This document shows positions 1 to 64,000 of a stretch of 64,000 bases of DNA, piece after piece. How positions within the stretch are numbered: position 1 is the first letter of the stretch; each line of letters starts with the position of its first letter. The stretch is from assembly GCA_963677595.1 (NCBI GenBank), contig OY782041.1, positions 2,976,001 to 3,040,000 of the forward strand. Direction: 5' to 3'. Origin of the DNA: Spirochaetia bacterium. GTDB lineage: Bacteria; Spirochaetota; Spirochaetia; CAKZLE01. The notes under the pieces are model-generated. The model searched no databases. It had not been told where the DNA came from and was given only the letters and a program-made list of their open reading frames with translations. The position numbers and the translations under genes are program-made.

Positions 1-198
1 GTCATCAACGGTGAGTTCGAGGCGAAGCTCATCCCGGTAGGGGTGCAGGCTGGAGTCATCAGGCTGTCGGACTTCTACACGATCGGTGACGAGCCGGTAT
101 CACAGGAGATCCAGGACAAGATGGCTGAGGTCTATGACGGGATCCTCGATGGGTCACTGAAGACTTCCGGGGTCGTACCCAAGTCAGTGTTCGAGTAG
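1..198 (+). CDS. C-terminal fragment of a probable BMP-family (nucleoside) ABC substrate-binding protein; runs off window start
   Basis: Frame 1 is open from base 1 (VINGEFEAKLIPVG...KSVFE) to TAG at 196-198, directly upstream of a nucleoside-type ABC ATPase and two permeases. Confidence 0.7.
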   Translation, partial: VINGEFEAKLIPVGVQAGVIRLSDFYTIGDEPVSQEIQDKMAEVYDGILDGSLKTSGVVPKSVFE

Positions 199-209
199 CC
201 ACACCAAGA

Positions 210-239
210 ATCATAGCCTGGGGAAACCCAGGCTATGAT
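210..239 (+). other. 13-bp stem with GAAA tetraloop between the binding-protein and ATPase genes (probable mRNA stability/attenuation hairpin)
   Basis: ATCATAGCCTGGG-GAAA-CCCAGGCTATGAT; no U-tract. Confidence 0.65.
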
Positions 240-259
240 GGTGATGAGGAGTAAAACGT

Positions 260-1828
260 ATGAACCGGACAACGCTCAACGGAACAGGTGATGTAGTGCT
301 GGAATGTGTCGGCGTCACGAAACGGTTCCCAGGGGTCATAGCGAACAATCGCGTCGATTTCTCCCTGCGAAGGGGGGAAATCCATGCACTCCTCGGTGAG
401 AACGGGGCTGGCAAGTCGACCCTGATGAACTGCGTCTATGGTCTCTATGCCCCGGATGAGGGATCGATCAGGAAAGACGGGAGAGAGCTCCGGCTCAAGT
501 CCCCGGCTGATGCGATCCATGAACACATCGGGATGATCCACCAGCACTTCATGCTCGTGCCTACCCTGAGCGTGGTCGAGAACGTCGCCCTCTGCCTGGG
601 GGGAGGCAACCCCCTGAAGCTGAACCTGCGCAGTGTCGAGAAGAAGATCCGCGGACTTTCGGTGCAGTACGGGCTGGATATAGACCCGAGGGCGAAGGTC
701 TCAGACCTGTCGGTCGGGGAGCAGCAGCGGGTAGAGATCCTCAAGGTCCTCTACCGCGATGCCGAGATCCTCATCATGGATGAGCCGACAGCGGTCCTGA
801 CCCCTGCTGAGGTAGATGGCCTCTTCTCAGTCCTGAGGGACCTCACGAAGCACGGAAACTCGGTGATCTTCATCTCACATAAGCTCTGGGAGGTCATGGA
901 GATTACGGACCGGGTCACGATCCTGCGTGACGGTGAGAAGGTCGACACGGTCTCCTCCTCCGGCATGACCAAGGAGAAGCTAGCCGAGATGATGGTAGGC
1001 CGGGAGGTCTTCCTCCAATACGACCATCCACCAGTCGAGAAGGGCAGGACCATCCTCGAGGTGAAGGATGTTACCTTGAGTACTGCACAGGGGGTGAAAG
1101 TGCTTGATGCGATGAACCTCCAGGTGGCAGCCGGTGAGATCGTCGGGATCGCCGGGGTCGACGGGAACGGCCAGAAGGAGCTCGCCGGCGTGATCCATGG
1201 GCTCTATACCCCTGACTCCGGGCAGATCTTCTTCGACGGGAAGGATGTCACCGAGATGCCGGTGAAGGGAAGGCTTGCCCTCGGGCTCGGGCACATCCCC
1301 GAGGATCGATTGTCGACCGGGGTGGTCCCGGCCTTCAGCGTCGCGGAGAACATGGTGCTCATCGAGTTCGACGGGCCGCCGTTCACCCGCAAAGGGTTCT
1401 ATGACCACAAGGCTGTGGACGAGCGAGCGAAGACCCTGACCAAAGCCTATGATATTCGCCTCTCATCGGTCAGCAGCCCGATCGCCGACCTCTCCGGGGG
1501 AAACCAGCAGAAGGTCGTGCTTGCGCGTGAGATCACGAGAAGTCCCAAACTCCTGATCGCCGCACAGCCGACGAGGGGCCTCGATATCGGGGCGACGGAG
1601 TTCACCCAGAGGACGCTCATCGAGGAGCGGACGAAGGGGAGCGCCGTGCTGCTGATCTCGACCGACCTCGATGAGGTACTGGCAGTCTCCGACCGGGTCC
1701 TGGTCATCTATGAGGGGTCGGTCATCGGGGAGGTGACTCCCGGGAAGCACAGCATCACCGAGATCGGCATGATGATGGCCGGTATGAAGCAGGAAGGTGT
1801 ACATACGGATACGGGGGATCAGCTATGA
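260..1828 (+). CDS. ABC transporter ATP-binding protein, CUT2/nucleoside type, two NBDs
   Basis: GENGAGKST, LSVGEQQ, MDEPT, LSGGNQQK, QPTRGLD. Confidence 0.95.
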   Translation: MNRTTLNGTGDVVLECVGVTKRFPGVIANNRVDFSLRRGEIHALLGENGAGKSTLMNCVYGLYAPDEGSIRKDGRELRLKSPADAIHEHIGMIHQHFMLVPTLSVVENVALCLGGGNPLKLNLRSVEKKIRGLSVQYGLDIDPRAKVSDLSVGEQQRVEILKVLYRDAEILIMDEPTAVLTPAEVDGLFSVLRDLTKHGNSVIFISHKLWEVMEITDRVTILRDGEKVDTVSSSGMTKEKLAEMMVGREVFLQYDHPPVEKGRTILEVKDVTLSTAQGVKVLDAMNLQVAAGEIVGIAGVDGNGQKELAGVIHGLYTPDSGQIFFDGKDVTEMPVKGRLALGLGHIPEDRLSTGVVPAFSVAENMVLIEFDGPPFTRKGFYDHKAVDERAKTLTKAYDIRLSSVSSPIADLSGGNQQKVVLAREITRSPKLLIAAQPTRGLDIGATEFTQRTLIEERTKGSAVLLISTDLDEVLAVSDRVLVIYEGSVIGEVTPGKHSITEIGMMMAGMKQEGVHTDTGDQL

Positions 1829-2937
1829 CGGGAAAGAGACTCATTACTATGGATTCCGATATGTTCACCCGGCTGGCGCTGAACCTGATGACCCCATTGA
1901 TCGCCATCGCGGGATCGATCATCGTGGGGGGCTTCGTCATCTTCTTAGCCGGCGTCAACCCGATACTCGCCTACCACCATCTTCTCTACGGGGCCTTCGG
2001 TACGGTGAACAACTTCTCCGAGACACTGGTGAAGACGACCCCGATCCTCATCGCGGGTATCGGCCTGAGCATCTCCTTCAGGAGCAGCCTGACGAACATC
2101 GGGGCAGAGGGCCAGATGATCGCCGGTGCGATCGTCTCGACGGTCGCGGCATTCATGGTCCCTGCGGGGAACCCGGTCATCGCCGTCGGGATCGTGATCA
2201 TCGCCGGCTTCATCGGCGGGGCCCTCTACGGCGCGCTGCCGGGATACCTGAAGGCGAGGTTCGGGACCTCGGAGATCATCAGCACCATCATGCTGAACTA
2301 TATCGCGATCAGTATGCTCGCATTCCTCCTTGATGGACCGATGAAGGAGGAGGGGGGCTTCTTCCCCCAGACCGCACTGGTCCCAGCGGCTGCACAGCTG
2401 CCGAGACTCATCGAGGGGGCACGGCTCCATATGGGGATCCTCATAGCCCTCGTGCTTGTCGGTCTCTACTACCTCCTGCTCTTCCGACTCCCGCTGGGAT
2501 TCCGGATCAGGACAGTGGGGCTCAATCCCCATGCGGCCCGTTATGCCGGGATCAATGTGAAGCGTCATATCATGATCGCCATGGCCCTCTCAGGCGGGCT
2601 TGCGGGGATAGCCGGTACCAGCGAGATCTTCGGGATCCATCACCGGCTCTATAACGGGTTCTCCGCCGGCTACGGGTTCGATGCGGTGGCGATCGCCCTG
2701 CTCGGGCGACTGCATCCGGTCGGGGTGGTCCTCGCGGCGATCTTCTTCGGTGCGCTCCGTGTAGGGGCGAACGCGATGCAGAATGCCGTACAGGTACCGG
2801 TACCCGTGGTCTATGTCATCCAGGGGGTGTCGGTCCTCTTCATCCTGACCGACACGCTGATGAAGGACACGATCACGGGGTTCATCAAGAGACGGAAGAC
2901 CCTGCACGCGCAGGTCGAGGGAGGGCAGCTATCATGA
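1825..2937 (+). CDS. ABC transporter permease (BPD_transp_2, nucleoside type)
   Basis: Multi-TM protein with NIGAEGQ and GLNPHAARYAGI motifs; ATGA overlap with ATPase. Confidence 0.93.
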   Translation: MTGKRLITMDSDMFTRLALNLMTPLIAIAGSIIVGGFVIFLAGVNPILAYHHLLYGAFGTVNNFSETLVKTTPILIAGIGLSISFRSSLTNIGAEGQMIAGAIVSTVAAFMVPAGNPVIAVGIVIIAGFIGGALYGALPGYLKARFGTSEIISTIMLNYIAISMLAFLLDGPMKEEGGFFPQTALVPAAAQLPRLIEGARLHMGILIALVLVGLYYLLLFRLPLGFRIRTVGLNPHAARYAGINVKRHIMIAMALSGGLAGIAGTSEIFGIHHRLYNGFSAGYGFDAVAIALLGRLHPVGVVLAAIFFGALRVGANAMQNAVQVPVPVVYVIQGVSVLFILTDTLMKDTITGFIKRRKTLHAQVEGGQLS

Positions 2938-3866
2938 ACATCCTTGCAGGACTCTCAGTAGAGGGGATACTCTCGGCGATGCTGCGGATGGCAGCGCCAC
3001 TGCTCCTGGCCTGTCTCGGGGGGCTCTTCACGGCCCGGGCCGGCATCATCAACCTTGCCCTCGAGGGTGTGATGCTCGCAGGGGCGTTCACCGGGTTCGT
3101 GGGTGCATACATCAGCGGAAGTCTCTTCGTCGGCGTCATCACCGCGATGGCAGGCGGGGTCGCGATGTCGATGATCCTCGGCGTCCTCTCGATCCACGGG
3201 AGGGCAAACCAGACCGTCGCGGGGGTCGGGATCAATATTGCATCGTTAGGTATCACCAGCTACCTCTTCAAGGTCTTCTTCTCCGGGAAGGGCCTCATGA
3301 AGGCTCCCTCATTCAGTCCCATACCGATACCGCTCCTCTCTAGGATCCCGGTGGTCGGCAAGGCCTTCTTCGACCAGGGACTGCTGGTATACCTCGCATT
3401 CGCCCTGGTGCCGGTCGTCTGGTACGTCCTCTACCGGACCCCCTACGGCCTGACGATCCGTGCGACGGGAGAGCACCCCAAGGCGGTCGATACGCTCGGC
3501 GGGAACGTCTACCGGGTTCGCTATGTGAGCATCATCGCGCTCGGCATGCTCGCCGGTCTCGGCGGTGCCTGTCTGACCATCGGGCAGACGGGGACTTTCG
3601 CCGAGAACATCACGGCCGGAAAAGGGTATATCGCGCTGGCAGCCCTGATCTTCGGACGGTTCACCCCGATAGGCTCCCTTGCCTCGGCGCTCATCTTCGG
3701 GTTCTTCGAGGGGATCCAGCTGAGGCTGCAGACTGCAGGGGTAGCTATCCCCCACCAGTTCCTCACCATGCTCCCGTACCTCATGACCCTGCTTGCCCTC
3801 ACGGTCTTCGTCAAGAGGTCCCAGGCTCCGGCAGCGATGGGGAAACCCTACAACAGGCAGGATTGA
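2934..3866 (+). CDS. ABC transporter permease (BPD_transp_2, nucleoside type)
   Basis: INLALEG, GEHPKAVDTLG, AGKGYIALAA and P-AMGKPY motifs; ATGA overlap. Confidence 0.93.
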   Translation: MNILAGLSVEGILSAMLRMAAPLLLACLGGLFTARAGIINLALEGVMLAGAFTGFVGAYISGSLFVGVITAMAGGVAMSMILGVLSIHGRANQTVAGVGINIASLGITSYLFKVFFSGKGLMKAPSFSPIPIPLLSRIPVVGKAFFDQGLLVYLAFALVPVVWYVLYRTPYGLTIRATGEHPKAVDTLGGNVYRVRYVSIIALGMLAGLGGACLTIGQTGTFAENITAGKGYIALAALIFGRFTPIGSLASALIFGFFEGIQLRLQTAGVAIPHQFLTMLPYLMTLLALTVFVKRSQAPAAMGKPYNRQD

Positions 3867-3869
3867 CCT

Positions 3870-5225
3870 ATGAGTGAAACGAAGAAGATTCCCTGCGACA
3901 TCCTGATCCATGATGCTTCCGTGCTGTACCCTGACCTCACGATCACAGAAGGGCGATCGATCGCCGTGGCAGGCGGTACGATCATCGAGATCGGGAAGGC
4001 AGACGTCCTCCGGGAGCGCTACGCCCCGATGACCCTGCTCGATGGGGCCGGGCGGCTTGCCATGCCGAGCTTCGTCGACGGGCATACCCATATCTCGCAG
4101 CAGCTGCTGCGGGGGATGCTCACTGATGAGTATCCGGTCCTCTACCTCCGGTTCAACCTGCCCTATGAGAACAGGCTGACTGCCGATGACATGCGCATCT
4201 GCACGGAGCTGAGCTGCCTCGAGATGATCAAGTCAGGCATCACCTCCTTTGCCGATGCCGGTGCCGACTACCTCGAGCAGACGGCTTCCATCATCGATGA
4301 GGCTGGACTGCGGGCTGTCCTGACACGGCCATCCTCCGATACCGGTGCACATCTCCCGAAGGGGCGTACTGACTCGATCGACACGATCCTCGCCGAGAGC
4401 GAAGCGCTCTATCGTGCGATCGACGGCATGGGGGAGGGACGGATCCGTTTCTGGTTCCAGTTCCGCTCGATCGCGAGCTGCTCGGATGCGCTCATCAGGG
4501 CGATCGTGGAGAAAGCTTCTGAGCATGGTACCGGGCTGCATGCCCATATCAGCGAGTACCCGGAGACGAACCTGAACAGCCTGAGGAAGCACGGGATGCG
4601 GGAGTTGGCATACCTCGAGAAACTCGGGGCCCTCGGTCCCAACTTCCTCGCGGCCCACTGCATCCAGCTCTCGAATGATGATATACGCATCCTCAAGGAG
4701 CATGAGGTGAAGGTCGTCCATTGCCCGAGGAGCAACCTCGGGAAGGCGGTGACCAAGACTCCCCAGTTGCTTGGCGAGGGGATCTCCGTCGGCTTCGGCA
4801 CGGACGGGACGGCGCATTCAGGCTTGAGCATGTTCCGGGAGATGACGGCGTTCAGGCACTCGCAGGTCGTCCACTGGGGAGTCCCCTACTGTGATTACGA
4901 CGTGATGAACACGAGTATGCTCCTTGATATAGCGACCATGGGCGGGGCACGAGCCCTGCAGCAGGAGAAGCGGATCGGGTCGCTCGAGGTCGGGAAGCAG
5001 GCTGACATCATCCTCATCGACATCGACCAGCCCCATATCCTCCCGACGCACAACCTGCTCAATACGCTGACCGAGTCGGTTGAGACCGGTGACATCAGGG
5101 ATGTCATCATCGACGGGAAGCTCGTCATGCGGGAGAGGGAGGTCCTGACCCTTGATGAGGGGAGGATCCTCACTGAAGGGAAGCAGAGGATCCGGAAGAT
5201 AGCGAAGAACAACGACTGGACTTGA
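3870..5225 (+). CDS. Amidohydrolase family protein (MTA/SAH or nucleoside deaminase-like)
   Basis: DGHTH, HISE, AAHC, HCPRSN, GTDG, GSLEVGKQADI. Confidence 0.9.
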   Translation: MSETKKIPCDILIHDASVLYPDLTITEGRSIAVAGGTIIEIGKADVLRERYAPMTLLDGAGRLAMPSFVDGHTHISQQLLRGMLTDEYPVLYLRFNLPYENRLTADDMRICTELSCLEMIKSGITSFADAGADYLEQTASIIDEAGLRAVLTRPSSDTGAHLPKGRTDSIDTILAESEALYRAIDGMGEGRIRFWFQFRSIASCSDALIRAIVEKASEHGTGLHAHISEYPETNLNSLRKHGMRELAYLEKLGALGPNFLAAHCIQLSNDDIRILKEHEVKVVHCPRSNLGKAVTKTPQLLGEGISVGFGTDGTAHSGLSMFREMTAFRHSQVVHWGVPYCDYDVMNTSMLLDIATMGGARALQQEKRIGSLEVGKQADIILIDIDQPHILPTHNLLNTLTESVETGDIRDVIIDGKLVMREREVLTLDEGRILTEGKQRIRKIAKNNDWT

Positions 5226-5251
5226 ACAGGCCACTCATGCAGGAGAGATAT

Positions 5252-6217
5252 ATGAATACGGCAACAGATGTTACACCTATGCACAGATTCAGGACGGAGG
5301 AGATCCTCGTGGACCCGGGTCCTCCCAGGATGTTCGCATCGATTGACTCAGGTACCTTCCTGGTCACCCTCGGGACCAGTACCCCAAGCCCGAACCCCTA
5401 CCGATTCGGGCCAGCCGGTGCGGTCGTTGCGAACGGGAACCCATACCTCATCGACGCAGGGGAGGGGATCCTGCGGGCGATCGCAAAAGCGGCGACCTCC
5501 CATGGGAAGCTGCTCGTCGACTGCTTCGCCCCGAAGAAGCTCACCCGCCTCTTCCTCACACATCTCCACTCGGACCATGTGGTGGGGCTGCCAAGCATCA
5601 TCCTGAACCCGTGGATCTTCGGGAGGACCGAGCCGATGGAGATCTTCGGTCCGGTCGGGACAAGAAAGCTGGTGGACAGTATCCTCGAAGGCTACGGGGG
5701 TGATATACACGAACGGATCAACGGGGCTGAGCATGCGAATGACACTGGCTGGCGGGTGACGGTCCATGAGATCGACGAGGACGGCATCGTCTATGAGGAC
5801 GGCAACCTTACCGTCGAGGCTTTCTTCCACGAGCATGGAAGCATGCCGAACTACGGCTATGTCTTCAGGACTGAGGAGAAGTCAGTTCTCTGGGCTGGGG
5901 ACGGCAGGGTGAATGAGAAGTTCCTCGAGGCTGCGCGGGGGGTAGACTTCCTGGTCACGGAGGTCTGCTCTGAGGAGCATGTCGGCAAGGCTCCCTGGGG
6001 CGGTGTGTCGGAAGAGGAGAAGGAACGGATCATCTGGGCCTACCACCTGAAGCCGTGGGAACTTGCCCGGCTCGCTGAGCAGGCCGGGATCGGTACGCTG
6101 GTGCTGACCCATGAGTCGAACTACTCCGCCCCCTTTGACATCAATGCCCTGTATGACGAGATGCGGGCTCTCTTCAAGGGGAACCTGGTAGCCTCCAGGG
6201 ACGCCGATGTATTCTAG
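5252..6217 (+). CDS. MBL-fold metallohydrolase, RNase Z/AtsA arylsulfatase-like
   Basis: LGTSTP, IDAGEG, THLHSDH, GPVG, AGD, LTH; AGGAG upstream of ATG 5252. Confidence 0.85.
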   Translation: MNTATDVTPMHRFRTEEILVDPGPPRMFASIDSGTFLVTLGTSTPSPNPYRFGPAGAVVANGNPYLIDAGEGILRAIAKAATSHGKLLVDCFAPKKLTRLFLTHLHSDHVVGLPSIILNPWIFGRTEPMEIFGPVGTRKLVDSILEGYGGDIHERINGAEHANDTGWRVTVHEIDEDGIVYEDGNLTVEAFFHEHGSMPNYGYVFRTEEKSVLWAGDGRVNEKFLEAARGVDFLVTEVCSEEHVGKAPWGGVSEEEKERIIWAYHLKPWELARLAEQAGIGTLVLTHESNYSAPFDINALYDEMRALFKGNLVASRDADVF

Positions 6218-6226
6218 GGGTAACGC

Positions 6227-6988
6227 TTGATCGACTATCTCGCCGTTATCCTGTTCACCTTTCTGGTGGGGATCTTCCTCGGCGCCACCGGCATCGGGGG
6301 CTTCCTGATTCCGATCTTCCTGATCGGGGTGCTCGGCTTCGGTGTGGCTGAGACCTACAGCATGAGTTTCCTCGCCTTCACGGCTGCAGGAGCCCTCGGT
6401 GCCTGGTTCTACTGGAAGGCGGATGAACTCTATGTAAGGACAGCTATCCTCTTGAGTATCGGGAGCTTCCCCGGAGCGATCGCCGGTGTGCTGCTCAACC
6501 GTATCATCCCAACATCTGTTGCCACTGGCGTCCTCTACTCGTTCATCATCCTCTCAAGCCTCTATTCCCTGCTGAAGAACCGGGAACCCGGGTCAGCCGC
6601 AGGGGATGGAAGCAGGGGGCAGGTGCTTCCTGCAACACTGCTCATCCCCATCGGGTTCGGTTCTGCGCTCTTCTGCACCTTCGCCGGTGCCGGCGGGCCG
6701 GTGCTGGTCATCCCCATCCTGCTGCTCCTTCACGTCGATGCCCGGAAAGCCATCGGGATCGCCCTCTTCGACTCAGTATTCGTTGGCATCCCGGCATCGA
6801 TCGGCTACGGGCTGAGTTCCGGCTATGTCGTGAGCATGATGGGGGTCGTAGGGGCGGTCGCGGTGCTTATCGGGGTTCGGGTCGGTACGGCCTTCGTGAG
6901 CCGCATCAGGCAGGAGGTGACCAGGGATTTCATACTGGTTCTTGCCTCCGCTGCTTCTGTATTCCTGCTGGTACGGCAGCTGGTATGA
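6227..6988 (+). CDS. TSUP/TauE-SafE family sulfite exporter
   Basis: Multi-TM protein with the internal repeats GIGG..IP and GAGGPVLVIP. Confidence 0.85.
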   Translation: MIDYLAVILFTFLVGIFLGATGIGGFLIPIFLIGVLGFGVAETYSMSFLAFTAAGALGAWFYWKADELYVRTAILLSIGSFPGAIAGVLLNRIIPTSVATGVLYSFIILSSLYSLLKNREPGSAAGDGSRGQVLPATLLIPIGFGSALFCTFAGAGGPVLVIPILLLLHVDARKAIGIALFDSVFVGIPASIGYGLSSGYVVSMMGVVGAVAVLIGVRVGTAFVSRIRQEVTRDFILVLASAASVFLLVRQLV

Positions 6989-7075
6989 CCGTCAGGGCAG
7001 TCAGCTGTTGGGGGGCTAAGAGTCGGAATTAGTTGTGTCAGATTCTTCATCTTGAGCTAGATTGCGTTTGGATAC

Positions 7076-7098
7076 ATGTATATGATGATAGTATACAT
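7076..7098 (+). promoter_or_regulatory. Inverted repeat, putative BrnA operator
   Basis: ATGTATA-N9-TATACAT just before the brnT RBS. Confidence 0.5.
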
Positions 7099-7104
7099 AA
7101 GGGG

Positions 7105-7422
7105 TTGCTCTTGGCATATACTGAATGTAGCGGGTTTGACTGGGATGATGATAATCTCTACAAGAAAATAGCAAAACATGCTGAATATGGAGCCGATATC
7201 GAACAGGTATTCTTCAATACCCCGGTACTTGCCAGGAAGGATACAGAGCATTCAGCCCGGAAGCAGCGATTCTATGTACTGGGACATACCGATTCTTATC
7301 GGTTGCTTTTCGCGGCTTGTACGATCAGAGGGAATCTGATACGGGTGATCTCTGCGAGGGATATGACATCCAGGGAGATGAGAGTCTATGAAGAATTCAT
7401 TAAAAGAGATCCCAGTTTTTGA
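7105..7422 (+). CDS. brnT: BrnT family toxin
   Basis: FDWD...KH...EQVFF...RFYVLG...IRVISARDM; probable TTG start after AAGGGG. Confidence 0.85.
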   Translation: MLLAYTECSGFDWDDDNLYKKIAKHAEYGADIEQVFFNTPVLARKDTEHSARKQRFYVLGHTDSYRLLFAACTIRGNLIRVISARDMTSREMRVYEEFIKRDPSF

Positions 7423-7675
7423 TTCTGAGAAAGAAGAACGTGAATTCTGGGAGCAGCATGATTCGACTGAGTGTATAGACTGGGAAGCGGGGAGTGAGGC
7501 AAAGTTCCCGAACTTGAAGCCGTCGACAAGATCAATATCTATCAGGCTTCCCCAAAGCCTGATAGATGACTTGAAGATCCTGGCAAACAAACGGGATGTC
7601 CCGTACCAGTCATTGCTGAAGATATACCTTTCTGAACGGGTAGCCAGTGAGTTCGGGAAGAAGGATCTCTCCTAA
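7388..7675 (+). CDS. brnA: BrnA/CopG-like antitoxin
   Basis: IPVFDSEKEEREFWEQHDST...ISIRLP...DVPYQSLLK; overlaps brnT. Confidence 0.88.
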   Translation: MKNSLKEIPVFDSEKEEREFWEQHDSTECIDWEAGSEAKFPNLKPSTRSISIRLPQSLIDDLKILANKRDVPYQSLLKIYLSERVASEFGKKDLS

Positions 7676-7704
7676 AGCCGATTGGACGTGTCTTTCTGGT
7701 GTGA

Positions 7705-9054
7705 TCAGTCGATAACCTGGTACCGGGTTGCCGGCCCTTTCCCAAACTTCTTCACGGTTCCTTCCTTCTGCAGCCTCTGCAGTGCGTTCTTGGCCGTTGC
7801 CTGTGACCTCCCAAGGTATTGTGCTGCCTCGCTGGAGGTGAAGGAATCCCTTGAGGTGAAATGGTACCGTATCCTCTGCTCATAGGTAGAAGCAGCATCG
7901 TATGGTTCATGCTGATATGCTTCGCGTTGTTCCCTATAGAGGATGACTTTCACGTGGTTCTCGAGTTCCACGAATTCCGGCTCCCTCAGCCCTGCCTCGA
8001 GGCAGCTAGAGATGATCAGGGAGATACCGATGCCCTGCTTCTCCATATACCCGGTCTTCCTCAGGGCATCGGCTATGAGGGGGTTCCGGTAGCGGGACAG
8101 GCCTTCTTTCAGGTTTTCCTGGTTGATTGGCGCATAGAAGGTTCCCGGGTTCAGGAATTCGATCCGGTCCGGGAAGATCGATATCCTCACCGGGGCCTCA
8201 TAGTCATACGCACGATGGGCTGCGGCATTGACGAGGACCTCGCGTATCGCTTCGAGGGGGATCTCGAACTCGACCGGCTTCCTGACCATCCCTGAGAGTT
8301 CATACCGGGAACCGAGGATATCGGACAGGTACGCGTAGGCTGACTCAAGCATGACCTTGATCCCGCCAGTGATCATATCTGTCCTGATCAGGTCCTGTCG
8401 GTCACGACTGGAGAACCTGGCAATGGAGATCCCTGATTCGGCTATGATCTCCTGGTGGGCGGGATAGAAGAGGAGTATCCCGGCTGCGTTGGGGATGGTC
8501 CTGCCGGATACATCCGTGACACCATATCCCGACCCTACGAAGAGTGATTCGCTGCATGAGGTGAAGATCCAATCCAAGAGATCCTGAGAGAGGTCTGAGT
8601 AGGAGATCTGCGGACAGACGGTCTGCTCATACCGCAACCCGGTTCTTTGTCGGGAGAACTCCTCGACTGCATACGTGTCGGCCTTGCGGTTATGCGAACC
8701 GAAACGCAGGTATATACCGCCGGGGTACCCGTGACGCTTGATGAAGTAGGGTTTCTGCGGGCCGGGGAATACCCGTATGGTCAGGCAGACCTCCCCGCCA
8801 ATGGCCTGTTCGAACATGTCGACGGAGGTCTGCGGGGAGATCGCATCTGCGACTGCCTGCGGGATCTCCTCGTGGTAGGTGGAGATCTCCTCTCGCGATA
8901 ATCCGATGATCTCCCGGTCACTGTCCCTGATACCGATGATGATCGTCCCGCCCTGGGTGTTCGAGAACGCCGTGATCGTCTCTATCAGCCGGGAGTAATC
9001 TGACAGTCTCTCCTTGAACTCGAGAATCTTCGACTCGATACGATCATACTTCAT
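7705..9054 (-). CDS. AlbA_2 (Schlafen-like) + HATPase_c_4 + C-terminal wHTH protein
   Basis: ESKILEFKE, AFSNTQGG.IIIGI.D, IREVLVNAAAHRAY, NPG, RNPLIA, EKQGIGI, G.GPATRY. Confidence 0.88.
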   Translation of the reverse strand: MKYDRIESKILEFKERLSDYSRLIETITAFSNTQGGTIIIGIRDSDREIIGLSREEISTYHEEIPQAVADAISPQTSVDMFEQAIGGEVCLTIRVFPGPQKPYFIKRHGYPGGIYLRFGSHNRKADTYAVEEFSRQRTGLRYEQTVCPQISYSDLSQDLLDWIFTSCSESLFVGSGYGVTDVSGRTIPNAAGILLFYPAHQEIIAESGISIARFSSRDRQDLIRTDMITGGIKVMLESAYAYLSDILGSRYELSGMVRKPVEFEIPLEAIREVLVNAAAHRAYDYEAPVRISIFPDRIEFLNPGTFYAPINQENLKEGLSRYRNPLIADALRKTGYMEKQGIGISLIISSCLEAGLREPEFVELENHVKVILYREQREAYQHEPYDAASTYEQRIRYHFTSRDSFTSSEAAQYLGRSQATAKNALQRLQKEGTVKKFGKGPATRYQVID

Positions 9055-9071
9055 CGGCTAACCCTCCCGTT

Positions 9072-9107
9072 TATTATCGGATAGTATCTGATATTATCGG
9101 ATAATAT
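9072..9107. promoter_or_regulatory. Repeated/palindromic box upstream of the AlbA_2 gene (putative autoregulatory operator)
   Basis: TATTATCGGATA at 9072 and 9092; ATATTATC-G-GATAATAT at 9091-9107. Confidence 0.55.
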
Positions 9108-9156
9108 TTATACTATACGATAAAGTACGGAAAGGCAAGAGATATTACACAACGTT

Positions 9157-9186
9157 GATGACCAGCAGTTACACCTGCTGGTTATC
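9157..9186 (-). terminator. Hairpin downstream of rpn
   Basis: GATGACCAGCAG-N6-CTGCTGGTTATC. Confidence 0.45.
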
Positions 9187-9229
9187 CTCCTTGTCAAAAT
9201 CATGTTCAAATCATTGCATAAATGAGGTA

Positions 9230-10192
9230 TCAATCAGCTAGGTTATCCTGGAGTTCCTGGATGGCATTCATGCTCAAACCCGTGATGTCAGCGATATCAG
9301 GGAGAGACATACCTTTAGCCAGCATACGCTTTGCGATCGCTTCCTTCTCTTCTTCCTTGCCTTTTTTCTCACCAATCTCAATACCTTTAGCCAGGTATGC
9401 AGTAGCAGTGTCCTCTACGAGTGCCGCCTCACGGGCAGCTTCATCGAGTTCCGCCATACTCTTCCGGACATATGCATACCGGAGCTCTTCATCCGCACTT
9501 ACATGTACCATCTGCTTCATCGCCTCCTCGAAGATCCTGTTCTGATGGGAGAGCTCTTCCAGCCCTTCCAAGTCTTCAGCCCTGAAGAACCTCGTCCACT
9601 GATCCCTCAGGCTTTCGGGATCATCATGGTCCATACGCTTAAGTTCCACGAAGACCATCTCCATGAGGTCCGTGAACTCTTCTTTCGTCTCCCGGTCATG
9701 GAAGGTTATGTGCCGTATATAGGACCTGGTCGTATCCGGCTTCTCTTCGTAGTTCTCTCCGTTCTTCTCTTCTTCCGTCTCTATCAGATTATAGCACAGA
9801 AAGTTGAGAGTTATAGACTTGCCGAAATCGGCAGGCCGCTTTCGGCAGTCTCCCCTCTTGATCTGGCTTGAGTAGAGGCGGGCAAGGTAATGCAGGCTGC
9901 GGGGAATGATGTCAAACTCATTGCGGACCTGGATCTCGACATCGATGTGTTCGTTGCCTGCGGTCTTGACCCGCAGGTCAAGGCGGAAGAGCTTGTCATC
10001 GGGGTAATCCCGTTCCTTTTCCGTGGTCATGATGGTGATGTCCTCCGGGCTCTTCGGGGAGATGTCGAGGTAGGCGGTGAGCAGGAAGAGCAGCAGGTCC
10101 TTGTTCTCTTCTTTGGTGAAGATCGCCTTGAAGACGATGTCACTGGTTAGCGGCAGTAAGGTGCTGTTCCCGTACTTTATCTCTTTGAACAT
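9230..10192 (-). CDS. Rpn family recombination-promoting nuclease / PDDEXK_2 protein
   Basis: SDIVFKAIF, LDLRVK...IDVEIQ, RSLHY, C-terminal GIEIGEKKG...IAKRMLAKGM...ITGLS; GGAGG before ATG 10192. Confidence 0.9.
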   Translation of the reverse strand: MFKEIKYGNSTLLPLTSDIVFKAIFTKEENKDLLLFLLTAYLDISPKSPEDITIMTTEKERDYPDDKLFRLDLRVKTAGNEHIDVEIQVRNEFDIIPRSLHYLARLYSSQIKRGDCRKRPADFGKSITLNFLCYNLIETEEEKNGENYEEKPDTTRSYIRHITFHDRETKEEFTDLMEMVFVELKRMDHDDPESLRDQWTRFFRAEDLEGLEELSHQNRIFEEAMKQMVHVSADEELRYAYVRKSMAELDEAAREAALVEDTATAYLAKGIEIGEKKGKEEEKEAIAKRMLAKGMSLPDIADITGLSMNAIQELQDNLAD

Positions 10193-10446
10193 GCGGGTTC
10201 CTCCTGTGTTCGTATATCTACTACAAACAGGATTCAGGTCGATTTGATTTAAAAACATGCTGCGATCGACGAAGAACCTGACACTCTTGCTGCGGCTGGT
10301 CGATTCCGGTACTTTTCTGGTTTGGGTCATACAATGCAGGATTCTCAGCATCTATGCCTTCCAGACCCTGCAGAAGAGGTGTATGATATCTATGAAGAGG
10401 TGTTCGCAAAGCCTTGCCTATCGGCAAGCATCAGGAGGAGGATGAG

Positions 10447-11598
10447 ATGAGTGACCGGATCATACAGCTCTATATCTTGCTTGGGGAGGTGGAACCTGCC
10501 GTGTGGCGGAGGATCCAGGTGCCTGCTGACCACTGCTTCGCGGAGCTCCACCTGGATCTCCAGGATGCCATGGGGTGGGGCGGCTACCACGGCTACTCTT
10601 TCTTCGATGCTAAGGGCAGCATGATCAGGACCAATCGACCTGAGCCGATCTCCCTGACCCTGACTGAGGGGATGATTTTCCAGTACCTCTATGACTATGA
10701 CTCGAAGTGGATGCATCTCGTCACGGTCGAGAAGATCCTCGATGCGCAGGAGGGTGTGTTCTACCCCATAGCGCTGGACGGGGAACAGGCCTGCCCGCTC
10801 GAGGATATGGGAGGGGCTGAATTCTACCAGGATCTCGCAGACCGCATCAGGGCGGCGAAAGATATCGAGGACGAGGAGCGGGCGAGGGAACTCTTCGACG
10901 ACGATGACTGGATGTACCTCGCCTTCGACCCGGACGAGTTCGTGCTGGAGTACACCCATTTCACCCTTGCACCCATCAGTCCCGAGGAGAAACACCTCGA
11001 GGACTACATCGTCAGTGCGGTCAATCTCTACGGGATGATCAGCACAGAGAAGCTCATAGAGATCTACAACAGCCACCATCCAGCTGCCCCGCTGGATCCC
11101 ATCGATCCCGGCACCTGCATGGCAGGGGATCTGAAGATCAACCTGAACAGGCTCGAGGACCGGTATGTGGAGTTCGATGAGGGGTATTTCGAGCATGAGA
11201 GCCTCATCTATGATGAGGAGCAGGAGGCACTCGTATCTTCGCAGCGTACCAAGCCCTGGTATATACCGGAACAGGAGGAGTTCTTGAAGCACCTCGATGA
11301 CAAGCACATCATGGAGTGTCCTGCCTTTGACCGGCTCAAGGAGTACCTCTCCCTGCAGCCGCTGCCGATGAACATAAATGCGGACGATATCGCCGAAGGG
11401 ATCGCGCTCGGCTGCAATGAGGTTACCAACCCGCAAGGGGGCCAAGACAGCCTGGGGCGCTGCAATATCGGGTTCACGAAGGCGGGGATGGAGATCGCGG
11501 TGCATCTCGTGGATGACCTGAAGAACAGCATGCGGCTCTGGGTCAATAACGGGTACAGCCAGTCGGAGCTCTCCGGGATGACTTCAGGCCGGGAATGA
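10447..11598 (+). CDS. Plasmid pRiA4b ORF3-like domain protein with C-terminal extension
   Basis: VWRRIQVP...LH..LQ.AMGW...H.Y.F, YLYDY...W.H, G..ACPLED.GG; AGGAGGAGG RBS. Confidence 0.8.
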   Translation: MSDRIIQLYILLGEVEPAVWRRIQVPADHCFAELHLDLQDAMGWGGYHGYSFFDAKGSMIRTNRPEPISLTLTEGMIFQYLYDYDSKWMHLVTVEKILDAQEGVFYPIALDGEQACPLEDMGGAEFYQDLADRIRAAKDIEDEERARELFDDDDWMYLAFDPDEFVLEYTHFTLAPISPEEKHLEDYIVSAVNLYGMISTEKLIEIYNSHHPAAPLDPIDPGTCMAGDLKINLNRLEDRYVEFDEGYFEHESLIYDEEQEALVSSQRTKPWYIPEQEEFLKHLDDKHIMECPAFDRLKEYLSLQPLPMNINADDIAEGIALGCNEVTNPQGGQDSLGRCNIGFTKAGMEIAVHLVDDLKNSMRLWVNNGYSQSELSGMTSGRE

Positions 11599-11674
11599 AC
11601 GGCAGCGCTTGACTGCCGGAAATCCGGCAGGGATCATGGTATCTTCGTACCAATATGCTATCTGGGGGGGCGAG

Positions 11675-12850
11675 ATGAGGGTCGCGATCACGAAATCAAG
11701 CATACACCGGAACCGGCTCCTGCTGCTGGTGATCTTCGTCTCCGTCCTGGTTCTCGTCGCCATCCCTGCGGGGGTGCTCTCCTACTACCACAGGCAGTTC
11801 GTCATAGAGGTATTCCAGCGGAACGCCCTGAACATCTCGCAGACCGTCGCTGACGTGATCGAGCAGGAGATAGAGCCCTACCGGGATCTCGTCGAGATCG
11901 AGGACTACGAGGAGACCTGGTACAGTCACTCCTACTACTGGAAGATGAACACCCTGCTGAGGAACATCACCCGCGAGACGCAGGCCGATTATATCTACAC
12001 CCTGAAGCAAGTCGGGGAGGCTGAGGCTGCCTATATCCTCGACGGTACCAACCCCAATTCCGACGACTTCTTCCCCATCGGCATGGGCGGGGAGATCGAG
12101 GATACCGCAGCCCTGGCGATCAGGACCGTGGAGCCGAAGGTCTCGGGACTGAGCCAGTATGAGGACTGGGGGAAGTACCTCACCGCCTACACGCCGATCG
12201 TGGACGAGACGGACGGCAGGGTGCTGGGACTTGTCTGCGTCGACTTCTCGGAGGAGACCCTCCAGACCTGGCAGCAGGGGCTGTGGACCGTCCTGGGAGT
12301 GAGCTTCTTCATCCTGGTCATCGTCATGACCCTCATCATCTACCTGCTGGTGAACTACCTCTACCAGTACAGCAACATGGACCACCTCACCGGTCTCTAC
12401 ACGAGGAAGCACCTGCTGGTGCGCATGCGGCACCTGATCAGGAGATACCAGAGGACCGGTGAGCAGTTCTGCTTCATGATGATGGACATCGATTGGTTCA
12501 AGCAGATCAATGATACCTACGGTCACGGGGTCGGGGACATGTTCATCGTCGCCGTGGCTGACAAGCTCAAGAGCTTCTGCTCACCTGATGATATATGCAC
12601 CCGCTACGGCGGGGACGAGTTCTGCGTCCTCCATCCGGGGTCCTCTGTCCAGGAGTGCCGTATCCTTGCGGAACGGCTGCTGGGAGAGGTCAGGGAACTG
12701 CGGACCATGGATGGGAAACCGGTCTCTATCAGCATCGGGGTCTGTGTATGGGAAGCGGGGAAGTCGATGAACATGGTGATCGACGAGGCTGACAAAGCCC
12801 TCTACCAGGCAAAGGAGCAGGGAAAGGGCAGGGTCTGCTTCACGGCATAG
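11675..12850 (+). CDS. Membrane-anchored diguanylate cyclase (GGDEF) with extracytoplasmic sensor
   Basis: Two TM helices; DHLTGL, DIDWFKQINDTYGHGVGD, RYGGDEF, ADKALY.AK..GK. Confidence 0.93.
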   Translation: MRVAITKSSIHRNRLLLLVIFVSVLVLVAIPAGVLSYYHRQFVIEVFQRNALNISQTVADVIEQEIEPYRDLVEIEDYEETWYSHSYYWKMNTLLRNITRETQADYIYTLKQVGEAEAAYILDGTNPNSDDFFPIGMGGEIEDTAALAIRTVEPKVSGLSQYEDWGKYLTAYTPIVDETDGRVLGLVCVDFSEETLQTWQQGLWTVLGVSFFILVIVMTLIIYLLVNYLYQYSNMDHLTGLYTRKHLLVRMRHLIRRYQRTGEQFCFMMMDIDWFKQINDTYGHGVGDMFIVAVADKLKSFCSPDDICTRYGGDEFCVLHPGSSVQECRILAERLLGEVRELRTMDGKPVSISIGVCVWEAGKSMNMVIDEADKALYQAKEQGKGRVCFTA

Positions 12851-12852
12851 AT

Positions 12853-13617
12853 TCACTCATACAGGCTCTTTGGATCAGCAGCCGCTATCGCCGCTATGTA
12901 GCCGGCTAGTTCTCTCGCCGCATCCTGGAAGAATCGTTCACCCTTCTCGGCTGTTGATGCAGCCGGATTCCCAACACCTGTGTCTCTGGTAGCTGACCTC
13001 CAGTGCCTCGGTGCCCAGACGGAACGGTCTGCGAGCCCGTTCGGTGCGAAGGGGATACTCATCCCCTCTCCAGCCGACGAGAGCGGCAGGACGAACTCCG
13101 GATGGAGGTGCATCATACAGCTGGTCTCGAGTTCACCTGCATGGTCCCCCGGTTCTGAGAAATAGTCTTCAGCCTGGGGGATCGTCCACCAGTTGGCAAG
13201 GCAGCAGAAGACTTCAGGTATCTTCTGCTGCAGCTCACGGAGCTGCGGCTTGAAGTCGTTGCCCCCGTGACCGTTGATGACCATGAGCCTCGGGATGCCG
13301 AGGTCCCGGAGATTGCTCACGATCGACTCAAGGAGCAGGTACTGCACAGAGGGAGGGATGGACATGCAGAGGTTGAGGTCCCGCTGCCCGGTGTTGACCC
13401 CGTAGGGGACAGCCGGCAGGATCGCGATGGTAAGGTCCTCCTCATCAGGGATGAGGGATACTGCCGTGATCGCGACATCCCTGCTGCAGTAGGTGTCGGT
13501 CCCGTAGGGGAGGTGGAGGTTATGGGGTTCAGTGGCTCCCCAGGGGAGCAGGGCCATGTCGACAGACAGGTCCCGTACCTCTGCCCAGTGGGCTTCCTCC
13601 ACGATGATCCTTCTCAT
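12853..13617 (-). CDS. Creatininase family amidohydrolase
   Basis: GATEPH..HLPYGTD, NGHGGN, DHAGELETS. Confidence 0.92.
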   Translation of the reverse strand: MRRIIVEEAHWAEVRDLSVDMALLPWGATEPHNLHLPYGTDTYCSRDVAITAVSLIPDEEDLTIAILPAVPYGVNTGQRDLNLCMSIPPSVQYLLLESIVSNLRDLGIPRLMVINGHGGNDFKPQLRELQQKIPEVFCCLANWWTIPQAEDYFSEPGDHAGELETSCMMHLHPEFVLPLSSAGEGMSIPFAPNGLADRSVWAPRHWRSATRDTGVGNPAASTAEKGERFFQDAARELAGYIAAIAAADPKSLYE

Positions 13618-14669
13618 AGCGTGCCTCCCTGCAGTCTCGCCTTCAGGATGAGGTGGGTGACCGGAAGCGGTTTCTCCCTGATGATCCTCATCAGCAGTTT
13701 CCCTGACTCCCTGCCGAGGTCGTAGACCGGGTGGATGATCGTGAGATCGCTGTCGCTGTCATGCCCGTTCACGGCGATGGACCCGACGACGACCTCCTTC
13801 CCAAGCTGCCTCGCGATATCCTTCCCCAGTCTCGTGTAAAGAGAGTTCATGCCGATGACGGCGGTGAAGTCACCCAGAGTGTCCGTCCCTGCAGGAAGCG
13901 TGCGGCCCAGTTCATACCGGTATTCGTCGCAGAGGATTGTCATGACGCCTGCGGGGTCGAGGCCTGCCTCATCGAAAGCATCGAAGACTCCCGCGATGCG
14001 GTCCTCCACGCTGGTCGCCTCGAACCCGCAGGGGATCAGGATCCTGCTGTGCCCCATGGCTATGAGCCTCCTGGTGAGTTCCCTGAAGCACTCACGGTTG
14101 TTGATGACCACATGGTCATGCAGTTGGTCCCTGATGAACCGGTCAACCAGGACGAAGGGGACATCATGCTCCTCGAGGAAGGAGAGGATCTTTCGGTTCG
14201 TCCGGTCATACTCGGTACCGAGCAGGGGAGAGAGGATGAACCCCTGCACCTGGTGTTCGGTGACGAGGGCTTTGATCTTCGGGAAGAGCAGCTCGTTCTC
14301 GCGGTAGGTGTTGCAGTAGATGGTATGCAGTCCCTCCTCCCAGAGGGCATTATGGATACCCTGCATGAGGCTCGTGGCGAACTCAGGGGTATGGTTGTCG
14401 ACTGCAACTCCGATCAGCCCTTCGGAATGGGCTTCAGAGCCCTTCCCGGCTGTCTGGTCGACAACGAAGGCTCCCTGCCGTCCCTCCCGGTATTCGAGGT
14501 ATCCCCCGGCCAGGAGGTCGGAGATAGCCCGCCGGACGGTGAGACGGCTCACCCCGTACTGTTCGGCAAGCTGCCGTTCAGAATAGATCTTGTCACCGAT
14601 GCCCCAGAAACCATCCCTGATCAGGCGGAGTATGGTCTCATACATCTTTTGGTATTTGAGTTCTTTCAA
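13614..14669 (-). CDS. GntR-HTH / LacI-type sensor hybrid regulator (AraR-like)
   Basis: SERQLAEQYGVSRLTVRRA followed by a periplasmic-binding-protein-like domain (VPFVLVDR, GHSRI). Confidence 0.9.
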   Translation of the reverse strand: MKELKYQKMYETILRLIRDGFWGIGDKIYSERQLAEQYGVSRLTVRRAISDLLAGGYLEYREGRQGAFVVDQTAGKGSEAHSEGLIGVAVDNHTPEFATSLMQGIHNALWEEGLHTIYCNTYRENELLFPKIKALVTEHQVQGFILSPLLGTEYDRTNRKILSFLEEHDVPFVLVDRFIRDQLHDHVVINNRECFRELTRRLIAMGHSRILIPCGFEATSVEDRIAGVFDAFDEAGLDPAGVMTILCDEYRYELGRTLPAGTDTLGDFTAVIGMNSLYTRLGKDIARQLGKEVVVGSIAVNGHDSDSDLTIIHPVYDLGRESGKLLMRIIREKPLPVTHLILKARLQGGTL

Positions 14670-14742
14670 TTTTTCATTCCCTTCTGAACACTGATGAGTT
14701 CAGTTATACCATGAAATAGACAGGAAAACAATAAGCGTTACA

Positions 14743-14877
14743 TAATGGTAGTACCATTACCTGAGAAACTGTGGGTAAATCTGTCTTGTCGGAGGGAGTG
14801 GTTCATCGATGAATAAAAAAAGTGATTTTTCCGCTTGACACAGCAGGTGAAATGGTATGTAATATGGACATACCAAA
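14743..14877. promoter_or_regulatory. GntR-type operators and a divergent sigma70-like promoter
   Basis: Perfect TAATGGTA-G-TACCATTA at 14743-14759; TTGACA-17-TGTAAT from 14835; TGGACATACCA directly after. Confidence 0.55.
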
Positions 14878-15298
14878 TGTATGTTTGGTATTATATCGAG
14901 CGTATGGCAACAGAGCTGTACTTCAACGTGAAACATGCGCTTATGGTCCCGATGCTGTCCTGTGTACCTGTGTTATGTGTTAACAGGCGACCTCCCTGCA
15001 GATGGACCGGTATAGTTAAACCCAGATCTCAGGCGGCGGCCCCACATCCCTCATTCAGAAAATCGGGGTCGTCGCCATCTTGTATCCCGAATGGCCTGCT
15101 GCCCGGCTCAAAGATCGGCATCCCTATATACGAAGAAATACACTCACCAAGAGATATCACCTTCGGTGTCAGTGGGTCACTCACACGATATAAAGTCAGC
15201 CGTCCCCTGTATGGTTCTGTGAGGATCGGATGGACCCATACCTGCAGGATAACTGATTATACCTGGATCGAGGAAACATGGTAGAGCATGCTGTTTGA

Positions 15299-16408
15299 TC
15301 AGATAGGGGCATCCTCGCCGAAGAGGATCCCCTCCATTGCGTAGGCAACAGTCTCCAGGGCTGTGCGGTCATCGTTGTTGGTCAGGAAGATGAGGGTGTG
15401 ACCCGATTCCGGGAAGATGATGATCAGGGAGTTGTAGCCGCTCCCCCCGATGGTTCCGCCGTGGAAGAACTGCTTCTCGCCGTAGGTCTCGGTGATCTCC
15501 CAGCCGTAGCCGTAGCCCTCGTTATAGGCGGTGGTCATGGCTGCTATGGACTCCTCTGTCAGCAGTTCGCCGGATGTATAGCTCCTGGCATAGCGGAAGA
15601 GGTCATCGGCGGTGCCGAGGATGTTCGCGGCGCCGATGACCCTGGAGAGGTTGTAGAGGGTGAGCTCCTCGGTGCCCGAGGGGATGATCCGGTACCCGAT
15701 GGCCTGGTTTGGGGCATGGGAGTCGTCGTAGCTGGTGAAGGCCCTCCTCATCCCCAGGGGGAAGAAGATGTTGTCATAGAGGTACTCGTCATAGGTGAGG
15801 CCGGAGACCCGCTCGATGATCATCGCAAGCATGATGTAGCCGGCATTGCTGTACATGAACCGGACGCCGGGCTTGTAGGCTATGGAGTAGTCGTTGAGGT
15901 AGGCGGCATGCTCCTCGAGCGACAGCCGGTCGTTGTAGGTGAACTTACCCTCCCGCTGCAGGCCGGAGGTGTGGGTGAGCAGGTGGTGGATCGTGATGTC
16001 GCTTCCCAGGCTGAAGGAGGGGATGTAGTCGGTGATGTAGCCCGAAAGGGAGAGTTCTCCCCTCTCGACGAGCTGCATGATCGCTGTCGCCGTGATCGAC
16101 TTCGAGATGGAGCCGTAGCCGAAGACCGTGGAGGTATCGTTGGGGAGCTCCTGCTCCCTGTCGGCATAGCCGTAGCCTTCGTGCAGGAGGATCTTGTCCC
16201 CCTCCGCGACGAGGATGACCCCGCTGTAGGGGTAGTCAGCCCCCTCCTGGTAGGAAGCCATATACCCGGTGAGCTTCTCTGTCATGGTGGAGACCTTTTC
16301 AGCGACTGCCGCTGCCTCAGCGGCGGGACGGTTCAGGACAGAGAGTATGATCCCGATGAGGATGAGGCTGACGAACAGCACGATGAGGATGATGATGCGT
16401 TTCTTCAT
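15299..16408 (-). CDS. Serine hydrolase, beta-lactamase class C/AmpC-like family, N-terminal membrane anchor
   Basis: SISK (SxxK), LLTHTSG, YSN, HGG. Confidence 0.9.
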   Translation of the reverse strand: MKKRIIILIVLFVSLILIGIILSVLNRPAAEAAAVAEKVSTMTEKLTGYMASYQEGADYPYSGVILVAEGDKILLHEGYGYADREQELPNDTSTVFGYGSISKSITATAIMQLVERGELSLSGYITDYIPSFSLGSDITIHHLLTHTSGLQREGKFTYNDRLSLEEHAAYLNDYSIAYKPGVRFMYSNAGYIMLAMIIERVSGLTYDEYLYDNIFFPLGMRRAFTSYDDSHAPNQAIGYRIIPSGTEELTLYNLSRVIGAANILGTADDLFRYARSYTSGELLTEESIAAMTTAYNEGYGYGWEITETYGEKQFFHGGTIGGSGYNSLIIIFPESGHTLIFLTNNDDRTALETVAYAMEGILFGEDAPI

Positions 16409-16583
16409 GGGGCAGACTCCCGGTTCGCTGGTGGAGGGAGAGCAGGAGGCTGTAGGAACCCCTCTCCCTATACAAAGTAGAACAGCTCGTCAGGGTAAAT
16501 CGTTACGGCAGGATGGAAAATACTGTCGGGGAGGGGTGTGGGTGATGGTTTGGGTGTTACATGGGTTTTAGCATGAATACTTA

Positions 16584-16638
16584 CCGTAAAAAAATTACGG
16601 ACTATTGCATATTCTTACCTTTTAGGTGATAATCACCT
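16584..16638 (+). promoter_or_regulatory. Promoter with two palindromes upstream of the ATPase-TOPRIM pair
   Basis: CCGTAA-N5-TTACGG; TTGCAT-17-GATAAT; AGGTGAT-A-ATCACCT over the -10. Confidence 0.55.
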
Positions 16639-16653
16639 TAGATGGGGTGAAAC

Positions 16654-17760
16654 ATGTTATATAGATTTTCAGTTGAGAATTTCAAGAATTTCAAGAAGCG
16701 CATTGATTTAGATCTTTCAGATTCGAAGAACTATGCATTCAACAAAGAAGCTGTCAGAGATGGGATAGTCAAGACCTCAATCATCGTGGGTCCCAATGCC
16801 AGTGGTAAATCCAATCTATCCCTGGCAATATTCGATATCATAGGGCATGTCACTGATAAGAATACTACTGCAAAGCGTTATCAGAATTATACGTTTGGGA
16901 ATAATAGTGACCCCGTGAGGTTCTCATACTGGTTCCAGATCGAAGGATCGGTCATACAGTATGAGTATGTGAAGCTTGATCATGAGACGCTGGTGTATGA
17001 GAGACTCACGATACGGGATCGAGTCGTCCTGCTCTTCGACAGGGAGGATGGGACTGTACAGATCGATCTTGAGGGCGCAGAGACGCTCGATAAACAGATC
17101 CAGAACAAGAATCTATCGATACTCAAATACGTCAGGCGGAATACCAACCTGAAAGATACCGTTGAGAATAGATTATTTCATGCAATGTATGATTTCATTG
17201 ATCATATGCTCTCTTTCAGGTCGTTGGATGGGAATGAGTACCAGGGGTATGATGTAGGGTCTGGGAAGATCACGGAGGGAATACTCAAGAAAGGAAAATT
17301 GAAGGAATTTGAAGCGTTTCTGAAGACTGCTCATGTTGATTGTGTCCTGCGAGAGACCAGAACAGATACTAACCGGGATATAGTCTTTTGCTTTGGGAAC
17401 AGGGAGATCCCCTTCTTCGATATCGCTTCGACAGGAACACGGGCTCTGGCATTATTCTATCACTGGTATCTCGATGTACAGGAGTATGTTTCCTTCCTGC
17501 TGATAGATGAATTCGATGCATTCTACCATTTTGAACTTGCCCAGAGTATTGTGGCAGTATTGCGTTCTCTGGGGAAGACCCAGGTGATCCTGACGACCCA
17601 TAATACCGACCTCATCAGCAATGATCTCTTACGGCCTGACTGCTATTTTGAGTTGAAGGAAGACAGGATCGTTCCATTCTGGAGGAATACGAACAAGGAG
17701 ATCCGCCAGGCTCATAATATGCAGAAGATCTATAAGGCCGGCGGTTTCAATGGGAAATAA
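16654..17760 (+). CDS. AAA_21/RloA-like ABC-type ATPase
   Basis: VENFKNF, GPNASGKS, STGT signature, LLIDEFD, TTH. Confidence 0.88.
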   Translation: MLYRFSVENFKNFKKRIDLDLSDSKNYAFNKEAVRDGIVKTSIIVGPNASGKSNLSLAIFDIIGHVTDKNTTAKRYQNYTFGNNSDPVRFSYWFQIEGSVIQYEYVKLDHETLVYERLTIRDRVVLLFDREDGTVQIDLEGAETLDKQIQNKNLSILKYVRRNTNLKDTVENRLFHAMYDFIDHMLSFRSLDGNEYQGYDVGSGKITEGILKKGKLKEFEAFLKTAHVDCVLRETRTDTNRDIVFCFGNREIPFFDIASTGTRALALFYHWYLDVQEYVSFLLIDEFDAFYHFELAQSIVAVLRSLGKTQVILTTHNTDLISNDLLRPDCYFELKEDRIVPFWRNTNKEIRQAHNMQKIYKAGGFNGK

Positions 17761-18553
17761 CATTCTCTTTGTCTTCGAAGGACGAAAAGCAGAACCTAAG
17801 ATCTTCAGGAATATCAATAGATTGTTCTTCACGTCTGATACAGGGTGCTCGAACTATTTCTATGGGGTCTTTGGGACACATGTGCATCAATTGTGCTGGG
17901 AAGTCCTGGATGATCCTGACCTCGATCTGTTCGTGCTACTGAAGCAACGGGGAATGATCAAGCCGTTGATGCCTCATATAGGTGACATGGGAAGGGATCC
18001 TTCTCAATTAAGACGTGAGGATTTTGCTGAGATATACCTGTTCTTTGATGCGGATAATCATGATCCCGACTTTGATGCTACGAAGCTGGAAGAGCTCGTT
18101 TCCTTCTTTGACAATGAGACAGAACATGGCAAACTGTATATCAACTATCCTATGGTTGAATCGTTAAAAGACTATCATCCGAAAAAAGCACAATATGCGA
18201 GATGCCTGGTACCAGTAGAAAACAATATACACTATAAGAAAGCAGTAGGCGACTATACCTGTAATGCCCATGTAGGAACATATACTGTTGGATACTGGAA
18301 AGAACTCATACGATACTTCATTAGAAGGGGAAACTGTCTGCTTGAAGACTACTACGAGATGATCAACTATGATGTATATATGGAGCGACTCTTGCAGATA
18401 TCGATCGTGAGGAAACAGCGTGATCATTGGGCACTACAGCAGACCTTTATGCTGAACAGCATCCCGTTTTTCCTGCTCGATTATTTCGGGAGGGATTTCT
18501 ATGATTCCTGCTGGCAGAATATCAACCAGGTTCGCTCAAGCGACTTCAGCTGA
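17750..18553 (+). CDS. Hypothetical protein, TOPRIM/RloB-like partner of the ATPase
   Basis: Overlaps the ATPase; ILFVFEG..AE, IYLFFDAD (DxD) and INYPMVE motifs. Confidence 0.7.
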   Translation: MGNNILFVFEGRKAEPKIFRNINRLFFTSDTGCSNYFYGVFGTHVHQLCWEVLDDPDLDLFVLLKQRGMIKPLMPHIGDMGRDPSQLRREDFAEIYLFFDADNHDPDFDATKLEELVSFFDNETEHGKLYINYPMVESLKDYHPKKAQYARCLVPVENNIHYKKAVGDYTCNAHVGTYTVGYWKELIRYFIRRGNCLLEDYYEMINYDVYMERLLQISIVRKQRDHWALQQTFMLNSIPFFLLDYFGRDFYDSCWQNINQVRSSDFS

Positions 18554-18651
18554 ATGAAGTGTACACCAGGAAACCCCAAAGATCTTCAAGACACCCAGCA
18601 GTTGGAATAGCCATATCCCTTGAGGTGCAGGGACGTACAGCACCCTGAAGC

Positions 18652-19335
18652 TCACTCCTCCTGCTCGAACAGCCTCTGTATGTTCGGCAGCTTCAGCAGC
18701 CTGAGCTCAGAGTTGATCAGATGGTCGTGCATGAGCGCTGCTGCCGTCTTCCCGTCATGCACGAGCATGGCATCGAGGATGCCGATGTGCTCATCGATGG
18801 CGGCCTGTTCGATGATCACCTCCTTCTTCCCAAAGCCCCAGCGCCTGATGAGCCAGCACTGCTCCCGTACGGTCTGCAGGAGCTTCTGCAGGCGGGCGTT
18901 CTGTGAGCCGATCATGATGGTGTCATGGAAGAAGATGTCGAGGTCGATGAGTTCTGAGAGGCTGTGGTCTGCTATGAGTGCCTCGCTGTCGTGGAAGACC
19001 TGCCGGAGGGCCTGGATCTCCTCAGTCGCCATTTTCTTCACGGCCTGCTTGACTGAGAGGCTCTCGAGGACAGCTCGGATCTCGAAGAGGTCGCTGACCC
19101 CCCCGGCCGTGGGCTTGAAGACCGTGTAGCCGGTCCCGTTGTACTCGACGAGCCCCTGCTCCACGAGGGAGGAGAGGCCGTCGCGGACCGGGGTCCTGCT
19201 TACCTGGAGTTCTTCCGCGAGCTTGTCCACGACCAGCCGCTGGCCGGGAAGGTACTTCATGGAGAAGACGTTCTCCTTGATCAGGATGGTTGCCTGGTCA
19301 CTCAGGCTCTTTCGTACTACGACTTTCTGTGCCAT
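18652..19335 (-). CDS. GntR/FCD family transcriptional regulator
   Basis: LAEELQVSRTPVRDGL; FCD motifs D..FH, EH..IL. Confidence 0.92.
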   Translation of the reverse strand: MAQKVVVRKSLSDQATILIKENVFSMKYLPGQRLVVDKLAEELQVSRTPVRDGLSSLVEQGLVEYNGTGYTVFKPTAGGVSDLFEIRAVLESLSVKQAVKKMATEEIQALRQVFHDSEALIADHSLSELIDLDIFFHDTIMIGSQNARLQKLLQTVREQCWLIRRWGFGKKEVIIEQAAIDEHIGILDAMLVHDGKTAAALMHDHLINSELRLLKLPNIQRLFEQEE

Positions 19336-19343
19336 GTATCACC

Positions 19344-20420
19344 TCACATTCCGAGTAACTTCTTCAACGGTTCGACTTCCCCCATATCCTCGACCATGAT
19401 ATGGAGGTAGAGACTGCTGCAGTCCAGCCGGGAGACGATGAGCCGCATCTCTTCCGGGGTGAAGGCCCCGCGGAAGATGACCGGCCTGCCGCTTTCCTGG
19501 ATCTTTCTGATATGGGGGATCATCTCGGAGACCGGGGGACCTCCCACATCGTTGTTCACCTCGAATGCCTTGATCCCCCGTATCTCGAGCAGTTCGTCCA
19601 GGACGAACATCGAGGTCGAGTGAAGGTGCATGAAGGTGTATGCATACCGCTCGGCGATCGCCGCGTCGATATGCTGGACGTACTTCCTGTAGAGAGTGGG
19701 GGAGAAGATCGGCAGCGCGTCCTCCTGCAGCCGGGCGATGGGTCCGGGCGCCCAGAGGTAGTACTGGGCATCGTAGTACCCTCCCTGCCAGAGGGGGGTA
19801 CGGTCCCAGACGGCATCGCGTGTTGCGGTGAAGACTTCCCCCATCTTCTCGAAGAGTTCCCCGATGCCGGGTGTCCCGTCCATCATGGAGATGGCTGTGT
19901 TCGTATGGCCGTGGAGGATGACTGCCAGGTCGGTCGGGCCGACGACGCAGCCGTGGCTGACGGGGTAAGCCCCGTCAGCATGGGCGATGAGGGCGTCGAC
20001 GTACTCAAGGTAGACCTTCATCCAGGGATTCGATGCATCAGTACATACCTGCGGGATCTCCTCGAGCGGCAGGTTCTTGTCCTCCGCGAGCAGGCTGCCG
20101 GGGAGGATACGCAACTCCCCGCCGATGACGGCGCAGTTCCAGGGGATCCCCTGGTGGGGACAGCCGCCCCGGATGATATCGTCATCCATACGCTCCCCCT
20201 CGGCTATCATCCGGTCCTGGTCGGCGAGGAAGTCCGCCGGGTCGACCATATCGGGGGTGAGGTAGCTGTCGAGCGGCCAGGAGGAGGTAATGCGGTACTC
20301 CTCCACCGGGAGCCAGCCCTTGAAGGTGAACCCGACAAGGGGCCGGTCGGAGAGGTTCATGTCCCAGAAGTCACGGTAGCGCCGGGTCTTGGCAGGGTCA
20401 TTGCCGAAGGGGTACGTCAT
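19344..20420 (-). CDS. URO-D/methyltransferase-like TIM barrel protein
   Basis: FW.....DRP, GPTD, WAPG...LQED....SP..Y, HLHS; paralogous to 23387-24472. Confidence 0.65.
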   Translation of the reverse strand: MTYPFGNDPAKTRRYRDFWDMNLSDRPLVGFTFKGWLPVEEYRITSSWPLDSYLTPDMVDPADFLADQDRMIAEGERMDDDIIRGGCPHQGIPWNCAVIGGELRILPGSLLAEDKNLPLEEIPQVCTDASNPWMKVYLEYVDALIAHADGAYPVSHGCVVGPTDLAVILHGHTNTAISMMDGTPGIGELFEKMGEVFTATRDAVWDRTPLWQGGYYDAQYYLWAPGPIARLQEDALPIFSPTLYRKYVQHIDAAIAERYAYTFMHLHSTSMFVLDELLEIRGIKAFEVNNDVGGPPVSEMIPHIRKIQESGRPVIFRGAFTPEEMRLIVSRLDCSSLYLHIMVEDMGEVEPLKKLLGM

Positions 20421-20435
20421 ACAGCATATCTCCCC

Positions 20436-21725
20436 TTAGTAGACCAGGTTCGGCAGGAAGAGCGAGATCCCCGGAACGTAGGTGATCAGCAGCAGGCAGA
20501 TGAGCAGGACCAGGTAGAAGGGCCATGCCTCCTTGATGAAGTCCTTGATCTTCACCTTGGTGATCGTGCAGGTGGTGAACATCAGCGTCCCCATCGGTGG
20601 GCTCAGGGAGCCGACTGCGAGGTTGAAGATGAACACCAGGCCGAAATGGACGGTATCGATGCCGAGGGCTTTGACCATGGGCATGAGGATCGGGATGAGG
20701 ACGAGCATGATGGCGTTCCCCTCGATGAACATCCCGATCATGAGCAGGAAGATGTTCAGCAGCAGGAGGAACTGCCACTTGGAGCTGACGATCGAGAGGA
20801 TGAAGGAGGTCGCATGCTGCGGGACCTGCTCCCAGGTGAGGAACCAGCCGAAGGTGGAGGCAGCGCCGATGATCAGCATGATCGAGGAGGTGGTGACCAC
20901 CGTCTCGATGACCGCATCCTTGATCTGGATGAGTTTCATCTCCTTATAGACGAGCATCCCGAGGATGAAGGCATAGAGGATGGCGATGGCCCCGGCTTCG
21001 GTCGGGGTGAAGATACCCAGGCGGATACCGCCGATGATGACTACGGGTAGCAGCAGGGCGAGCATGGCGTCCTTGGACCCGCGCGCGACGTCCTTCACCG
21101 ATGCGCGTTTCTCGAAGATTGGGGTGTACCCGCGCTTGATCGAGACGAAATGGACGGCGGCCATCATGACGATACAGGTGAGGACCCCGGGGAGGATCCC
21201 TGCCAGGAAGAGCTTGCCGATCGATACGTTCCCAATATACCCGAAGATGATCAGGGCGATGCCCGGCGGGATGATCGGGGTGATGATGGCAGAGGCTGCC
21301 GTGACGACGGAGGAGAAGGCGGGGCTGTAGCCGCGCTGGATCATCTCCGGCACCAGGATCTTGGACTGCATCGCCGCGTCTGCGATACTCGAGCCTGAGA
21401 GCCCTCCCATGAGGGTGCTCAAGACGACGTTGGTCTGGGCGAGCCCTCCCGGCATGTGGCCGGTGAGGATCTCGCTGAAGCGGACCATCCGCCTCGTGAT
21501 CCCGGTATAGTTCATCAGGACGCCTGCCATGACGAAGAAGGGGACGGCGAGCAGCGGGATCGACTCGACGCCGCCGATCATCCGCTGGATGAGGATCATG
21601 AAGGTGACCTGGTCCGAGAGGAGGAAGTAGATGAAGGTGCTGCCGAGGATGGCGGCGAACACTGGGACGTTGATGAAGAGCAGCACGACCAGTGAGATCA
21701 GTGCGACATTTACTGAGGGATTCAT
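20436..21725 (-). CDS. dctM: TRAP transporter large permease
   Basis: LLAVPFF, GGLSGSSIADA, IIPPGI, FTPTEAG, PPMG. Confidence 0.95.
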   Translation of the reverse strand: MNPSVNVALISLVVLLFINVPVFAAILGSTFIYFLLSDQVTFMILIQRMIGGVESIPLLAVPFFVMAGVLMNYTGITRRMVRFSEILTGHMPGGLAQTNVVLSTLMGGLSGSSIADAAMQSKILVPEMIQRGYSPAFSSVVTAASAIITPIIPPGIALIIFGYIGNVSIGKLFLAGILPGVLTCIVMMAAVHFVSIKRGYTPIFEKRASVKDVARGSKDAMLALLLPVVIIGGIRLGIFTPTEAGAIAILYAFILGMLVYKEMKLIQIKDAVIETVVTTSSIMLIIGAASTFGWFLTWEQVPQHATSFILSIVSSKWQFLLLLNIFLLMIGMFIEGNAIMLVLIPILMPMVKALGIDTVHFGLVFIFNLAVGSLSPPMGTLMFTTCTITKVKIKDFIKEAWPFYLVLLICLLLITYVPGISLFLPNLVY

Positions 21726-22228
21726 GATTCTGCCTCCTCGGTGTTCTTAGCAGGTTCCTTCCTGAATATGTCCAGGGAGTTCCTGATGGTATTGACGATC
21801 ATATAGAGACTCCCGATCGGGACCGCGATGTCGATGAACGGGTAGGGGACCTTCAGCAGCGGGGTGATCTTCGCCCCTGACTGCATGGCCTTCTTGTACC
21901 CGTAGATGAGGATGATGAGCAGCAGGATGTTGGTGATGGCAAGGCTGACGATATCGGCGACCTTCCTGGCCTTCGGCGGCAGTTCGTCCACCACGATGTC
22001 GATGCTGACATGGTTTCGGCGCTTCGTCGCCGAGCTTGCACCCATGAAGACCGCCCAGATGAAGAGGCCGAGCGAGACCTCTTCCACCCAACCGAGGGGG
22101 GAGTTCAGCAGATATCGGAAAACCACTCCCAGGACGGTGATCAGGATGATTGATGAGATGCAGACCCCTGAGATGATGTCATCGAGGTTCCCGATGACAT
22201 GGAGGATCTTCTTAACAGTTAGTTTCAT
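21722..22228 (-). CDS. dctQ: TRAP transporter small permease
   Basis: Four TM; VVFRY...W.EE, HVSID. Confidence 0.92.
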   Translation of the reverse strand: MKLTVKKILHVIGNLDDIISGVCISSIILITVLGVVFRYLLNSPLGWVEEVSLGLFIWAVFMGASSATKRRNHVSIDIVVDELPPKARKVADIVSLAITNILLLIILIYGYKKAMQSGAKITPLLKVPYPFIDIAVPIGSLYMIVNTIRNSLDIFRKEPAKNTEEAES

Positions 22229-22314
22229 GGTAATTCCCCTCGTTCGAACGGCTGAGGACCCTTTACGTAAGAGTCCCCAGCCTGGATTCGGTTATATACT
22301 CATTTCCGGTTGGA

Positions 22315-23325
22315 TTATTTCATGTTCGCCTTGACCGTCTCATAGAGGCCTGGTGACCACTGTGAGAAGCTGTCGTATACCGGCCGGACTGCTTTCTGGA
22401 AGGCTGCCACATCGACATCGTCCACGATGGTCACGCCGGCTGCCTTGAGTTCTTCCATGGCTTCCTTGTCCGACTTGTCCAGGGATGCGTTCAGTGTCAG
22501 GCCTGCCTCGTCACCGGTCTCCATGATGATCTGCTTCATGTCTGCCGGGAGTCCGTTGAAGAAGTCCGCCCCGCCGATCCACATTGCCAGCAGCTTGATA
22601 TGGCCGGTGAGGTTCAGGTACTTGGCGCTCTCATACATCTTGGAGCCGTAGAGTACCGGGATCGGGTTCTCGACACCTTCGATGACGCCCTGTGCGAGTG
22701 CGGGGTATGCATCTCCCCAAGGCATCGGGGTAGCGGTAGCGCCCATGCCGTTGATGGTCTTGATGAAGAGCTCGTTGTTCGGGCACCGGATCTTCACGCC
22801 TTCGAGGTCTGCAGGGGTCCGTACTGCCTGCTTGCTGATGATATGACGGTCGCCGTAGGCCCAGTTCGCCGTGAGGACGGTGAGGCCGGTCTTCTCGAGC
22901 TTCGCAACCTGCTCATCGAACCAGGGGCTGCTCGTCAGGGTGAAGTACTCATCCCAGGTGGTCCCGAGGAAAGGACCTGAGAGGATGCCGATGTCGGGGA
23001 CGAAGTCCATGAGGAAGCTACCGTCGGTGATGGTGATGACGTTGCTGCCCATCTTCATCTGCTCGGTGAGGTCGACCTTCGACCCGAGCTGTGAACTCGG
23101 GAAGAGCTGGAGCTCAATCCTTCCGTTACTTCGCTCTGCAGCGAGTTCTGCCCACTTCTGTGCTGCGACATCGACCGGTTCCCCGGGGTTGTTCTCATAC
23201 CCGACTTTCAGGATGATCTTCTCCGCTGCCTTGGGGGCAGCTTCCTGGGAGCCGTTCGCCATCAGGAAGCCTGTTGACAGCAGACAGACGGCAACGAATG
23301 CCACGATCAGTTTTCTCATACTCAT
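22315..23325 (-). CDS. dctP: TRAP transporter substrate-binding protein
   Basis: FPSSQLG, PADLEGVKIR, ALAQGVIEGVENP; start probably ATG 23325, 7 nt after AAGGAG. Confidence 0.93.
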   Translation of the reverse strand: MSMRKLIVAFVAVCLLSTGFLMANGSQEAAPKAAEKIILKVGYENNPGEPVDVAAQKWAELAAERSNGRIELQLFPSSQLGSKVDLTEQMKMGSNVITITDGSFLMDFVPDIGILSGPFLGTTWDEYFTLTSSPWFDEQVAKLEKTGLTVLTANWAYGDRHIISKQAVRTPADLEGVKIRCPNNELFIKTINGMGATATPMPWGDAYPALAQGVIEGVENPIPVLYGSKMYESAKYLNLTGHIKLLAMWIGGADFFNGLPADMKQIIMETGDEAGLTLNASLDKSDKEAMEELKAAGVTIVDDVDVAAFQKAVRPVYDSFSQWSPGLYETVKANMK

Positions 23326-23386
23326 ACTCATTCTCCTTTTGTTTTCTATGAAAAGCGACATACCCAGTCTGGACTGGGGATCCCGC

Positions 23387-24472
23387 CTAACTCCATACTC
23401 TCTTCTTCCAGAACTCGAGGTACTCCTTCGCGCTCTCGAGATCATCGCATTGGGTATCGACATAGAGCCGGTCGCACCTGAGCTCAGGCAGGAGCAGCTC
23501 CAGGTCCTCCGGTGTGAACTTCCTCAGCAGCAGGCAGTGGTCCTCCTGCACGAGCTTCAGCATCGGAATCATCTCCTCGACCTTCGGCCCTGCCGGCCAG
23601 TCGTTGACCACCTGGAGCCCGCGCAGCCCGGGGTGCTTGAGGAACTCGGGCACCAGCCGTATCTGTCCTGAGTGGGTGTGCATCCAGGGGGTGTCCATCG
23701 ACTCGAGGGCCTCGTCATCGGAGGCGAAGAGCAGGTCCATGTAGTCATCGGCAGACAGGCCTACCGTGAGGTCGTCATCCACCATGCAGCTCCGTCCCGG
23801 GGTCCAAAGGCTGTAGTAGTCGCAGTACCCGCCCTCGAGCGAGGGGATCATGTCGAAGCAGAGCTGCGTCGTCCTGATGTAGGCATCGGTGCAGATTCGT
23901 GCGAGCTTCCTGACATTCTCCCGGTCGAGCGCGATATCGAGGTACATCTCCGTGACGCCCCTGAGGTCTGCCATGATGTCCCCGGGTCCGGTGAAGAGGT
24001 TCGTCCCCACGGGGAACCGACCCCGTGCATGCTCGGTGAAGTAGGCTACCTGCTCCTCCATGAGGGCTATCCACGCATTTGTGGAGTCGATCGGGTGGTT
24101 CCGGTACCGATCAAGGTCCCCGTAGTCCTTCATGATGTGTTCGTTCCAGCTCGTTCCCTTCCCGAAGGTCACCGGGGCACCCATGATGCCGCCCATGAAG
24201 GCGGGGCCATGGTAGACGGCCGCGACGAGCATGTCGTCATCAGGCAGCTCTCGCTTCTGGTCGTTCATATGTTCCCAGTAGGCGAAGTGGGTGTCAGCTG
24301 CCTCGCAGCTCTCCTGCCACTCGGGATCGGAGACGCCGTCGAGCGGGTAGCGGATGCGGATCGGCGGGTGGTCGATGAACTCCCGCTCCCAGAACGCCTT
24401 GAGCCGCTGGAGGCTCTCAGGGCCATTGGGTTTATATGAGAGGTCATCTATGGAAAAATCTTCATGGTTCAT
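23387..24472 (-). CDS. URO-D/methyltransferase-like TIM barrel protein
   Basis: FWE...DHP, GPGDIMADLRG, WTPG, MHTHS; paralogous to 19344-20420. Confidence 0.65.
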   Translation of the reverse strand: MNHEDFSIDDLSYKPNGPESLQRLKAFWEREFIDHPPIRIRYPLDGVSDPEWQESCEAADTHFAYWEHMNDQKRELPDDDMLVAAVYHGPAFMGGIMGAPVTFGKGTSWNEHIMKDYGDLDRYRNHPIDSTNAWIALMEEQVAYFTEHARGRFPVGTNLFTGPGDIMADLRGVTEMYLDIALDRENVRKLARICTDAYIRTTQLCFDMIPSLEGGYCDYYSLWTPGRSCMVDDDLTVGLSADDYMDLLFASDDEALESMDTPWMHTHSGQIRLVPEFLKHPGLRGLQVVNDWPAGPKVEEMIPMLKLVQEDHCLLLRKFTPEDLELLLPELRCDRLYVDTQCDDLESAKEYLEFWKKRVWS

Positions 24473-24493
24473 TACTCACTACTCCATCATGTT

Positions 24494-24554
24494 CGCATTC
24501 CGTATACGAAATACGATGTAAATGAAGTATAGAACGGCTTAGTGCATCTGTCAA
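24494..24554 (-). promoter_or_regulatory. Sigma70 promoter and operator of the URO-D/TRAP operon
   Basis: Minus strand TTGACA-17-TATACT, then TCGTATACGGAATGCG. Confidence 0.7.
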
Positions 24555-24622
24555 TAATTTTTTTCAGCAGCTTTTTTAAGCTTGTGAGATAGGGGAAATG
24601 AGCGGTAAGGGGAAAGAGGAGA

Positions 24623-25273
24623 TCACTCCTCCCGGAGCATGGCCCTGCCTTCGGCATGATCGAGATGGGTCCTCATCGCCTTGACGGTCCGGGAGGCGTC
24701 GTGGGCCTTCAGGCCGTCGAGGATCGCTAAGTGCTCATCGATCGTCTCCTGCTCCATCGGCATATGGGGGCGCTTGCTGAAGAGCCACCGATTCACCAGC
24801 TGGTGCTGGTCCATGAGGGAGGAGAGGATGCGTGTCAGCCTGGTACAGTGGGATGCGCCTGCAAGGGCTTGGTGGAACCTGATATCGAGGTCGATCATGT
24901 CAACCGGGTCTGATGCCTTGATATGGCTGATCATAATATCTTGCATAGCAATGAGTTCTTCAGATGTTACACGTTCGGCTGCAAGCTTCACGGCAAGCTC
25001 TTCGAGCGGGGTGCGCAGGGCGTAGATATCGGTGATGTCCTCCGGTGAGAGGTCTATGACATGGTAGCCCTTTCCGTTGTAGTCGACGAGTCCCTGTTCC
25101 CCAAGCTTCTTCAGCGCCTCGCGAACGGGCGTCCTGCTGCTGTTGAACTTCTCTGCCAGGGTATCGACGATGAGACGGGATCCGGGAGGGAACTCGAGTG
25201 AGAAGATTGCTTCCTTGATGAGATCGATCATCTGGTCGCTGATACTCTGTCTGACTATGATCTTCTGTGCCAT
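24623..25273 (-). CDS. GntR/FCD family transcriptional regulator
   Basis: SRTPVREAL, D..FH, EH.AIL; paralog of 18652-19335. Confidence 0.92.
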   Translation of the reverse strand: MAQKIIVRQSISDQMIDLIKEAIFSLEFPPGSRLIVDTLAEKFNSSRTPVREALKKLGEQGLVDYNGKGYHVIDLSPEDITDIYALRTPLEELAVKLAAERVTSEELIAMQDIMISHIKASDPVDMIDLDIRFHQALAGASHCTRLTRILSSLMDQHQLVNRWLFSKRPHMPMEQETIDEHLAILDGLKAHDASRTVKAMRTHLDHAEGRAMLREE

Positions 25274-25339
25274 ATAGAAAGAATACTATCATAAATAGAG
25301 GACTCGGACAACTCTGCATCGATCCAGAGAAGTTTTTCC

Positions 25340-25385
25340 TTTACAACCTGGTGATTATGGTTTACAGTATCGTATACGGAATACG
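25340..25385 (+). promoter_or_regulatory. Promoter and operator of the transaldolase operon
   Basis: TTTACA-17-TACAGT, then TCGTATACGGAATACG (15/16 identical to the site at 24494-24509). Confidence 0.65.
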
Positions 25386-25388
25386 GGA

Positions 25389-25431
25389 TGCAGAAAGTGT
25401 CTGCAGAATATGTCTGCAGAATATGTCTGCA
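25389..25431 (+). repeat. 13-bp tandem repeat, about 3.3 copies, in the 5' leader
   Basis: TGCAGAAAGTGTC TGCAGAATATGTC TGCAGAATATGTC TGCA. Confidence 0.85.
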
Positions 25432-25460
25432 TGAGTTATAAGAAGGAGTTGTTTTTTATC

Positions 25461-27149
25461 ATGACCATCAGAGAGAAATATATCGCGGCAATCAGGGAAG
25501 AGCGTAAAGCCGCTTCCCGTGACGGTATACAGAAGGTACATGCTGGCCTGGAGAGGGGGGAGGTCGGGACGGTCCGGTCCTACCTGCTCTTCCACGCAGA
25601 TAGGGAGAATTGGGACGAAGAACTGGGGACCCTGCTGAAGGGACTCGGCCGGCTTATAGAGGAAGGTGACTACCAGGCGAAGCGTACAGGGCTCTCCGTG
25701 CTTGCCGGACTGGCGATCGACCTGCTGAGTTTCTTACCGATGTGGTACCTGAAGCCCGACGTCAGTGATGAGGTGCTTCACAGGGGAAGTGAGAAGGTTC
25801 AGGACCTGCTCGGGGAACTGGCCGCACGATATGCGCAGAGCGCGTCGGAGGTCCATGAAGGGATCATACGCAGGAGCAGGAAGCGGTTCGCCGCCGAGGC
25901 TGTTGCGGACGACGAGCTAGAGGATGAAGTACAGAAGCTGTGCGGCAGTTCGCTGCCGGAGTATGTCACGCGGATGATAGCGCAGCTGCATAGTTCGAAC
26001 CTCCTGGAGACAGCACGGCTCTTCAGGGAGGCGGGCAGCCCGACGGTCCTCGGCAACGATTACGGGGACTTCCTCGAGGAGACGCTCTGGATGGGGACCT
26101 CCTATGTCACCACCAACCCGCCGCTGATCAACCTCGCCTGGAACACGGAACCCGAGTTCTGGGACGGGGAGCTTGAAGCCTACACCAGGGAGAACCATAT
26201 CGACCTGAGCAGTGAGGGGGCAGCGACCACCCTCTGCAGGGCTGCGACCATGCTGGTGGTGGAGCGCAACTGTCGCCGTCTCAGGGACATCTTCCTGCTC
26301 ACTGAAGGGAAGCAGGGCTACTGCTGCTACCAGGTCAACCCCAACAACCACAACCATGCCGACGGCATGGTCGAGGAGGTCGCAGCGGTCTACGGACTGC
26401 TTGAGGAACGGCTCGGAGGCGTGCCGAACGTCTCCTTCAAGCTGCCGGGTACCCCGGCAAGCGTGGAGGCGGCAAAGACGTTGAGCGCCTGGGGCGTCTC
26501 CTTGACCATCACCCTCGAGTTCGGACTCTTCCAGGCGGTGGAGTTCGCGAAGATATTCTCGGCAGGGGAGGCGATCACCAGCAATGTGGTCGTCATGAAC
26601 GGGCGTCTCGCTTTCCCGGTTCGGGATGAACTCATCGCCAATGGGATCGAGGGCGGTTCGGAAGCCTCGAAGCTCGCAGGTGTGGAAGTCTCCAGGCACC
26701 TCTACCGCACGCTCTATGAGGGAGGTCTTGGGATCGACCCCCAACGGGTGAGGATCATGAATGCCTCCCTGCGGATCTACGGCTCTGATATCCCGGACCT
26801 CATCGAGCTCTGGGGCTTCCCGCTGATCACGATCTTCCCCAATGTGCGGAGGGTCTACGACGCCGTACCGCGGGAGATCACCATCGACCGGACGGCAGGG
26901 GAGACCCCTGCCGATGTCATGGCGGTCCTGCATGAGAGCGAGATCTTCAGGCAGGCATGGTGGACCGAGGGGGATTCCCCCGATACGAGACCAACGCAGT
27001 TGCTGGTACTCTCCGACGAGATGGAACCGCAGGTCGTCAGCTGGGGACCGATCACCGCGACGCTGGACCAGTTCCTCGGCTCGTATGCAGAGCTGGAGAC
27101 CCGTGTGAAGCGCATCATCGCAGGGATGAAGAAGGAGGAGACAGCATGA
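25461..27149 (+). CDS. Transaldolase family protein with long N-terminal extension
   Basis: GND, TTNPPLI, FKLPGT (Schiff-base Lys), TITLEF; about 190 extra N-terminal residues. Confidence 0.8.
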   Translation: MTIREKYIAAIREERKAASRDGIQKVHAGLERGEVGTVRSYLLFHADRENWDEELGTLLKGLGRLIEEGDYQAKRTGLSVLAGLAIDLLSFLPMWYLKPDVSDEVLHRGSEKVQDLLGELAARYAQSASEVHEGIIRRSRKRFAAEAVADDELEDEVQKLCGSSLPEYVTRMIAQLHSSNLLETARLFREAGSPTVLGNDYGDFLEETLWMGTSYVTTNPPLINLAWNTEPEFWDGELEAYTRENHIDLSSEGAATTLCRAATMLVVERNCRRLRDIFLLTEGKQGYCCYQVNPNNHNHADGMVEEVAAVYGLLEERLGGVPNVSFKLPGTPASVEAAKTLSAWGVSLTITLEFGLFQAVEFAKIFSAGEAITSNVVVMNGRLAFPVRDELIANGIEGGSEASKLAGVEVSRHLYRTLYEGGLGIDPQRVRIMNASLRIYGSDIPDLIELWGFPLITIFPNVRRVYDAVPREITIDRTAGETPADVMAVLHESEIFRQAWWTEGDSPDTRPTQLLVLSDEMEPQVVSWGPITATLDQFLGSYAELETRVKRIIAGMKKEETA

Positions 27150-28822
27150 GTACCTACCAGTTCGGCAAGCTTGCCATCGACCCGAAGACCAACCCTGCCG
27201 TGCTCGATACGCTCACCTGGGACGAAGATACGGTTACCCGCGATATTCAGGCCAAGCGTATGACCATAGATGAGCATGCCGATGCCTCCTATCATGGGGC
27301 GGAGTATCGGGTCGGCTCGTTCGATGATGCGCAGAAGGTCATCATCGCAGTGGGGGAGGCTGAATCCCCCTTCCCGGATGCACCGATCCTCACGGAAGGG
27401 GCCGGGGCTAAGGTCGGGCGTCGCGTCTACCCGATGACGGATGCCAACCTCCATGCCTATGTGACGAAGATCCATCCCCGCAAGGGTCCGAGGGCTCTTG
27501 GGGCCGTACCACGGCTCGGTATCGGGGTGAGGCAGTCAACGACCATGTGGCCCGGTATCTGGAAGGCGATGAACCGGGGGGACTTCTCTGCCAATGCCAT
27601 CCAGAACTCGGTGCGGGAGCTCCATATACTCGAACGGCTCAAGGAGGGGAAGCCCCCAAGGGTCAACCACCTCTTCAGCTTCGGTGCCGTCCAGGAGGGA
27701 CATGCCGGCAGCACCTTCGAGGGGCTGTGGACCGCCGGGGTGGCTTCTGCGCTCTCCAGTGAGTACTACCCCCGCTACGGCGCGGATGCCGACCACCTCC
27801 AGGTCAAGCGAGGCCCGGAGGGGATCGAGCGTACCAAGGAGTTCATCAGAGCTTCCCGCTACTACACCTTCTATACCCTCGATGTGTCGGACATCCTCGA
27901 CTACGAGGCGCTCACGCTCTTCAGCGCCGGCGAGGCCCTCAGCCTGCTGGAGGAGACGATCCCCGATGTGAACCTGAGGAAGGATATCCTCTTCTACCAC
28001 CGGCAGCGGAAGGTCATCGGGAAGCAGGTCTATGACTTCGACGAAGCGACGATCGCGCGTCTCGTCGGCAAGTACTGGAAGGCTCTCGATGCGGTCGAGG
28101 AGCTCGATAAGTACATTCAGGAGCTCAAAGGCGGCGAGGCTTTCGACCTCGAGCTCAGCATCGATGAGAACCCGCCGGAAGTGACGACCTTCGAGTCGAT
28201 CACCATGAACGGGGAGCTGCTTTTCCTCATGGAGGAGATCAACAGACGCGGGATCGGGGTCACCCATATCGCGCCGAACTTCGGGGTGGAGAAGTGTACC
28301 GATTACCGTGGGACAGATGGTCTCGAGGGGCTGGGGCGGAGAGTCGCCGAACAGTCCCTCATGGCTTCGGAGTACGGCTTCATGCTCGACTGCCACTCAG
28401 GCGACGACCTGAGCCGGAAGACCCGGCAGGTCATCGGGAAGGCTGCGAAGGGCAGGATCCACTATAAGGTATCGCCGTCGCTGCAGGTCCTCTATGCGCA
28501 GGTGCTCTCCCAGGTGGACCCTGAGAAGTTCCTGCTCTGGTGGCAGGAGACCTATGAACTGGCTCGGGAGAGTGCACGGGGCGGTTCGTCCGTCGCACAG
28601 GATGCCCTCTTCCGCTACAAGCAGTTCGAGAACCCCGAACCCTCGGCAGACCACTTCTTCTTCCAGGAGTATAACTTCGCTGCTGTGGGAAGGCGGGATG
28701 CGAACGGTCAGTTCGTCAACAGGGAGCGGTTCTATGATGTGAGCGATGAGTTCCAGCAGCTGCTGACACAGAGGCTCGAGGCCCACCTGTGCAGCTGGGC
28801 TGCTGATCTCTTCGACCACTGA
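27146..28822 (+). CDS. uxaE: Tagaturonate/fructuronate epimerase (UxaE) family protein
   Basis: QNSVRE, GADADH, ELSIDE, APNF, HSGDD, HYK; GGAGGAG before ATG 27146. Confidence 0.75.
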   Translation: MSTYQFGKLAIDPKTNPAVLDTLTWDEDTVTRDIQAKRMTIDEHADASYHGAEYRVGSFDDAQKVIIAVGEAESPFPDAPILTEGAGAKVGRRVYPMTDANLHAYVTKIHPRKGPRALGAVPRLGIGVRQSTTMWPGIWKAMNRGDFSANAIQNSVRELHILERLKEGKPPRVNHLFSFGAVQEGHAGSTFEGLWTAGVASALSSEYYPRYGADADHLQVKRGPEGIERTKEFIRASRYYTFYTLDVSDILDYEALTLFSAGEALSLLEETIPDVNLRKDILFYHRQRKVIGKQVYDFDEATIARLVGKYWKALDAVEELDKYIQELKGGEAFDLELSIDENPPEVTTFESITMNGELLFLMEEINRRGIGVTHIAPNFGVEKCTDYRGTDGLEGLGRRVAEQSLMASEYGFMLDCHSGDDLSRKTRQVIGKAAKGRIHYKVSPSLQVLYAQVLSQVDPEKFLLWWQETYELARESARGGSSVAQDALFRYKQFENPEPSADHFFFQEYNFAAVGRRDANGQFVNRERFYDVSDEFQQLLTQRLEAHLCSWAADLFDH

Positions 28823-28847
28823 TGATTGACACACAGGAGATGGTATA

Positions 28848-29651
28848 ATGTTCAGATTACATGGGGAAGTCGCCCTCGTTGTGGGTGCCGGTTCTGGGAT
28901 AGGCCGTACCTGCGCCGTAAGGCTCGCAGCCGAAGGCGCGAAGGTCGCTGTGGCCGATATCCAGGCAGAAGGCGCCGACGAGACGGTACGGCAGATCAGG
29001 GAGGATGGAGGGACGGCCCAGGCTGTCCTGGTCAACCTCTCACAGTTGGAGAGCATCGAGAAGATGGTCGCCGGGGTAGTGAGCCTCTACGGGCGTATAG
29101 ACATGCTCGTAAACGTGGCGGGTATCTGCCAGAGCAAGCCCTTCCTTGAGGTGACCGAAGGAGAATGGGACCGCATCATCGACATCAACGAGAAGGGTAC
29201 GGCATTCTGCATGCAGTCCGTCGCGAAGCAGATGGTCAGCCAGATTGGGGAGGATGCTGCTCCAGGTTGTCACGGGAAGATCGTCAACTTCTCGTCGATC
29301 TCGGGACGCAGGGGCAGGGCGCTGCAGATCCACTACGCTGCATCCAAGGCAGCGGTGATCAGCCTCACCCAGTCGGGAGCGCTTGCGCTCTCCCCCTACG
29401 GGATCACCGTCAATGCGGTCTCCCCGAGCGTGGTGAAGACCCCGATGTGGGAGAAGAACGTGGCGGAGAAGAGTAAGGCCTTCGGCAACGACGTCGAGGA
29501 GGAGACGAGGGAGTTCCTCTCAAGGATCCCGCTCCAGCGGGCAGGGACCGCTGACGAGATGGCGGACGCCGTGCTCTTCCTCTGCTCGGAGGGATCGAAC
29601 TATATCACCGGCCAGACACTCAACGTGGACGGCGGATTCGAGATGGACTAG
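28848..29651 (+). CDS. Short-chain dehydrogenase/reductase (sugar/polyol type)
   Basis: GAGSGIG, NVAG, YAASK, YITGQTLNVDGG. Confidence 0.93.
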   Translation: MFRLHGEVALVVGAGSGIGRTCAVRLAAEGAKVAVADIQAEGADETVRQIREDGGTAQAVLVNLSQLESIEKMVAGVVSLYGRIDMLVNVAGICQSKPFLEVTEGEWDRIIDINEKGTAFCMQSVAKQMVSQIGEDAAPGCHGKIVNFSSISGRRGRALQIHYAASKAAVISLTQSGALALSPYGITVNAVSPSVVKTPMWEKNVAEKSKAFGNDVEEETREFLSRIPLQRAGTADEMADAVLFLCSEGSNYITGQTLNVDGGFEMD

Positions 29652-29669
29652 AGAGGGGAGAAACGATAT

Positions 29670-30758
29670 ATGAATGCAAAGGAACGTATACAGGCGGTGC
29701 TGCATCACCGGATGCCGGACAGGGTGCCCATCAACGAGTTTCTCTACAGCAAGGAGCTCTACCAGCATGTCCTTGGCCATAAGCCGGAGTTCTACAATGG
29801 CGAGGATGTCATGAACTGCGCACGGAAGCTCGGGATCGACATGGGGGTCCTGCCTATCGGGGGATTCTCCGGAATCGGGAATACCGCAGAGGATTCTGAT
29901 GTCTACATCGACGAGTGGGGGATCACCTACCACAAGCCGGAGGAGCACTCCTGGCCGTCGGGGGTCCCGATCGGGTTCCCCCTCACCGGCGCGGCGGACT
30001 GGAAGGGCTACTCGATTCCCGATATTCGGACCCCGGGCAGGCTCAAGGAGATCGACATCGCGGTGAGGCTGGGGAACGAGTACGGGATGGGCGTCTTCGG
30101 GAGCATCAGGGGGCCGTTCACGGCATCCTGGCTGCTCTTCGGCTTCGACCACTTCTCCATGCTCCTCTATGATGACCCCGAGTTCCTCAAGGTGGTCATC
30201 CACCAGGTGACTGACTTCTTCATCGAGGCAGGGCGCATGCTGGCGAACGCCGGGGTGGATGCCGTCCTCTTTGCTGACGACTACGGCAGCTCCACAGGAC
30301 CGTTGATCTCCCCTGCGCATTACCGGGAGTATATATGGCCGGAGGTGAATCGTCTGGTCTCGGGTATCAAGGAGGCCGGGGTGCCGGTGATCATGCACAG
30401 TGACGGCAACCTCAATGCCTTCCTCGATGACATCATGCAGAGCACCCCGATCGACGGATACCATCCTATCGAGCGGAATGCCGGGATGGATATCGCGGAG
30501 GTGAAGCGGAAGTACGGCCATGACCATGTGCTCATGGGTAACGTCAACAACCAGGGAGTCCTGGTGGACGGGTCGGTCGACGATGTGGTGGAGGCGACGA
30601 AGGAGTGCCTCAGGTCGGCAGCGCCGGGCGGGGGCTACATCCTCGGTTCAGACCACAGCATCCATGACGACATGCCCATTGAGAACATCCTGGCCATGAT
30701 CGATACCGGTCTCACCTATGGGACCTATCCCCTTGATATGGAAGCATTGAGCAGGTAG
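29670..30758 (+). CDS. Uroporphyrinogen decarboxylase/MtaA-CmuA family protein
   Basis: ERI.A......PDRVP, DEWG, ADDYG, HSDG, GGYILGSDHS. Confidence 0.85.
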   Translation: MNAKERIQAVLHHRMPDRVPINEFLYSKELYQHVLGHKPEFYNGEDVMNCARKLGIDMGVLPIGGFSGIGNTAEDSDVYIDEWGITYHKPEEHSWPSGVPIGFPLTGAADWKGYSIPDIRTPGRLKEIDIAVRLGNEYGMGVFGSIRGPFTASWLLFGFDHFSMLLYDDPEFLKVVIHQVTDFFIEAGRMLANAGVDAVLFADDYGSSTGPLISPAHYREYIWPEVNRLVSGIKEAGVPVIMHSDGNLNAFLDDIMQSTPIDGYHPIERNAGMDIAEVKRKYGHDHVLMGNVNNQGVLVDGSVDDVVEATKECLRSAAPGGGYILGSDHSIHDDMPIENILAMIDTGLTYGTYPLDMEALSR

Positions 30759-30789
30759 TCTTCCTACCATAAGCAGTCTACTAGCTCCC

Positions 30790-30822
30790 GAGGGCACCTG
30801 TACCATCAGCGCAGGTGCCCTC
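30790..30822. terminator. Hairpin terminator between convergent units
   Basis: GAGGGCACCTG-N11-CAGGTGCCCTC followed by ATCTTT. Confidence 0.65.
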
Positions 30823-30834
30823 ATCTTTGTCCGA

Positions 30835-30859
30835 CTACCAACCGCCTGCATCATCCCCA
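30835..30859. repeat. Direct repeat copy 1 (24/25 identical to 38378-38402)
   Basis: CTACCAACCGCCTGCATCATCCCCA; minus strand reads GDDAGGW-stop. Confidence 0.85.
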
Positions 30860-30924
30860 ATAACCGGTTGCTACCGGACTTTCGTCATGACAGAGGAATA
30901 TCACATGAAAAAGGTAATGGCTGT

Positions 30925-31893
30925 TCAGGGACAGAGCTCCGGTGCGTGGACCAGTCGGATGGTATCGGTTGAGCCATCGATAAGCTGCAGCAGTGCTTCT
31001 GCTGCTTCCCGGTATATATAGCTGATCCCGATCTCGATTGATGCTGGTTTCTTTTCCAGGACCAGGAGTTCCGTACTGTTGTCGTATCCGATCACTGGGC
31101 AGTGATCCTGAAGATTGATCTGTCTCTTGAACAGGGAAGTCAGCGTCCGTACCAGATGCATGTCATTGACTGAGGCGAGTCCGTCGATGCTCTTTTTCTG
31201 GATGTCCATAAACAGCTGATCGAACCAGTCAGACTGTTCATCCCGGTTGTAGATCCTGCATTCGGGGTATATCGACCTGAAGCCCTGTTCCCTGAGTTTG
31301 TGGGAGAACGGGTCCTCGCTGTAGGTGATGTACACCGGGTTCGCGCAGTCCCTGGACTTCAGGTACTCCGCCTGAATGACCCCTCCCCTGAAGTTGTCAG
31401 TTGCCGAGAAGTTCACATCCTTTAGATGTGCAGCCCTGTGGCAGATCACGTAGGGTATTTCCCAGGAATCTATATAGCGCGACTCCTCAGCCGTGACGAA
31501 GTCAAAGATCATGATACCGTCACAGTGGGCTTTGACATCCTTGGCACTGATGGAGTAGATGGAGGAGACCTGCTTGATCTCGAAGAAGTAGGGCTGCTCC
31601 TCGAAGTAATTGGTGAGTGTCAGCAATGCCTCCGAGAAGATCCAGTAATTTCTCTTTATATTGGTCCAGTAGTGTCCGTCTTCCCGTTTCACGTAGAGGA
31701 GCATGATCGTATTGGTCCCTTTCCTTCTGAGGGCGCTGGCATTCTTGTCGAGCTTGTATCCCATGGATTCTGCTGCTTCCATGATCTTCTGGCGGGTCGC
31801 CGGAGAAACCTTGTCCGGCCTGCTGAATGCCCTGGATACGGTTGCCTGGGATACTCCCACGACTTTTGCTATCATATAACTGTCAACTTTCAT
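30925..31893 (-). CDS. LacI family transcriptional regulator
   Basis: IAKVVGVSQATVSRAF; IGYDNS. Confidence 0.92.
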   Translation of the reverse strand: MKVDSYMIAKVVGVSQATVSRAFSRPDKVSPATRQKIMEAAESMGYKLDKNASALRRKGTNTIMLLYVKREDGHYWTNIKRNYWIFSEALLTLTNYFEEQPYFFEIKQVSSIYSISAKDVKAHCDGIMIFDFVTAEESRYIDSWEIPYVICHRAAHLKDVNFSATDNFRGGVIQAEYLKSRDCANPVYITYSEDPFSHKLREQGFRSIYPECRIYNRDEQSDWFDQLFMDIQKKSIDGLASVNDMHLVRTLTSLFKRQINLQDHCPVIGYDNSTELLVLEKKPASIEIGISYIYREAAEALLQLIDGSTDTIRLVHAPELCP

Positions 31894-31988
31894 ATTCCAC
31901 TACCTGATGCATACGAATGTATTAATTTGTTTGTATTAGGTATATAATATCATATCTTTATAAAATAAACAAATAATAAATATTTTTC

Positions 31989-32033
31989 TTGACATATCCT
32001 TTGTGCTGGACTTAGAATGTATTCGAATACATT
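31989..32033 (+). promoter_or_regulatory. Promoter with perfect 18-bp LacI-type operator
   Basis: TTGACA-18-TAGAAT; AATGTATTCGAATACATT at 32016-32033; weaker copy near 31907-31922. Confidence 0.7.
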
Positions 32034-32047
32034 TAAAGGAGAATCTC

Positions 32048-33319
32048 ATGAAGAAACTTATCGCAATCATCTGTCTTTCTCTTCTGGTCCTGCCACTGTT
32101 CGCCGGCGGACAGAAGGAAGCTGAACCTGAGGGGCCAGTCACATTGAAGTTCGCAAGCTGGAGTGTACAGGAGAAGTCATTCCAGGACTACTTCCAGGAA
32201 CTGAAAGAGGATTTTGAAGCAGAAAACCCGGATATCACCGTAGAGTTCGTCGGGTATCCCTATGGGGAACTGAAGAAGCAGGTCCTGATCATGGCGAATG
32301 CAGGTGAGTCACCAGATGTCATCCAGTGTGCACGATCCTGGTACCCGAGCTTCGTGAGCGGCGGGTATGTGGCAGAACTCGACGATGTCCTGGGTGCTGA
32401 CTATCTGAATGATATCTATCCCCAGATCCTTGAGGACATGAAAGTGGATGGGAAGACCTATGGTGTGCCCTGGATCGTAAGCCCCTTCGTCATGTTCTAT
32501 AATAAGTCACTCTTCGCCCAGGCAGGTCTTGATCCCAATACACCGCCGACCAGTTATGAAGAGGCTCTGGAATATGCTGCTAAGCTCTCAACACTGACCG
32601 ACCAGGACGGCAACGCCGTGTACGGTCTCGGCCAGACCACAGGAGCCGTGCCGGTAAGCGGCGGGGCTGTACTGAGTATGTTCTTCAGCTACGGCGGCGG
32701 GATCATGGATGCCGCAGGGAATGTCGATGTGATCAATGCCGGGAACAAGGCTGCACTGGAGACTCTTGCAGCTATGCATGAAGCCGGCTACAATCCTGAG
32801 GGAGCAAAGCTCAAGGATCTGAGGAACCTGATGGCGATCGGCCGACTGGGTATGTACTTCGATCAGCTCTGGGGTATCGGCGGGTCATATGCGATCAATC
32901 CTGAGCTGAAAGGGCAGGTCGGGGTATCAAATCCCCTGAGCGGTGCTGGTTCACCCGGTGGATCGACTCTTGAAGCACACCTCCTTCTCGTAAGTGAAGA
33001 CAGCGAACATAAGGACGCTGCAGCACGTTTTATCGAGTATGCGACCAGCAGCGAGCAGATGGGCAAGTACTCGGAGATCGCATCATTCCTGTTCCCGATG
33101 GCCAGCCAGGTAGCACAGACTCCGGGATATGCTGATAGAGAGGATATCAAACCGGTATTGAGCTATGCTGATACCATCCATGCGGTAGAGAAGCATCCGG
33201 AGATGGAGAACGTGTTCCTCGCACTGACGACAGCTGCACAGGCAGTGACGGTCGGTGGCATGAGCGTAGATGAAGCCTTGTCTGATCTCGACAGGGAACT
33301 GGGGACTCTCCTGAAATAG
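32048..33319 (+). CDS. Sugar ABC transporter substrate-binding protein (CUT1)
   Basis: Signal peptide LFAGGQKE; PDV, YGVPW, FYNKSLF. Confidence 0.92.
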   Translation: MKKLIAIICLSLLVLPLFAGGQKEAEPEGPVTLKFASWSVQEKSFQDYFQELKEDFEAENPDITVEFVGYPYGELKKQVLIMANAGESPDVIQCARSWYPSFVSGGYVAELDDVLGADYLNDIYPQILEDMKVDGKTYGVPWIVSPFVMFYNKSLFAQAGLDPNTPPTSYEEALEYAAKLSTLTDQDGNAVYGLGQTTGAVPVSGGAVLSMFFSYGGGIMDAAGNVDVINAGNKAALETLAAMHEAGYNPEGAKLKDLRNLMAIGRLGMYFDQLWGIGGSYAINPELKGQVGVSNPLSGAGSPGGSTLEAHLLLVSEDSEHKDAAARFIEYATSSEQMGKYSEIASFLFPMASQVAQTPGYADREDIKPVLSYADTIHAVEKHPEMENVFLALTTAAQAVTVGGMSVDEALSDLDRELGTLLK

Positions 33320-33396
33320 CTGTTGCTGCAGCCGTTCCCCGGATTGGATGGGACGGCTGCATCCTGAAAAAAAAGAATGTGAGAGTTGTGAAAATT

Positions 33397-34281
33397 ATGA
33401 AAACAAAGACCGGAGACAGCCTGTTCGGCACGATCCTCCTGCTCCCATCCATCCTCATCGTAGGTGGGTTCATCTTTCTCCCCCTGGTACAGTCTGTGTT
33501 CTACAGTTTCTTCAACTACAAGCTGACACGGAAGAAGATGCCCCTCGATTGGAACAGCTTCGAGAACTATACAGGGCTTTGGGAGAGCGGTAAACTGCAG
33601 AATGCGTTCTCGGTTACCTTTACCTTCATGTTCCTGGTTGTGATCGCAGTACTGGTCCTTGGGATGATCATGGCCCTGCTCATGAGCAGGGGGAGTAAGG
33701 GGATGCGGCTGAAACGGAGCCTGTCCCTGCTCCCATGGGGAACCCCGACGGTCATCGTCGCTCTCCTCTGGTCATGGATGTTCCAAGGGGAATACGGGGT
33801 CGTGAACTTCCTGCTCATGAGACTCCATATCATCGCGGAACCCATCTCTTATTTGGCAAATCCTGATACCGCACTGGGTTCAGTCGCTGTTGCGGCAATC
33901 TGGAGGCAGCTGCCTTTCATGTTCATCATGCTGCTGGCAGGTCTGCAGGGTATACCAAAGGAGATGTATGAGGCCGCCTATATAGACGGGGCGACTTCGA
34001 TCCAGTCATTCACTCATGTGACCCTGCCGTTTCTCCGGAATGTCATCCGCTCGAGTATCCTGGTCACCATCATCACCAACTTCAAGCAGTTCCCGCTTTT
34101 CTGGACGATGACCGGTGGTGGGCCGATGGATACGACCGAGACGCTGGCGATCCTGACGTACAAGAATGCGTTCGTGAATCTCAACTTCGGGGTGGGGGCG
34201 GCAGTTGCAGCCTCCTGGATGGCTGTGCTGGTCATCTTCTCCCTCCTGTACAACGTGATCTTCAAGGAGGCTGAGTACTAA
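33397..34281 (+). CDS. Sugar ABC transporter permease
   Basis: EAA loop YEAAYIDGA; TGGGP. Confidence 0.93.
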   Translation: MKTKTGDSLFGTILLLPSILIVGGFIFLPLVQSVFYSFFNYKLTRKKMPLDWNSFENYTGLWESGKLQNAFSVTFTFMFLVVIAVLVLGMIMALLMSRGSKGMRLKRSLSLLPWGTPTVIVALLWSWMFQGEYGVVNFLLMRLHIIAEPISYLANPDTALGSVAVAAIWRQLPFMFIMLLAGLQGIPKEMYEAAYIDGATSIQSFTHVTLPFLRNVIRSSILVTIITNFKQFPLFWTMTGGGPMDTTETLAILTYKNAFVNLNFGVGAAVAASWMAVLVIFSLLYNVIFKEAEY

Positions 34282-34282
34282 G

Positions 34283-35119
34283 ATGAAACCCAGAATACGA
34301 CCAAAGACCATACTGACCACAGCGATCATCATCCTGCTTGGGATCTTCCTGCTCTTCCCGATCTACTGGATCCTTGTCACCTCCTTCAAGGACAATATGG
34401 ATATCTACCGGTTCCCGCCGCAGTTCATCCCGGTGAACTTCACCCTGGAGAACTATAGGGGGATCTTCGAAGATAACTCAGTGCTCAGGTACCTGATGAA
34501 CAACATGCTCGTCTCTGCCGGCACGACTGGCCTGACGCTCATCGTCGCATCCCTTGCCGGGTATTCGCTTTCACGGTATTCGACACCCTTCGGTAATTTC
34601 GTGAAGACATCGCTGCTCTCAACACAGATGTTCCCCATTGTGGGGCTCCTGCTGGCGCTCTATCTGATCTTCAGGAATATGAATCTGATCAATACCCGGT
34701 TTTCCCTGATACTCTCCCTCTCGGCGGTGACTATTCCCTTCTCGACGATCCTCATCAAGGGGTTCTTCGATGATATCTCCAGGTCCCTTGATGAGGCGGC
34801 ACGTATAGACGGCTGTTCGAGGCTCAGGACGCTCGTTTCCATCATCCTCCCGCTCGCAAAGCCGGGGATGCTGGCAATCGGACTCTATACGTTCATGCAG
34901 GCATGGGATGATTTCCTCTTCGCCATCACCTTCATTCTCGGCGATGAGAAACGGACCCTCTCCGCAGGTATAGCGATGAGGTTCCTCGGTGAAGTCTCCT
35001 ATGACTGGGGGATGGTCACCACGGTATCAGTAGCCGGTGTGCTGCCGATGTTCATCCTCATCTTTCTGTTCCAGCGATATATGGTTGCCGGTCTCACAGC
35101 CGGTGCAGTAAAAGGATAG
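34283..35119 (+). CDS. Sugar ABC transporter permease
   Basis: LDEAARIDGC; GLTAGAVKG. Confidence 0.93.
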   Translation: MKPRIRPKTILTTAIIILLGIFLLFPIYWILVTSFKDNMDIYRFPPQFIPVNFTLENYRGIFEDNSVLRYLMNNMLVSAGTTGLTLIVASLAGYSLSRYSTPFGNFVKTSLLSTQMFPIVGLLLALYLIFRNMNLINTRFSLILSLSAVTIPFSTILIKGFFDDISRSLDEAARIDGCSRLRTLVSIILPLAKPGMLAIGLYTFMQAWDDFLFAITFILGDEKRTLSAGIAMRFLGEVSYDWGMVTTVSVAGVLPMFILIFLFQRYMVAGLTAGAVKG

Positions 35120-35124
35120 GTGCC

Positions 35125-36702
35125 ATGAAGACTAGTTATGTGAACCAGATGACAGGGAAGGGGCCGTTCTCCTATGATCCAGGGATGTCCCGCCCGAATA
35201 TCCTGTTCGTTACCATGGATATGGTCCCCCAGGAGTTCTACAACGGGACTCGTTCGATGGAGACCCCGAACCAGATGAGCCTTGGCGAGGACGGCATCTA
35301 CTTTAGGCATGCCTTCGCGACCTCTCCCCTGTGCGGACCGTCCCGGGCCTCGACTTTGACCGGACGCTTCACCTACATCACGGGGAATTCCGAGCGGGCC
35401 CATGACGGTCACCAGACCCATCTGCGGTCTGATGACCTCATCTGGCCGGAGTACCTGAAGGCTGTCGGGTACCATACCCGGCATATCGGGAAGTCCCATG
35501 TGGGTACTGAACACTTCATGCGGGCTTTCGGGGAGAACGCATCCCCGTGGGACCGCTGGTCTCCTCCCTGGTACAATGAGGATGCCTACATCGATTTCCT
35601 CAACTCCAGGGGTCTGAAACGGTTCACCTTCGAGAAGGAGATCGTCGGGCAGAGCTGGAACGGTGATCGTAACGGGAACTCCTACGGAGGATGGCTTGCT
35701 GGACAGAATGGGGAACCGTTCCCTGAAGATGCACTTTATCCGGCATTCCTCACGGATCGTGCGATAGGGGTATTGGAGACAAGAGAGGATACATCCAAGC
35801 CCTTCTACCTGCAGCTTGATTATTTCGGGCCTCATCAGCCGTTCGCGATCCCAGGGAATCTCGAGGAGCGTGAAGCGGAGATACGAGAATCCATCCAGCT
35901 TCCGGAGAGCTGGCTTGAATGGGAGGCTGCCGGTTTCCCGGAAAAGAGTGATGACCCGAGAGTCTACGATCTCTACCGCAGGAACTGGGGGATGAGAGAC
36001 CGCGATGATATGATCGATTACCTCGTTGCCAACCAGCTTCAGTATGAGATCCTTGACAGGCAGTTCGGAAGGCTCCTTTCCTACCTGAAGGAACATGATC
36101 TCTATGATTCCACCATGATCATCTTCACGGCTGACCATGGCGAGATGAACGGGCGTAAGGGGTGCATCGATAAGGGGGCATACCTGAATCCCCAGACCCT
36201 GCATGTCCCGCTCTACCTCAAACCTGCAGAGGGCCAGCCGGTCGAGAAGGGCAGTGTGGTCGAGTCTCCCTGCTCCCTCCTTGATGTCGGACCGACGGTC
36301 TGTGCGACTGCAGGGTTCTCGATCCCTGACCGGCTCGACGGCGTGAGTCTCTTTGACACCGCAGCAGGGAAGCTAAGAGGGGAGGCCAAACCGATCATGG
36401 CGGATGTCTGGAACCATGTGGTACCCAATCCCTGTGTCAGCAAAGTGTTCGAGTATGAGGGACAGCTCTACATCTACAGTTTCAATACCACCTCGGATAC
36501 AGACGAACTCTATTGGGTCGAGGAGCATGGGAAGCTGCATAACCTCATAGAGACAGAACCGCAACTGCGCGAAGCTGCCATCAAGAGTATGTACCGTTCG
36601 CTCTCGACAGATCCCAGATGGGAAGTATATAACTGCTATCTCAAGCTGGAATACAGCAGGGACCTGCAGTTGCTGCCTACTGACAACCAGAAGTTCATGT
36701 AA
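35125..36702 (+). CDS. Sulfatase (S1 family, Cys-type)
   Basis: RPNIL, CGPSRASTLTG (CxPxR), GKSH, PHQP, ADHG. Confidence 0.92.
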   Translation: MKTSYVNQMTGKGPFSYDPGMSRPNILFVTMDMVPQEFYNGTRSMETPNQMSLGEDGIYFRHAFATSPLCGPSRASTLTGRFTYITGNSERAHDGHQTHLRSDDLIWPEYLKAVGYHTRHIGKSHVGTEHFMRAFGENASPWDRWSPPWYNEDAYIDFLNSRGLKRFTFEKEIVGQSWNGDRNGNSYGGWLAGQNGEPFPEDALYPAFLTDRAIGVLETREDTSKPFYLQLDYFGPHQPFAIPGNLEEREAEIRESIQLPESWLEWEAAGFPEKSDDPRVYDLYRRNWGMRDRDDMIDYLVANQLQYEILDRQFGRLLSYLKEHDLYDSTMIIFTADHGEMNGRKGCIDKGAYLNPQTLHVPLYLKPAEGQPVEKGSVVESPCSLLDVGPTVCATAGFSIPDRLDGVSLFDTAAGKLRGEAKPIMADVWNHVVPNPCVSKVFEYEGQLYIYSFNTTSDTDELYWVEEHGKLHNLIETEPQLREAAIKSMYRSLSTDPRWEVYNCYLKLEYSRDLQLLPTDNQKFM

Positions 36703-36733
36703 GGGCAGTGACAGCTGCATCAAGGAGGGCACA

Positions 36734-38284
36734 TTGCGTCCGAATATCCTGCATATATGTACAGACATGCAGCGGTTCGATACGATCCATGCACTGGGGA
36801 ATCCGGTGATACGGACACCGAATCTTGACAGGCTGTGTGAAGAGGGAGTTGCCTTCACCCAGGCGTTCTCCCCATCACCGGTCTGTATATCAGCCCGCTG
36901 TTCCATGATCACGGGGCAGTATCCGATGCACACCGGGTGCTATGAGAATACCGTCATGCCTACAGACGGCAGGTCTACCTTCATGAGTGAGCTTAAGGCA
37001 TATGGATACCATACCTACGGTATCGGTAAATGCCATTTCACTCCTGACAGGTATGAGCTCAAGGGATTCGAGGGTCGTGAGGTGCAGGAAGAGGGCATAG
37101 AGACTGCCGTGAACCTGCACCGGAACCACTATCTTACCTATCTGCATGACAGGGGCTATGACCATATCTGCGAACCCCATGGGATCCGGGGGGAGATGTA
37201 CTATATACCGCAGCCGAGCCAGCTGCCTCAGAAGGATCACCCGACTACATGGGTGGGTGACCGTTCGATCGATTTCATCAGGCGTGAGCATGACAGGCCG
37301 TGGTACCTCTTCTCAAGCTTCATACACCCCCATCCGCCTTTCACGCCCCCGAACCCCTGGCATAAACTCTACCGACCGACCGATATGCCCCTGCCCGAAC
37401 CGGGAGAGGAGCTCCTTACCTTCGTCAACAGGGTCCAGAATCGGTACAAATATAGGGATCAGGGATATGATCGGCATATAGTCAGGGCAATCAAAGCCTA
37501 CTATTATGGCTGTATATCCTATGTTGACTTCCAGATCGGAAGGATCCTTGAAGCCCTCGAAGAGAGCGGGCAGCTTGATTCCACGCTCATTGTCTTCAAC
37601 TCCGATCATGGGGAACTCCTCGGGGACCGGAACTCATATGGGAAACGGAGCATGCATGATGCCAGCGTGCGGGTTCCCATGCTCCTGCGTTATCCCGGAC
37701 GATTCGACGGAGGGAGAAGATGTGACAGGCCAGTATCTCTTGTCGATATCGCACCAACACTCCTTGAAGCAGCCGGCTGTGACAGCAGGAGCATGACAAC
37801 TCACCGGCTTGATGGTGTGGATCTCCATCGTATCCTCACAGGTGAGTCGGAGCGTGAAGCTGTCTTTGCACAGCTGTCCTACCGTGATCCCATAGTGAGA
37901 AAGGCGATCGATCCTGAGCAGCTTCACGTGCTCGACAGCAGGGATGCCCATGCCCATCTCTCGAGCTATATGGCTGTGACAAGAGACTGGAAATACTGCT
38001 ACAGCGCCCCGGATGACAGGGAGTTCCTGTTCTGTCGGAATGATGATCCCGGTGAGCATAGGAACCGAATAGATGATACGCAGGTTGTGGGTGCTAAGGC
38101 TCATACCAAGCAGCTGCTGATTGACCATCTTGTTGAGGGCGGGGAGACCAGCGGGTTGGAGGATCATGATTGGAGACACTTCTCAACCCTCAGGATCAAT
38201 CCTGACCCCGATGCAGGGCTTCTGATCCAGGATTTCTATACCCCCTGGGCACAGATGGAACTCCCTGAGGGGTACCGTAGATAG
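36734..38284 (+). CDS. Sulfatase (S1 family, CxSxR variant)
   Basis: RPNIL, RTPNLDRL, CISARCSMITG, GKCH, PHPP, SDHG. Confidence 0.9.
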   Translation: MRPNILHICTDMQRFDTIHALGNPVIRTPNLDRLCEEGVAFTQAFSPSPVCISARCSMITGQYPMHTGCYENTVMPTDGRSTFMSELKAYGYHTYGIGKCHFTPDRYELKGFEGREVQEEGIETAVNLHRNHYLTYLHDRGYDHICEPHGIRGEMYYIPQPSQLPQKDHPTTWVGDRSIDFIRREHDRPWYLFSSFIHPHPPFTPPNPWHKLYRPTDMPLPEPGEELLTFVNRVQNRYKYRDQGYDRHIVRAIKAYYYGCISYVDFQIGRILEALEESGQLDSTLIVFNSDHGELLGDRNSYGKRSMHDASVRVPMLLRYPGRFDGGRRCDRPVSLVDIAPTLLEAAGCDSRSMTTHRLDGVDLHRILTGESEREAVFAQLSYRDPIVRKAIDPEQLHVLDSRDAHAHLSSYMAVTRDWKYCYSAPDDREFLFCRNDDPGEHRNRIDDTQVVGAKAHTKQLLIDHLVEGGETSGLEDHDWRHFSTLRINPDPDAGLLIQDFYTPWAQMELPEGYRR

Positions 38285-38324
38285 CATATAGGAGTAGGTT
38301 AGACCTGTATGTACAGGTGTGTGA

Positions 38325-38363
38325 TAAGGATAGCAGCGTGACGCTTGTCGCGCTGCTGCCTTA
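38325..38363. terminator. Hairpin terminator between convergent genes
   Basis: TAAGGATAGCAGCGTGAC-GCTT-GTCGCGCTGCTGCCTTA. Confidence 0.6.
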
Positions 38364-38377
38364 CGCGATTTCTGGGT

Positions 38378-38402
38378 CTACCAACCGCCGGCATCATCCC
38401 CA
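38378..38402. repeat. Direct repeat copy 2 (3' end of the small secreted-protein gene)
   Basis: CTACCAACCGCCGGCATCATCCCCA. Confidence 0.85.
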
Positions 38403-38599
38403 TCACCAGGACATGCGATTGCCGTGAGGAAGTCCGGCAGGGGGACTCCCCGGTCGACGAGTCGGCCCAGGTTGTTCTGCAGGATATCTGCGAGTCTCGG
38501 GTTCTTATCTATATCGGGACCCTTTGCCCAGGCAGCGGCAGAGAAACACAGCAGGATCACCAGAAGAAGAACAACAACTTTCTTAGGTTTTTTCATCAT
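38378..38599 (-). CDS. Small secreted protein (73 aa), unknown function
   Basis: GGGAGGAG RBS; basic n-region, hydrophobic h-region and AWA cleavage site; ends CPGDGDDAGGW. Confidence 0.7.
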   Translation of the reverse strand: MMKKPKKVVVLLLVILLCFSAAAWAKGPDIDKNPRLADILQNNLGRLVDRGVPLPDFLTAIACPGDGDDAGGW

Positions 38600-38766
38600 A
38601 CTCCTCCCTGTGCTGTTGGACAGCACCCATACAGTATAGATCCACAGTCCTGAGGTTTAAAGAGTACGTGCTTGATAATAGAGATGCATGTACTGGCGGT
38701 ACGGACGGGGCTATAAGGAGAAACATCCACGTATCAGAAGGAGGTGTTCCGCATAGCAGTATCTAA

Positions 38767-39219
38767 TTATCTTGTTTGATTGAGAAAAGGAGCCTGCTGC
38801 ACCTCGGATACCTGGGTAGATTCCAAGGTATCTACCCTGGCAGAAAGCTTGTCGATCCTTGAACCCATATCTGCTTGATACACAAAAGCAGTGATAGCGT
38901 TCACCAGATAGCTGTTAACAGAGATGGACTCTTCTTCCGCTCTGTTGAATACGGCTTCATGGAGTGATTTCGGCATTCTCAGGAGGCACCTTCCGCTGGC
39001 TTCTTTCCTGCGTACTGGTTCAGGGATGGGAAGTCCTTCCTCCTTCAGTATCGCGACTGCCGCTTCTACGGTATCCAGGATCCCTTCCATGGCCTCAAGG
39101 TACGAATCACCACATGCCGATACCGAGGGGAGTTCCCTGCAGGTGCCGATGAACTGGCCGTCTTCCTCAGACCAAAAGACCTGGTACGAATAGTGTTGTC
39201 TCATTTCCTCAATCCTCAT
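38767..39219 (-). CDS. hicB: HicB family antitoxin (no intact hicA)
   Basis: WSEEDGQFIGTCRELP...GDS..EA; IPEP; ASG..LRMPKSLH. Confidence 0.88.
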   Translation of the reverse strand: MRIEEMRQHYSYQVFWSEEDGQFIGTCRELPSVSACGDSYLEAMEGILDTVEAAVAILKEEGLPIPEPVRRKEASGRCLLRMPKSLHEAVFNRAEEESISVNSYLVNAITAFVYQADMGSRIDKLSARVDTLESTQVSEVQQAPFLNQTR

Positions 39220-39331
39220 CTTGCTCTGTCGTGTATCTCTCTACCAGCTCCATGATTCCCATGCCGTGGGACATCCCGGGAGAGGTTGTACAGGTCGTTT
39301 GTCCATCAAACCATGATAGGTGCCATGTCTA

Positions 39332-39362
39332 CATACTAGTATGATATCGAATACGATATCAT
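39332..39362. promoter_or_regulatory. Palindromes upstream of the hicB unit (putative HicB operator)
   Basis: CATACTAGTATG and ATGATATCG-AATA-CGATATCAT. Confidence 0.6.
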
Positions 39363-39453
39363 CATACATCCGTCTGCCTGATAATGCAAGTCCATGGATA
39401 GAGGTGGATCATCTACTGCATGGCCAGAGGATCTTGTCTTGACTTCTGAGGTG

Positions 39454-39473
39454 AGTTAATATATATGTTAACT
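39454..39473. promoter_or_regulatory. Near-perfect 20-bp palindrome before the XRE gene
   Basis: AGTTAATATATATGTTAACT, related to 49454-49473. Confidence 0.55.
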
Positions 39474-39595
39474 TATCCGGCAAGGTAGTTATAGGGAGGA
39501 GAACTACCCTACGTTGGTAGGAGTCATGGGAGCCGTCACTTCAAGCCCTGTAACCTAGCTAGGCGAAAGCCGGATCAAGAGGAGAGATTTTGTTC

Positions 39596-39946
39596 ATGGG
39601 TGGAATAGGTACGTATACCGAAGATCGAACACATAAAGACAACCTGGACGTCCAGAAGCGCGTGTTCAGGAATGTGGTGACTAGCCTCTTGTATGAGATG
39701 ATGGAGAGGGAGCAGGTCTCGAAAGCTGAGCTTGCCTCCAGGCTTCATATCTCCAAAGCAGCAGTCACCAACCTGCTGAGCGGTGACAGGAACTTCACTA
39801 TCGATACGCTTACGGCAATATCGCATGCTCTCGGATATATCCCGAGTTTCAGGCTGGAGAAGATGGGTACAGACCCTGAAGGGCACAGAGGCGGAATTGG
39901 TTCACAGGAAGTGGATGAGCCGAGATCAGTTTCTGTTAGTCTGTGA
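39596..39946 (+). CDS. XRE/HTH_3 protein (HigA-like antitoxin type)
   Basis: SKAELASRLHISKAAVTNLLSGDRNFTIDTL. Confidence 0.8.
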   Translation: MGGIGTYTEDRTHKDNLDVQKRVFRNVVTSLLYEMMEREQVSKAELASRLHISKAAVTNLLSGDRNFTIDTLTAISHALGYIPSFRLEKMGTDPEGHRGGIGSQEVDEPRSVSVSL

Positions 39947-40049
39947 GTTCGGGGATGATAACCTGACTGTAGCCTGCCCGAGGAGGGGGAGAAGTCTCCC
40001 CCCCCTGATGTGCCTTGTTCTTCCTTGGACATGATGAATCATGGAACTG

Positions 40050-40892
40050 CTATCCCTTCACGGCGCCTGCAGTCAGCCCTTCCACGAAATACTTCTGGAT
40101 CGCGGAGAACATGATGACTATCGGCAGCGTGGTAGACGTACCGAGAGCCATGATCTCTCCCCAGTCGATCTCCACAGAGCTGATGTAGTTCGCAAGCCCT
40201 ACAGTCAATGTCTTCATGGTGTCGCTGATGATGAGCACGCTCGAGAGAAGGTATTCGTTCCAGGAAAGGATGAATGCCATGATTCCCGTGCTGAGAATCC
40301 CCGGGATACATAAGGGCAGCACGATGGCGGTGAATATCTTGAAGGCTGAGGTCCCGTCCATGAGGGCTGCCTCTTCCAACTCCTTTGGGACCTTCCTGAA
40401 AAAGGGTATGAGAAGCCATACACAGAAGGGGAAGGTAAAGGTCGTATGGCCGATGATCACACCAAGATAGCTTGAGTTCAGCCCCATCCCTGCGATGATC
40501 CTGTACAGGGGGATCATCAGCATGATCGGAGGCAGGCAGTAGGCGGAGAGTACGGACATCATGATGAGGCGACGTCCCCTATAGGTGAATCGGGCAAGAC
40601 TGTATGCACCCAATGTGCCAATTACGACATCGATGAGCATGGTCGAGAATGCGATAAGGAAACTGTTGAAGAAGTACCGGACGACGATAGCATTGCTGAA
40701 GGTAGTTTTGTACCAGTGCAGGGTGGGATCTTTGGGAAAGATCTGGGGCGGCATCTTGAAGAGTTCTACCGAGGGTTTCAATGAGCTCAATGCCATCCAG
40801 AGCAGCGGGAAGCCTACGAACGCTATCGTTGCCAGTACCAGGATGTAGAACCAGAAGTTCTTACGCAGTTTCATGAGGATTGTTGAAATCAT
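40050..40892 (-). CDS. Sugar ABC transporter permease
   Basis: LEEAALMDG; GLTAGAVKG; GGAGG before ATG 40892. Confidence 0.93.
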   Translation of the reverse strand: MISTILMKLRKNFWFYILVLATIAFVGFPLLWMALSSLKPSVELFKMPPQIFPKDPTLHWYKTTFSNAIVVRYFFNSFLIAFSTMLIDVVIGTLGAYSLARFTYRGRRLIMMSVLSAYCLPPIMLMIPLYRIIAGMGLNSSYLGVIIGHTTFTFPFCVWLLIPFFRKVPKELEEAALMDGTSAFKIFTAIVLPLCIPGILSTGIMAFILSWNEYLLSSVLIISDTMKTLTVGLANYISSVEIDWGEIMALGTSTTLPIVIMFSAIQKYFVEGLTAGAVKG

Positions 40893-40908
40893 GGTGTACC
40901 TCCTCTCC

Positions 40909-41817
40909 TCAATGTTCATCCGCTACGGATTTCTTCACATAGAATGCGACACACACGAAGAGTGCGAGCCCCAGTACCATGGATATGCTCGAGGCGTATC
41001 CGAGCTGGAAGGTACCGAATGATGCCTGATAGATCATGATCGGCAAGTGTGTAGTCGTTCCTGCCGGACCGCCTCCCGTGATCAGCCAGATCAGGTCGAA
41101 GTAGGTAGCTGTCCATACGATACGGAGGATCGCCAGGACTATCGTTGCATCCTTTACATGCGGCAGGGTGATATGGAGGAACTCCTGGAAGGCGTTGGCT
41201 CCATCCACTCGTGCGGCCTCGTACAGCTCCTGGTTGATGCTCATCAGCGTTGCCCAGTAGATGAGCATCGGGAACGGGTATGATCTCCAGATGTTGACAA
41301 TGATGAGGGTGGCCATCGCGCTCCCGGGAAGGGCCAGCGGGGATTGCCGGTAGTCGATCATGTTCAGTTTGCTGAGCCACCAGCTCACGATGCCGTAATC
41401 ACCGTTCGTAACCCACTTGGTCACCAGTGCGATCGCCACGGCAGGGACGACATACGGGATGAGAAGAAAACTACGCAATCCTGTCCCCACGTTCTTTCTC
41501 TTGATCAGCAGGGCGATTGCGAACCCCAATACCAGTTGGCCTATGACAGAGAAGATCGTCCATACCAGGGTGTTCTTCACATATTTCAGGAACCTGATAT
41601 TAGAGAAGAGCTTCCTGTAGTTCTCGAATGCAACGAAGGAGAACTCTGACTTCAGGAGTCTAGCATCCGTGAAGCTCAAGAAGATGTTATATACTACCGG
41701 ATAGGCAACAAACACCAGAAGGAAGATCACGGTCGGTATGATGAAGATGATACCTAGTATCTGCTTCTGTGAATGATAGTTCCTTTTCTGTCCAATCAAG
41801 TGCACGTTCACGTTCAC
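40909..41817 (-). CDS. Sugar ABC transporter permease
   Basis: YEAARVDGA; TGGGP. Confidence 0.93.
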   Translation of the reverse strand: MNVNVHLIGQKRNYHSQKQILGIIFIIPTVIFLLVFVAYPVVYNIFLSFTDARLLKSEFSFVAFENYRKLFSNIRFLKYVKNTLVWTIFSVIGQLVLGFAIALLIKRKNVGTGLRSFLLIPYVVPAVAIALVTKWVTNGDYGIVSWWLSKLNMIDYRQSPLALPGSAMATLIIVNIWRSYPFPMLIYWATLMSINQELYEAARVDGANAFQEFLHITLPHVKDATIVLAILRIVWTATYFDLIWLITGGGPAGTTTHLPIMIYQASFGTFQLGYASSISMVLGLALFVCVAFYVKKSVADEH

Positions 41818-41849
41818 GCTTCCAATTCTCCTTTGTCTTTGTAAGAATA

Positions 41850-41885
41850 GAGCCCGGGCTTGGAGGTTCTGCTAAGCCCGGGCTC
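41850..41885 (-). other. Intercistronic hairpin after the binding-protein gene
   Basis: GAGCCCGGGCTT-N12-AAGCCCGGGCTC. Confidence 0.6.
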
Positions 41886-41903
41886 ACATATTGACCTGTT
41901 ATC

Positions 41904-43253
41904 TTATTGTATCAGAGCTATCTGTTCCTGCAACTGCTGATCGATATAATCGACAGCATCCTTTGAGCTTTCCATACCCAGTGCGACACTCTGCAGGGAT
42001 TCCCCAAAGAATGTAGTAGCTTCTATCTGTGAGGACAGCTGGCTGAGGCCGTTCTCCATGCCGTACCAGTACCAGTTGTTATTCTCGAAGGCATTGGTTA
42101 TCGAGTCTATCTGGTCCTGGAAGAGACTGACTTTCGGGTCCTGACGGTAGATCTCGAGACCGGAATAGATTGACGGGAAAGCGAACATCGGTCGCGAGAG
42201 ACCGCGTTCAGCAGCTCGTTCAGCGGTATAGAGTTTGGAAAGGAATTCTTTCTTGAGTGCGATCTTAGCTGCATCCCCGCTGTTGCTTGCCACGAACGCA
42301 TATCCGCTGCCGAAGGAGGCTGGCTTGTTACCGTACTGCCCCGGTAGGTCGAAGCATCCGATGTTCTCAAGCATCTCAGGATTGTTGTTCTGGGCCATCA
42401 GTATGACAGCTCCCATATCGAGCGTCATGGCAACCGTACCTTCAACCAGGGCATTCCGGTATTCGCTCCATGCCCATTCAAGAGATGACTTCGGCGATAC
42501 ATTGTGGTACAGGTCCATGATATAGTCCATGACCTCCACGGCCTTGGCTTTCTGAGAACCGAAGGTGTATGCGCCGGTGTTCGGGTCAACGGTCGTTACT
42601 CCGGCTGAATAGAGGAACTCGTAATAGGTCTGCGGTGCGACCTGAACGGCATTCAGCGGTACTGGGAACCCATATACGTCAATGTTCCCATCCCCGTCCT
42701 CATCGATACAGAGCTTCTCTGCTGCTGCCTTGAACTCAGCCCAGTTCTTCGGGATTTCGATGCCGTACTTGGCAAAGAGATCTTTTCGGTACCATACTGA
42801 TGTATGAAGGGCCCAGTCCGGTAATCCCCAGGTCTCCCCGTCGGCGTTCAGGACATGGAGATAGGATGCGATGAAATCATCCCGGCCAAGGTCGTCGATG
42901 ACATCGTCCACACTGGTGAGCATGTCCTGTGAGTAGAGGTATGCTGATCCGGCAAAGTTAGTGTGCATGATATCGGGGACTTCCCCGGACTCCACAGCAG
43001 TGGCGAGCTTGGTGTACATGTCCCCGAATGAGATGGTGACCATCTCGAAATCGACACCCATCTCCTCTGCCACTTCAGTGAACTGTTTCTTGAGGACGAC
43101 AGTCTGGGCATCAGCGGTCAGGTTCGTCCAGATGACGATCTTGTTGTCATCTTCTGCAGCGACTTGAGTGGCTTCTTCCTTGGTTCCGCCAGCAAATACG
43201 AGGGTACCTGCTGCAAGAAGCAGTACGATGAGTACAAACAACTTCTTTACCAT
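41904..43253 (-). CDS. Sugar ABC transporter substrate-binding protein (CUT1)
   Basis: Signal VFAGGTKE; PDI, WYRKDLF, PKNWAE. Confidence 0.92.
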   Translation of the reverse strand: MVKKLFVLIVLLLAAGTLVFAGGTKEEATQVAAEDDNKIVIWTNLTADAQTVVLKKQFTEVAEEMGVDFEMVTISFGDMYTKLATAVESGEVPDIMHTNFAGSAYLYSQDMLTSVDDVIDDLGRDDFIASYLHVLNADGETWGLPDWALHTSVWYRKDLFAKYGIEIPKNWAEFKAAAEKLCIDEDGDGNIDVYGFPVPLNAVQVAPQTYYEFLYSAGVTTVDPNTGAYTFGSQKAKAVEVMDYIMDLYHNVSPKSSLEWAWSEYRNALVEGTVAMTLDMGAVILMAQNNNPEMLENIGCFDLPGQYGNKPASFGSGYAFVASNSGDAAKIALKKEFLSKLYTAERAAERGLSRPMFAFPSIYSGLEIYRQDPKVSLFQDQIDSITNAFENNNWYWYGMENGLSQLSSQIEATTFFGESLQSVALGMESSKDAVDYIDQQLQEQIALIQ

Positions 43254-43346
43254 AAAATTTCTCCTTTTTAGGTCTTTTCAGACCTGTGAAATCATATCTC
43301 AATCGTTGGTGCATCTGTGAGACAGGTCGCCAACGACGGGATCCAT

Positions 43347-44693
43347 CTAGATGATCGCGTTCTGGGCCTTCAGCGTCTCCTGAAGCTGGGCTATGTCGAT
43401 ATCCCTGGGGGAGACTCCCCGTTTGGATGCGAGCGATGCAGCGATCCCTGCTGCCTCCCCCATAGCCATGCACTGCGGCATGCATCGGATGCAGTTGGCG
43501 ACTGGAGCCTCGTATGAGACACAGCGGCCGGCGACCAGCAATCCGTCCTTGCCTTTCGGGATCATGCATCGATAGGGGATCGTCATCGATTTACCAGGTT
43601 CGAGGTTGTAGACGTACATCGTGATGCCGTCCGGGGTGTGGGCACCGGCAGGCATGGCTCCTCGTCCGATACTGTCCTCGAATTCACGAGCAGCATTGAA
43701 GTCGTCAAGGGTCACCTTGTAGTCGCCGATGATTCGGCGGCTCTCACGTACTCCGAGCAGGCTGGCAATGGCGGCAAGATAGGCGTTCTCGAACCCCGGT
43801 ACGTACTTCCTGAATGCTTCCGACATATCGTATAAGCATTTCTGGGAGAACGCTTCCTGCTCAGTCCTTGACTCAAACCCCTCGGTGCTGTGGGCCTCGA
43901 TCGCCCCGGAGCAGTTGATGATCACTTCACCGGGATTCGGTGTTGAGGTGAAGATGCCCAGCCAATTTCGCAGGTATTCGAGATCCGGGGGGAGTTCCAC
44001 GTCCTCGAGCTCGTCATGCAGCCCGAAATGCATGAAACCAGGGAAGGTCTTGAATTCCCGCCATGCTGGAGGAACATGGTGATCAGCTACCGGCGGATGG
44101 GTCTTGTAGTATTCCTTGACCCTGTCCAGGTCGACGCCTGACATCTTTCCCATCAGGGTCATCGGCTGGATGTCTTTCTTCTCCCGTATCTCGAAGGGCG
44201 CGCCTGCTTTCTCGGCTACAACGGCATCCCCTGAACAATCGATGACGACATCAGCGGTGATCTCCATGAGGGTAGTTCCTGAGAGTACGGTAAGACCTGT
44301 GACTGTATCACCCTCAGTGATAGCATCAACGATGGATGTGTCGAGGTAGACTGAGAGATTTGGCTCCTTAGCTACCAGTTCATCCAAGACGACCTTGGCG
44401 ACTTCCGTGTCATACAGGTAGCAGACATCTGTTTCCTGGTTCTCAATAACCATGGCTCCCCGTGCAGTGAGGATGTCCTTCACCTCCCAGGCGATACCCT
44501 TGACGATGACTTTTTCCTTGTCACTGAACCCTACCCAGGCTCCCTGCATCCCTGCTGTGAATTGCCCGCCAAGGCATCGCTGCTTCTCGACGATGAGTGT
44601 CTTTGCTCCGTTCCTTGCCGCAGCCAATCCTGCGATGATACCGGCAGTGCCTCCGCCGGCTACAAGAACTTCGACCTTTCCCTGTTTCATCAT
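43347..44693 (-). CDS. FAD-dependent oxidoreductase (FAD_oxidored-type)
   Basis: GGGTAG, IDCSGD, GVRESRRI.G, IPYRCMIP, AGRC.S, MGEAAG. Confidence 0.9.
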   Translation of the reverse strand: MMKQGKVEVLVAGGGTAGIIAGLAAARNGAKTLIVEKQRCLGGQFTAGMQGAWVGFSDKEKVIVKGIAWEVKDILTARGAMVIENQETDVCYLYDTEVAKVVLDELVAKEPNLSVYLDTSIVDAITEGDTVTGLTVLSGTTLMEITADVVIDCSGDAVVAEKAGAPFEIREKKDIQPMTLMGKMSGVDLDRVKEYYKTHPPVADHHVPPAWREFKTFPGFMHFGLHDELEDVELPPDLEYLRNWLGIFTSTPNPGEVIINCSGAIEAHSTEGFESRTEQEAFSQKCLYDMSEAFRKYVPGFENAYLAAIASLLGVRESRRIIGDYKVTLDDFNAAREFEDSIGRGAMPAGAHTPDGITMYVYNLEPGKSMTIPYRCMIPKGKDGLLVAGRCVSYEAPVANCIRCMPQCMAMGEAAGIAASLASKRGVSPRDIDIAQLQETLKAQNAII

Positions 44694-44707
44694 ACTACTC
44701 CTTCTTC

Positions 44708-45628
44708 TTAACCAAGATACCCGTATTCTTTCAGTACAGCTTTCAATGTGTCCATCACGTCAGACGGGAGCTCGGAGATGACGGGCTTCCTGCAGTATCC
44801 TGCATCAACGCCACGGAGCTTCAGTCCTTCCTTGATGATCTGGAGCCATGGGGTAGGCATACCGTCAGCAGTCGGTTTGGTGAAGAGCGGCAGGTACGGT
44901 CTGACTTTATCGAAATGTGCCTGCATGGCCTCTTCCATCTTTCGAGCTTTTGCTACATGATACACCTCAGTGTTCTCTTTCGGAAAGAGGTTTCCTGTTC
45001 CGCAGACCCATCCGTCTGCCCAGCATGCAAGGCTCTCTACCGGACATACATCGTAGCCGTAGAAGATCCCGAAATTATCATCGGTCAGATACCTGAGATC
45101 CTGCTGCCGGTAGACATCCGCCTGTCGTTCCTTGACTGCATCGATGAACCCTTCATTGTAGAGCTTGGCCATGAACTCATCGGACATGAGACAGGTCGAG
45201 TAGTAGGGGTTGTGATAGACCATGATGGGGATATCGATCGCCTTCCTGATCGTCTCGTAGTGGAGAAGCAGCTCGTTCTCGTTGGGAGCCATGTACCAGG
45301 GAGTTACGGCCATGATACCGTCAGCGCCAGCACTCTCTGCAGCTTTTGACATCTCGACAACATCTTTGGTGCGGTATGCGCCGGTCGAGCATACGACCTT
45401 GATCCGTCCTGCTGCTGCCTTGACGGTAGCTTCGTTGACAGCCATCTGTTCGGCTGGCGTCATGGCTACCATCTCTCCGGTACTTCCTGAGGGGATGACG
45501 CCGGTGACGCCGTTATCAACAAGGAAGTCGGTACATTCCTTGATGCCGTTGAAGTTGATTGACTCATCCGCATTGAACGGTGTCACCATCGGGATGTAGA
45601 TACCATCCAGTTTTTCTCGTTTTCCCAT
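44708..45628 (-). CDS. DapA/NanA (DHDPS-like) class I aldolase family protein
   Basis: PMVTPF, GSTGE, VYHNP, VKE (Schiff-base Lys). Confidence 0.9.
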   Translation of the reverse strand: MGKREKLDGIYIPMVTPFNADESINFNGIKECTDFLVDNGVTGVIPSGSTGEMVAMTPAEQMAVNEATVKAAAGRIKVVCSTGAYRTKDVVEMSKAAESAGADGIMAVTPWYMAPNENELLLHYETIRKAIDIPIMVYHNPYYSTCLMSDEFMAKLYNEGFIDAVKERQADVYRQQDLRYLTDDNFGIFYGYDVCPVESLACWADGWVCGTGNLFPKENTEVYHVAKARKMEEAMQAHFDKVRPYLPLFTKPTADGMPTPWLQIIKEGLKLRGVDAGYCRKPVISELPSDVMDTLKAVLKEYGYLG

Positions 45629-45666
45629 TGCAGTTACTCCTTATCCTATTCAATAAAAAATAATTT

Positions 45667-46018
45667 GGAATAGCTATTCCTAAAAACTAGTAAAACACGA
45701 TTTATGGTGCTTGTCAATAACAAATTCAGAAAAGTGTATAGTGGTTCCTGCCATACGCCTGGTATGTTGAAATATGGGGAGATAGCAATCAAAATATTGT
45801 AATATAGATAAATAGAATGAAATCGCACAAATTCCCCATTCTTATGTAAAATAGTGGTTCTGTAATTTTCAGCCCCATAACGTAAGAAAATAGGAATAAG
45901 CATTCCAAAATAATAGGAAACAATATTTTTGTGTGAGTGTTACGGTTGACAACTGGAATAAAATGCATTAGATTTCGTATTATGAAGAACTGGAATATGA
46001 AATAAGCATTCCAGTTCT
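45667..46018. promoter_or_regulatory. Divergent promoter region with repeated GGAAT-N4-ATTCC boxes (putative IclR operators)
   Basis: GGAATAGCTATTCC 45667-45680; GGAATAAGCATTCC 45893-45906; GAAATAAGCATTCC 45999-46012. Confidence 0.6.
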
Positions 46019-46048
46019 GATTCCCAAGCTTGGGAGAAGGCAGGAGCG

Positions 46049-46837
46049 ATGGCTAAGAAAACAGAAGATCAGAGTCCGGATATCATCAAGATGGTGGATC
46101 GTGCGCTGCAGGTCCTCGATATCCTTCGTTTGACGAGGGAGGGGATCGGGGTGAATGCGATCGCTAAACAATGCGAGATTAACCCATCGACCGCATTCCG
46201 TATTCTGAAAACACTCGAGATTAACGGTTGGGTGTTTCAGATGGGCGATGGCCGGTATATCTCCGGCGAGAAATTGAGCTTCGTTCTGGGGAAGGATAAT
46301 CTCTACCTGGCATTGAAGGAAGTCTCTTCCCTTGTGATGGAGAAGTATACCCATGAATATGATAAGGCGATGAACCTCATCGTAAGGGAAGGAGCGCATT
46401 GCTTCATCATGCAGCAGTCCAGGACGAAGAGCCTGGTTGACTATATTGCGCCGCTCTACTCGGAGCTCCCGTTCTATGCCTGTGCCGGTGGAAAAATCCT
46501 TTTATCCGAACTGCCGATCAATCACGCTGATATGATCATACACTCACGGGAGATGACTCCTCTCACGAAACGGACGATCACCGATCCCGACCAGTTCTGG
46601 CAGGAGCTGAGAACTGTCGCGAAACAGGGGTATGCGTTTGACCATAAGGAGAGTTCGGAGAACGGGAGCTGTATCTCCGTTGCTGTCCGTGACAGTAAGG
46701 GTTCAGCCATTGCCGCTGTCTCCTTCAGCGGGTTCATCGGGATCGAAGATATGGATGAGCTCCTGAAGTACCTCCCGGCCTTGAAAGATGCGTCCATGGA
46801 GATATCGAAGAGTCTGTACGCCTGTTGGGAAGGCTGA
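46049..46837 (+). CDS. IclR family transcriptional regulator
   Basis: VDRALQVL, STAFRILKTL, A.GKILL, T..TITD, GYA.D..E. Confidence 0.93.
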   Translation: MAKKTEDQSPDIIKMVDRALQVLDILRLTREGIGVNAIAKQCEINPSTAFRILKTLEINGWVFQMGDGRYISGEKLSFVLGKDNLYLALKEVSSLVMEKYTHEYDKAMNLIVREGAHCFIMQQSRTKSLVDYIAPLYSELPFYACAGGKILLSELPINHADMIIHSREMTPLTKRTITDPDQFWQELRTVAKQGYAFDHKESSENGSCISVAVRDSKGSAIAAVSFSGFIGIEDMDELLKYLPALKDASMEISKSLYACWEG

Positions 46838-46846
46838 AAGGAACAA

Positions 46847-47015
46847 TCAGTACAGGAATCCGAAGAGCCAGAGGGGGATGGTCCTCCCATGCCCGTACTC
46901 TATCGAGTCTGCGGCGATATAGGCATCAGCGATTCCTAAGAAACCGTAGATTCGAGATTCCGGATGAAATCAGGTTTTAGATATGTCTCAAAGACCGTTC
47001 GATCAATCTTTCCAT
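46847..47015 (-). pseudogene. Internally deleted AAA-family ATPase (only the ends remain)
   Basis: ATG 47015 gives MERLIERSLRHI-stop; another frame ends ADAYIAADSIEYGHGRTIPLWLFGFLY-stop, a C-terminus I recognise from AAA_14-type ATPases. Confidence 0.65.
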
Positions 47016-47178
47016 ACTATATTTTACAATACGGCTGATAAGTTGCTAAGTATAGTTAACAAATAATAGGCATTTATGATATCTGTAGTTACCATTTATG
47101 CTGGGGTTGATGGGTTAAGAAGGATCATGAAGGACCTGATCGGTGAAATGTATGGTTCTCCGTTGAGGAGTGCGTGGA

Positions 47179-48441
47179 TCAGGTCGTTAGCACACCCAAT
47201 GGTATGACATTGATGCCGTCTTTACGCTGATAGGCAAATCCATTGGCTGTGATGATACAAAGGGCAGCTGGAGGCCCTATGCGGCTTTGGTCTACTCTTT
47301 GTGCAAAGGTGAGCAGATTGGCTGCTGCCGTTTCCTGGGCCCGCATACCCATCTTCACTTCGAAGGCGGCCCATCTGCCATCGGGGTATTCTATGACTGC
47401 ATCGACTTCCAGGCCACTTGAGTCACGGTAGTGAAAGACATTCCCCCCATGCAGCTCTGCATAGATTCGGAGATCGCGAATGACGAGTGATTCGAAGAGG
47501 AAGCCCAGGTACTGCAGGTCCTTCCCGAGCTTCTCGATTGATAACCCTAATGCCCCGACAGCCAGTGATGGGTCTACAAAGAAACGCTTTGGGCTCTTCC
47601 TCAGCGTGCTGCTTCCCCGGATATGAGTACTCCAGGCAGGCAACTGCTCAAGGATACGCAGTCGTTCAAGGGCCTGGATATAATCTGCGGCTGTCTCATC
47701 GGTCAGGAATCCGTCTGACCCATTCACATCCTTTACCAGTGTTGCCAATGATGCCTCTGTCGCTATATTCCTGGCAAGGGACTGCAGGAGTCTTCGGACC
47801 TTCATTGGATCACGGGTCTTCCCGGAGGCCTTGTTGATGTCTGCTTCAGCCGTCAGGCTGATATAATCCCGGCTGAACTGCAGCCCTGTTACGGCATCAG
47901 CATCGATCAGCCCGGGCCAGCCTCCCAGAACGATCTGTTCGATCAGGGTTTCGAGTCTGAAGGGCAGTTCCCTTGATCGGGGTATATCTCCCTGCATCAC
48001 GGATTCCATGCTCACTTCCCCGGTTGACCATCCCCGCTCAGCAAGTGACATCGGGCGCATATCGACGATGGAAAAGCGCCCTGCACCAGAATGGAGTCGA
48101 GCCGCATTGTGGACCGAAGATGAACCAGTCAGGATGAACTGTCCCTTCTGTTTTCGCTCGTCTACCTCATGCCTCACGAAGTTCCAGATCTCGGGGTATT
48201 CCTGCCACTCATCGATCACTCTTGGAGTATCACCGGCCAGGACCATCCTGGGATCCAGTTCCATCTGCAGTCTCACGATATCATCGGTATCCATCCTGGC
48301 GATACTCCCTGCAGCCTGAAGGGCCGTCTCAGTCTTTCCGCAGCCTTTTGCTCCTCGTATGAGGACGGCTCCTGAGACTGTCAGCCTGTTCTGTAGTATG
48401 GTATCAGTGACTCTCGGCATATACATGGTTATCTTCTCCAA
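47179..48441 (-). CDS. AAA_14 ATPase with DUF4143 (wHTH + PD-(D/E)XK-like) domain
   Basis: GAKGCGKT, IDEWQ, FILTGS, HSGAGR, K.FFVDPSL, GFLFE, EVDAVIE, FEVK. Confidence 0.92.
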   Translation of the reverse strand: MEKITMYMPRVTDTILQNRLTVSGAVLIRGAKGCGKTETALQAAGSIARMDTDDIVRLQMELDPRMVLAGDTPRVIDEWQEYPEIWNFVRHEVDERKQKGQFILTGSSSVHNAARLHSGAGRFSIVDMRPMSLAERGWSTGEVSMESVMQGDIPRSRELPFRLETLIEQIVLGGWPGLIDADAVTGLQFSRDYISLTAEADINKASGKTRDPMKVRRLLQSLARNIATEASLATLVKDVNGSDGFLTDETAADYIQALERLRILEQLPAWSTHIRGSSTLRKSPKRFFVDPSLAVGALGLSIEKLGKDLQYLGFLFESLVIRDLRIYAELHGGNVFHYRDSSGLEVDAVIEYPDGRWAAFEVKMGMRAQETAAANLLTFAQRVDQSRIGPPAALCIITANGFAYQRKDGINVIPLGVLTT

Positions 48442-48460
48442 TAGCTATCATACCATGTAT

Positions 48461-48535
48461 TCGGTGAAATGGGAAGTTTTCATTCGGTGAAATAGAAGAT
48501 TTATAATCGGTGAAATAGAAGATTTACAATCGGTG
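48461..48535. repeat. 23-bp tandem direct repeats, 3 copies plus a partial
   Basis: TCGGTGAAATGGGAAGTTTTCAT / TCGGTGAAATAGAAGATTTATAA / TCGGTGAAATAGAAGATTTACAA / TCGGTG starting at 48461, 48484, 48507, 48530. Confidence 0.9.
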
Positions 48536-48644
48536 TAAGGTTTTTTTCAAGGTTCATTGGATGGGTATGGGTCCACCGGAAAGTTTGGTATAATGATGTG
48601 TAGAACATGTGAACGAATATGTTAGTTGGGGATCAAGTGAGATT

Positions 48645-48995
48645 ATGATGGAAATTGAGAAGATCAGTGGTAACATCCTCTATTATCTGCAGCAGAAGGG
48701 GATGGCTCAGGTTGACCTGGCTAACGGGTTACATACCTCAACGCACGTCGTGAATAAGATGGTACACGGAAAGAAAGCCTTGAAGATACAGGAATTGGAC
48801 TCCATAGCTGCATGTCTTGGTATCTCACTGGATGAGCTCATAAACCGTGAGCATCACCATACCGAGGAGCGTTTGGAGGTAGCACAGCTGTCTGAAGCCA
48901 TTGGGAATCCTGAGACAGCTGCGTTCATCATGACATTGGTCAGTAACCTGTCCGAGATGGAAACGGAATTGGCTGCACATGGATTACGCATATAA
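48645..48995 (+). CDS. XRE/HTH_3 transcriptional regulator
   Basis: QVDLANGLHTSTHVVNKMVHGKK...IAACLGISLDEL; TGGTATAAT upstream. Confidence 0.8.
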   Translation: MMEIEKISGNILYYLQQKGMAQVDLANGLHTSTHVVNKMVHGKKALKIQELDSIAACLGISLDELINREHHHTEERLEVAQLSEAIGNPETAAFIMTLVSNLSEMETELAAHGLRI

Positions 48996-49071
48996 GGACC
49001 TGGGTGAGGATATCTTGACCTGGATACGGAAAGAGATCCCTTGATCAAGCGCAGTTGTGCTCAGATGCCTG

Positions 49072-49386
49072 TTATACGGGTTGCTGGTTCTTTGTTACCT
49101 CAATCAAGAGTTCACAATCCAGGGCACAGGAGAACAGCGCAAGGGTCTGTATGGTGAAGTTTCGTTTCTCATTGAGGATCTTTGAGACATACTGCCTGGA
49201 CCTTTCGATCCTCTTAGCGAGCTCGTTCTGGTTGACCCCGGACTCTTCCATGACCTGAAGGATCCTCTGGACCACATACCCGTTGTAGTAATCAGCGACG
49301 ATCTCGGCTGTCTTTCCCGGATCGATCAGTTCCCGGTCCGCAATGATCTCAAGCAATGTATCAGTTACAGCAGTATTGTAGTCCAT
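49072..49386 (-). CDS. XRE/HTH_3 protein (HigA-like), paralog of 39596-39946
   Basis: NQNELAKRIERSRQYVSKILNEKRNFTIQTL; GAGGAGG RBS. Confidence 0.82.
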   Translation of the reverse strand: MDYNTAVTDTLLEIIADRELIDPGKTAEIVADYYNGYVVQRILQVMEESGVNQNELAKRIERSRQYVSKILNEKRNFTIQTLALFSCALDCELLIEVTKNQQPV

Positions 49387-49453
49387 AGCCGCTGCCTCCT
49401 CATCTTCTTTGGGTTCCCGTGTGTAACAAGATGGTAGCTTGGGGAGGTGTGAA

Positions 49454-49473
49454 TGTCAACCTATAGGTTGACA
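49454..49473. promoter_or_regulatory. Perfect 20-bp palindrome overlapping the -35 of the XRE gene
   Basis: TGTCAACCTATAGGTTGACA; minus strand TTGACA-17-TACCAT. Confidence 0.75.
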
Positions 49474-49599
49474 GATTGGTTTGTTCATCAGAACAGCTTC
49501 CTGTACGAACGTATGGGGTTTGTTCAGGTTGTTATATGTTTTGCATGTCTGTTTTATTTTCCCGTAACATGGTAGTATGATTGTCATTGATAAGGAAAG

Positions 49600-50847
49600 A
49601 TGATTATGAGATTCAGAATAAAGAACTTTGGTCCAATCCAGGATGGATTCCCGCAAGATGAGTTTATGGATATTTCTGGAGTCACCCTGTTCATCGGGAG
49701 TCAGGGTGCGGGTAAGAGTACTGTAGCAAAAGCTTTATCAACGATGATATGGATCGAGAAGGCTCTCGTTCGAAAAGATTTCACCAGCAAGGAACTACAG
49801 CTGCCGGGCAGGTTCAAGGCTCACTTCGCATTTCATAAGATCAAGTCCTATTTCAATGCTGATTCTGAGATAGAGTATATAGGGTCGGTCTATAGAATTG
49901 CATACCTTGGTGAGGGAAACCTCGCCATCGAAAGACTTCATACACCCGAAGGGGATACTATACATATCCCTAAGATCATGTATGTCCCTTCTGAGAGGAA
50001 TTTCCTGAGTGTAGTACCTAAGCCCAGTATGGTGAATGACCTTCCCCCTTCTTTCGCAGTCTTCTTGGATGAATATGAGAAAGCAAAACGGGAGCTGACT
50101 GGTGAGATCGGACTTCCTGTAGCTGCTTCAGCCTTTTCCTATGATAAGCTCAATGACACCTCATGGGTCATACGAAAGGGGAATAAGACACGGCTTTCTG
50201 AGGCTTCCAGCGGGTATCAGTCGATTGTTCCTCTGTACCTGGTGAGCAGTTATCTGGCAAAGCAATTATCCCAAAAGAGGGATCAAGGCTATAAAGAAGA
50301 GTTGTTGGGTGATTATCAGCTTTCGAATGAGAACCTGGTTAAGCTTCGAAAAGAGATAAACCAACTGATCTCAAATACGAATATAGATAACAATGTTCTC
50401 ATCGCTATGCTGAACAATGCAGTCTCCACGTATCGACCCTCATATTTCATAAACATCGTCGAAGAACCGGAACAGAACTTATTTCCTGATTCACAACTCA
50501 GGATTTTCTTCGAACTGCTGTCTCATGTAAACTTGAACGATAAGAATATGTTGATTGTCACGACGCATAGCCCGTATCTGATCAATGCACTTTCTCTGGC
50601 TGTTGCTTGCCGAAATATTGATATTAACAAGCTTTCTGAGGATGAGAAAGTTGAATTGGGGACAATAGTTCCTTATGCATCATGGATCGATCCTGAAGCG
50701 TTCCTGATCTATAAGCTTGATAATGACGGGAATATATCCCTGTTGGAGAATTATGCAGGCTTGCCGTCTGATGAGAACTACCTGAATGAATTCCTGGGTG
50801 ATTTTAACGATTCATTCAGCCGCATCTTAGAACTTGGAGACAGGTAA
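49600..50847 (+). CDS. ABC-type ATPase (AAA_15/AAA_21-like, defence-associated type)
   Basis: IKNFGPI, GSQGAGKST, YVPSER, ASSG.QS, IVEEPEQNLFP, TTHSPY. Confidence 0.88.
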   Translation: MIMRFRIKNFGPIQDGFPQDEFMDISGVTLFIGSQGAGKSTVAKALSTMIWIEKALVRKDFTSKELQLPGRFKAHFAFHKIKSYFNADSEIEYIGSVYRIAYLGEGNLAIERLHTPEGDTIHIPKIMYVPSERNFLSVVPKPSMVNDLPPSFAVFLDEYEKAKRELTGEIGLPVAASAFSYDKLNDTSWVIRKGNKTRLSEASSGYQSIVPLYLVSSYLAKQLSQKRDQGYKEELLGDYQLSNENLVKLRKEINQLISNTNIDNNVLIAMLNNAVSTYRPSYFINIVEEPEQNLFPDSQLRIFFELLSHVNLNDKNMLIVTTHSPYLINALSLAVACRNIDINKLSEDEKVELGTIVPYASWIDPEAFLIYKLDNDGNISLLENYAGLPSDENYLNEFLGDFNDSFSRILELGDR

Positions 50848-51359
50848 TGGCAGGAATCAACTTCTTGGATTTTGCGTCTGATGACAATATTATTCATGAA
50901 AAAGAATTCGGCATCTGTGATGATGCTGATGAATCTCCATCGTATTACTCCACAAACCAGATCCGTGATCACTGGGTCGCGACTGTCTCGAATCCTGGGA
51001 CCAAGGCTATCCAGTTCTTGCCAGTTGATAAGCATATCCCCCTTAGACGCCTTGATGGAACAGATGCTAAACGCTGTGATGCGATGTTGTTATCTTTCCC
51101 CCACCATACGAAAGAATCAGTTGTGTTCATCGAGTTGAAAGAAGAGAGGACTTCGAATAACAAACGGGCTATCGAGCAGCTTGATGAGACGATAGCTATG
51201 TTCAAGGCATACCATCTGCTTGATGCATACAAGAAGCGTGTTGCATATGTCGTGAATAGGAGGCATCCGAAGGTTCATAATTCTACCCGTAAGGAGATCA
51301 TAGATTTCAGGACTAACCATAGAATCAGGCTTATATTCTCAGCGAATGTGATCTTCTGA
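50847..51359 (+). CDS. Hypothetical protein, probable PD-(D/E)XK nuclease partner
   Basis: TAATG coupling; RCDAML...VFIELKE...A..QL..T. Confidence 0.7.
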   Translation: MAGINFLDFASDDNIIHEKEFGICDDADESPSYYSTNQIRDHWVATVSNPGTKAIQFLPVDKHIPLRRLDGTDAKRCDAMLLSFPHHTKESVVFIELKEERTSNNKRAIEQLDETIAMFKAYHLLDAYKKRVAYVVNRRHPKVHNSTRKEIIDFRTNHRIRLIFSANVIF

Positions 51360-51399
51360 TAGTATCCCTATACAGAGGTCATTCAAACCGAGTCGTTGT

Positions 51400-52376
51400 T
51401 CAACCAAGTCCCTCCCACTCAGCGATGCGTTCCAGCATCTGCTGAGAAGAGATGTCCAGGATCTCAGCGGCCCGGGAGATCGATATCTTCTCACCTTCCA
51501 CGGCCTGACGGACCAGGCGGATCAACCTGTCAGCCGAGAAATCGAAGGGTCTCAATCCGAAGGGTTCAGAGCCTTTCGGGCAGGGTTCCTCTTTGTAGGA
51601 CAGTTTCTTGTGGTATCGGGTTTCATAGAGCTGTCCGAAGTGATACCAGATCGTGTCATTGACTATCTCTTTCTGTTTCAGGCGATACAGGACAGTCTTA
51701 TAGCTGACTTTGAAGATGCCCTTTATCTTCATGACCCGGTTGACAAATGGCATGCCGGCACTGCTTTCCCATTCGGAATCAAACCCCTGGCCGGGCATGA
51801 GGAAGTATCCGGCGAACAGGTCAGCTTCCTGTTCCTGTGAGGTGTCCTCTGCGGTCTGGCTGCCGTCGTAATCTACAGAGTGCATCAAAAGATGGCCGAG
51901 CTCATGGGCAGCACTGAAGATCTGCCGTTCAGTAGTGATCCGCTCCCAGCTGTTGATGATGATAGCCGGACCTTTGTCTCCCTCACCGACTGACAGCCCG
52001 TTGAAGGCATCAGAAGCATAGGGAAGGGCAAGGACTTTGATTCCGCAGCTTTCCAGCAGGCCGCAGATGTCATGGATGGGTTCATTGAGTTTCAGGCCAA
52101 GCATCTTTCGTGCTTCTCCTGCTACCTGCAGAGGGGTAAGCTGTTTGGAGTCTGCTGCAAGACAGTGCAGCTTGAATTCCTCGGTCTCTTCCATCAGGCT
52201 TTCAAGAGACGAAAAATCAGACAGCCACCTGAAGACCTGAGCCAGTATCTGGTCTCGCCTGGTCAACCTGCTTCGTGCCCGGAATCGCACATGAGCAAGT
52301 TCCCCAACAGGTCTCACCAGATCCTGCAGCCTGCAGTCCAGGGCTTTGCTGATTGCCAGCAGGGTATTGGTCCTAG
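51400..52376 (-). pseudogene. XRE-HTH/ImmA-IrrE metallopeptidase, 5'-truncated by IS1182
   Basis: AHELGH (HExxH) and EQEADLFAG..L; native sequence starts mid-HTH (PRTNTLLAISKAL) at the IS CTAG. Confidence 0.8.
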
Positions 52377-52530
52377 GAGTCTGTCGGAGTTGATGACCTA
52401 ACATTCTGGTCATTCTCTCCGGCAGGACCCGATTTATTAGAGTTTGTCGTAATTGACAAACATTACCTACATAATCGCCTCATATTGGCTTGATTACAGC
52501 AGGAAAGAGGGTATCCCCCTCCTGTTCCTA

Positions 52531-53892
52531 TCATCTCAACGCATGTAATCGCTTCAGATTATACGCTATGCAGACAAGATCCCATTCTCCTTGGACTGAC
52601 TCAAACCCTCGAAGAAGAAACTGGCGATATCCCATAACTGCCTTGATGATCCCAAATACCGTTTCAACGGTACTTTTCCGTTTCGCATATACTGCTCGAC
52701 CGGCATCAGTCTGTAACCGATACTTCATCTGTTCCACCGCATCAGCATCCTCAGGCGGTTTCTCAAGAGGTTCTCCGCTAAGGCGCTTTTTCAGCCACTG
52801 ATTATGCTTCTCCCGATGCGTACTGATATACGGAACTATGGCCTCCTGCTCACAGAGCTCTACATTCGTTGTACTGAAATACCCGGTATCTGCAAGCAGG
52901 CCTTCCACGGCTCCCATATCTTCAGGAAGTTTCTTCAGTTCTTCCACTGCAGGGGCTACTTCCTGTTTATCATTCGTGTTCTGACTTACGTGCTCTCCTA
53001 CGATCAGCATCGTTTCTACATCAACACTCGCCTGTCCGTTATATCCCTGTTCAAATCCTCCGCTTGAACAGGGCATGATGCGGGACTCCGCATCGGTAAG
53101 GTTAACCTGGTCCTGATCGCGTGGCCCCGGTGTAGGCGGTTTTGGACCCTTTCCCCCTGGCTTTTTCCCGCTTGCTTCTTCCTTCGATTTACGCTTTGCC
53201 AACTTGTTCTCGTATTCAGCGACTTCCTGCTTATACCGTTCTTCGGCCCGTCGCTCTATTTCTGCTTTTGCTACAGCTATCGCTGTCATTCGAGCTTCTC
53301 GCCTTTCCAACTCCGCCGGGATGTCAATCCCATCTGGCATCTCACGTCCCTCGGCTTCCTCGGCCATTCGCATTAATGCTTCAACTTCTGCCTGCAACTG
53401 TCGTTCTAATTCACTCGCATATTTATAACTCAACGCCCGGTGTTTTGATGCATTCGCTTTGATCTTAGTCCCATCAAGGCTCACCTTACCAAGTTTCAAA
53501 CATCCCATCTCTTGGGCTATCTGCAGTACCTGCACAAAGACACTCTGCAACTCATTGATGAACCGTTTGCGAAACGTCGCTATCGTATCATGATCCGGGT
53601 GCGTGTCTCCTGCAATATACCGAAACGCCACTGAATCATAGGTCGCCTGCTCCAATTTCCGGCTCGAGAAGACCCCGGTTGCATACCCATAGATAAGCAA
53701 TCCCAACAGCACCTCGGGTGAATGCGCTTTCTCTCCCCGTCCGGCATACACGTTCTCTATCGCTCGCAGATCAAGTGATCCCACTATCTCCACGACAAAT
53801 CGGGCCAGATGCCCTTCAGGCAGCCAATCATTGATTGAGGGGGGCAGAAAGTACGGAGTCTCTCGATCTATGAATTTGAATTTCTGGGTCAT
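52531..53892 (-). CDS. IS1182-family transposase
   Basis: LPEGHLARF, SSRKLE, PDHDTIATFR, DGTKIKANAS, TDAESRIM, ADTGY, Y..RKSTVE.VFG.IK, AYNLKR. Confidence 0.95.
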   Translation of the reverse strand: MTQKFKFIDRETPYFLPPSINDWLPEGHLARFVVEIVGSLDLRAIENVYAGRGEKAHSPEVLLGLLIYGYATGVFSSRKLEQATYDSVAFRYIAGDTHPDHDTIATFRKRFINELQSVFVQVLQIAQEMGCLKLGKVSLDGTKIKANASKHRALSYKYASELERQLQAEVEALMRMAEEAEGREMPDGIDIPAELERREARMTAIAVAKAEIERRAEERYKQEVAEYENKLAKRKSKEEASGKKPGGKGPKPPTPGPRDQDQVNLTDAESRIMPCSSGGFEQGYNGQASVDVETMLIVGEHVSQNTNDKQEVAPAVEELKKLPEDMGAVEGLLADTGYFSTTNVELCEQEAIVPYISTHREKHNQWLKKRLSGEPLEKPPEDADAVEQMKYRLQTDAGRAVYAKRKSTVETVFGIIKAVMGYRQFLLRGFESVQGEWDLVCIAYNLKRLHALR

Positions 53893-53919
53893 CCACTACA
53901 CCTTGTTGCGTTATTTTTT

Positions 53920-55552
53920 GGGTCTGAAATTTTTAACGTGTAAAAAGTAGAAAAAGAGAGCGGAAACTCCTATGATTTGTAATCGCAAAACAACAGATCA
54001 AGGAGAACCGCTCTCATGCAGGAAGATAACACGTATTTGCTGGAGGAGTCCACTGGGTGGATGGTTGACTGGAGCCATCCAAGGTACGAAATTTGCCTCG
54101 ATGAAAGAAATGGAATATCCTACGGAAAGATTACCTATTCTGTAACGAAGGATCCTGACAAAGACTGGAAGAGTGAATTACCAGAAGGCCAATGGTACAA
54201 GCACAGCAATGAGGTTACGGTGCTGAAGCACTGCAGCTCAGGAATCACTCTGATATGCTTCGAAGTCTATTACGAGAGTTATGTGAACAAGTATGGACGG
54301 AGACGCCGAACGGACGTCCTTCCCTTTCGAAGCGGAAAGACCGGTTATACACTTCATTTTCGTGATAATATCTCCTATTTCATGACAGGCTACGGAATGA
54401 CAATCAGCCGATGTGCGCTCATCTGCCACACCACGCCAGCCATCGTCAAAGAGGTGAATAAGACTCGCTTATTCAGCCTTGCAGGTAATATGAAACCCAG
54501 CCCATACCTTTGTGTAGACGAATTTCTCATCGAGCATGGGCATCGCTACTGTACCATAGTCATAGATGCCCAAAGTGGAGAACTCCTGTATCTTGAGAAA
54601 GGTAAGAAGAAGCAACAGCTGGAACATTTCTTCACATGGGTGGGAGAGGACTTCATGAACCATGTGAAGGCGATCTCGATGGATATGAGCACCAACTACA
54701 GCGCCGCGGTTAAGGAGTCATTCCCCCACATCAAGATAGTCTACGACACCTTTCATATCGTACAATGGTTCAATAAACAGGTCATTGATGCAGCCAGAAG
54801 AACGGAAGGGAACAGGCTGAAAAAGCTGGCTGAGAAACTGCAGCACGAGAGCAGATTGGAAGAGGCTACACTGGTGCTTGAAGAGAGAAAACTACTCTTC
54901 GGTTCACGTTTTCTACTTCTCGCTAACACACGGACACTCAAAGCGAAGGATAAGCTGAATGCAGAACTTAACGCTGAGGCGAAGAGAACCGCAAAGGAAG
55001 AGGGTCGGGATGCAGACCGAGTTGGGCACCGTAGAACGAATAATTCAGATTCACGCGACGCCATTCTTAAGGCGAATGCGAATCTTCAGAATGCCGTGAA
55101 GGCTCGTGAGGAACTGATTGAGATACTCTCCATCCCGAATCCTGAGCATATGAGGGAAAAGCTTACCACATGGGTGAAACTTTATTCATCCGTCGGCATC
55201 AGCCAGTTGACTAGATTCCCAGGACGATTACCAACAGGATGGAGGGTATCGTTTCAAGAGCTCTCGCTCCAATCAGTTCAGGGAAGATTGAAGGTGTGAA
55301 CGGCTTCATCAAGGCTATGCGTAGAAGTGCATTCGGATACCAGGATTTCGATTACTTTGCACTGCTCATCTGGGAACAGACTCACCGAAAGAAGAGGCAG
55401 AATCGCTTAAACCAGAAAAGGAAAACAAGAAGCTATTCAAGGGCAAGGCCTTATAACAGAAAACGCCTAAAACAGACAGTGTTCCAGCTGCCAAAGCCTC
55501 CTCTCAAGGATGTCGTATAGATGATGGATTACACGTTAAAAATTTCAGACCC
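53920..55552 (+). mobile_element. ISL3-family element nested in IS1182
   Basis: Perfect 24-bp terminal IRs GGGTCTGAAATTTTTAACGTGTAA; 8-bp target duplication TATTTTTT at 53912-53919 and 55553-55560. Confidence 0.93.
54016..55520 (+). pseudogene. ISL3 transposase with a frameshift near 55219
   Basis: VDEF...GH.Y.T, SMDM, YD.FH in ORF1; SSGKIEGVN..IK...R.AFG in the overlapping frame 55239-55520. Confidence 0.85.
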
Positions 55553-55606
55553 TATTTTTTCACCCTTCCATCCTATCATATTTTTCGTTTTAAGTCCGAC
55601 AGCCTC

Positions 55607-55894
55607 CTAGACCATGCCGTGGTAAAGACCGATACAGGCTTGACCATCTTCCTGCTGAACCGGAGCGATACCCAGACCATAGAAGCATCACTAGCATACC
55701 CGGCCGGACTAACCGAAAGCGATGCCGTAATCCTCATCTCGGATGATCCGCTCAAGCGCAACAGCTTCACCGAACCGGAAGCGGTAACACCAAAGCAGTT
55801 CTCAGGCTACACCATAGATAATCAGGCACAGGGAAGTACCGTTACTGTGACTATACCCCCCATGTCGTTGGTACGGGTAGGGGTGAGGTGGTAA
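55607..55894 (+). pseudogene. 3' fragment of a GH51 alpha-L-arabinofuranosidase-like gene
   Basis: LDHAVVKTDTGLTIFLLNRS...NSFTEPEAVTP...IPPMSL, beginning exactly at the IS CTAG. Confidence 0.7.
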
Positions 55895-56341
55895 CCGATC
55901 ACCAGATGGGCTTGTGACGTCTGCTCCGTGTGACTTCAACCAGTGAGAAAAAGTCTATATGCAGGAAGATGTCACCAGCAATAATCTTTACCTCATTGAA
56001 CATCGTAACAGTCTACTTGGGAGTCCCATGGCGGTTAGGGGGCTCCTGAATCTCTTTGCCCATTCATGCACACAGTACATAGTTCCTTCCCGGGTATCTC
56101 GATCTATTCATGAAATCTCCAAGATCCCAATAACCAAAAATACATAACCATCATCCGACTCCAATACCCCTACACATAGAAGAGGTTGGGGAAGGTGGTA
56201 GTGGGCCTTTATGCTTTGGGGAGTTGCTGCCTGTGGGGCATGGATTGTTTCCTGTGTGGTTCCAGTGTTTATGTTGACACATGGAAGTTGTTGTTGTATA
56301 TTTAAAACAGGTAAAAATACTACGTAAAACAGGAATAAAAT

Positions 56342-57637
56342 ATGATTCAGGAATTTTATGTTGAGAATTACCAGTCAATAAAGGGACGTCAGGGCATCAG
56401 TTTTGTTCCTAACAGGAAGATGAGTACCGGGAGTGAAGAGTATCTGCTGATCCGGGTCTCTGAGCATGTACAGCTGCTCAAGCTAGGTATCCTCTATGGG
56501 TATAATGCATCTGGGAAGTCCAACCTCCTGGAAGCTATGGATTTCCTCAGGACACTGGTTGTGGACGGGGCCGAAGCCAAGGATGAGAAGACTGGCTTCG
56601 AGCCGTTTCTCTTGTCTCCTGAAACGCTGGAAGTCCCTGGCTCGTTTCAGCTGGTGTTCTACATAGATGCAGTGAAATATGAGTACTCAGTCTCCCTGAA
56701 TGGGCAGAGGATCCTCTCTGAGAGCCTGTACTTTACTCCTGACGTGAGAAAGGCAAGACTGTATACGCGAGTGTATGACGAAGACCTGAGAGTCTCAAGA
56801 TTGAGTTTCGGTACCAGCTGCGGGTTCAAGTCCAGGGATAGGCTGCTGCTTGAGGGGAATACCTTGGAGAACTGTACCGTCCTGTCTGCGTACAGGAAGA
56901 CGAATGTCAATTCACTGGAGCTCGACAAGGTATTCAGCTATTTCAGGGACCACATCTCCCCGATCATAACCCCCAGGGTCCTGCTGCGGGAATGGAGCGT
57001 TGACCGACTGATACAGGATGACCGACATAAGGATTTTCTGCTGAGACTGCTGGTAAAGGCAGATTTCCAGATCTCCGGCCTTGATATCATCGAGGATTCC
57101 TTTGATGTTACTGCTGAACTCCTTGATGACCTGAAAGGCAAGGGGGCCCCTGCCGTATTGCTTGAGGACTTGAAGCAGAAAAAGACAGTTGAGAACCGCG
57201 AACTTGTTTTCTCCCATACCACAACCCAAGGTGAATACAATCTTCCGTTTGAGAAGGAATCACAGGGAACCCTCAGGTATTTTGGACTTGGCGGGATACT
57301 CAATGAGATGATCACATCCAGGAAGTTCATCTTCATCGATGAGATAGAGACCTCTTTGCATCCTGACCTCGTATCTTTCTTCATGCAGCAGTTCCTCATG
57401 AATACGACAGGATCACAGCTGTTCGTGACCACGCATAACCAGTTTCTCATGGAGCAGGATTATATCCGCAACGATATGCTGTGGCTTTGTGAGAAGGATG
57501 AAGAAGGTCAGTCAACGTATTACAGCGTCCAGGATTTCAGGTTGCATAAGAATGTCTCGGTGATGAATCATTACCGGGCCGGGAAGCTGGGAGCATCGCC
57601 CCAGCTTGGTAGCCCTGTCCTCGGGGAGGGATACTGA
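56342..57637 (+). CDS. RloA-like AAA_21 ATPase
   Basis: VENYQSIK, GYNASGKSN, ESQGT, IDEIETSLHP, TTH, RND.LW..EK, Y..GKLGA.P. Confidence 0.9.
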   Translation: MIQEFYVENYQSIKGRQGISFVPNRKMSTGSEEYLLIRVSEHVQLLKLGILYGYNASGKSNLLEAMDFLRTLVVDGAEAKDEKTGFEPFLLSPETLEVPGSFQLVFYIDAVKYEYSVSLNGQRILSESLYFTPDVRKARLYTRVYDEDLRVSRLSFGTSCGFKSRDRLLLEGNTLENCTVLSAYRKTNVNSLELDKVFSYFRDHISPIITPRVLLREWSVDRLIQDDRHKDFLLRLLVKADFQISGLDIIEDSFDVTAELLDDLKGKGAPAVLLEDLKQKKTVENRELVFSHTTTQGEYNLPFEKESQGTLRYFGLGGILNEMITSRKFIFIDEIETSLHPDLVSFFMQQFLMNTTGSQLFVTTHNQFLMEQDYIRNDMLWLCEKDEEGQSTYYSVQDFRLHKNVSVMNHYRAGKLGASPQLGSPVLGEGY

Positions 57638-57641
57638 CGCT

Positions 57642-57713
57642 TTGAGACGACCAGTACAGCATGAGCGATTCTCCATAGCTATAGTGGGAGAGGGCCTGAC
57701 AGGATGGGGATAG
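57642..57713 (+). pseudogene. 23-codon stub of an RloB-like gene
   Basis: TTG 4 nt after the ATPase stop; LRRPVQHERFSIAIVGEGLT matches the RloB/TOPRIM N-terminal EG motif, then stop. Confidence 0.6.
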
Positions 57714-57816
57714 TATGCTCTCCCTCCTTGATTTTTCCCATGCAGCTGGTAGTATGGAATCAGGTGATGGATTGGTCAGGCTAATCTAATTACCGAACAA
57801 ACATACAAAGGAACCT

Positions 57817-58386
57817 ATGGTAACGTTCAGATTCAATGAGAGACGAGCGACTCAAGCTGCAGCATACTTCTTAGAGAGGAATCATCATATCCTCAACTGT
57901 ACCAAACTGATAAAACTGTTATACCTTGCAGATCGGATGGCTATATTACGATGGCATGAGCCGATCACTGGTGATACCTATCTCTCATTGCCCTATGGTC
58001 CGGTTCTGAGCACGATACTGGACAATATCAGCAATGGACACCGAGACGGCTTCCGTGATTACTGGTCAGCCCATATAAGCAAAGCTGGATGTGATTCATA
58101 TTCGGTAGCACTCACTGAAGCTGTTGAATTCGATGAGTTGAGCAAGCGGGAGATTGAACTCCTGGACTATCTCGATACGAGGTTCAAGGAGTATGATCAG
58201 TGGGAGATGATCGATTATTGCCATACGTATTGCGAAGAATGGGAAGCCCCTGATGGTTCTAATCACGTAATCACCATTGAAGATATACTCAAGGCAGAAA
58301 TAGCAGATCCTGAAGAGATACAGAACATCTTGGATGAGATGCAGGTAAAAAGCTCTATCATGCACCTCAACTGTGTTGGGTTGTGA
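57817..58386 (+). CDS. Panacea/DUF4065 (SocA-like) antitoxin
   Basis: KLIKLLYLADR, ITGD.Y...PYGPV, LS..E, Y.H....EW. Confidence 0.87.
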   Translation: MVTFRFNERRATQAAAYFLERNHHILNCTKLIKLLYLADRMAILRWHEPITGDTYLSLPYGPVLSTILDNISNGHRDGFRDYWSAHISKAGCDSYSVALTEAVEFDELSKREIELLDYLDTRFKEYDQWEMIDYCHTYCEEWEAPDGSNHVITIEDILKAEIADPEEIQNILDEMQVKSSIMHLNCVGL

Positions 58387-58452
58387 GTATAGAGATTACG
58401 ATACGGTGTTCGTCACAGTGAAAAGAACCTGGTAGTATTACCTTCGGAGATA

Positions 58453-59499
58453 ATGATGATACGTTACAAGACCGGAGATCTTCTCGCTGAGGAAACAGAA
58501 GCCCTTGTCAACACCGTCAACTGTGTCGGTGTCATGGGCCGTGGAATAGCCTTGCAGTTCAAGAAGCAGTTCCCGGGGAACTGTACCATGTATGAGAAGG
58601 CCTGCAGCCGTAATGAGGTAGTGCCGGGGAAGATGTTCGTGTATGAGACCGGGAGACTTCTCAATCCCAAATATATCATCAACTTCCCAACGAAACGCCA
58701 TTGGCGAGAGGCGAGTCGGTTGGAAGACATCGATTCCGGACTGGAAGACTTTGTTCGAATGATCAAGGAGTATGGGATAACATCTATCGCCTTGCCTCCC
58801 CTGGGCTGCGGCCTTGGCGGTCTTGATTGGGGGATCGTCCGTGATCGAATTGAAACAGCCCTGATGGAACTCTCCGAAGTGGAAGTCGTGGTGTTCGAAC
58901 CGAACGGTGCCCCGGATCCTGGAAGGATGGTAAGGCATAGGAAGGTCCCTGCCATGACACCAGGCCGGGCTGCCCTTGTGGAACTGTGTTATCGGTACCT
59001 GTCCGGTCTGCTTGATCCCTTCATTTCGCTTCTTGAGATCCATAAGCTCATGTATTTCCTGCAGGAAAGCGGCGAGGAGCTTAAGCTGAAATTCCAGAAA
59101 GCTCCCTATGGGCCATATGCAGAGAATCTCAGGCACGTCCTTCATGCAGTAGAAGGTTATATGCTTTCCGGCTATATCGATGGCGGCGATGACCCGCACA
59201 CACAGATCAACCTGGTCCCCGGGGCGTATGAAGAAGCATCTGCATTCCTGAGAACGCAGGAAGAGACGATGAGGCACTATGAACGGGTATCAAAGCTTGT
59301 CGCCGGTTTTGAGTCGCCATTAGGCATGGAACTGCTGGCTACCGTCCATTGGGTAGCAGCAAGAGAAGGTGCTCATACCATGGACCATGTCGTAGAGAAG
59401 ACCTATGCCTGGAATGACCATAAAAGAGAGTTCAACTCGAGGCAGATCGCCATAGCGGGAAAAGTCCTGAAGGAGCAGGGCTGGATAGAGCTGTACTGA
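58453..59499 (+). CDS. darG: DarG-like macrodomain antitoxin (DNA ADP-ribosyl glycohydrolase)
   Basis: VNTVNCVGVMGRGIALQFK, IINFPTK.HW, PPLGCG.GGL.W; C-terminal KL.YFLQ, YGPY, GFES..G.ELL.TV.W. Confidence 0.9.
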   Translation: MMIRYKTGDLLAEETEALVNTVNCVGVMGRGIALQFKKQFPGNCTMYEKACSRNEVVPGKMFVYETGRLLNPKYIINFPTKRHWREASRLEDIDSGLEDFVRMIKEYGITSIALPPLGCGLGGLDWGIVRDRIETALMELSEVEVVVFEPNGAPDPGRMVRHRKVPAMTPGRAALVELCYRYLSGLLDPFISLLEIHKLMYFLQESGEELKLKFQKAPYGPYAENLRHVLHAVEGYMLSGYIDGGDDPHTQINLVPGAYEEASAFLRTQEETMRHYERVSKLVAGFESPLGMELLATVHWVAAREGAHTMDHVVEKTYAWNDHKREFNSRQIAIAGKVLKEQGWIELY

Positions 59500-59714
59500 C
59501 CAACTTCTTACGATTCCCAGTATGCTCCTGTTTCCCTGAAGGACCAGCTCACTGAAGAACATCCTACGATGGAATTAAGTTTCTTGAATGGTTTTCGAAC
59601 ATGACAAAATCACCAAAGAAATAGCTGGAAATACTGTACTTCTAGATGTTTCACCTGCACTCCAGTAGGTGATTTTGAAGGTCCTACACATCCAGTAGGA
59701 AGCAGTATGGATCT

Positions 59715-60377
59715 CTAACCCGGATCTCGAGGAACATGACATCCCTCTAAGATACTCTTTATGATTTTCCAGATTGATAGCGAAGGATTGACAGTGAAGA
59801 AGTCATAGCCATAGAGATGCTGTAAAGGATACCTGTTCGTCTTGTTCCGCTCGGTGATGTCATCTGCCCTATCTATTGCGGACCATACATTAGCTAGTGT
59901 CAGTTTCCCCAGTATTCTTTTGAAGTTCGCTTCTTGCTTATATTCATCCATGTTCGAAAAATGCTCCTGAAAGGCTCTGTTGATTGGACCAAGATATTGA
60001 TGCCGATGACTCAGGGCACCATTACAGTCTGCTTTATGGAGGATGATCCATAGATCGAAGGAGAAATTACTATACCCCAGTTTGTATGTTATCTTCTTTC
60101 CCAGTTTCTGCGCCTGTTTCATCCGTTGTAATGCTGTGTTGAATTGCTGCACATGCTCCGGCTCCTCGCTTTCCCGGTCAATGATATGGGAGATCTCGGT
60201 CTTGCCTAAGATACTCATACCTTTGACCCGAGACAGTGGGTCCTTTTCTACTTTGCAGTCGAATGACGATTTGAATCTGGCCCCTGCTGCAGCATTGATG
60301 CTGCGGCTCAGCCACTGGAGATACCATTTCTCCGTCTCTCCTTCTACGGAGAAGAAGAATTTCTTTGCTTGTTTCAT
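59715..60377 (-). CDS. rloB: RloB family protein
   Basis: FSVEGETEKWY, IIDRE, YSN.SFDLWIILH, NPS. Confidence 0.85.
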   Translation of the reverse strand: MKQAKKFFFSVEGETEKWYLQWLSRSINAAAGARFKSSFDCKVEKDPLSRVKGMSILGKTEISHIIDRESEEPEHVQQFNTALQRMKQAQKLGKKITYKLGYSNFSFDLWIILHKADCNGALSHRHQYLGPINRAFQEHFSNMDEYKQEANFKRILGKLTLANVWSAIDRADDITERNKTNRYPLQHLYGYDFFTVNPSLSIWKIIKSILEGCHVPRDPG

Positions 60378-60382
60378 GCTGT

Positions 60383-61708
60383 TTATGCCTCTTGCTGGTT
60401 GTCTATCAGTTCCCGGATGATTGGGGTGAGATCTATGTCCTTTATGGCCCCGTAACGATCAACGAAATAGTTCTTCATGTAATCATCGGTGCTGCGGACT
60501 CCATGCTTTCCTGCTGTCCCGAAATCAGAGAGGGAGTAGTGGGAGGTGCAGTGAGTCTCATCGTCCCGATCCACGAACTTGATCTCATCCCTCCTGAACA
60601 GGTTAGAATTCAGGAAGATGGGGTTGTGGGTATTGAATACCAACTGGGCTTGGTGTTTGTTGAGTTCATCATTATGAAACAGGTTGATGATATTCATCAA
60701 TGCGATCGGGTGCATGGAGGCATCAAACTCATCGATTATCAGGACACCGCCCTGCATCAGGGTTTTCATGATAAGCGGAAACAGATGTATGAAGCGGATC
60801 GTCCCGTATGACTCGAACAGCTCCACCGGGATGGCAGCTTGCCTTGAATCGATGGTGAACAGAGAACATAGCTGGGCTTCCTCGGTCTTGCCGTCCAGTA
60901 CATAGCCTAGTGCATTTGAGTTCACTCCGAACAGTTCGGCCGCCTCATTCAGGGTCTTCTCGATGTAAACCGACTGCTTCTTTGGAGAAGAGAACTTCCG
61001 GATCAGTTTCATCGAGTCCGATCTGTAGATTACCATGAAGTCCCTGTCCAGCCATTGGGTGATCATTGAGGCAAGCCTGGGGCTGAACATGGTCTTGAAC
61101 CCGTTGGTTAGGAACAGCTCCTCATCATGGAGACTGCTTTGCGCCAATGCTGCCGCCCCGGCTGCATTCTGCTCATACACCGGAACCAGGTAGTCCCTGA
61201 TCCCCTTCAGGTTGCCGATCTCCAGGGAGGAGCTGCTTCTGGTGAAGAGCATGTCATGGTTGATACTGAGAGTTTCCTTGATCACGGTACGCTTATGATC
61301 CCTTTCCAAGAAGAGTCCCAGGTCTACGGAGACCGCATATGTATAGTGAAAGCCCTGATCGGTGAAGGTTATGGAGAAGCTCACCGGTTCAGCGATGGAG
61401 TGCGTGTTATTCGGGATCAGCTCCAGTGCGTTAGCAGCAGTATTGGGAGAATCACCAGTCTCATTATTCCGGATGTTCCCGCGAAGCACGATCTGCCTGA
61501 AGGTATCCATGGCCCCGATGAGGTTGGTCTTGCCGGATGCATTTGGGCCATAGATGACTGAGGCGCACAGTCCCTTGTACTCTTTCTTGGCGATGTTCTC
61601 AGTAAGGATGCTGTAATCAAGCCCTTTCTGCTTGGGGGCGACTTGCATAGAGAACACGCACTCGTCCTTGAAAGACTTGTAGTTCTTCATCCTGAATTCC
61701 AGCAACAT
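60383..61708 (-). CDS. RloA-like AAA_21 ATPase
   Basis: KNYKSFK, GPNASGKT, ESYGT, IDEFDASMHP, NTH, RRDEIKFV, RYGAI. Confidence 0.9.
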   Translation of the reverse strand: MLLEFRMKNYKSFKDECVFSMQVAPKQKGLDYSILTENIAKKEYKGLCASVIYGPNASGKTNLIGAMDTFRQIVLRGNIRNNETGDSPNTAANALELIPNNTHSIAEPVSFSITFTDQGFHYTYAVSVDLGLFLERDHKRTVIKETLSINHDMLFTRSSSSLEIGNLKGIRDYLVPVYEQNAAGAAALAQSSLHDEELFLTNGFKTMFSPRLASMITQWLDRDFMVIYRSDSMKLIRKFSSPKKQSVYIEKTLNEAAELFGVNSNALGYVLDGKTEEAQLCSLFTIDSRQAAIPVELFESYGTIRFIHLFPLIMKTLMQGGVLIIDEFDASMHPIALMNIINLFHNDELNKHQAQLVFNTHNPIFLNSNLFRRDEIKFVDRDDETHCTSHYSLSDFGTAGKHGVRSTDDYMKNYFVDRYGAIKDIDLTPIIRELIDNQQEA

Positions 61709-61755
61709 AGCAAACCTCCGTCATATTGCAAAAATAAAGCAAAATGATAGTAAGA

Positions 61756-61833
61756 AGTATAGTATTTATCGGGGATATAATCAAACAGGTTTATTTATTT
61801 TGTAGGATATTTGTAAAATAAACAAACCTGTTT
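61756..61833 (-). promoter_or_regulatory. Promoter with a long inverted repeat over the -35
   Basis: Minus strand TTGATT-17-TATACT; 19-bp arms (one mismatch) at 61783-61801 and 61815-61833. Confidence 0.6.
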
Positions 61834-62013
61834 AGTGAGGAAGGATGGGTTGTGTGATTCTACCATTGGGAACCATGGCCGAAGAGGAAGATGTAGTTGG
61901 GGGAGTTGTGTATGCAGCTTTAGATCATATGACAGGGAGTGACTTGCTTATAGATGGTGGGGGATAGTTGTTGGTAGAAGAATACAGAAGATAGTGTTAG
62001 TTTCATCAGAGTA

Positions 62014-62699
62014 TCACAAGTCCTCCTGATCTGAAAGGGCCCTTTCAATACAGATCCCCAGATTGGTATGGCGTTCCAGCGAATGTTTGTCTTCCTTGAT
62101 GAAAGCCCAGGATTCCAGATACGTCCCTCCGACTGAGAAATCAGATGCGGATATGAACTGTACGAAATCAGGGATGTTTGCCTCATACCTCCTCGCAAAG
62201 GTAAGAGCGTCATGTTCTTTTTCCTCATCAGTGGAATTCAGCTTGTCATACAGTACATGAAATACACCTGGTAGGGGATACCGTTTATGCTTTTTGTTGC
62301 GGAAATCTTATTGATGCAGCCTTGCTTGATCGTGTTACGGAAGATGATCCCCTGGACATTGGCAGTGCGGATTTCCTTTAGAGAGTAGAAGGGCTTGGCT
62401 GCTGTCACATCCTCGATGACGGCGTCATCGGGGATGAAGGCACCGTCCATATCCACTATGTGTACAATCTCCTGGAAATGCTTCGTTGTAAGGTGGCGAG
62501 AGATCCTATATTCTCGGAAGATGGTTCCAAGTTTGGAGAGAATATTCGAGGGATTCGTTCCTCTTGCAGTAGTTACATCTCCATGAGTAATATGGACATG
62601 TACGGTATTCTTGTCATATATCTGGTCCAGAAGGACACCCAGGGCTTCATCATCTGAAGAGCCTTCAACGATTATAAGGACAATCTTCTTACGAGTCAC
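62014..62699 (-). pseudogene. TOPRIM-like ATPase partner, frameshifted near 62256
   Basis: IVEGSSD and VDMDG motifs; after YFM the reading continues in another frame as HVLYDKLNSTDEEKE...SLERHTNLG...EDL-stop at 62014. Confidence 0.78.
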
Positions 62700-64000
62700 A
62701 ATATTCGCCAGCCTCCCTAAATGACAGTGCTATCTTGGCATTGTTCGTATGTTCGTAGAGCTCTTCATCCTGCTCCCCCAGCATGATATCCCTGAAGTAG
62801 AAATCACGGAGGTTGTTGTTGGTCTTTACGTTTGTCATACGGACATAGCGTTTTAAGGGATTCGTGGTCGTGAACGCGATGAAACCGCGATCCAATGTCT
62901 CAAGCGGGCGAAGGTTGTGTGAGGTGAAGATTAGCTGTCCCTTCCCCCGCTCTGAGATGATGCTGAGCAGTTCCCCGAGCAGGTACTCAAAGACACCTGA
63001 ATCCAGTTCGTCGACAGCTACGGTGATGGACGGCTGGTTGTAGACGACGATCAGCAGTTGGAGGACCGAGACGATCTTCTTGATCCCCTCAGACTCATAT
63101 TTCAGCGGGATCTCCCTGTCGTCCTTGCGGGATAGAAGCTGGATGCGGCTCCCATCCTCGCCGCTCTCCAGGACCTGTGTCCCCAATTCCCTGATGTGCA
63201 TGGTAAGCCCGGGAATTATCTGTTCCAGTACCACATTCATGGTCTTGATGACTTGTTCGATTACGGCCTTTGCCTTCTGCGGTATCAAGGCCGGGTCATT
63301 GAGGGGGATCATCATCGATCCGATGTTCCCATGACCCCCTTCTGTGAACTTGAAGGCCAATGGCTGGGCATTCAGGCTGATAAGACCGGAATTGGACGTA
63401 TTGATGACAAAGAGTTCATAGTTCCCGAAATTCACCAGGCTTTCCAGAAGATGGGTATAGAAAGAGAGCTCGTCTTCAGTATCCGCGGCTTGCTTCACCG
63501 TGTTCCTGACAGCACCAAGAAACTCTCTGGAGAACACGAATGAGCGTGATTGGGAGCCGGTAAGCTTTTTCACGATCTGGAGGTCCATAATGGTCTCTTT
63601 CCGGGTCCCAACAAGGAGCTGCCTCTTTGGCTTGGGAAGGAACAGTTCAGCCGTATCCGTATCAATGAGCTTTCCCGCCCGAATCACGTTCTCACCAATG
63701 ATCGGGCACTTGATGAGCTCATTGCATATGGAGATGCGCCTCTTCCGTTCAGCAGGCTGGGTAGAATCGGTATTCCGTTCAGCAGCATCCGAGACCGACC
63801 GGATGCTGAACTGGTATGATACGGAGGAGGCTCCTTCTGGTGTTGTAATGGTGAAATCATACTGCAGTGTGGCAGCATCCGAACCGATGGTTATGTAATC
63901 TGCGAACTTCTCCGGGATAGAACTCCCGCAGAGTGCGTATTTGAGCAGTTCCACAGCATCAATCAATGCGGTCTTGCCTGAACCGTTCTGCCCATACAAC
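62689..64000 (-). CDS. AAA_21 ABC-type ATPase; 5' end beyond the window
   Basis: GQNGSGKT, ESEG, VDELDSG, TSHN. Confidence 0.88.
   Translation of the reverse strand, partial: LYGQNGSGKTALIDAVELLKYALCGSSIPEKFADYITIGSDAATLQYDFTITTPEGASSVSYQFSIRSVSDAAERNTDSTQPAERKRRISICNELIKCPIIGENVIRAGKLIDTDTAELFLPKPKRQLLVGTRKETIMDLQIVKKLTGSQSRSFVFSREFLGAVRNTVKQAADTEDELSFYTHLLESLVNFGNYELFVINTSNSGLISLNAQPLAFKFTEGGHGNIGSMMIPLNDPALIPQKAKAVIEQVIKTMNVVLEQIIPGLTMHIRELGTQVLESGEDGSRIQLLSRKDDREIPLKYESEGIKKIVSVLQLLIVVYNQPSITVAVDELDSGVFEYLLGELLSIISERGKGQLIFTSHNLRPLETLDRGFIAFTTTNPLKRYVRMTNVKTNNNLRDFYFRDIMLGEQDEELYEHTNNAKIALSFREAGEYCDS

Follow-up and report, generated by a model that had tools for sequence, protein, structure and literature searches.

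Systems of an ABC ATPase and a small nuclease

The nearest tested relative of the gene pair described here is WonAB, an OLD-type ABC ATPase and a small PD-(D/E)xK nuclease from the WASA-1 prophage of Vibrio cholerae, which its authors (Adams et al. 2025, PMC12137116) assign to an operon type from Krishnan et al. 2020, "OLD-ABC ATPase + Novel REase". By their account, WonAB needs both of its genes and, within them, Walker A, Walker B, the H-loop and the nuclease lysine; WonB is toxic solely together with active WonA, and simple sequestration is excluded; genomic DNA stays intact and translation stops, rRNA or tRNA being suggested as the substrate; and in the published model WonB binds a surface formed by the WonA dimer (PMC12137116). 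The same source reports the "OLD-ABC ATPase + Novel REase" family, which is broad and holds several nuclease sub-types, in 0.96% of genomes, says of the family in its Supplementary Table 5 that it "encompasses all detected homologues of WonAB", and calls PD-T4-4 similar to WonAB (PMC12137116). Among the papers listed in a literature search, those on WonAB or WonB are that original work and a review.

Other systems are built along these lines. HEC-02, which joins an ABC ATPase to a NERD PD-(D/E)xK nuclease, is reported to have been tested, with both genes required; Septu (PtuAB), PARIS (AriAB) and AbiL (RloAB) likewise consist of an ABC ATPase and a nuclease. A different kind of catalogue is that of Payne et al. 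(bioRxiv 10.1101/2024.01.29.577857), whose PDCs, as the preprint presents them, are 145 untested candidates taken from genes that lie inside BREX, DISARM and type I restriction-modification (RM) systems. PDC-M29 is one of these, and copies of it are often embedded in restriction operons, this being the criterion by which PDCs were picked. A full-text search of the literature returned no mention of "PDC-M29", and no experimental work on a member of it came to light; the supplementary tables of the preprint lay outside that search and may describe M29.

The gene pair and its family

The pair lies on the + strand of the window (the whole stretch of 64,000 nucleotides that was analyzed). Gene A (49600..50847) encodes an ABC ATPase of the OLD/PtuA/Rad50-like kind and gene B (50847..51359) a predicted PD-(D/E)xK nuclease of 170 aa. 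Both frames are open and of full length, and they overlap by one base in a stop/start sequence, TAATG (50845..50849, + strand), that points to translational coupling; in relatives, too, the A/B junction is abutting or overlapping. An earlier note on this DNA had described just such an intact and coupled pair, and the open reading frames with their one-base overlap bear it out; every motif that it named in the two proteins is found where it was claimed to be. Its length of 415 aa for gene A is right for the open reading frame, but the true start is probably at 49606, two codons later, which would give 413 aa: a Shine-Dalgarno-like word, AAGGA, stands only 3 nt before ATG 49600 and 9 nt before ATG 49606, and the database gene call (P0173) is of 413 aa.

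Gene A has GSQGAGKS at residue 33, EASSG at 201, IVEEPEQNL at 286 and TTHSPY at 321, and with them a catalytic set made up of Walker A K39, the signature SSG at 203-205, Walker B E288/E289 and H-loop H323; toward its C-terminus there is a conserved LPSDENYLN helix region. When gene A is aligned with 111 of the 119 non-self matches listed, Walker A, SSG, VEEPEQNL and THSPY are invariant in 112/112 ATPases, K39, E289 and H323 among them, and the C-terminal P-D-N-LN motif is largely invariant too. Pfam places the protein in AAA_15/AAA_21; NCBIfam gives no family name to either gene. It is PADLOC-DB v2 that provides one: gene A matches PDC-M29A with an E of 1.3e-135 (residues 4-413 on positions 3-407 of a 410-position profile), its next-best family standing at 1.5e-17, and gene B matches two PDC-M29B models with E of 1.6e-40 and 1.1e-25 (residues 4-169), its next-best family standing at 3.5e-4. 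The two full-length profile matches stand in the order A then B, adjacent and on one strand, as expected of PDC-M29. On these sequence matches the pair is almost certainly PDC-M29, a branch of the "OLD-ABC ATPase + Novel REase" family. This copy shows no architectural difference from PDC-M29; it differs from many copies in not being embedded in another system, and its well-supported, Sphaerochaeta-centered clade has not been seen beside RM genes.

The earlier note had been unable to match the pair to a named system and had put it forward as an unnamed one. The PADLOC check that it proposed overturns this: the pair is an ordinary intact copy of a candidate that is already catalogued, with full-length matches to PDC-M29A and PDC-M29B; its wider family is published, a relative being listed in Supplementary Table 5 of PMC12137116; and its design is common to two tested systems, WonAB and HEC-02. 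The listed relative is FPG3_RS11065 of Flavobacterium psychrophilum, entered together with FPG3_RS11060 (PMC12137116). By eye, it is the same as the protein P0245 over the 400 residues shown in that table (PMC12137116), and P0245 shares 46% identity with gene A across 99% of the latter; the partner listed with it has the pattern FGLCD...RCDG...FVELK...QL. Gene A fits this wider family by its invariant motifs (112 sequences) and by its fold: the structure model (pLDDT 87.7) finds Septu PtuA as its best Foldseek match (E 2.2e-9, TM 0.42), with Rad50 and OLD next, and a profile of gene A run against the sequences of solved structures gives 10 motif-level matches, to PtuA and OLD.

How near does this bring the pair to WonAB itself? 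The two-gene design is common to both, and the motif order D..CD..FIELK..A..Q..T can be made out by eye in the rows of Table 4 (PMC12137116). K71 of WonB (located by eye from the K71A primer) sits in F-I-E-L-K, like K98 of gene B, and the K/E/H catalytic set of the WonAB ATPase is matched by K39, E289 and H323 of gene A. The differences are that gene B is the longer protein (170 aa as compared with 16.1 kDa for WonB), that its conserved N-terminal FGxCD..PAY..W segment is not seen in the WonB rows of Table 4 that are shown, and that the pair has no conserved upstream regulator. FPG3_RS11065 and TRESU_RS08820 (Treponema succinifaciens), the two loci of PDC-M29 type that were looked up, are absent from the WonAB hits of Table 4 and present in Table 5 only (PMC12137116); the pair is thus a member of the wider "Novel REase" family but probably not of the WonAB subfamily.

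HEC-02 and PD-T4-4 have the same two-part design, but membership of either was rejected: gene A matches HEC-02A (E 6e-9, residues 1-55) and PD-T4-4_A (E 1.5e-7, residues 286-332) by motif only, and gene B has no match to their nucleases at E <= 0.1. Septu, PARIS and AbiL were also rejected. PtuA is the best solved structural match, but the sequence matches of gene A to the ATPases of these systems are confined to the Walker motifs, and gene B matches neither HNH (PtuB) nor TOPRIM (AriB) nor RloB (AbiLii) in Pfam, PADLOC or NCBIfam at E <= 0.1.

Gene B as a predicted nuclease

In the PD-(D/E)xK layout, the D and the (D/E)xK are carried by successive beta strands, and a helix comes next. Gene B has RCDAM at residue 76, FIELK at 94 and AIEQL at 108; its putative catalytic residues are D78, E96 and K98, and D61, C77, Q111 and the N-terminal FGxCD motif are also conserved. 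Among 150 aligned sequences, drawn from a family that has 784 representatives at 50% identity with E <= 0.001, E96 and Q111 are kept in all 150, K98, D61 and C77 in 149, and D78 in 147. The structure model (pLDDT 86.2, made from a 20-sequence alignment) places D78 and E96-x-K98 on consecutive strands (79-83 and 91-98) before a long helix (105-123), so the PD-(D/E)xK pattern is present in alignment and model alike.

Searches lean the same way, weakly. Pfam returns sub-threshold restriction-fold matches alone (HSDR_N_2 at 0.0031, PDDEXK_9 at 0.067), and a profile of gene B run against the sequences of solved structures returns one match, at E 0.8, which is nothing meaningful. In the structure search the neighbors are weak: NucS has a Z of 6.5 (rmsd 3.0, 99 aligned), the FokI cleavage domain 6.4 and Can2 5.7, none is as high as 8, and small GTPases appear in the same search with 5.2; mostly, however, these neighbors are nucleases of PD-(D/E)xK type, BspD6I and XPF included. 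The fold check that the earlier note had proposed for the partner gave the PD-(D/E)xK layout in the model and no Foldseek match at E <= 0.001. Its description of the partner as restriction-fold-like and neither HNH nor TOPRIM agrees with the near-invariant motifs of the 150 sequences and with the bent of the weak structural matches. We take gene B for a restriction-fold-like predicted nuclease. No fused or longer form of gene B was found among 7742 candidates, which counts as weak evidence.

Linkage and distribution

The two genes keep together. Gene B is directly downstream in 17/17 loci selected by gene A (16 strong, one with E 8e-6), and gene A is directly upstream in 19 of the 21 loci selected by gene B, two of the 19 being contig-edge fragments; the remaining two are L013, which starts at a contig edge, and L022, which is without gene A. 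The pair is found here and there: B matches occur in 7 of 301 genomes of its own phylum (5 of them strong, its own genome included), and in the phylum of G301 (the Porphyromonas bin from which locus L012 comes) 17 of 401 genomes gave 18 A matches, 17 of which are the A-selected loci tallied above; neither of two same-genus genomes (97% and 86% complete) has a DNA match to the pair; and gene A is matched in 3 of 72,556 plasmid records, in two of them over most of its length. The PDC-M29 pair is obligately linked and patchily distributed. Among the sampled loci of Bacteroidota and spirochaetes this branch is common, and the copy in the window, being intact, could be cloned.

The nearest relatives, 58-59% identical in gene A, are from records labelled Sphaerochaeta, Spirochaetales, Firmicutes and methanogen; those that were included in the tree group with this copy in a clade of full support. 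Four loci (L003, L004, L005 and L007), labelled Methanomethylovorans, Firmicutes, Spirochaetales and Clostridiales, have near-identical copies of the pair and flanking genes in common, and this block is preceded by genes that we take to be serine recombinases. Their similarity suggests a wide-ranging mobile element or mis-binning. A more distant pair (L028, on G023:C14) consists of a 426-aa ATPase and a 136-aa protein with CD...FIELK...Q and without the FGxCD segment; by eye, this partner looks closer to the short WonB type.

Restriction operons and other surroundings of the relatives

Enrichment of the homologues in defense neighborhoods, which the earlier note had proposed to look for, is found. 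Of 18 A-selected loci, 7 have an hsdR gene no more than 7 kb from gene A, as compared with 0.22 expected (a figure derived from how many hsdR genes each genome has, and kin among these loci are not independent); in 6 of these 7 the pair stands between hsdM and hsdR, and the seventh reaches the end of its contig. The association with RM is scattered over a quickly built tree of 39 ATPases (without L003 and L004, duplicates or fragments): its 9 RM-linked rows are explained by 7 changes, 6 or more of them forced by strong branches, and cluster no more than shuffled rows do (74 of 500 shuffles gave a count as low). The seeds of the PDC-M29 models were themselves embedded in RM, BREX and DISARM (bioRxiv 10.1101/2024.01.29.577857), and top hits can therefore be biased toward such contexts.

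A scan of neighbors within two ORFs (136 of 140 near neighbors from 39 loci, with no random control) found a named defense gene in 13 of the 39 loci: type I RM in 10, and IetAS, AbiLi and HEC-01. Dsr2 and DarTG adjoin the pair within RM loci. Among the other loci one has PD-Lambda-2-like genes and three have other candidates only, and 22 are without a credible defense gene within two ORFs, 17 with no match and 5 with cross-hits. (A technical note: the cross-hits, in L011, L017, L022, L032 and L042, are PADLOC matches to helicases, ABC transporters and a PrimPol-like protein, which were discounted by judgment as housekeeping.) A copy on a Persicobacter plasmid abuts type III mod/res genes and one on a viral contig is near Menshen genes; many copies stand alone, inserted among housekeeping genes. 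The genome to which the window belongs has no match to type I hsdM or hsdR at the thresholds used.

A proposed mechanism and its rivals

That the pair has an anti-phage role we consider likely. The whole mechanism that we propose for it, an abortive infection resembling that of WonAB, is one to which we incline with less assurance, by analogy with that system: a dimer of the ATPase would detect phage infection and, so activated, would switch on the predicted nuclease; the ATPase would bind the nuclease via its C-terminal extension and would, as in WonAB, be needed for the toxicity of the nuclease instead of being its antidote; the nuclease would then arrest the infected cell via translation, probably by cleaving host RNA; and the outcome, again as in WonAB, would be a non-lytic translation arrest in which the chromosome is not degraded. 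The RNA-level part of this scheme is carried across a subfamily boundary, because the two PDC-M29-type loci that were looked up are absent from the WonAB table. A predicted 1:1 complex of A and B (score 0.01, mark 0.32) is counted neither for nor against their binding, because the published WonAB model seats B on the surface of the A dimer, which a 1:1 input cannot form.

What if the nuclease cuts DNA? The pair would still be directed against phages or plasmids, but its target would be the DNA of the invader or the host chromosome, and within RM operons it might be a back-up; we think this unlikely, and of the alternatives it is the one that survives best. PD-(D/E)xK enzymes are mostly DNases, and Septu and Gabija cut DNA; NucS, FokI, BspD6I and XPF are the best structural neighbors of gene B, Septu PtuA is the nearest solved fold to gene A, and the pair is enriched beside hsdR. 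On the other hand, Can2/Cdn1-type effectors are structural neighbors of gene B as well, its structural scores are too low for a substrate to be assigned, and the nearest tested relative, WonAB, spared genomic DNA and stopped translation (PMC12137116).

The abortive mechanism on the pattern of WonAB, with RNA as the probable target, can be extended into a speculation that we regard as improbable: PDC-M29 might be a guard resembling PrrC but made of different parts, which repeatedly enters type I and type III restriction operons because anti-restriction proteins of phages are what its ATPase senses before it turns a restriction-fold RNase against translation, and gp13 of the lytic cyanophage Mic1 of Microcystis might be an ATPase captured without the nuclease, a decoy that disarms the host copy. 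The phage protein (Mic1_13; MN013189.1, L052:3995-5233) is the best of the matches to gene A in 3 of 50,697 phage records; it is 42% identical over 97%, and is a full-length match to PDC-M29A (E 1.8e-187). It has VEEIEQ where 112/112 aligned ATPases have VEEPEQ, and its gene is placed in a late expression cluster (PMC11237433). No gene B was found beside it, nor, as a soft result (the first pass yielded no candidate), in the whole 92.6-kb record. Mic1 gp13 may serve as a decoy, or it may be no more than a captured gene or sensor. The embedding in restriction operons and this ATPase-only copy offer two handles on how such systems are activated and blocked.

It is improbable that the pair is a selfish addiction cassette of the toxin-antitoxin kind, to which restriction operons and islands are mere insertion hotspots. 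The block common to L003-L005 and L007 across Spirochaetales, Firmicutes and a methanogen bin would suit such a cassette, as would the many solo insertions between housekeeping genes, and Pfam labels AAA_21 a type IV TA family; but an antidote is hard to reconcile with a WonB that is toxic solely with active WonA, sequestration being excluded (PMC12137116), and matches in 3 of 72,556 plasmid records are few for a plasmid addiction module.

The neighborhood in the window

The GC content of the pair is 0.432, as compared with 0.546 for the genome, and is equalled or undercut in 4.6% of 2457 equal-size genome tiles. The earlier note had the pair visibly more AT-rich than the catabolic genes: this is so for the genes at 40050-45628 (0.528), but a low-GC stretch of about 60 kb (0.41-0.50 per 5 kb) surrounds the pair, which is therefore just modestly more AT-rich than its neighborhood. 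The HTH, ImmA and IS genes that it had listed as neighbors are confirmed by Pfam, two transposase genes near the pair among them. A repeat search of 46800-57000 found no repeats bounding the pair.

Upstream, an HTH gene (48609-48995, Pfam) is followed by a divergent HTH_3 gene (49072-49386, - strand, 104 aa, Pfam), a candidate local regulator that was rejected as a part of the system: tblastn found no homologue of it at the other loci compared. Between this gene and gene A, about 130 bp upstream of the latter, is a perfect 20-bp palindrome (49454-49473), which overlaps the -35 box of a predicted leftward promoter for the divergent gene. Perfect 20-bp palindromes number 45 in the genome; this one has its sole copy here and is absent from the other loci compared. 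It is a possible operator, local and outside the conserved system.

Downstream, an IrrE/ImmA-type HTH-peptidase gene (51400-52413, - strand; Pfam, and RmrA-like in PADLOC) was also rejected as a part of the system: it matched 3 of 40 relatives on its own, and gene A matched 1 other. It is without the first ~32 residues of its 369-aa relative in L056, where a small gene overlaps the 3' end of that relative; the end of a transposase gene lies 118 bp upstream of the gene in the window. An ISL3-type element follows (53920-55552), whose perfect terminal inverted repeats of 24 bp are alone in 46800-57000 as a clear terminal repeat; its transposase ORF ends at 55299 and is followed by a second short ORF (55239-55520), which suggests a frameshift.

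The defense-like genes that are named after tested systems begin about 5 kb from the pair, those from the AbiLi-like gene to the AbiL pair lying 5-10 kb downstream. The block at 56342-59499 (+ strand) apparently holds three orphan sensor or antitoxin genes in a row: an AbiLi/RloA-like ATPase gene (56342) with no RloB gene behind it, a Panacea-domain gene (57817, profile match) and a full-length DarG gene (58453) with no adjacent DarT. An intact-looking AbiL (RloA/RloB) pair is next (59715-61708, - strand; Pfam/PADLOC/NCBIfam), and then a further ATPase with a 153-aa partner (62238-64000, - strand); the partner has weak MADS4/HEC-01B matches and is possibly truncated, because a similar gene in L007 is of 242 aa.

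That the copy in the window is silent or dead cargo in a decaying island is very improbable: its neighbors do look damaged or orphaned (the N-terminus of the IrrE-type protein, DarG without DarT, the AbiLi-like gene without RloB), the copies in L008, L021 and L033 are broken, and no + strand sigma-70-like promoter was found upstream of gene A in a scan that was, however, crude (3 sites, as compared with 4.8 expected by chance), but both frames are open and of full length and every catalytic position is kept.

The gene at 47179-48441, on the far side of the HTH genes, is an AAA_14/DUF4143 gene (PDC-S01-like). Just upstream of it, at 48458-48538, there are three imperfect tandem copies, spaced at 23 nt, with the core TCGGTGAAA.
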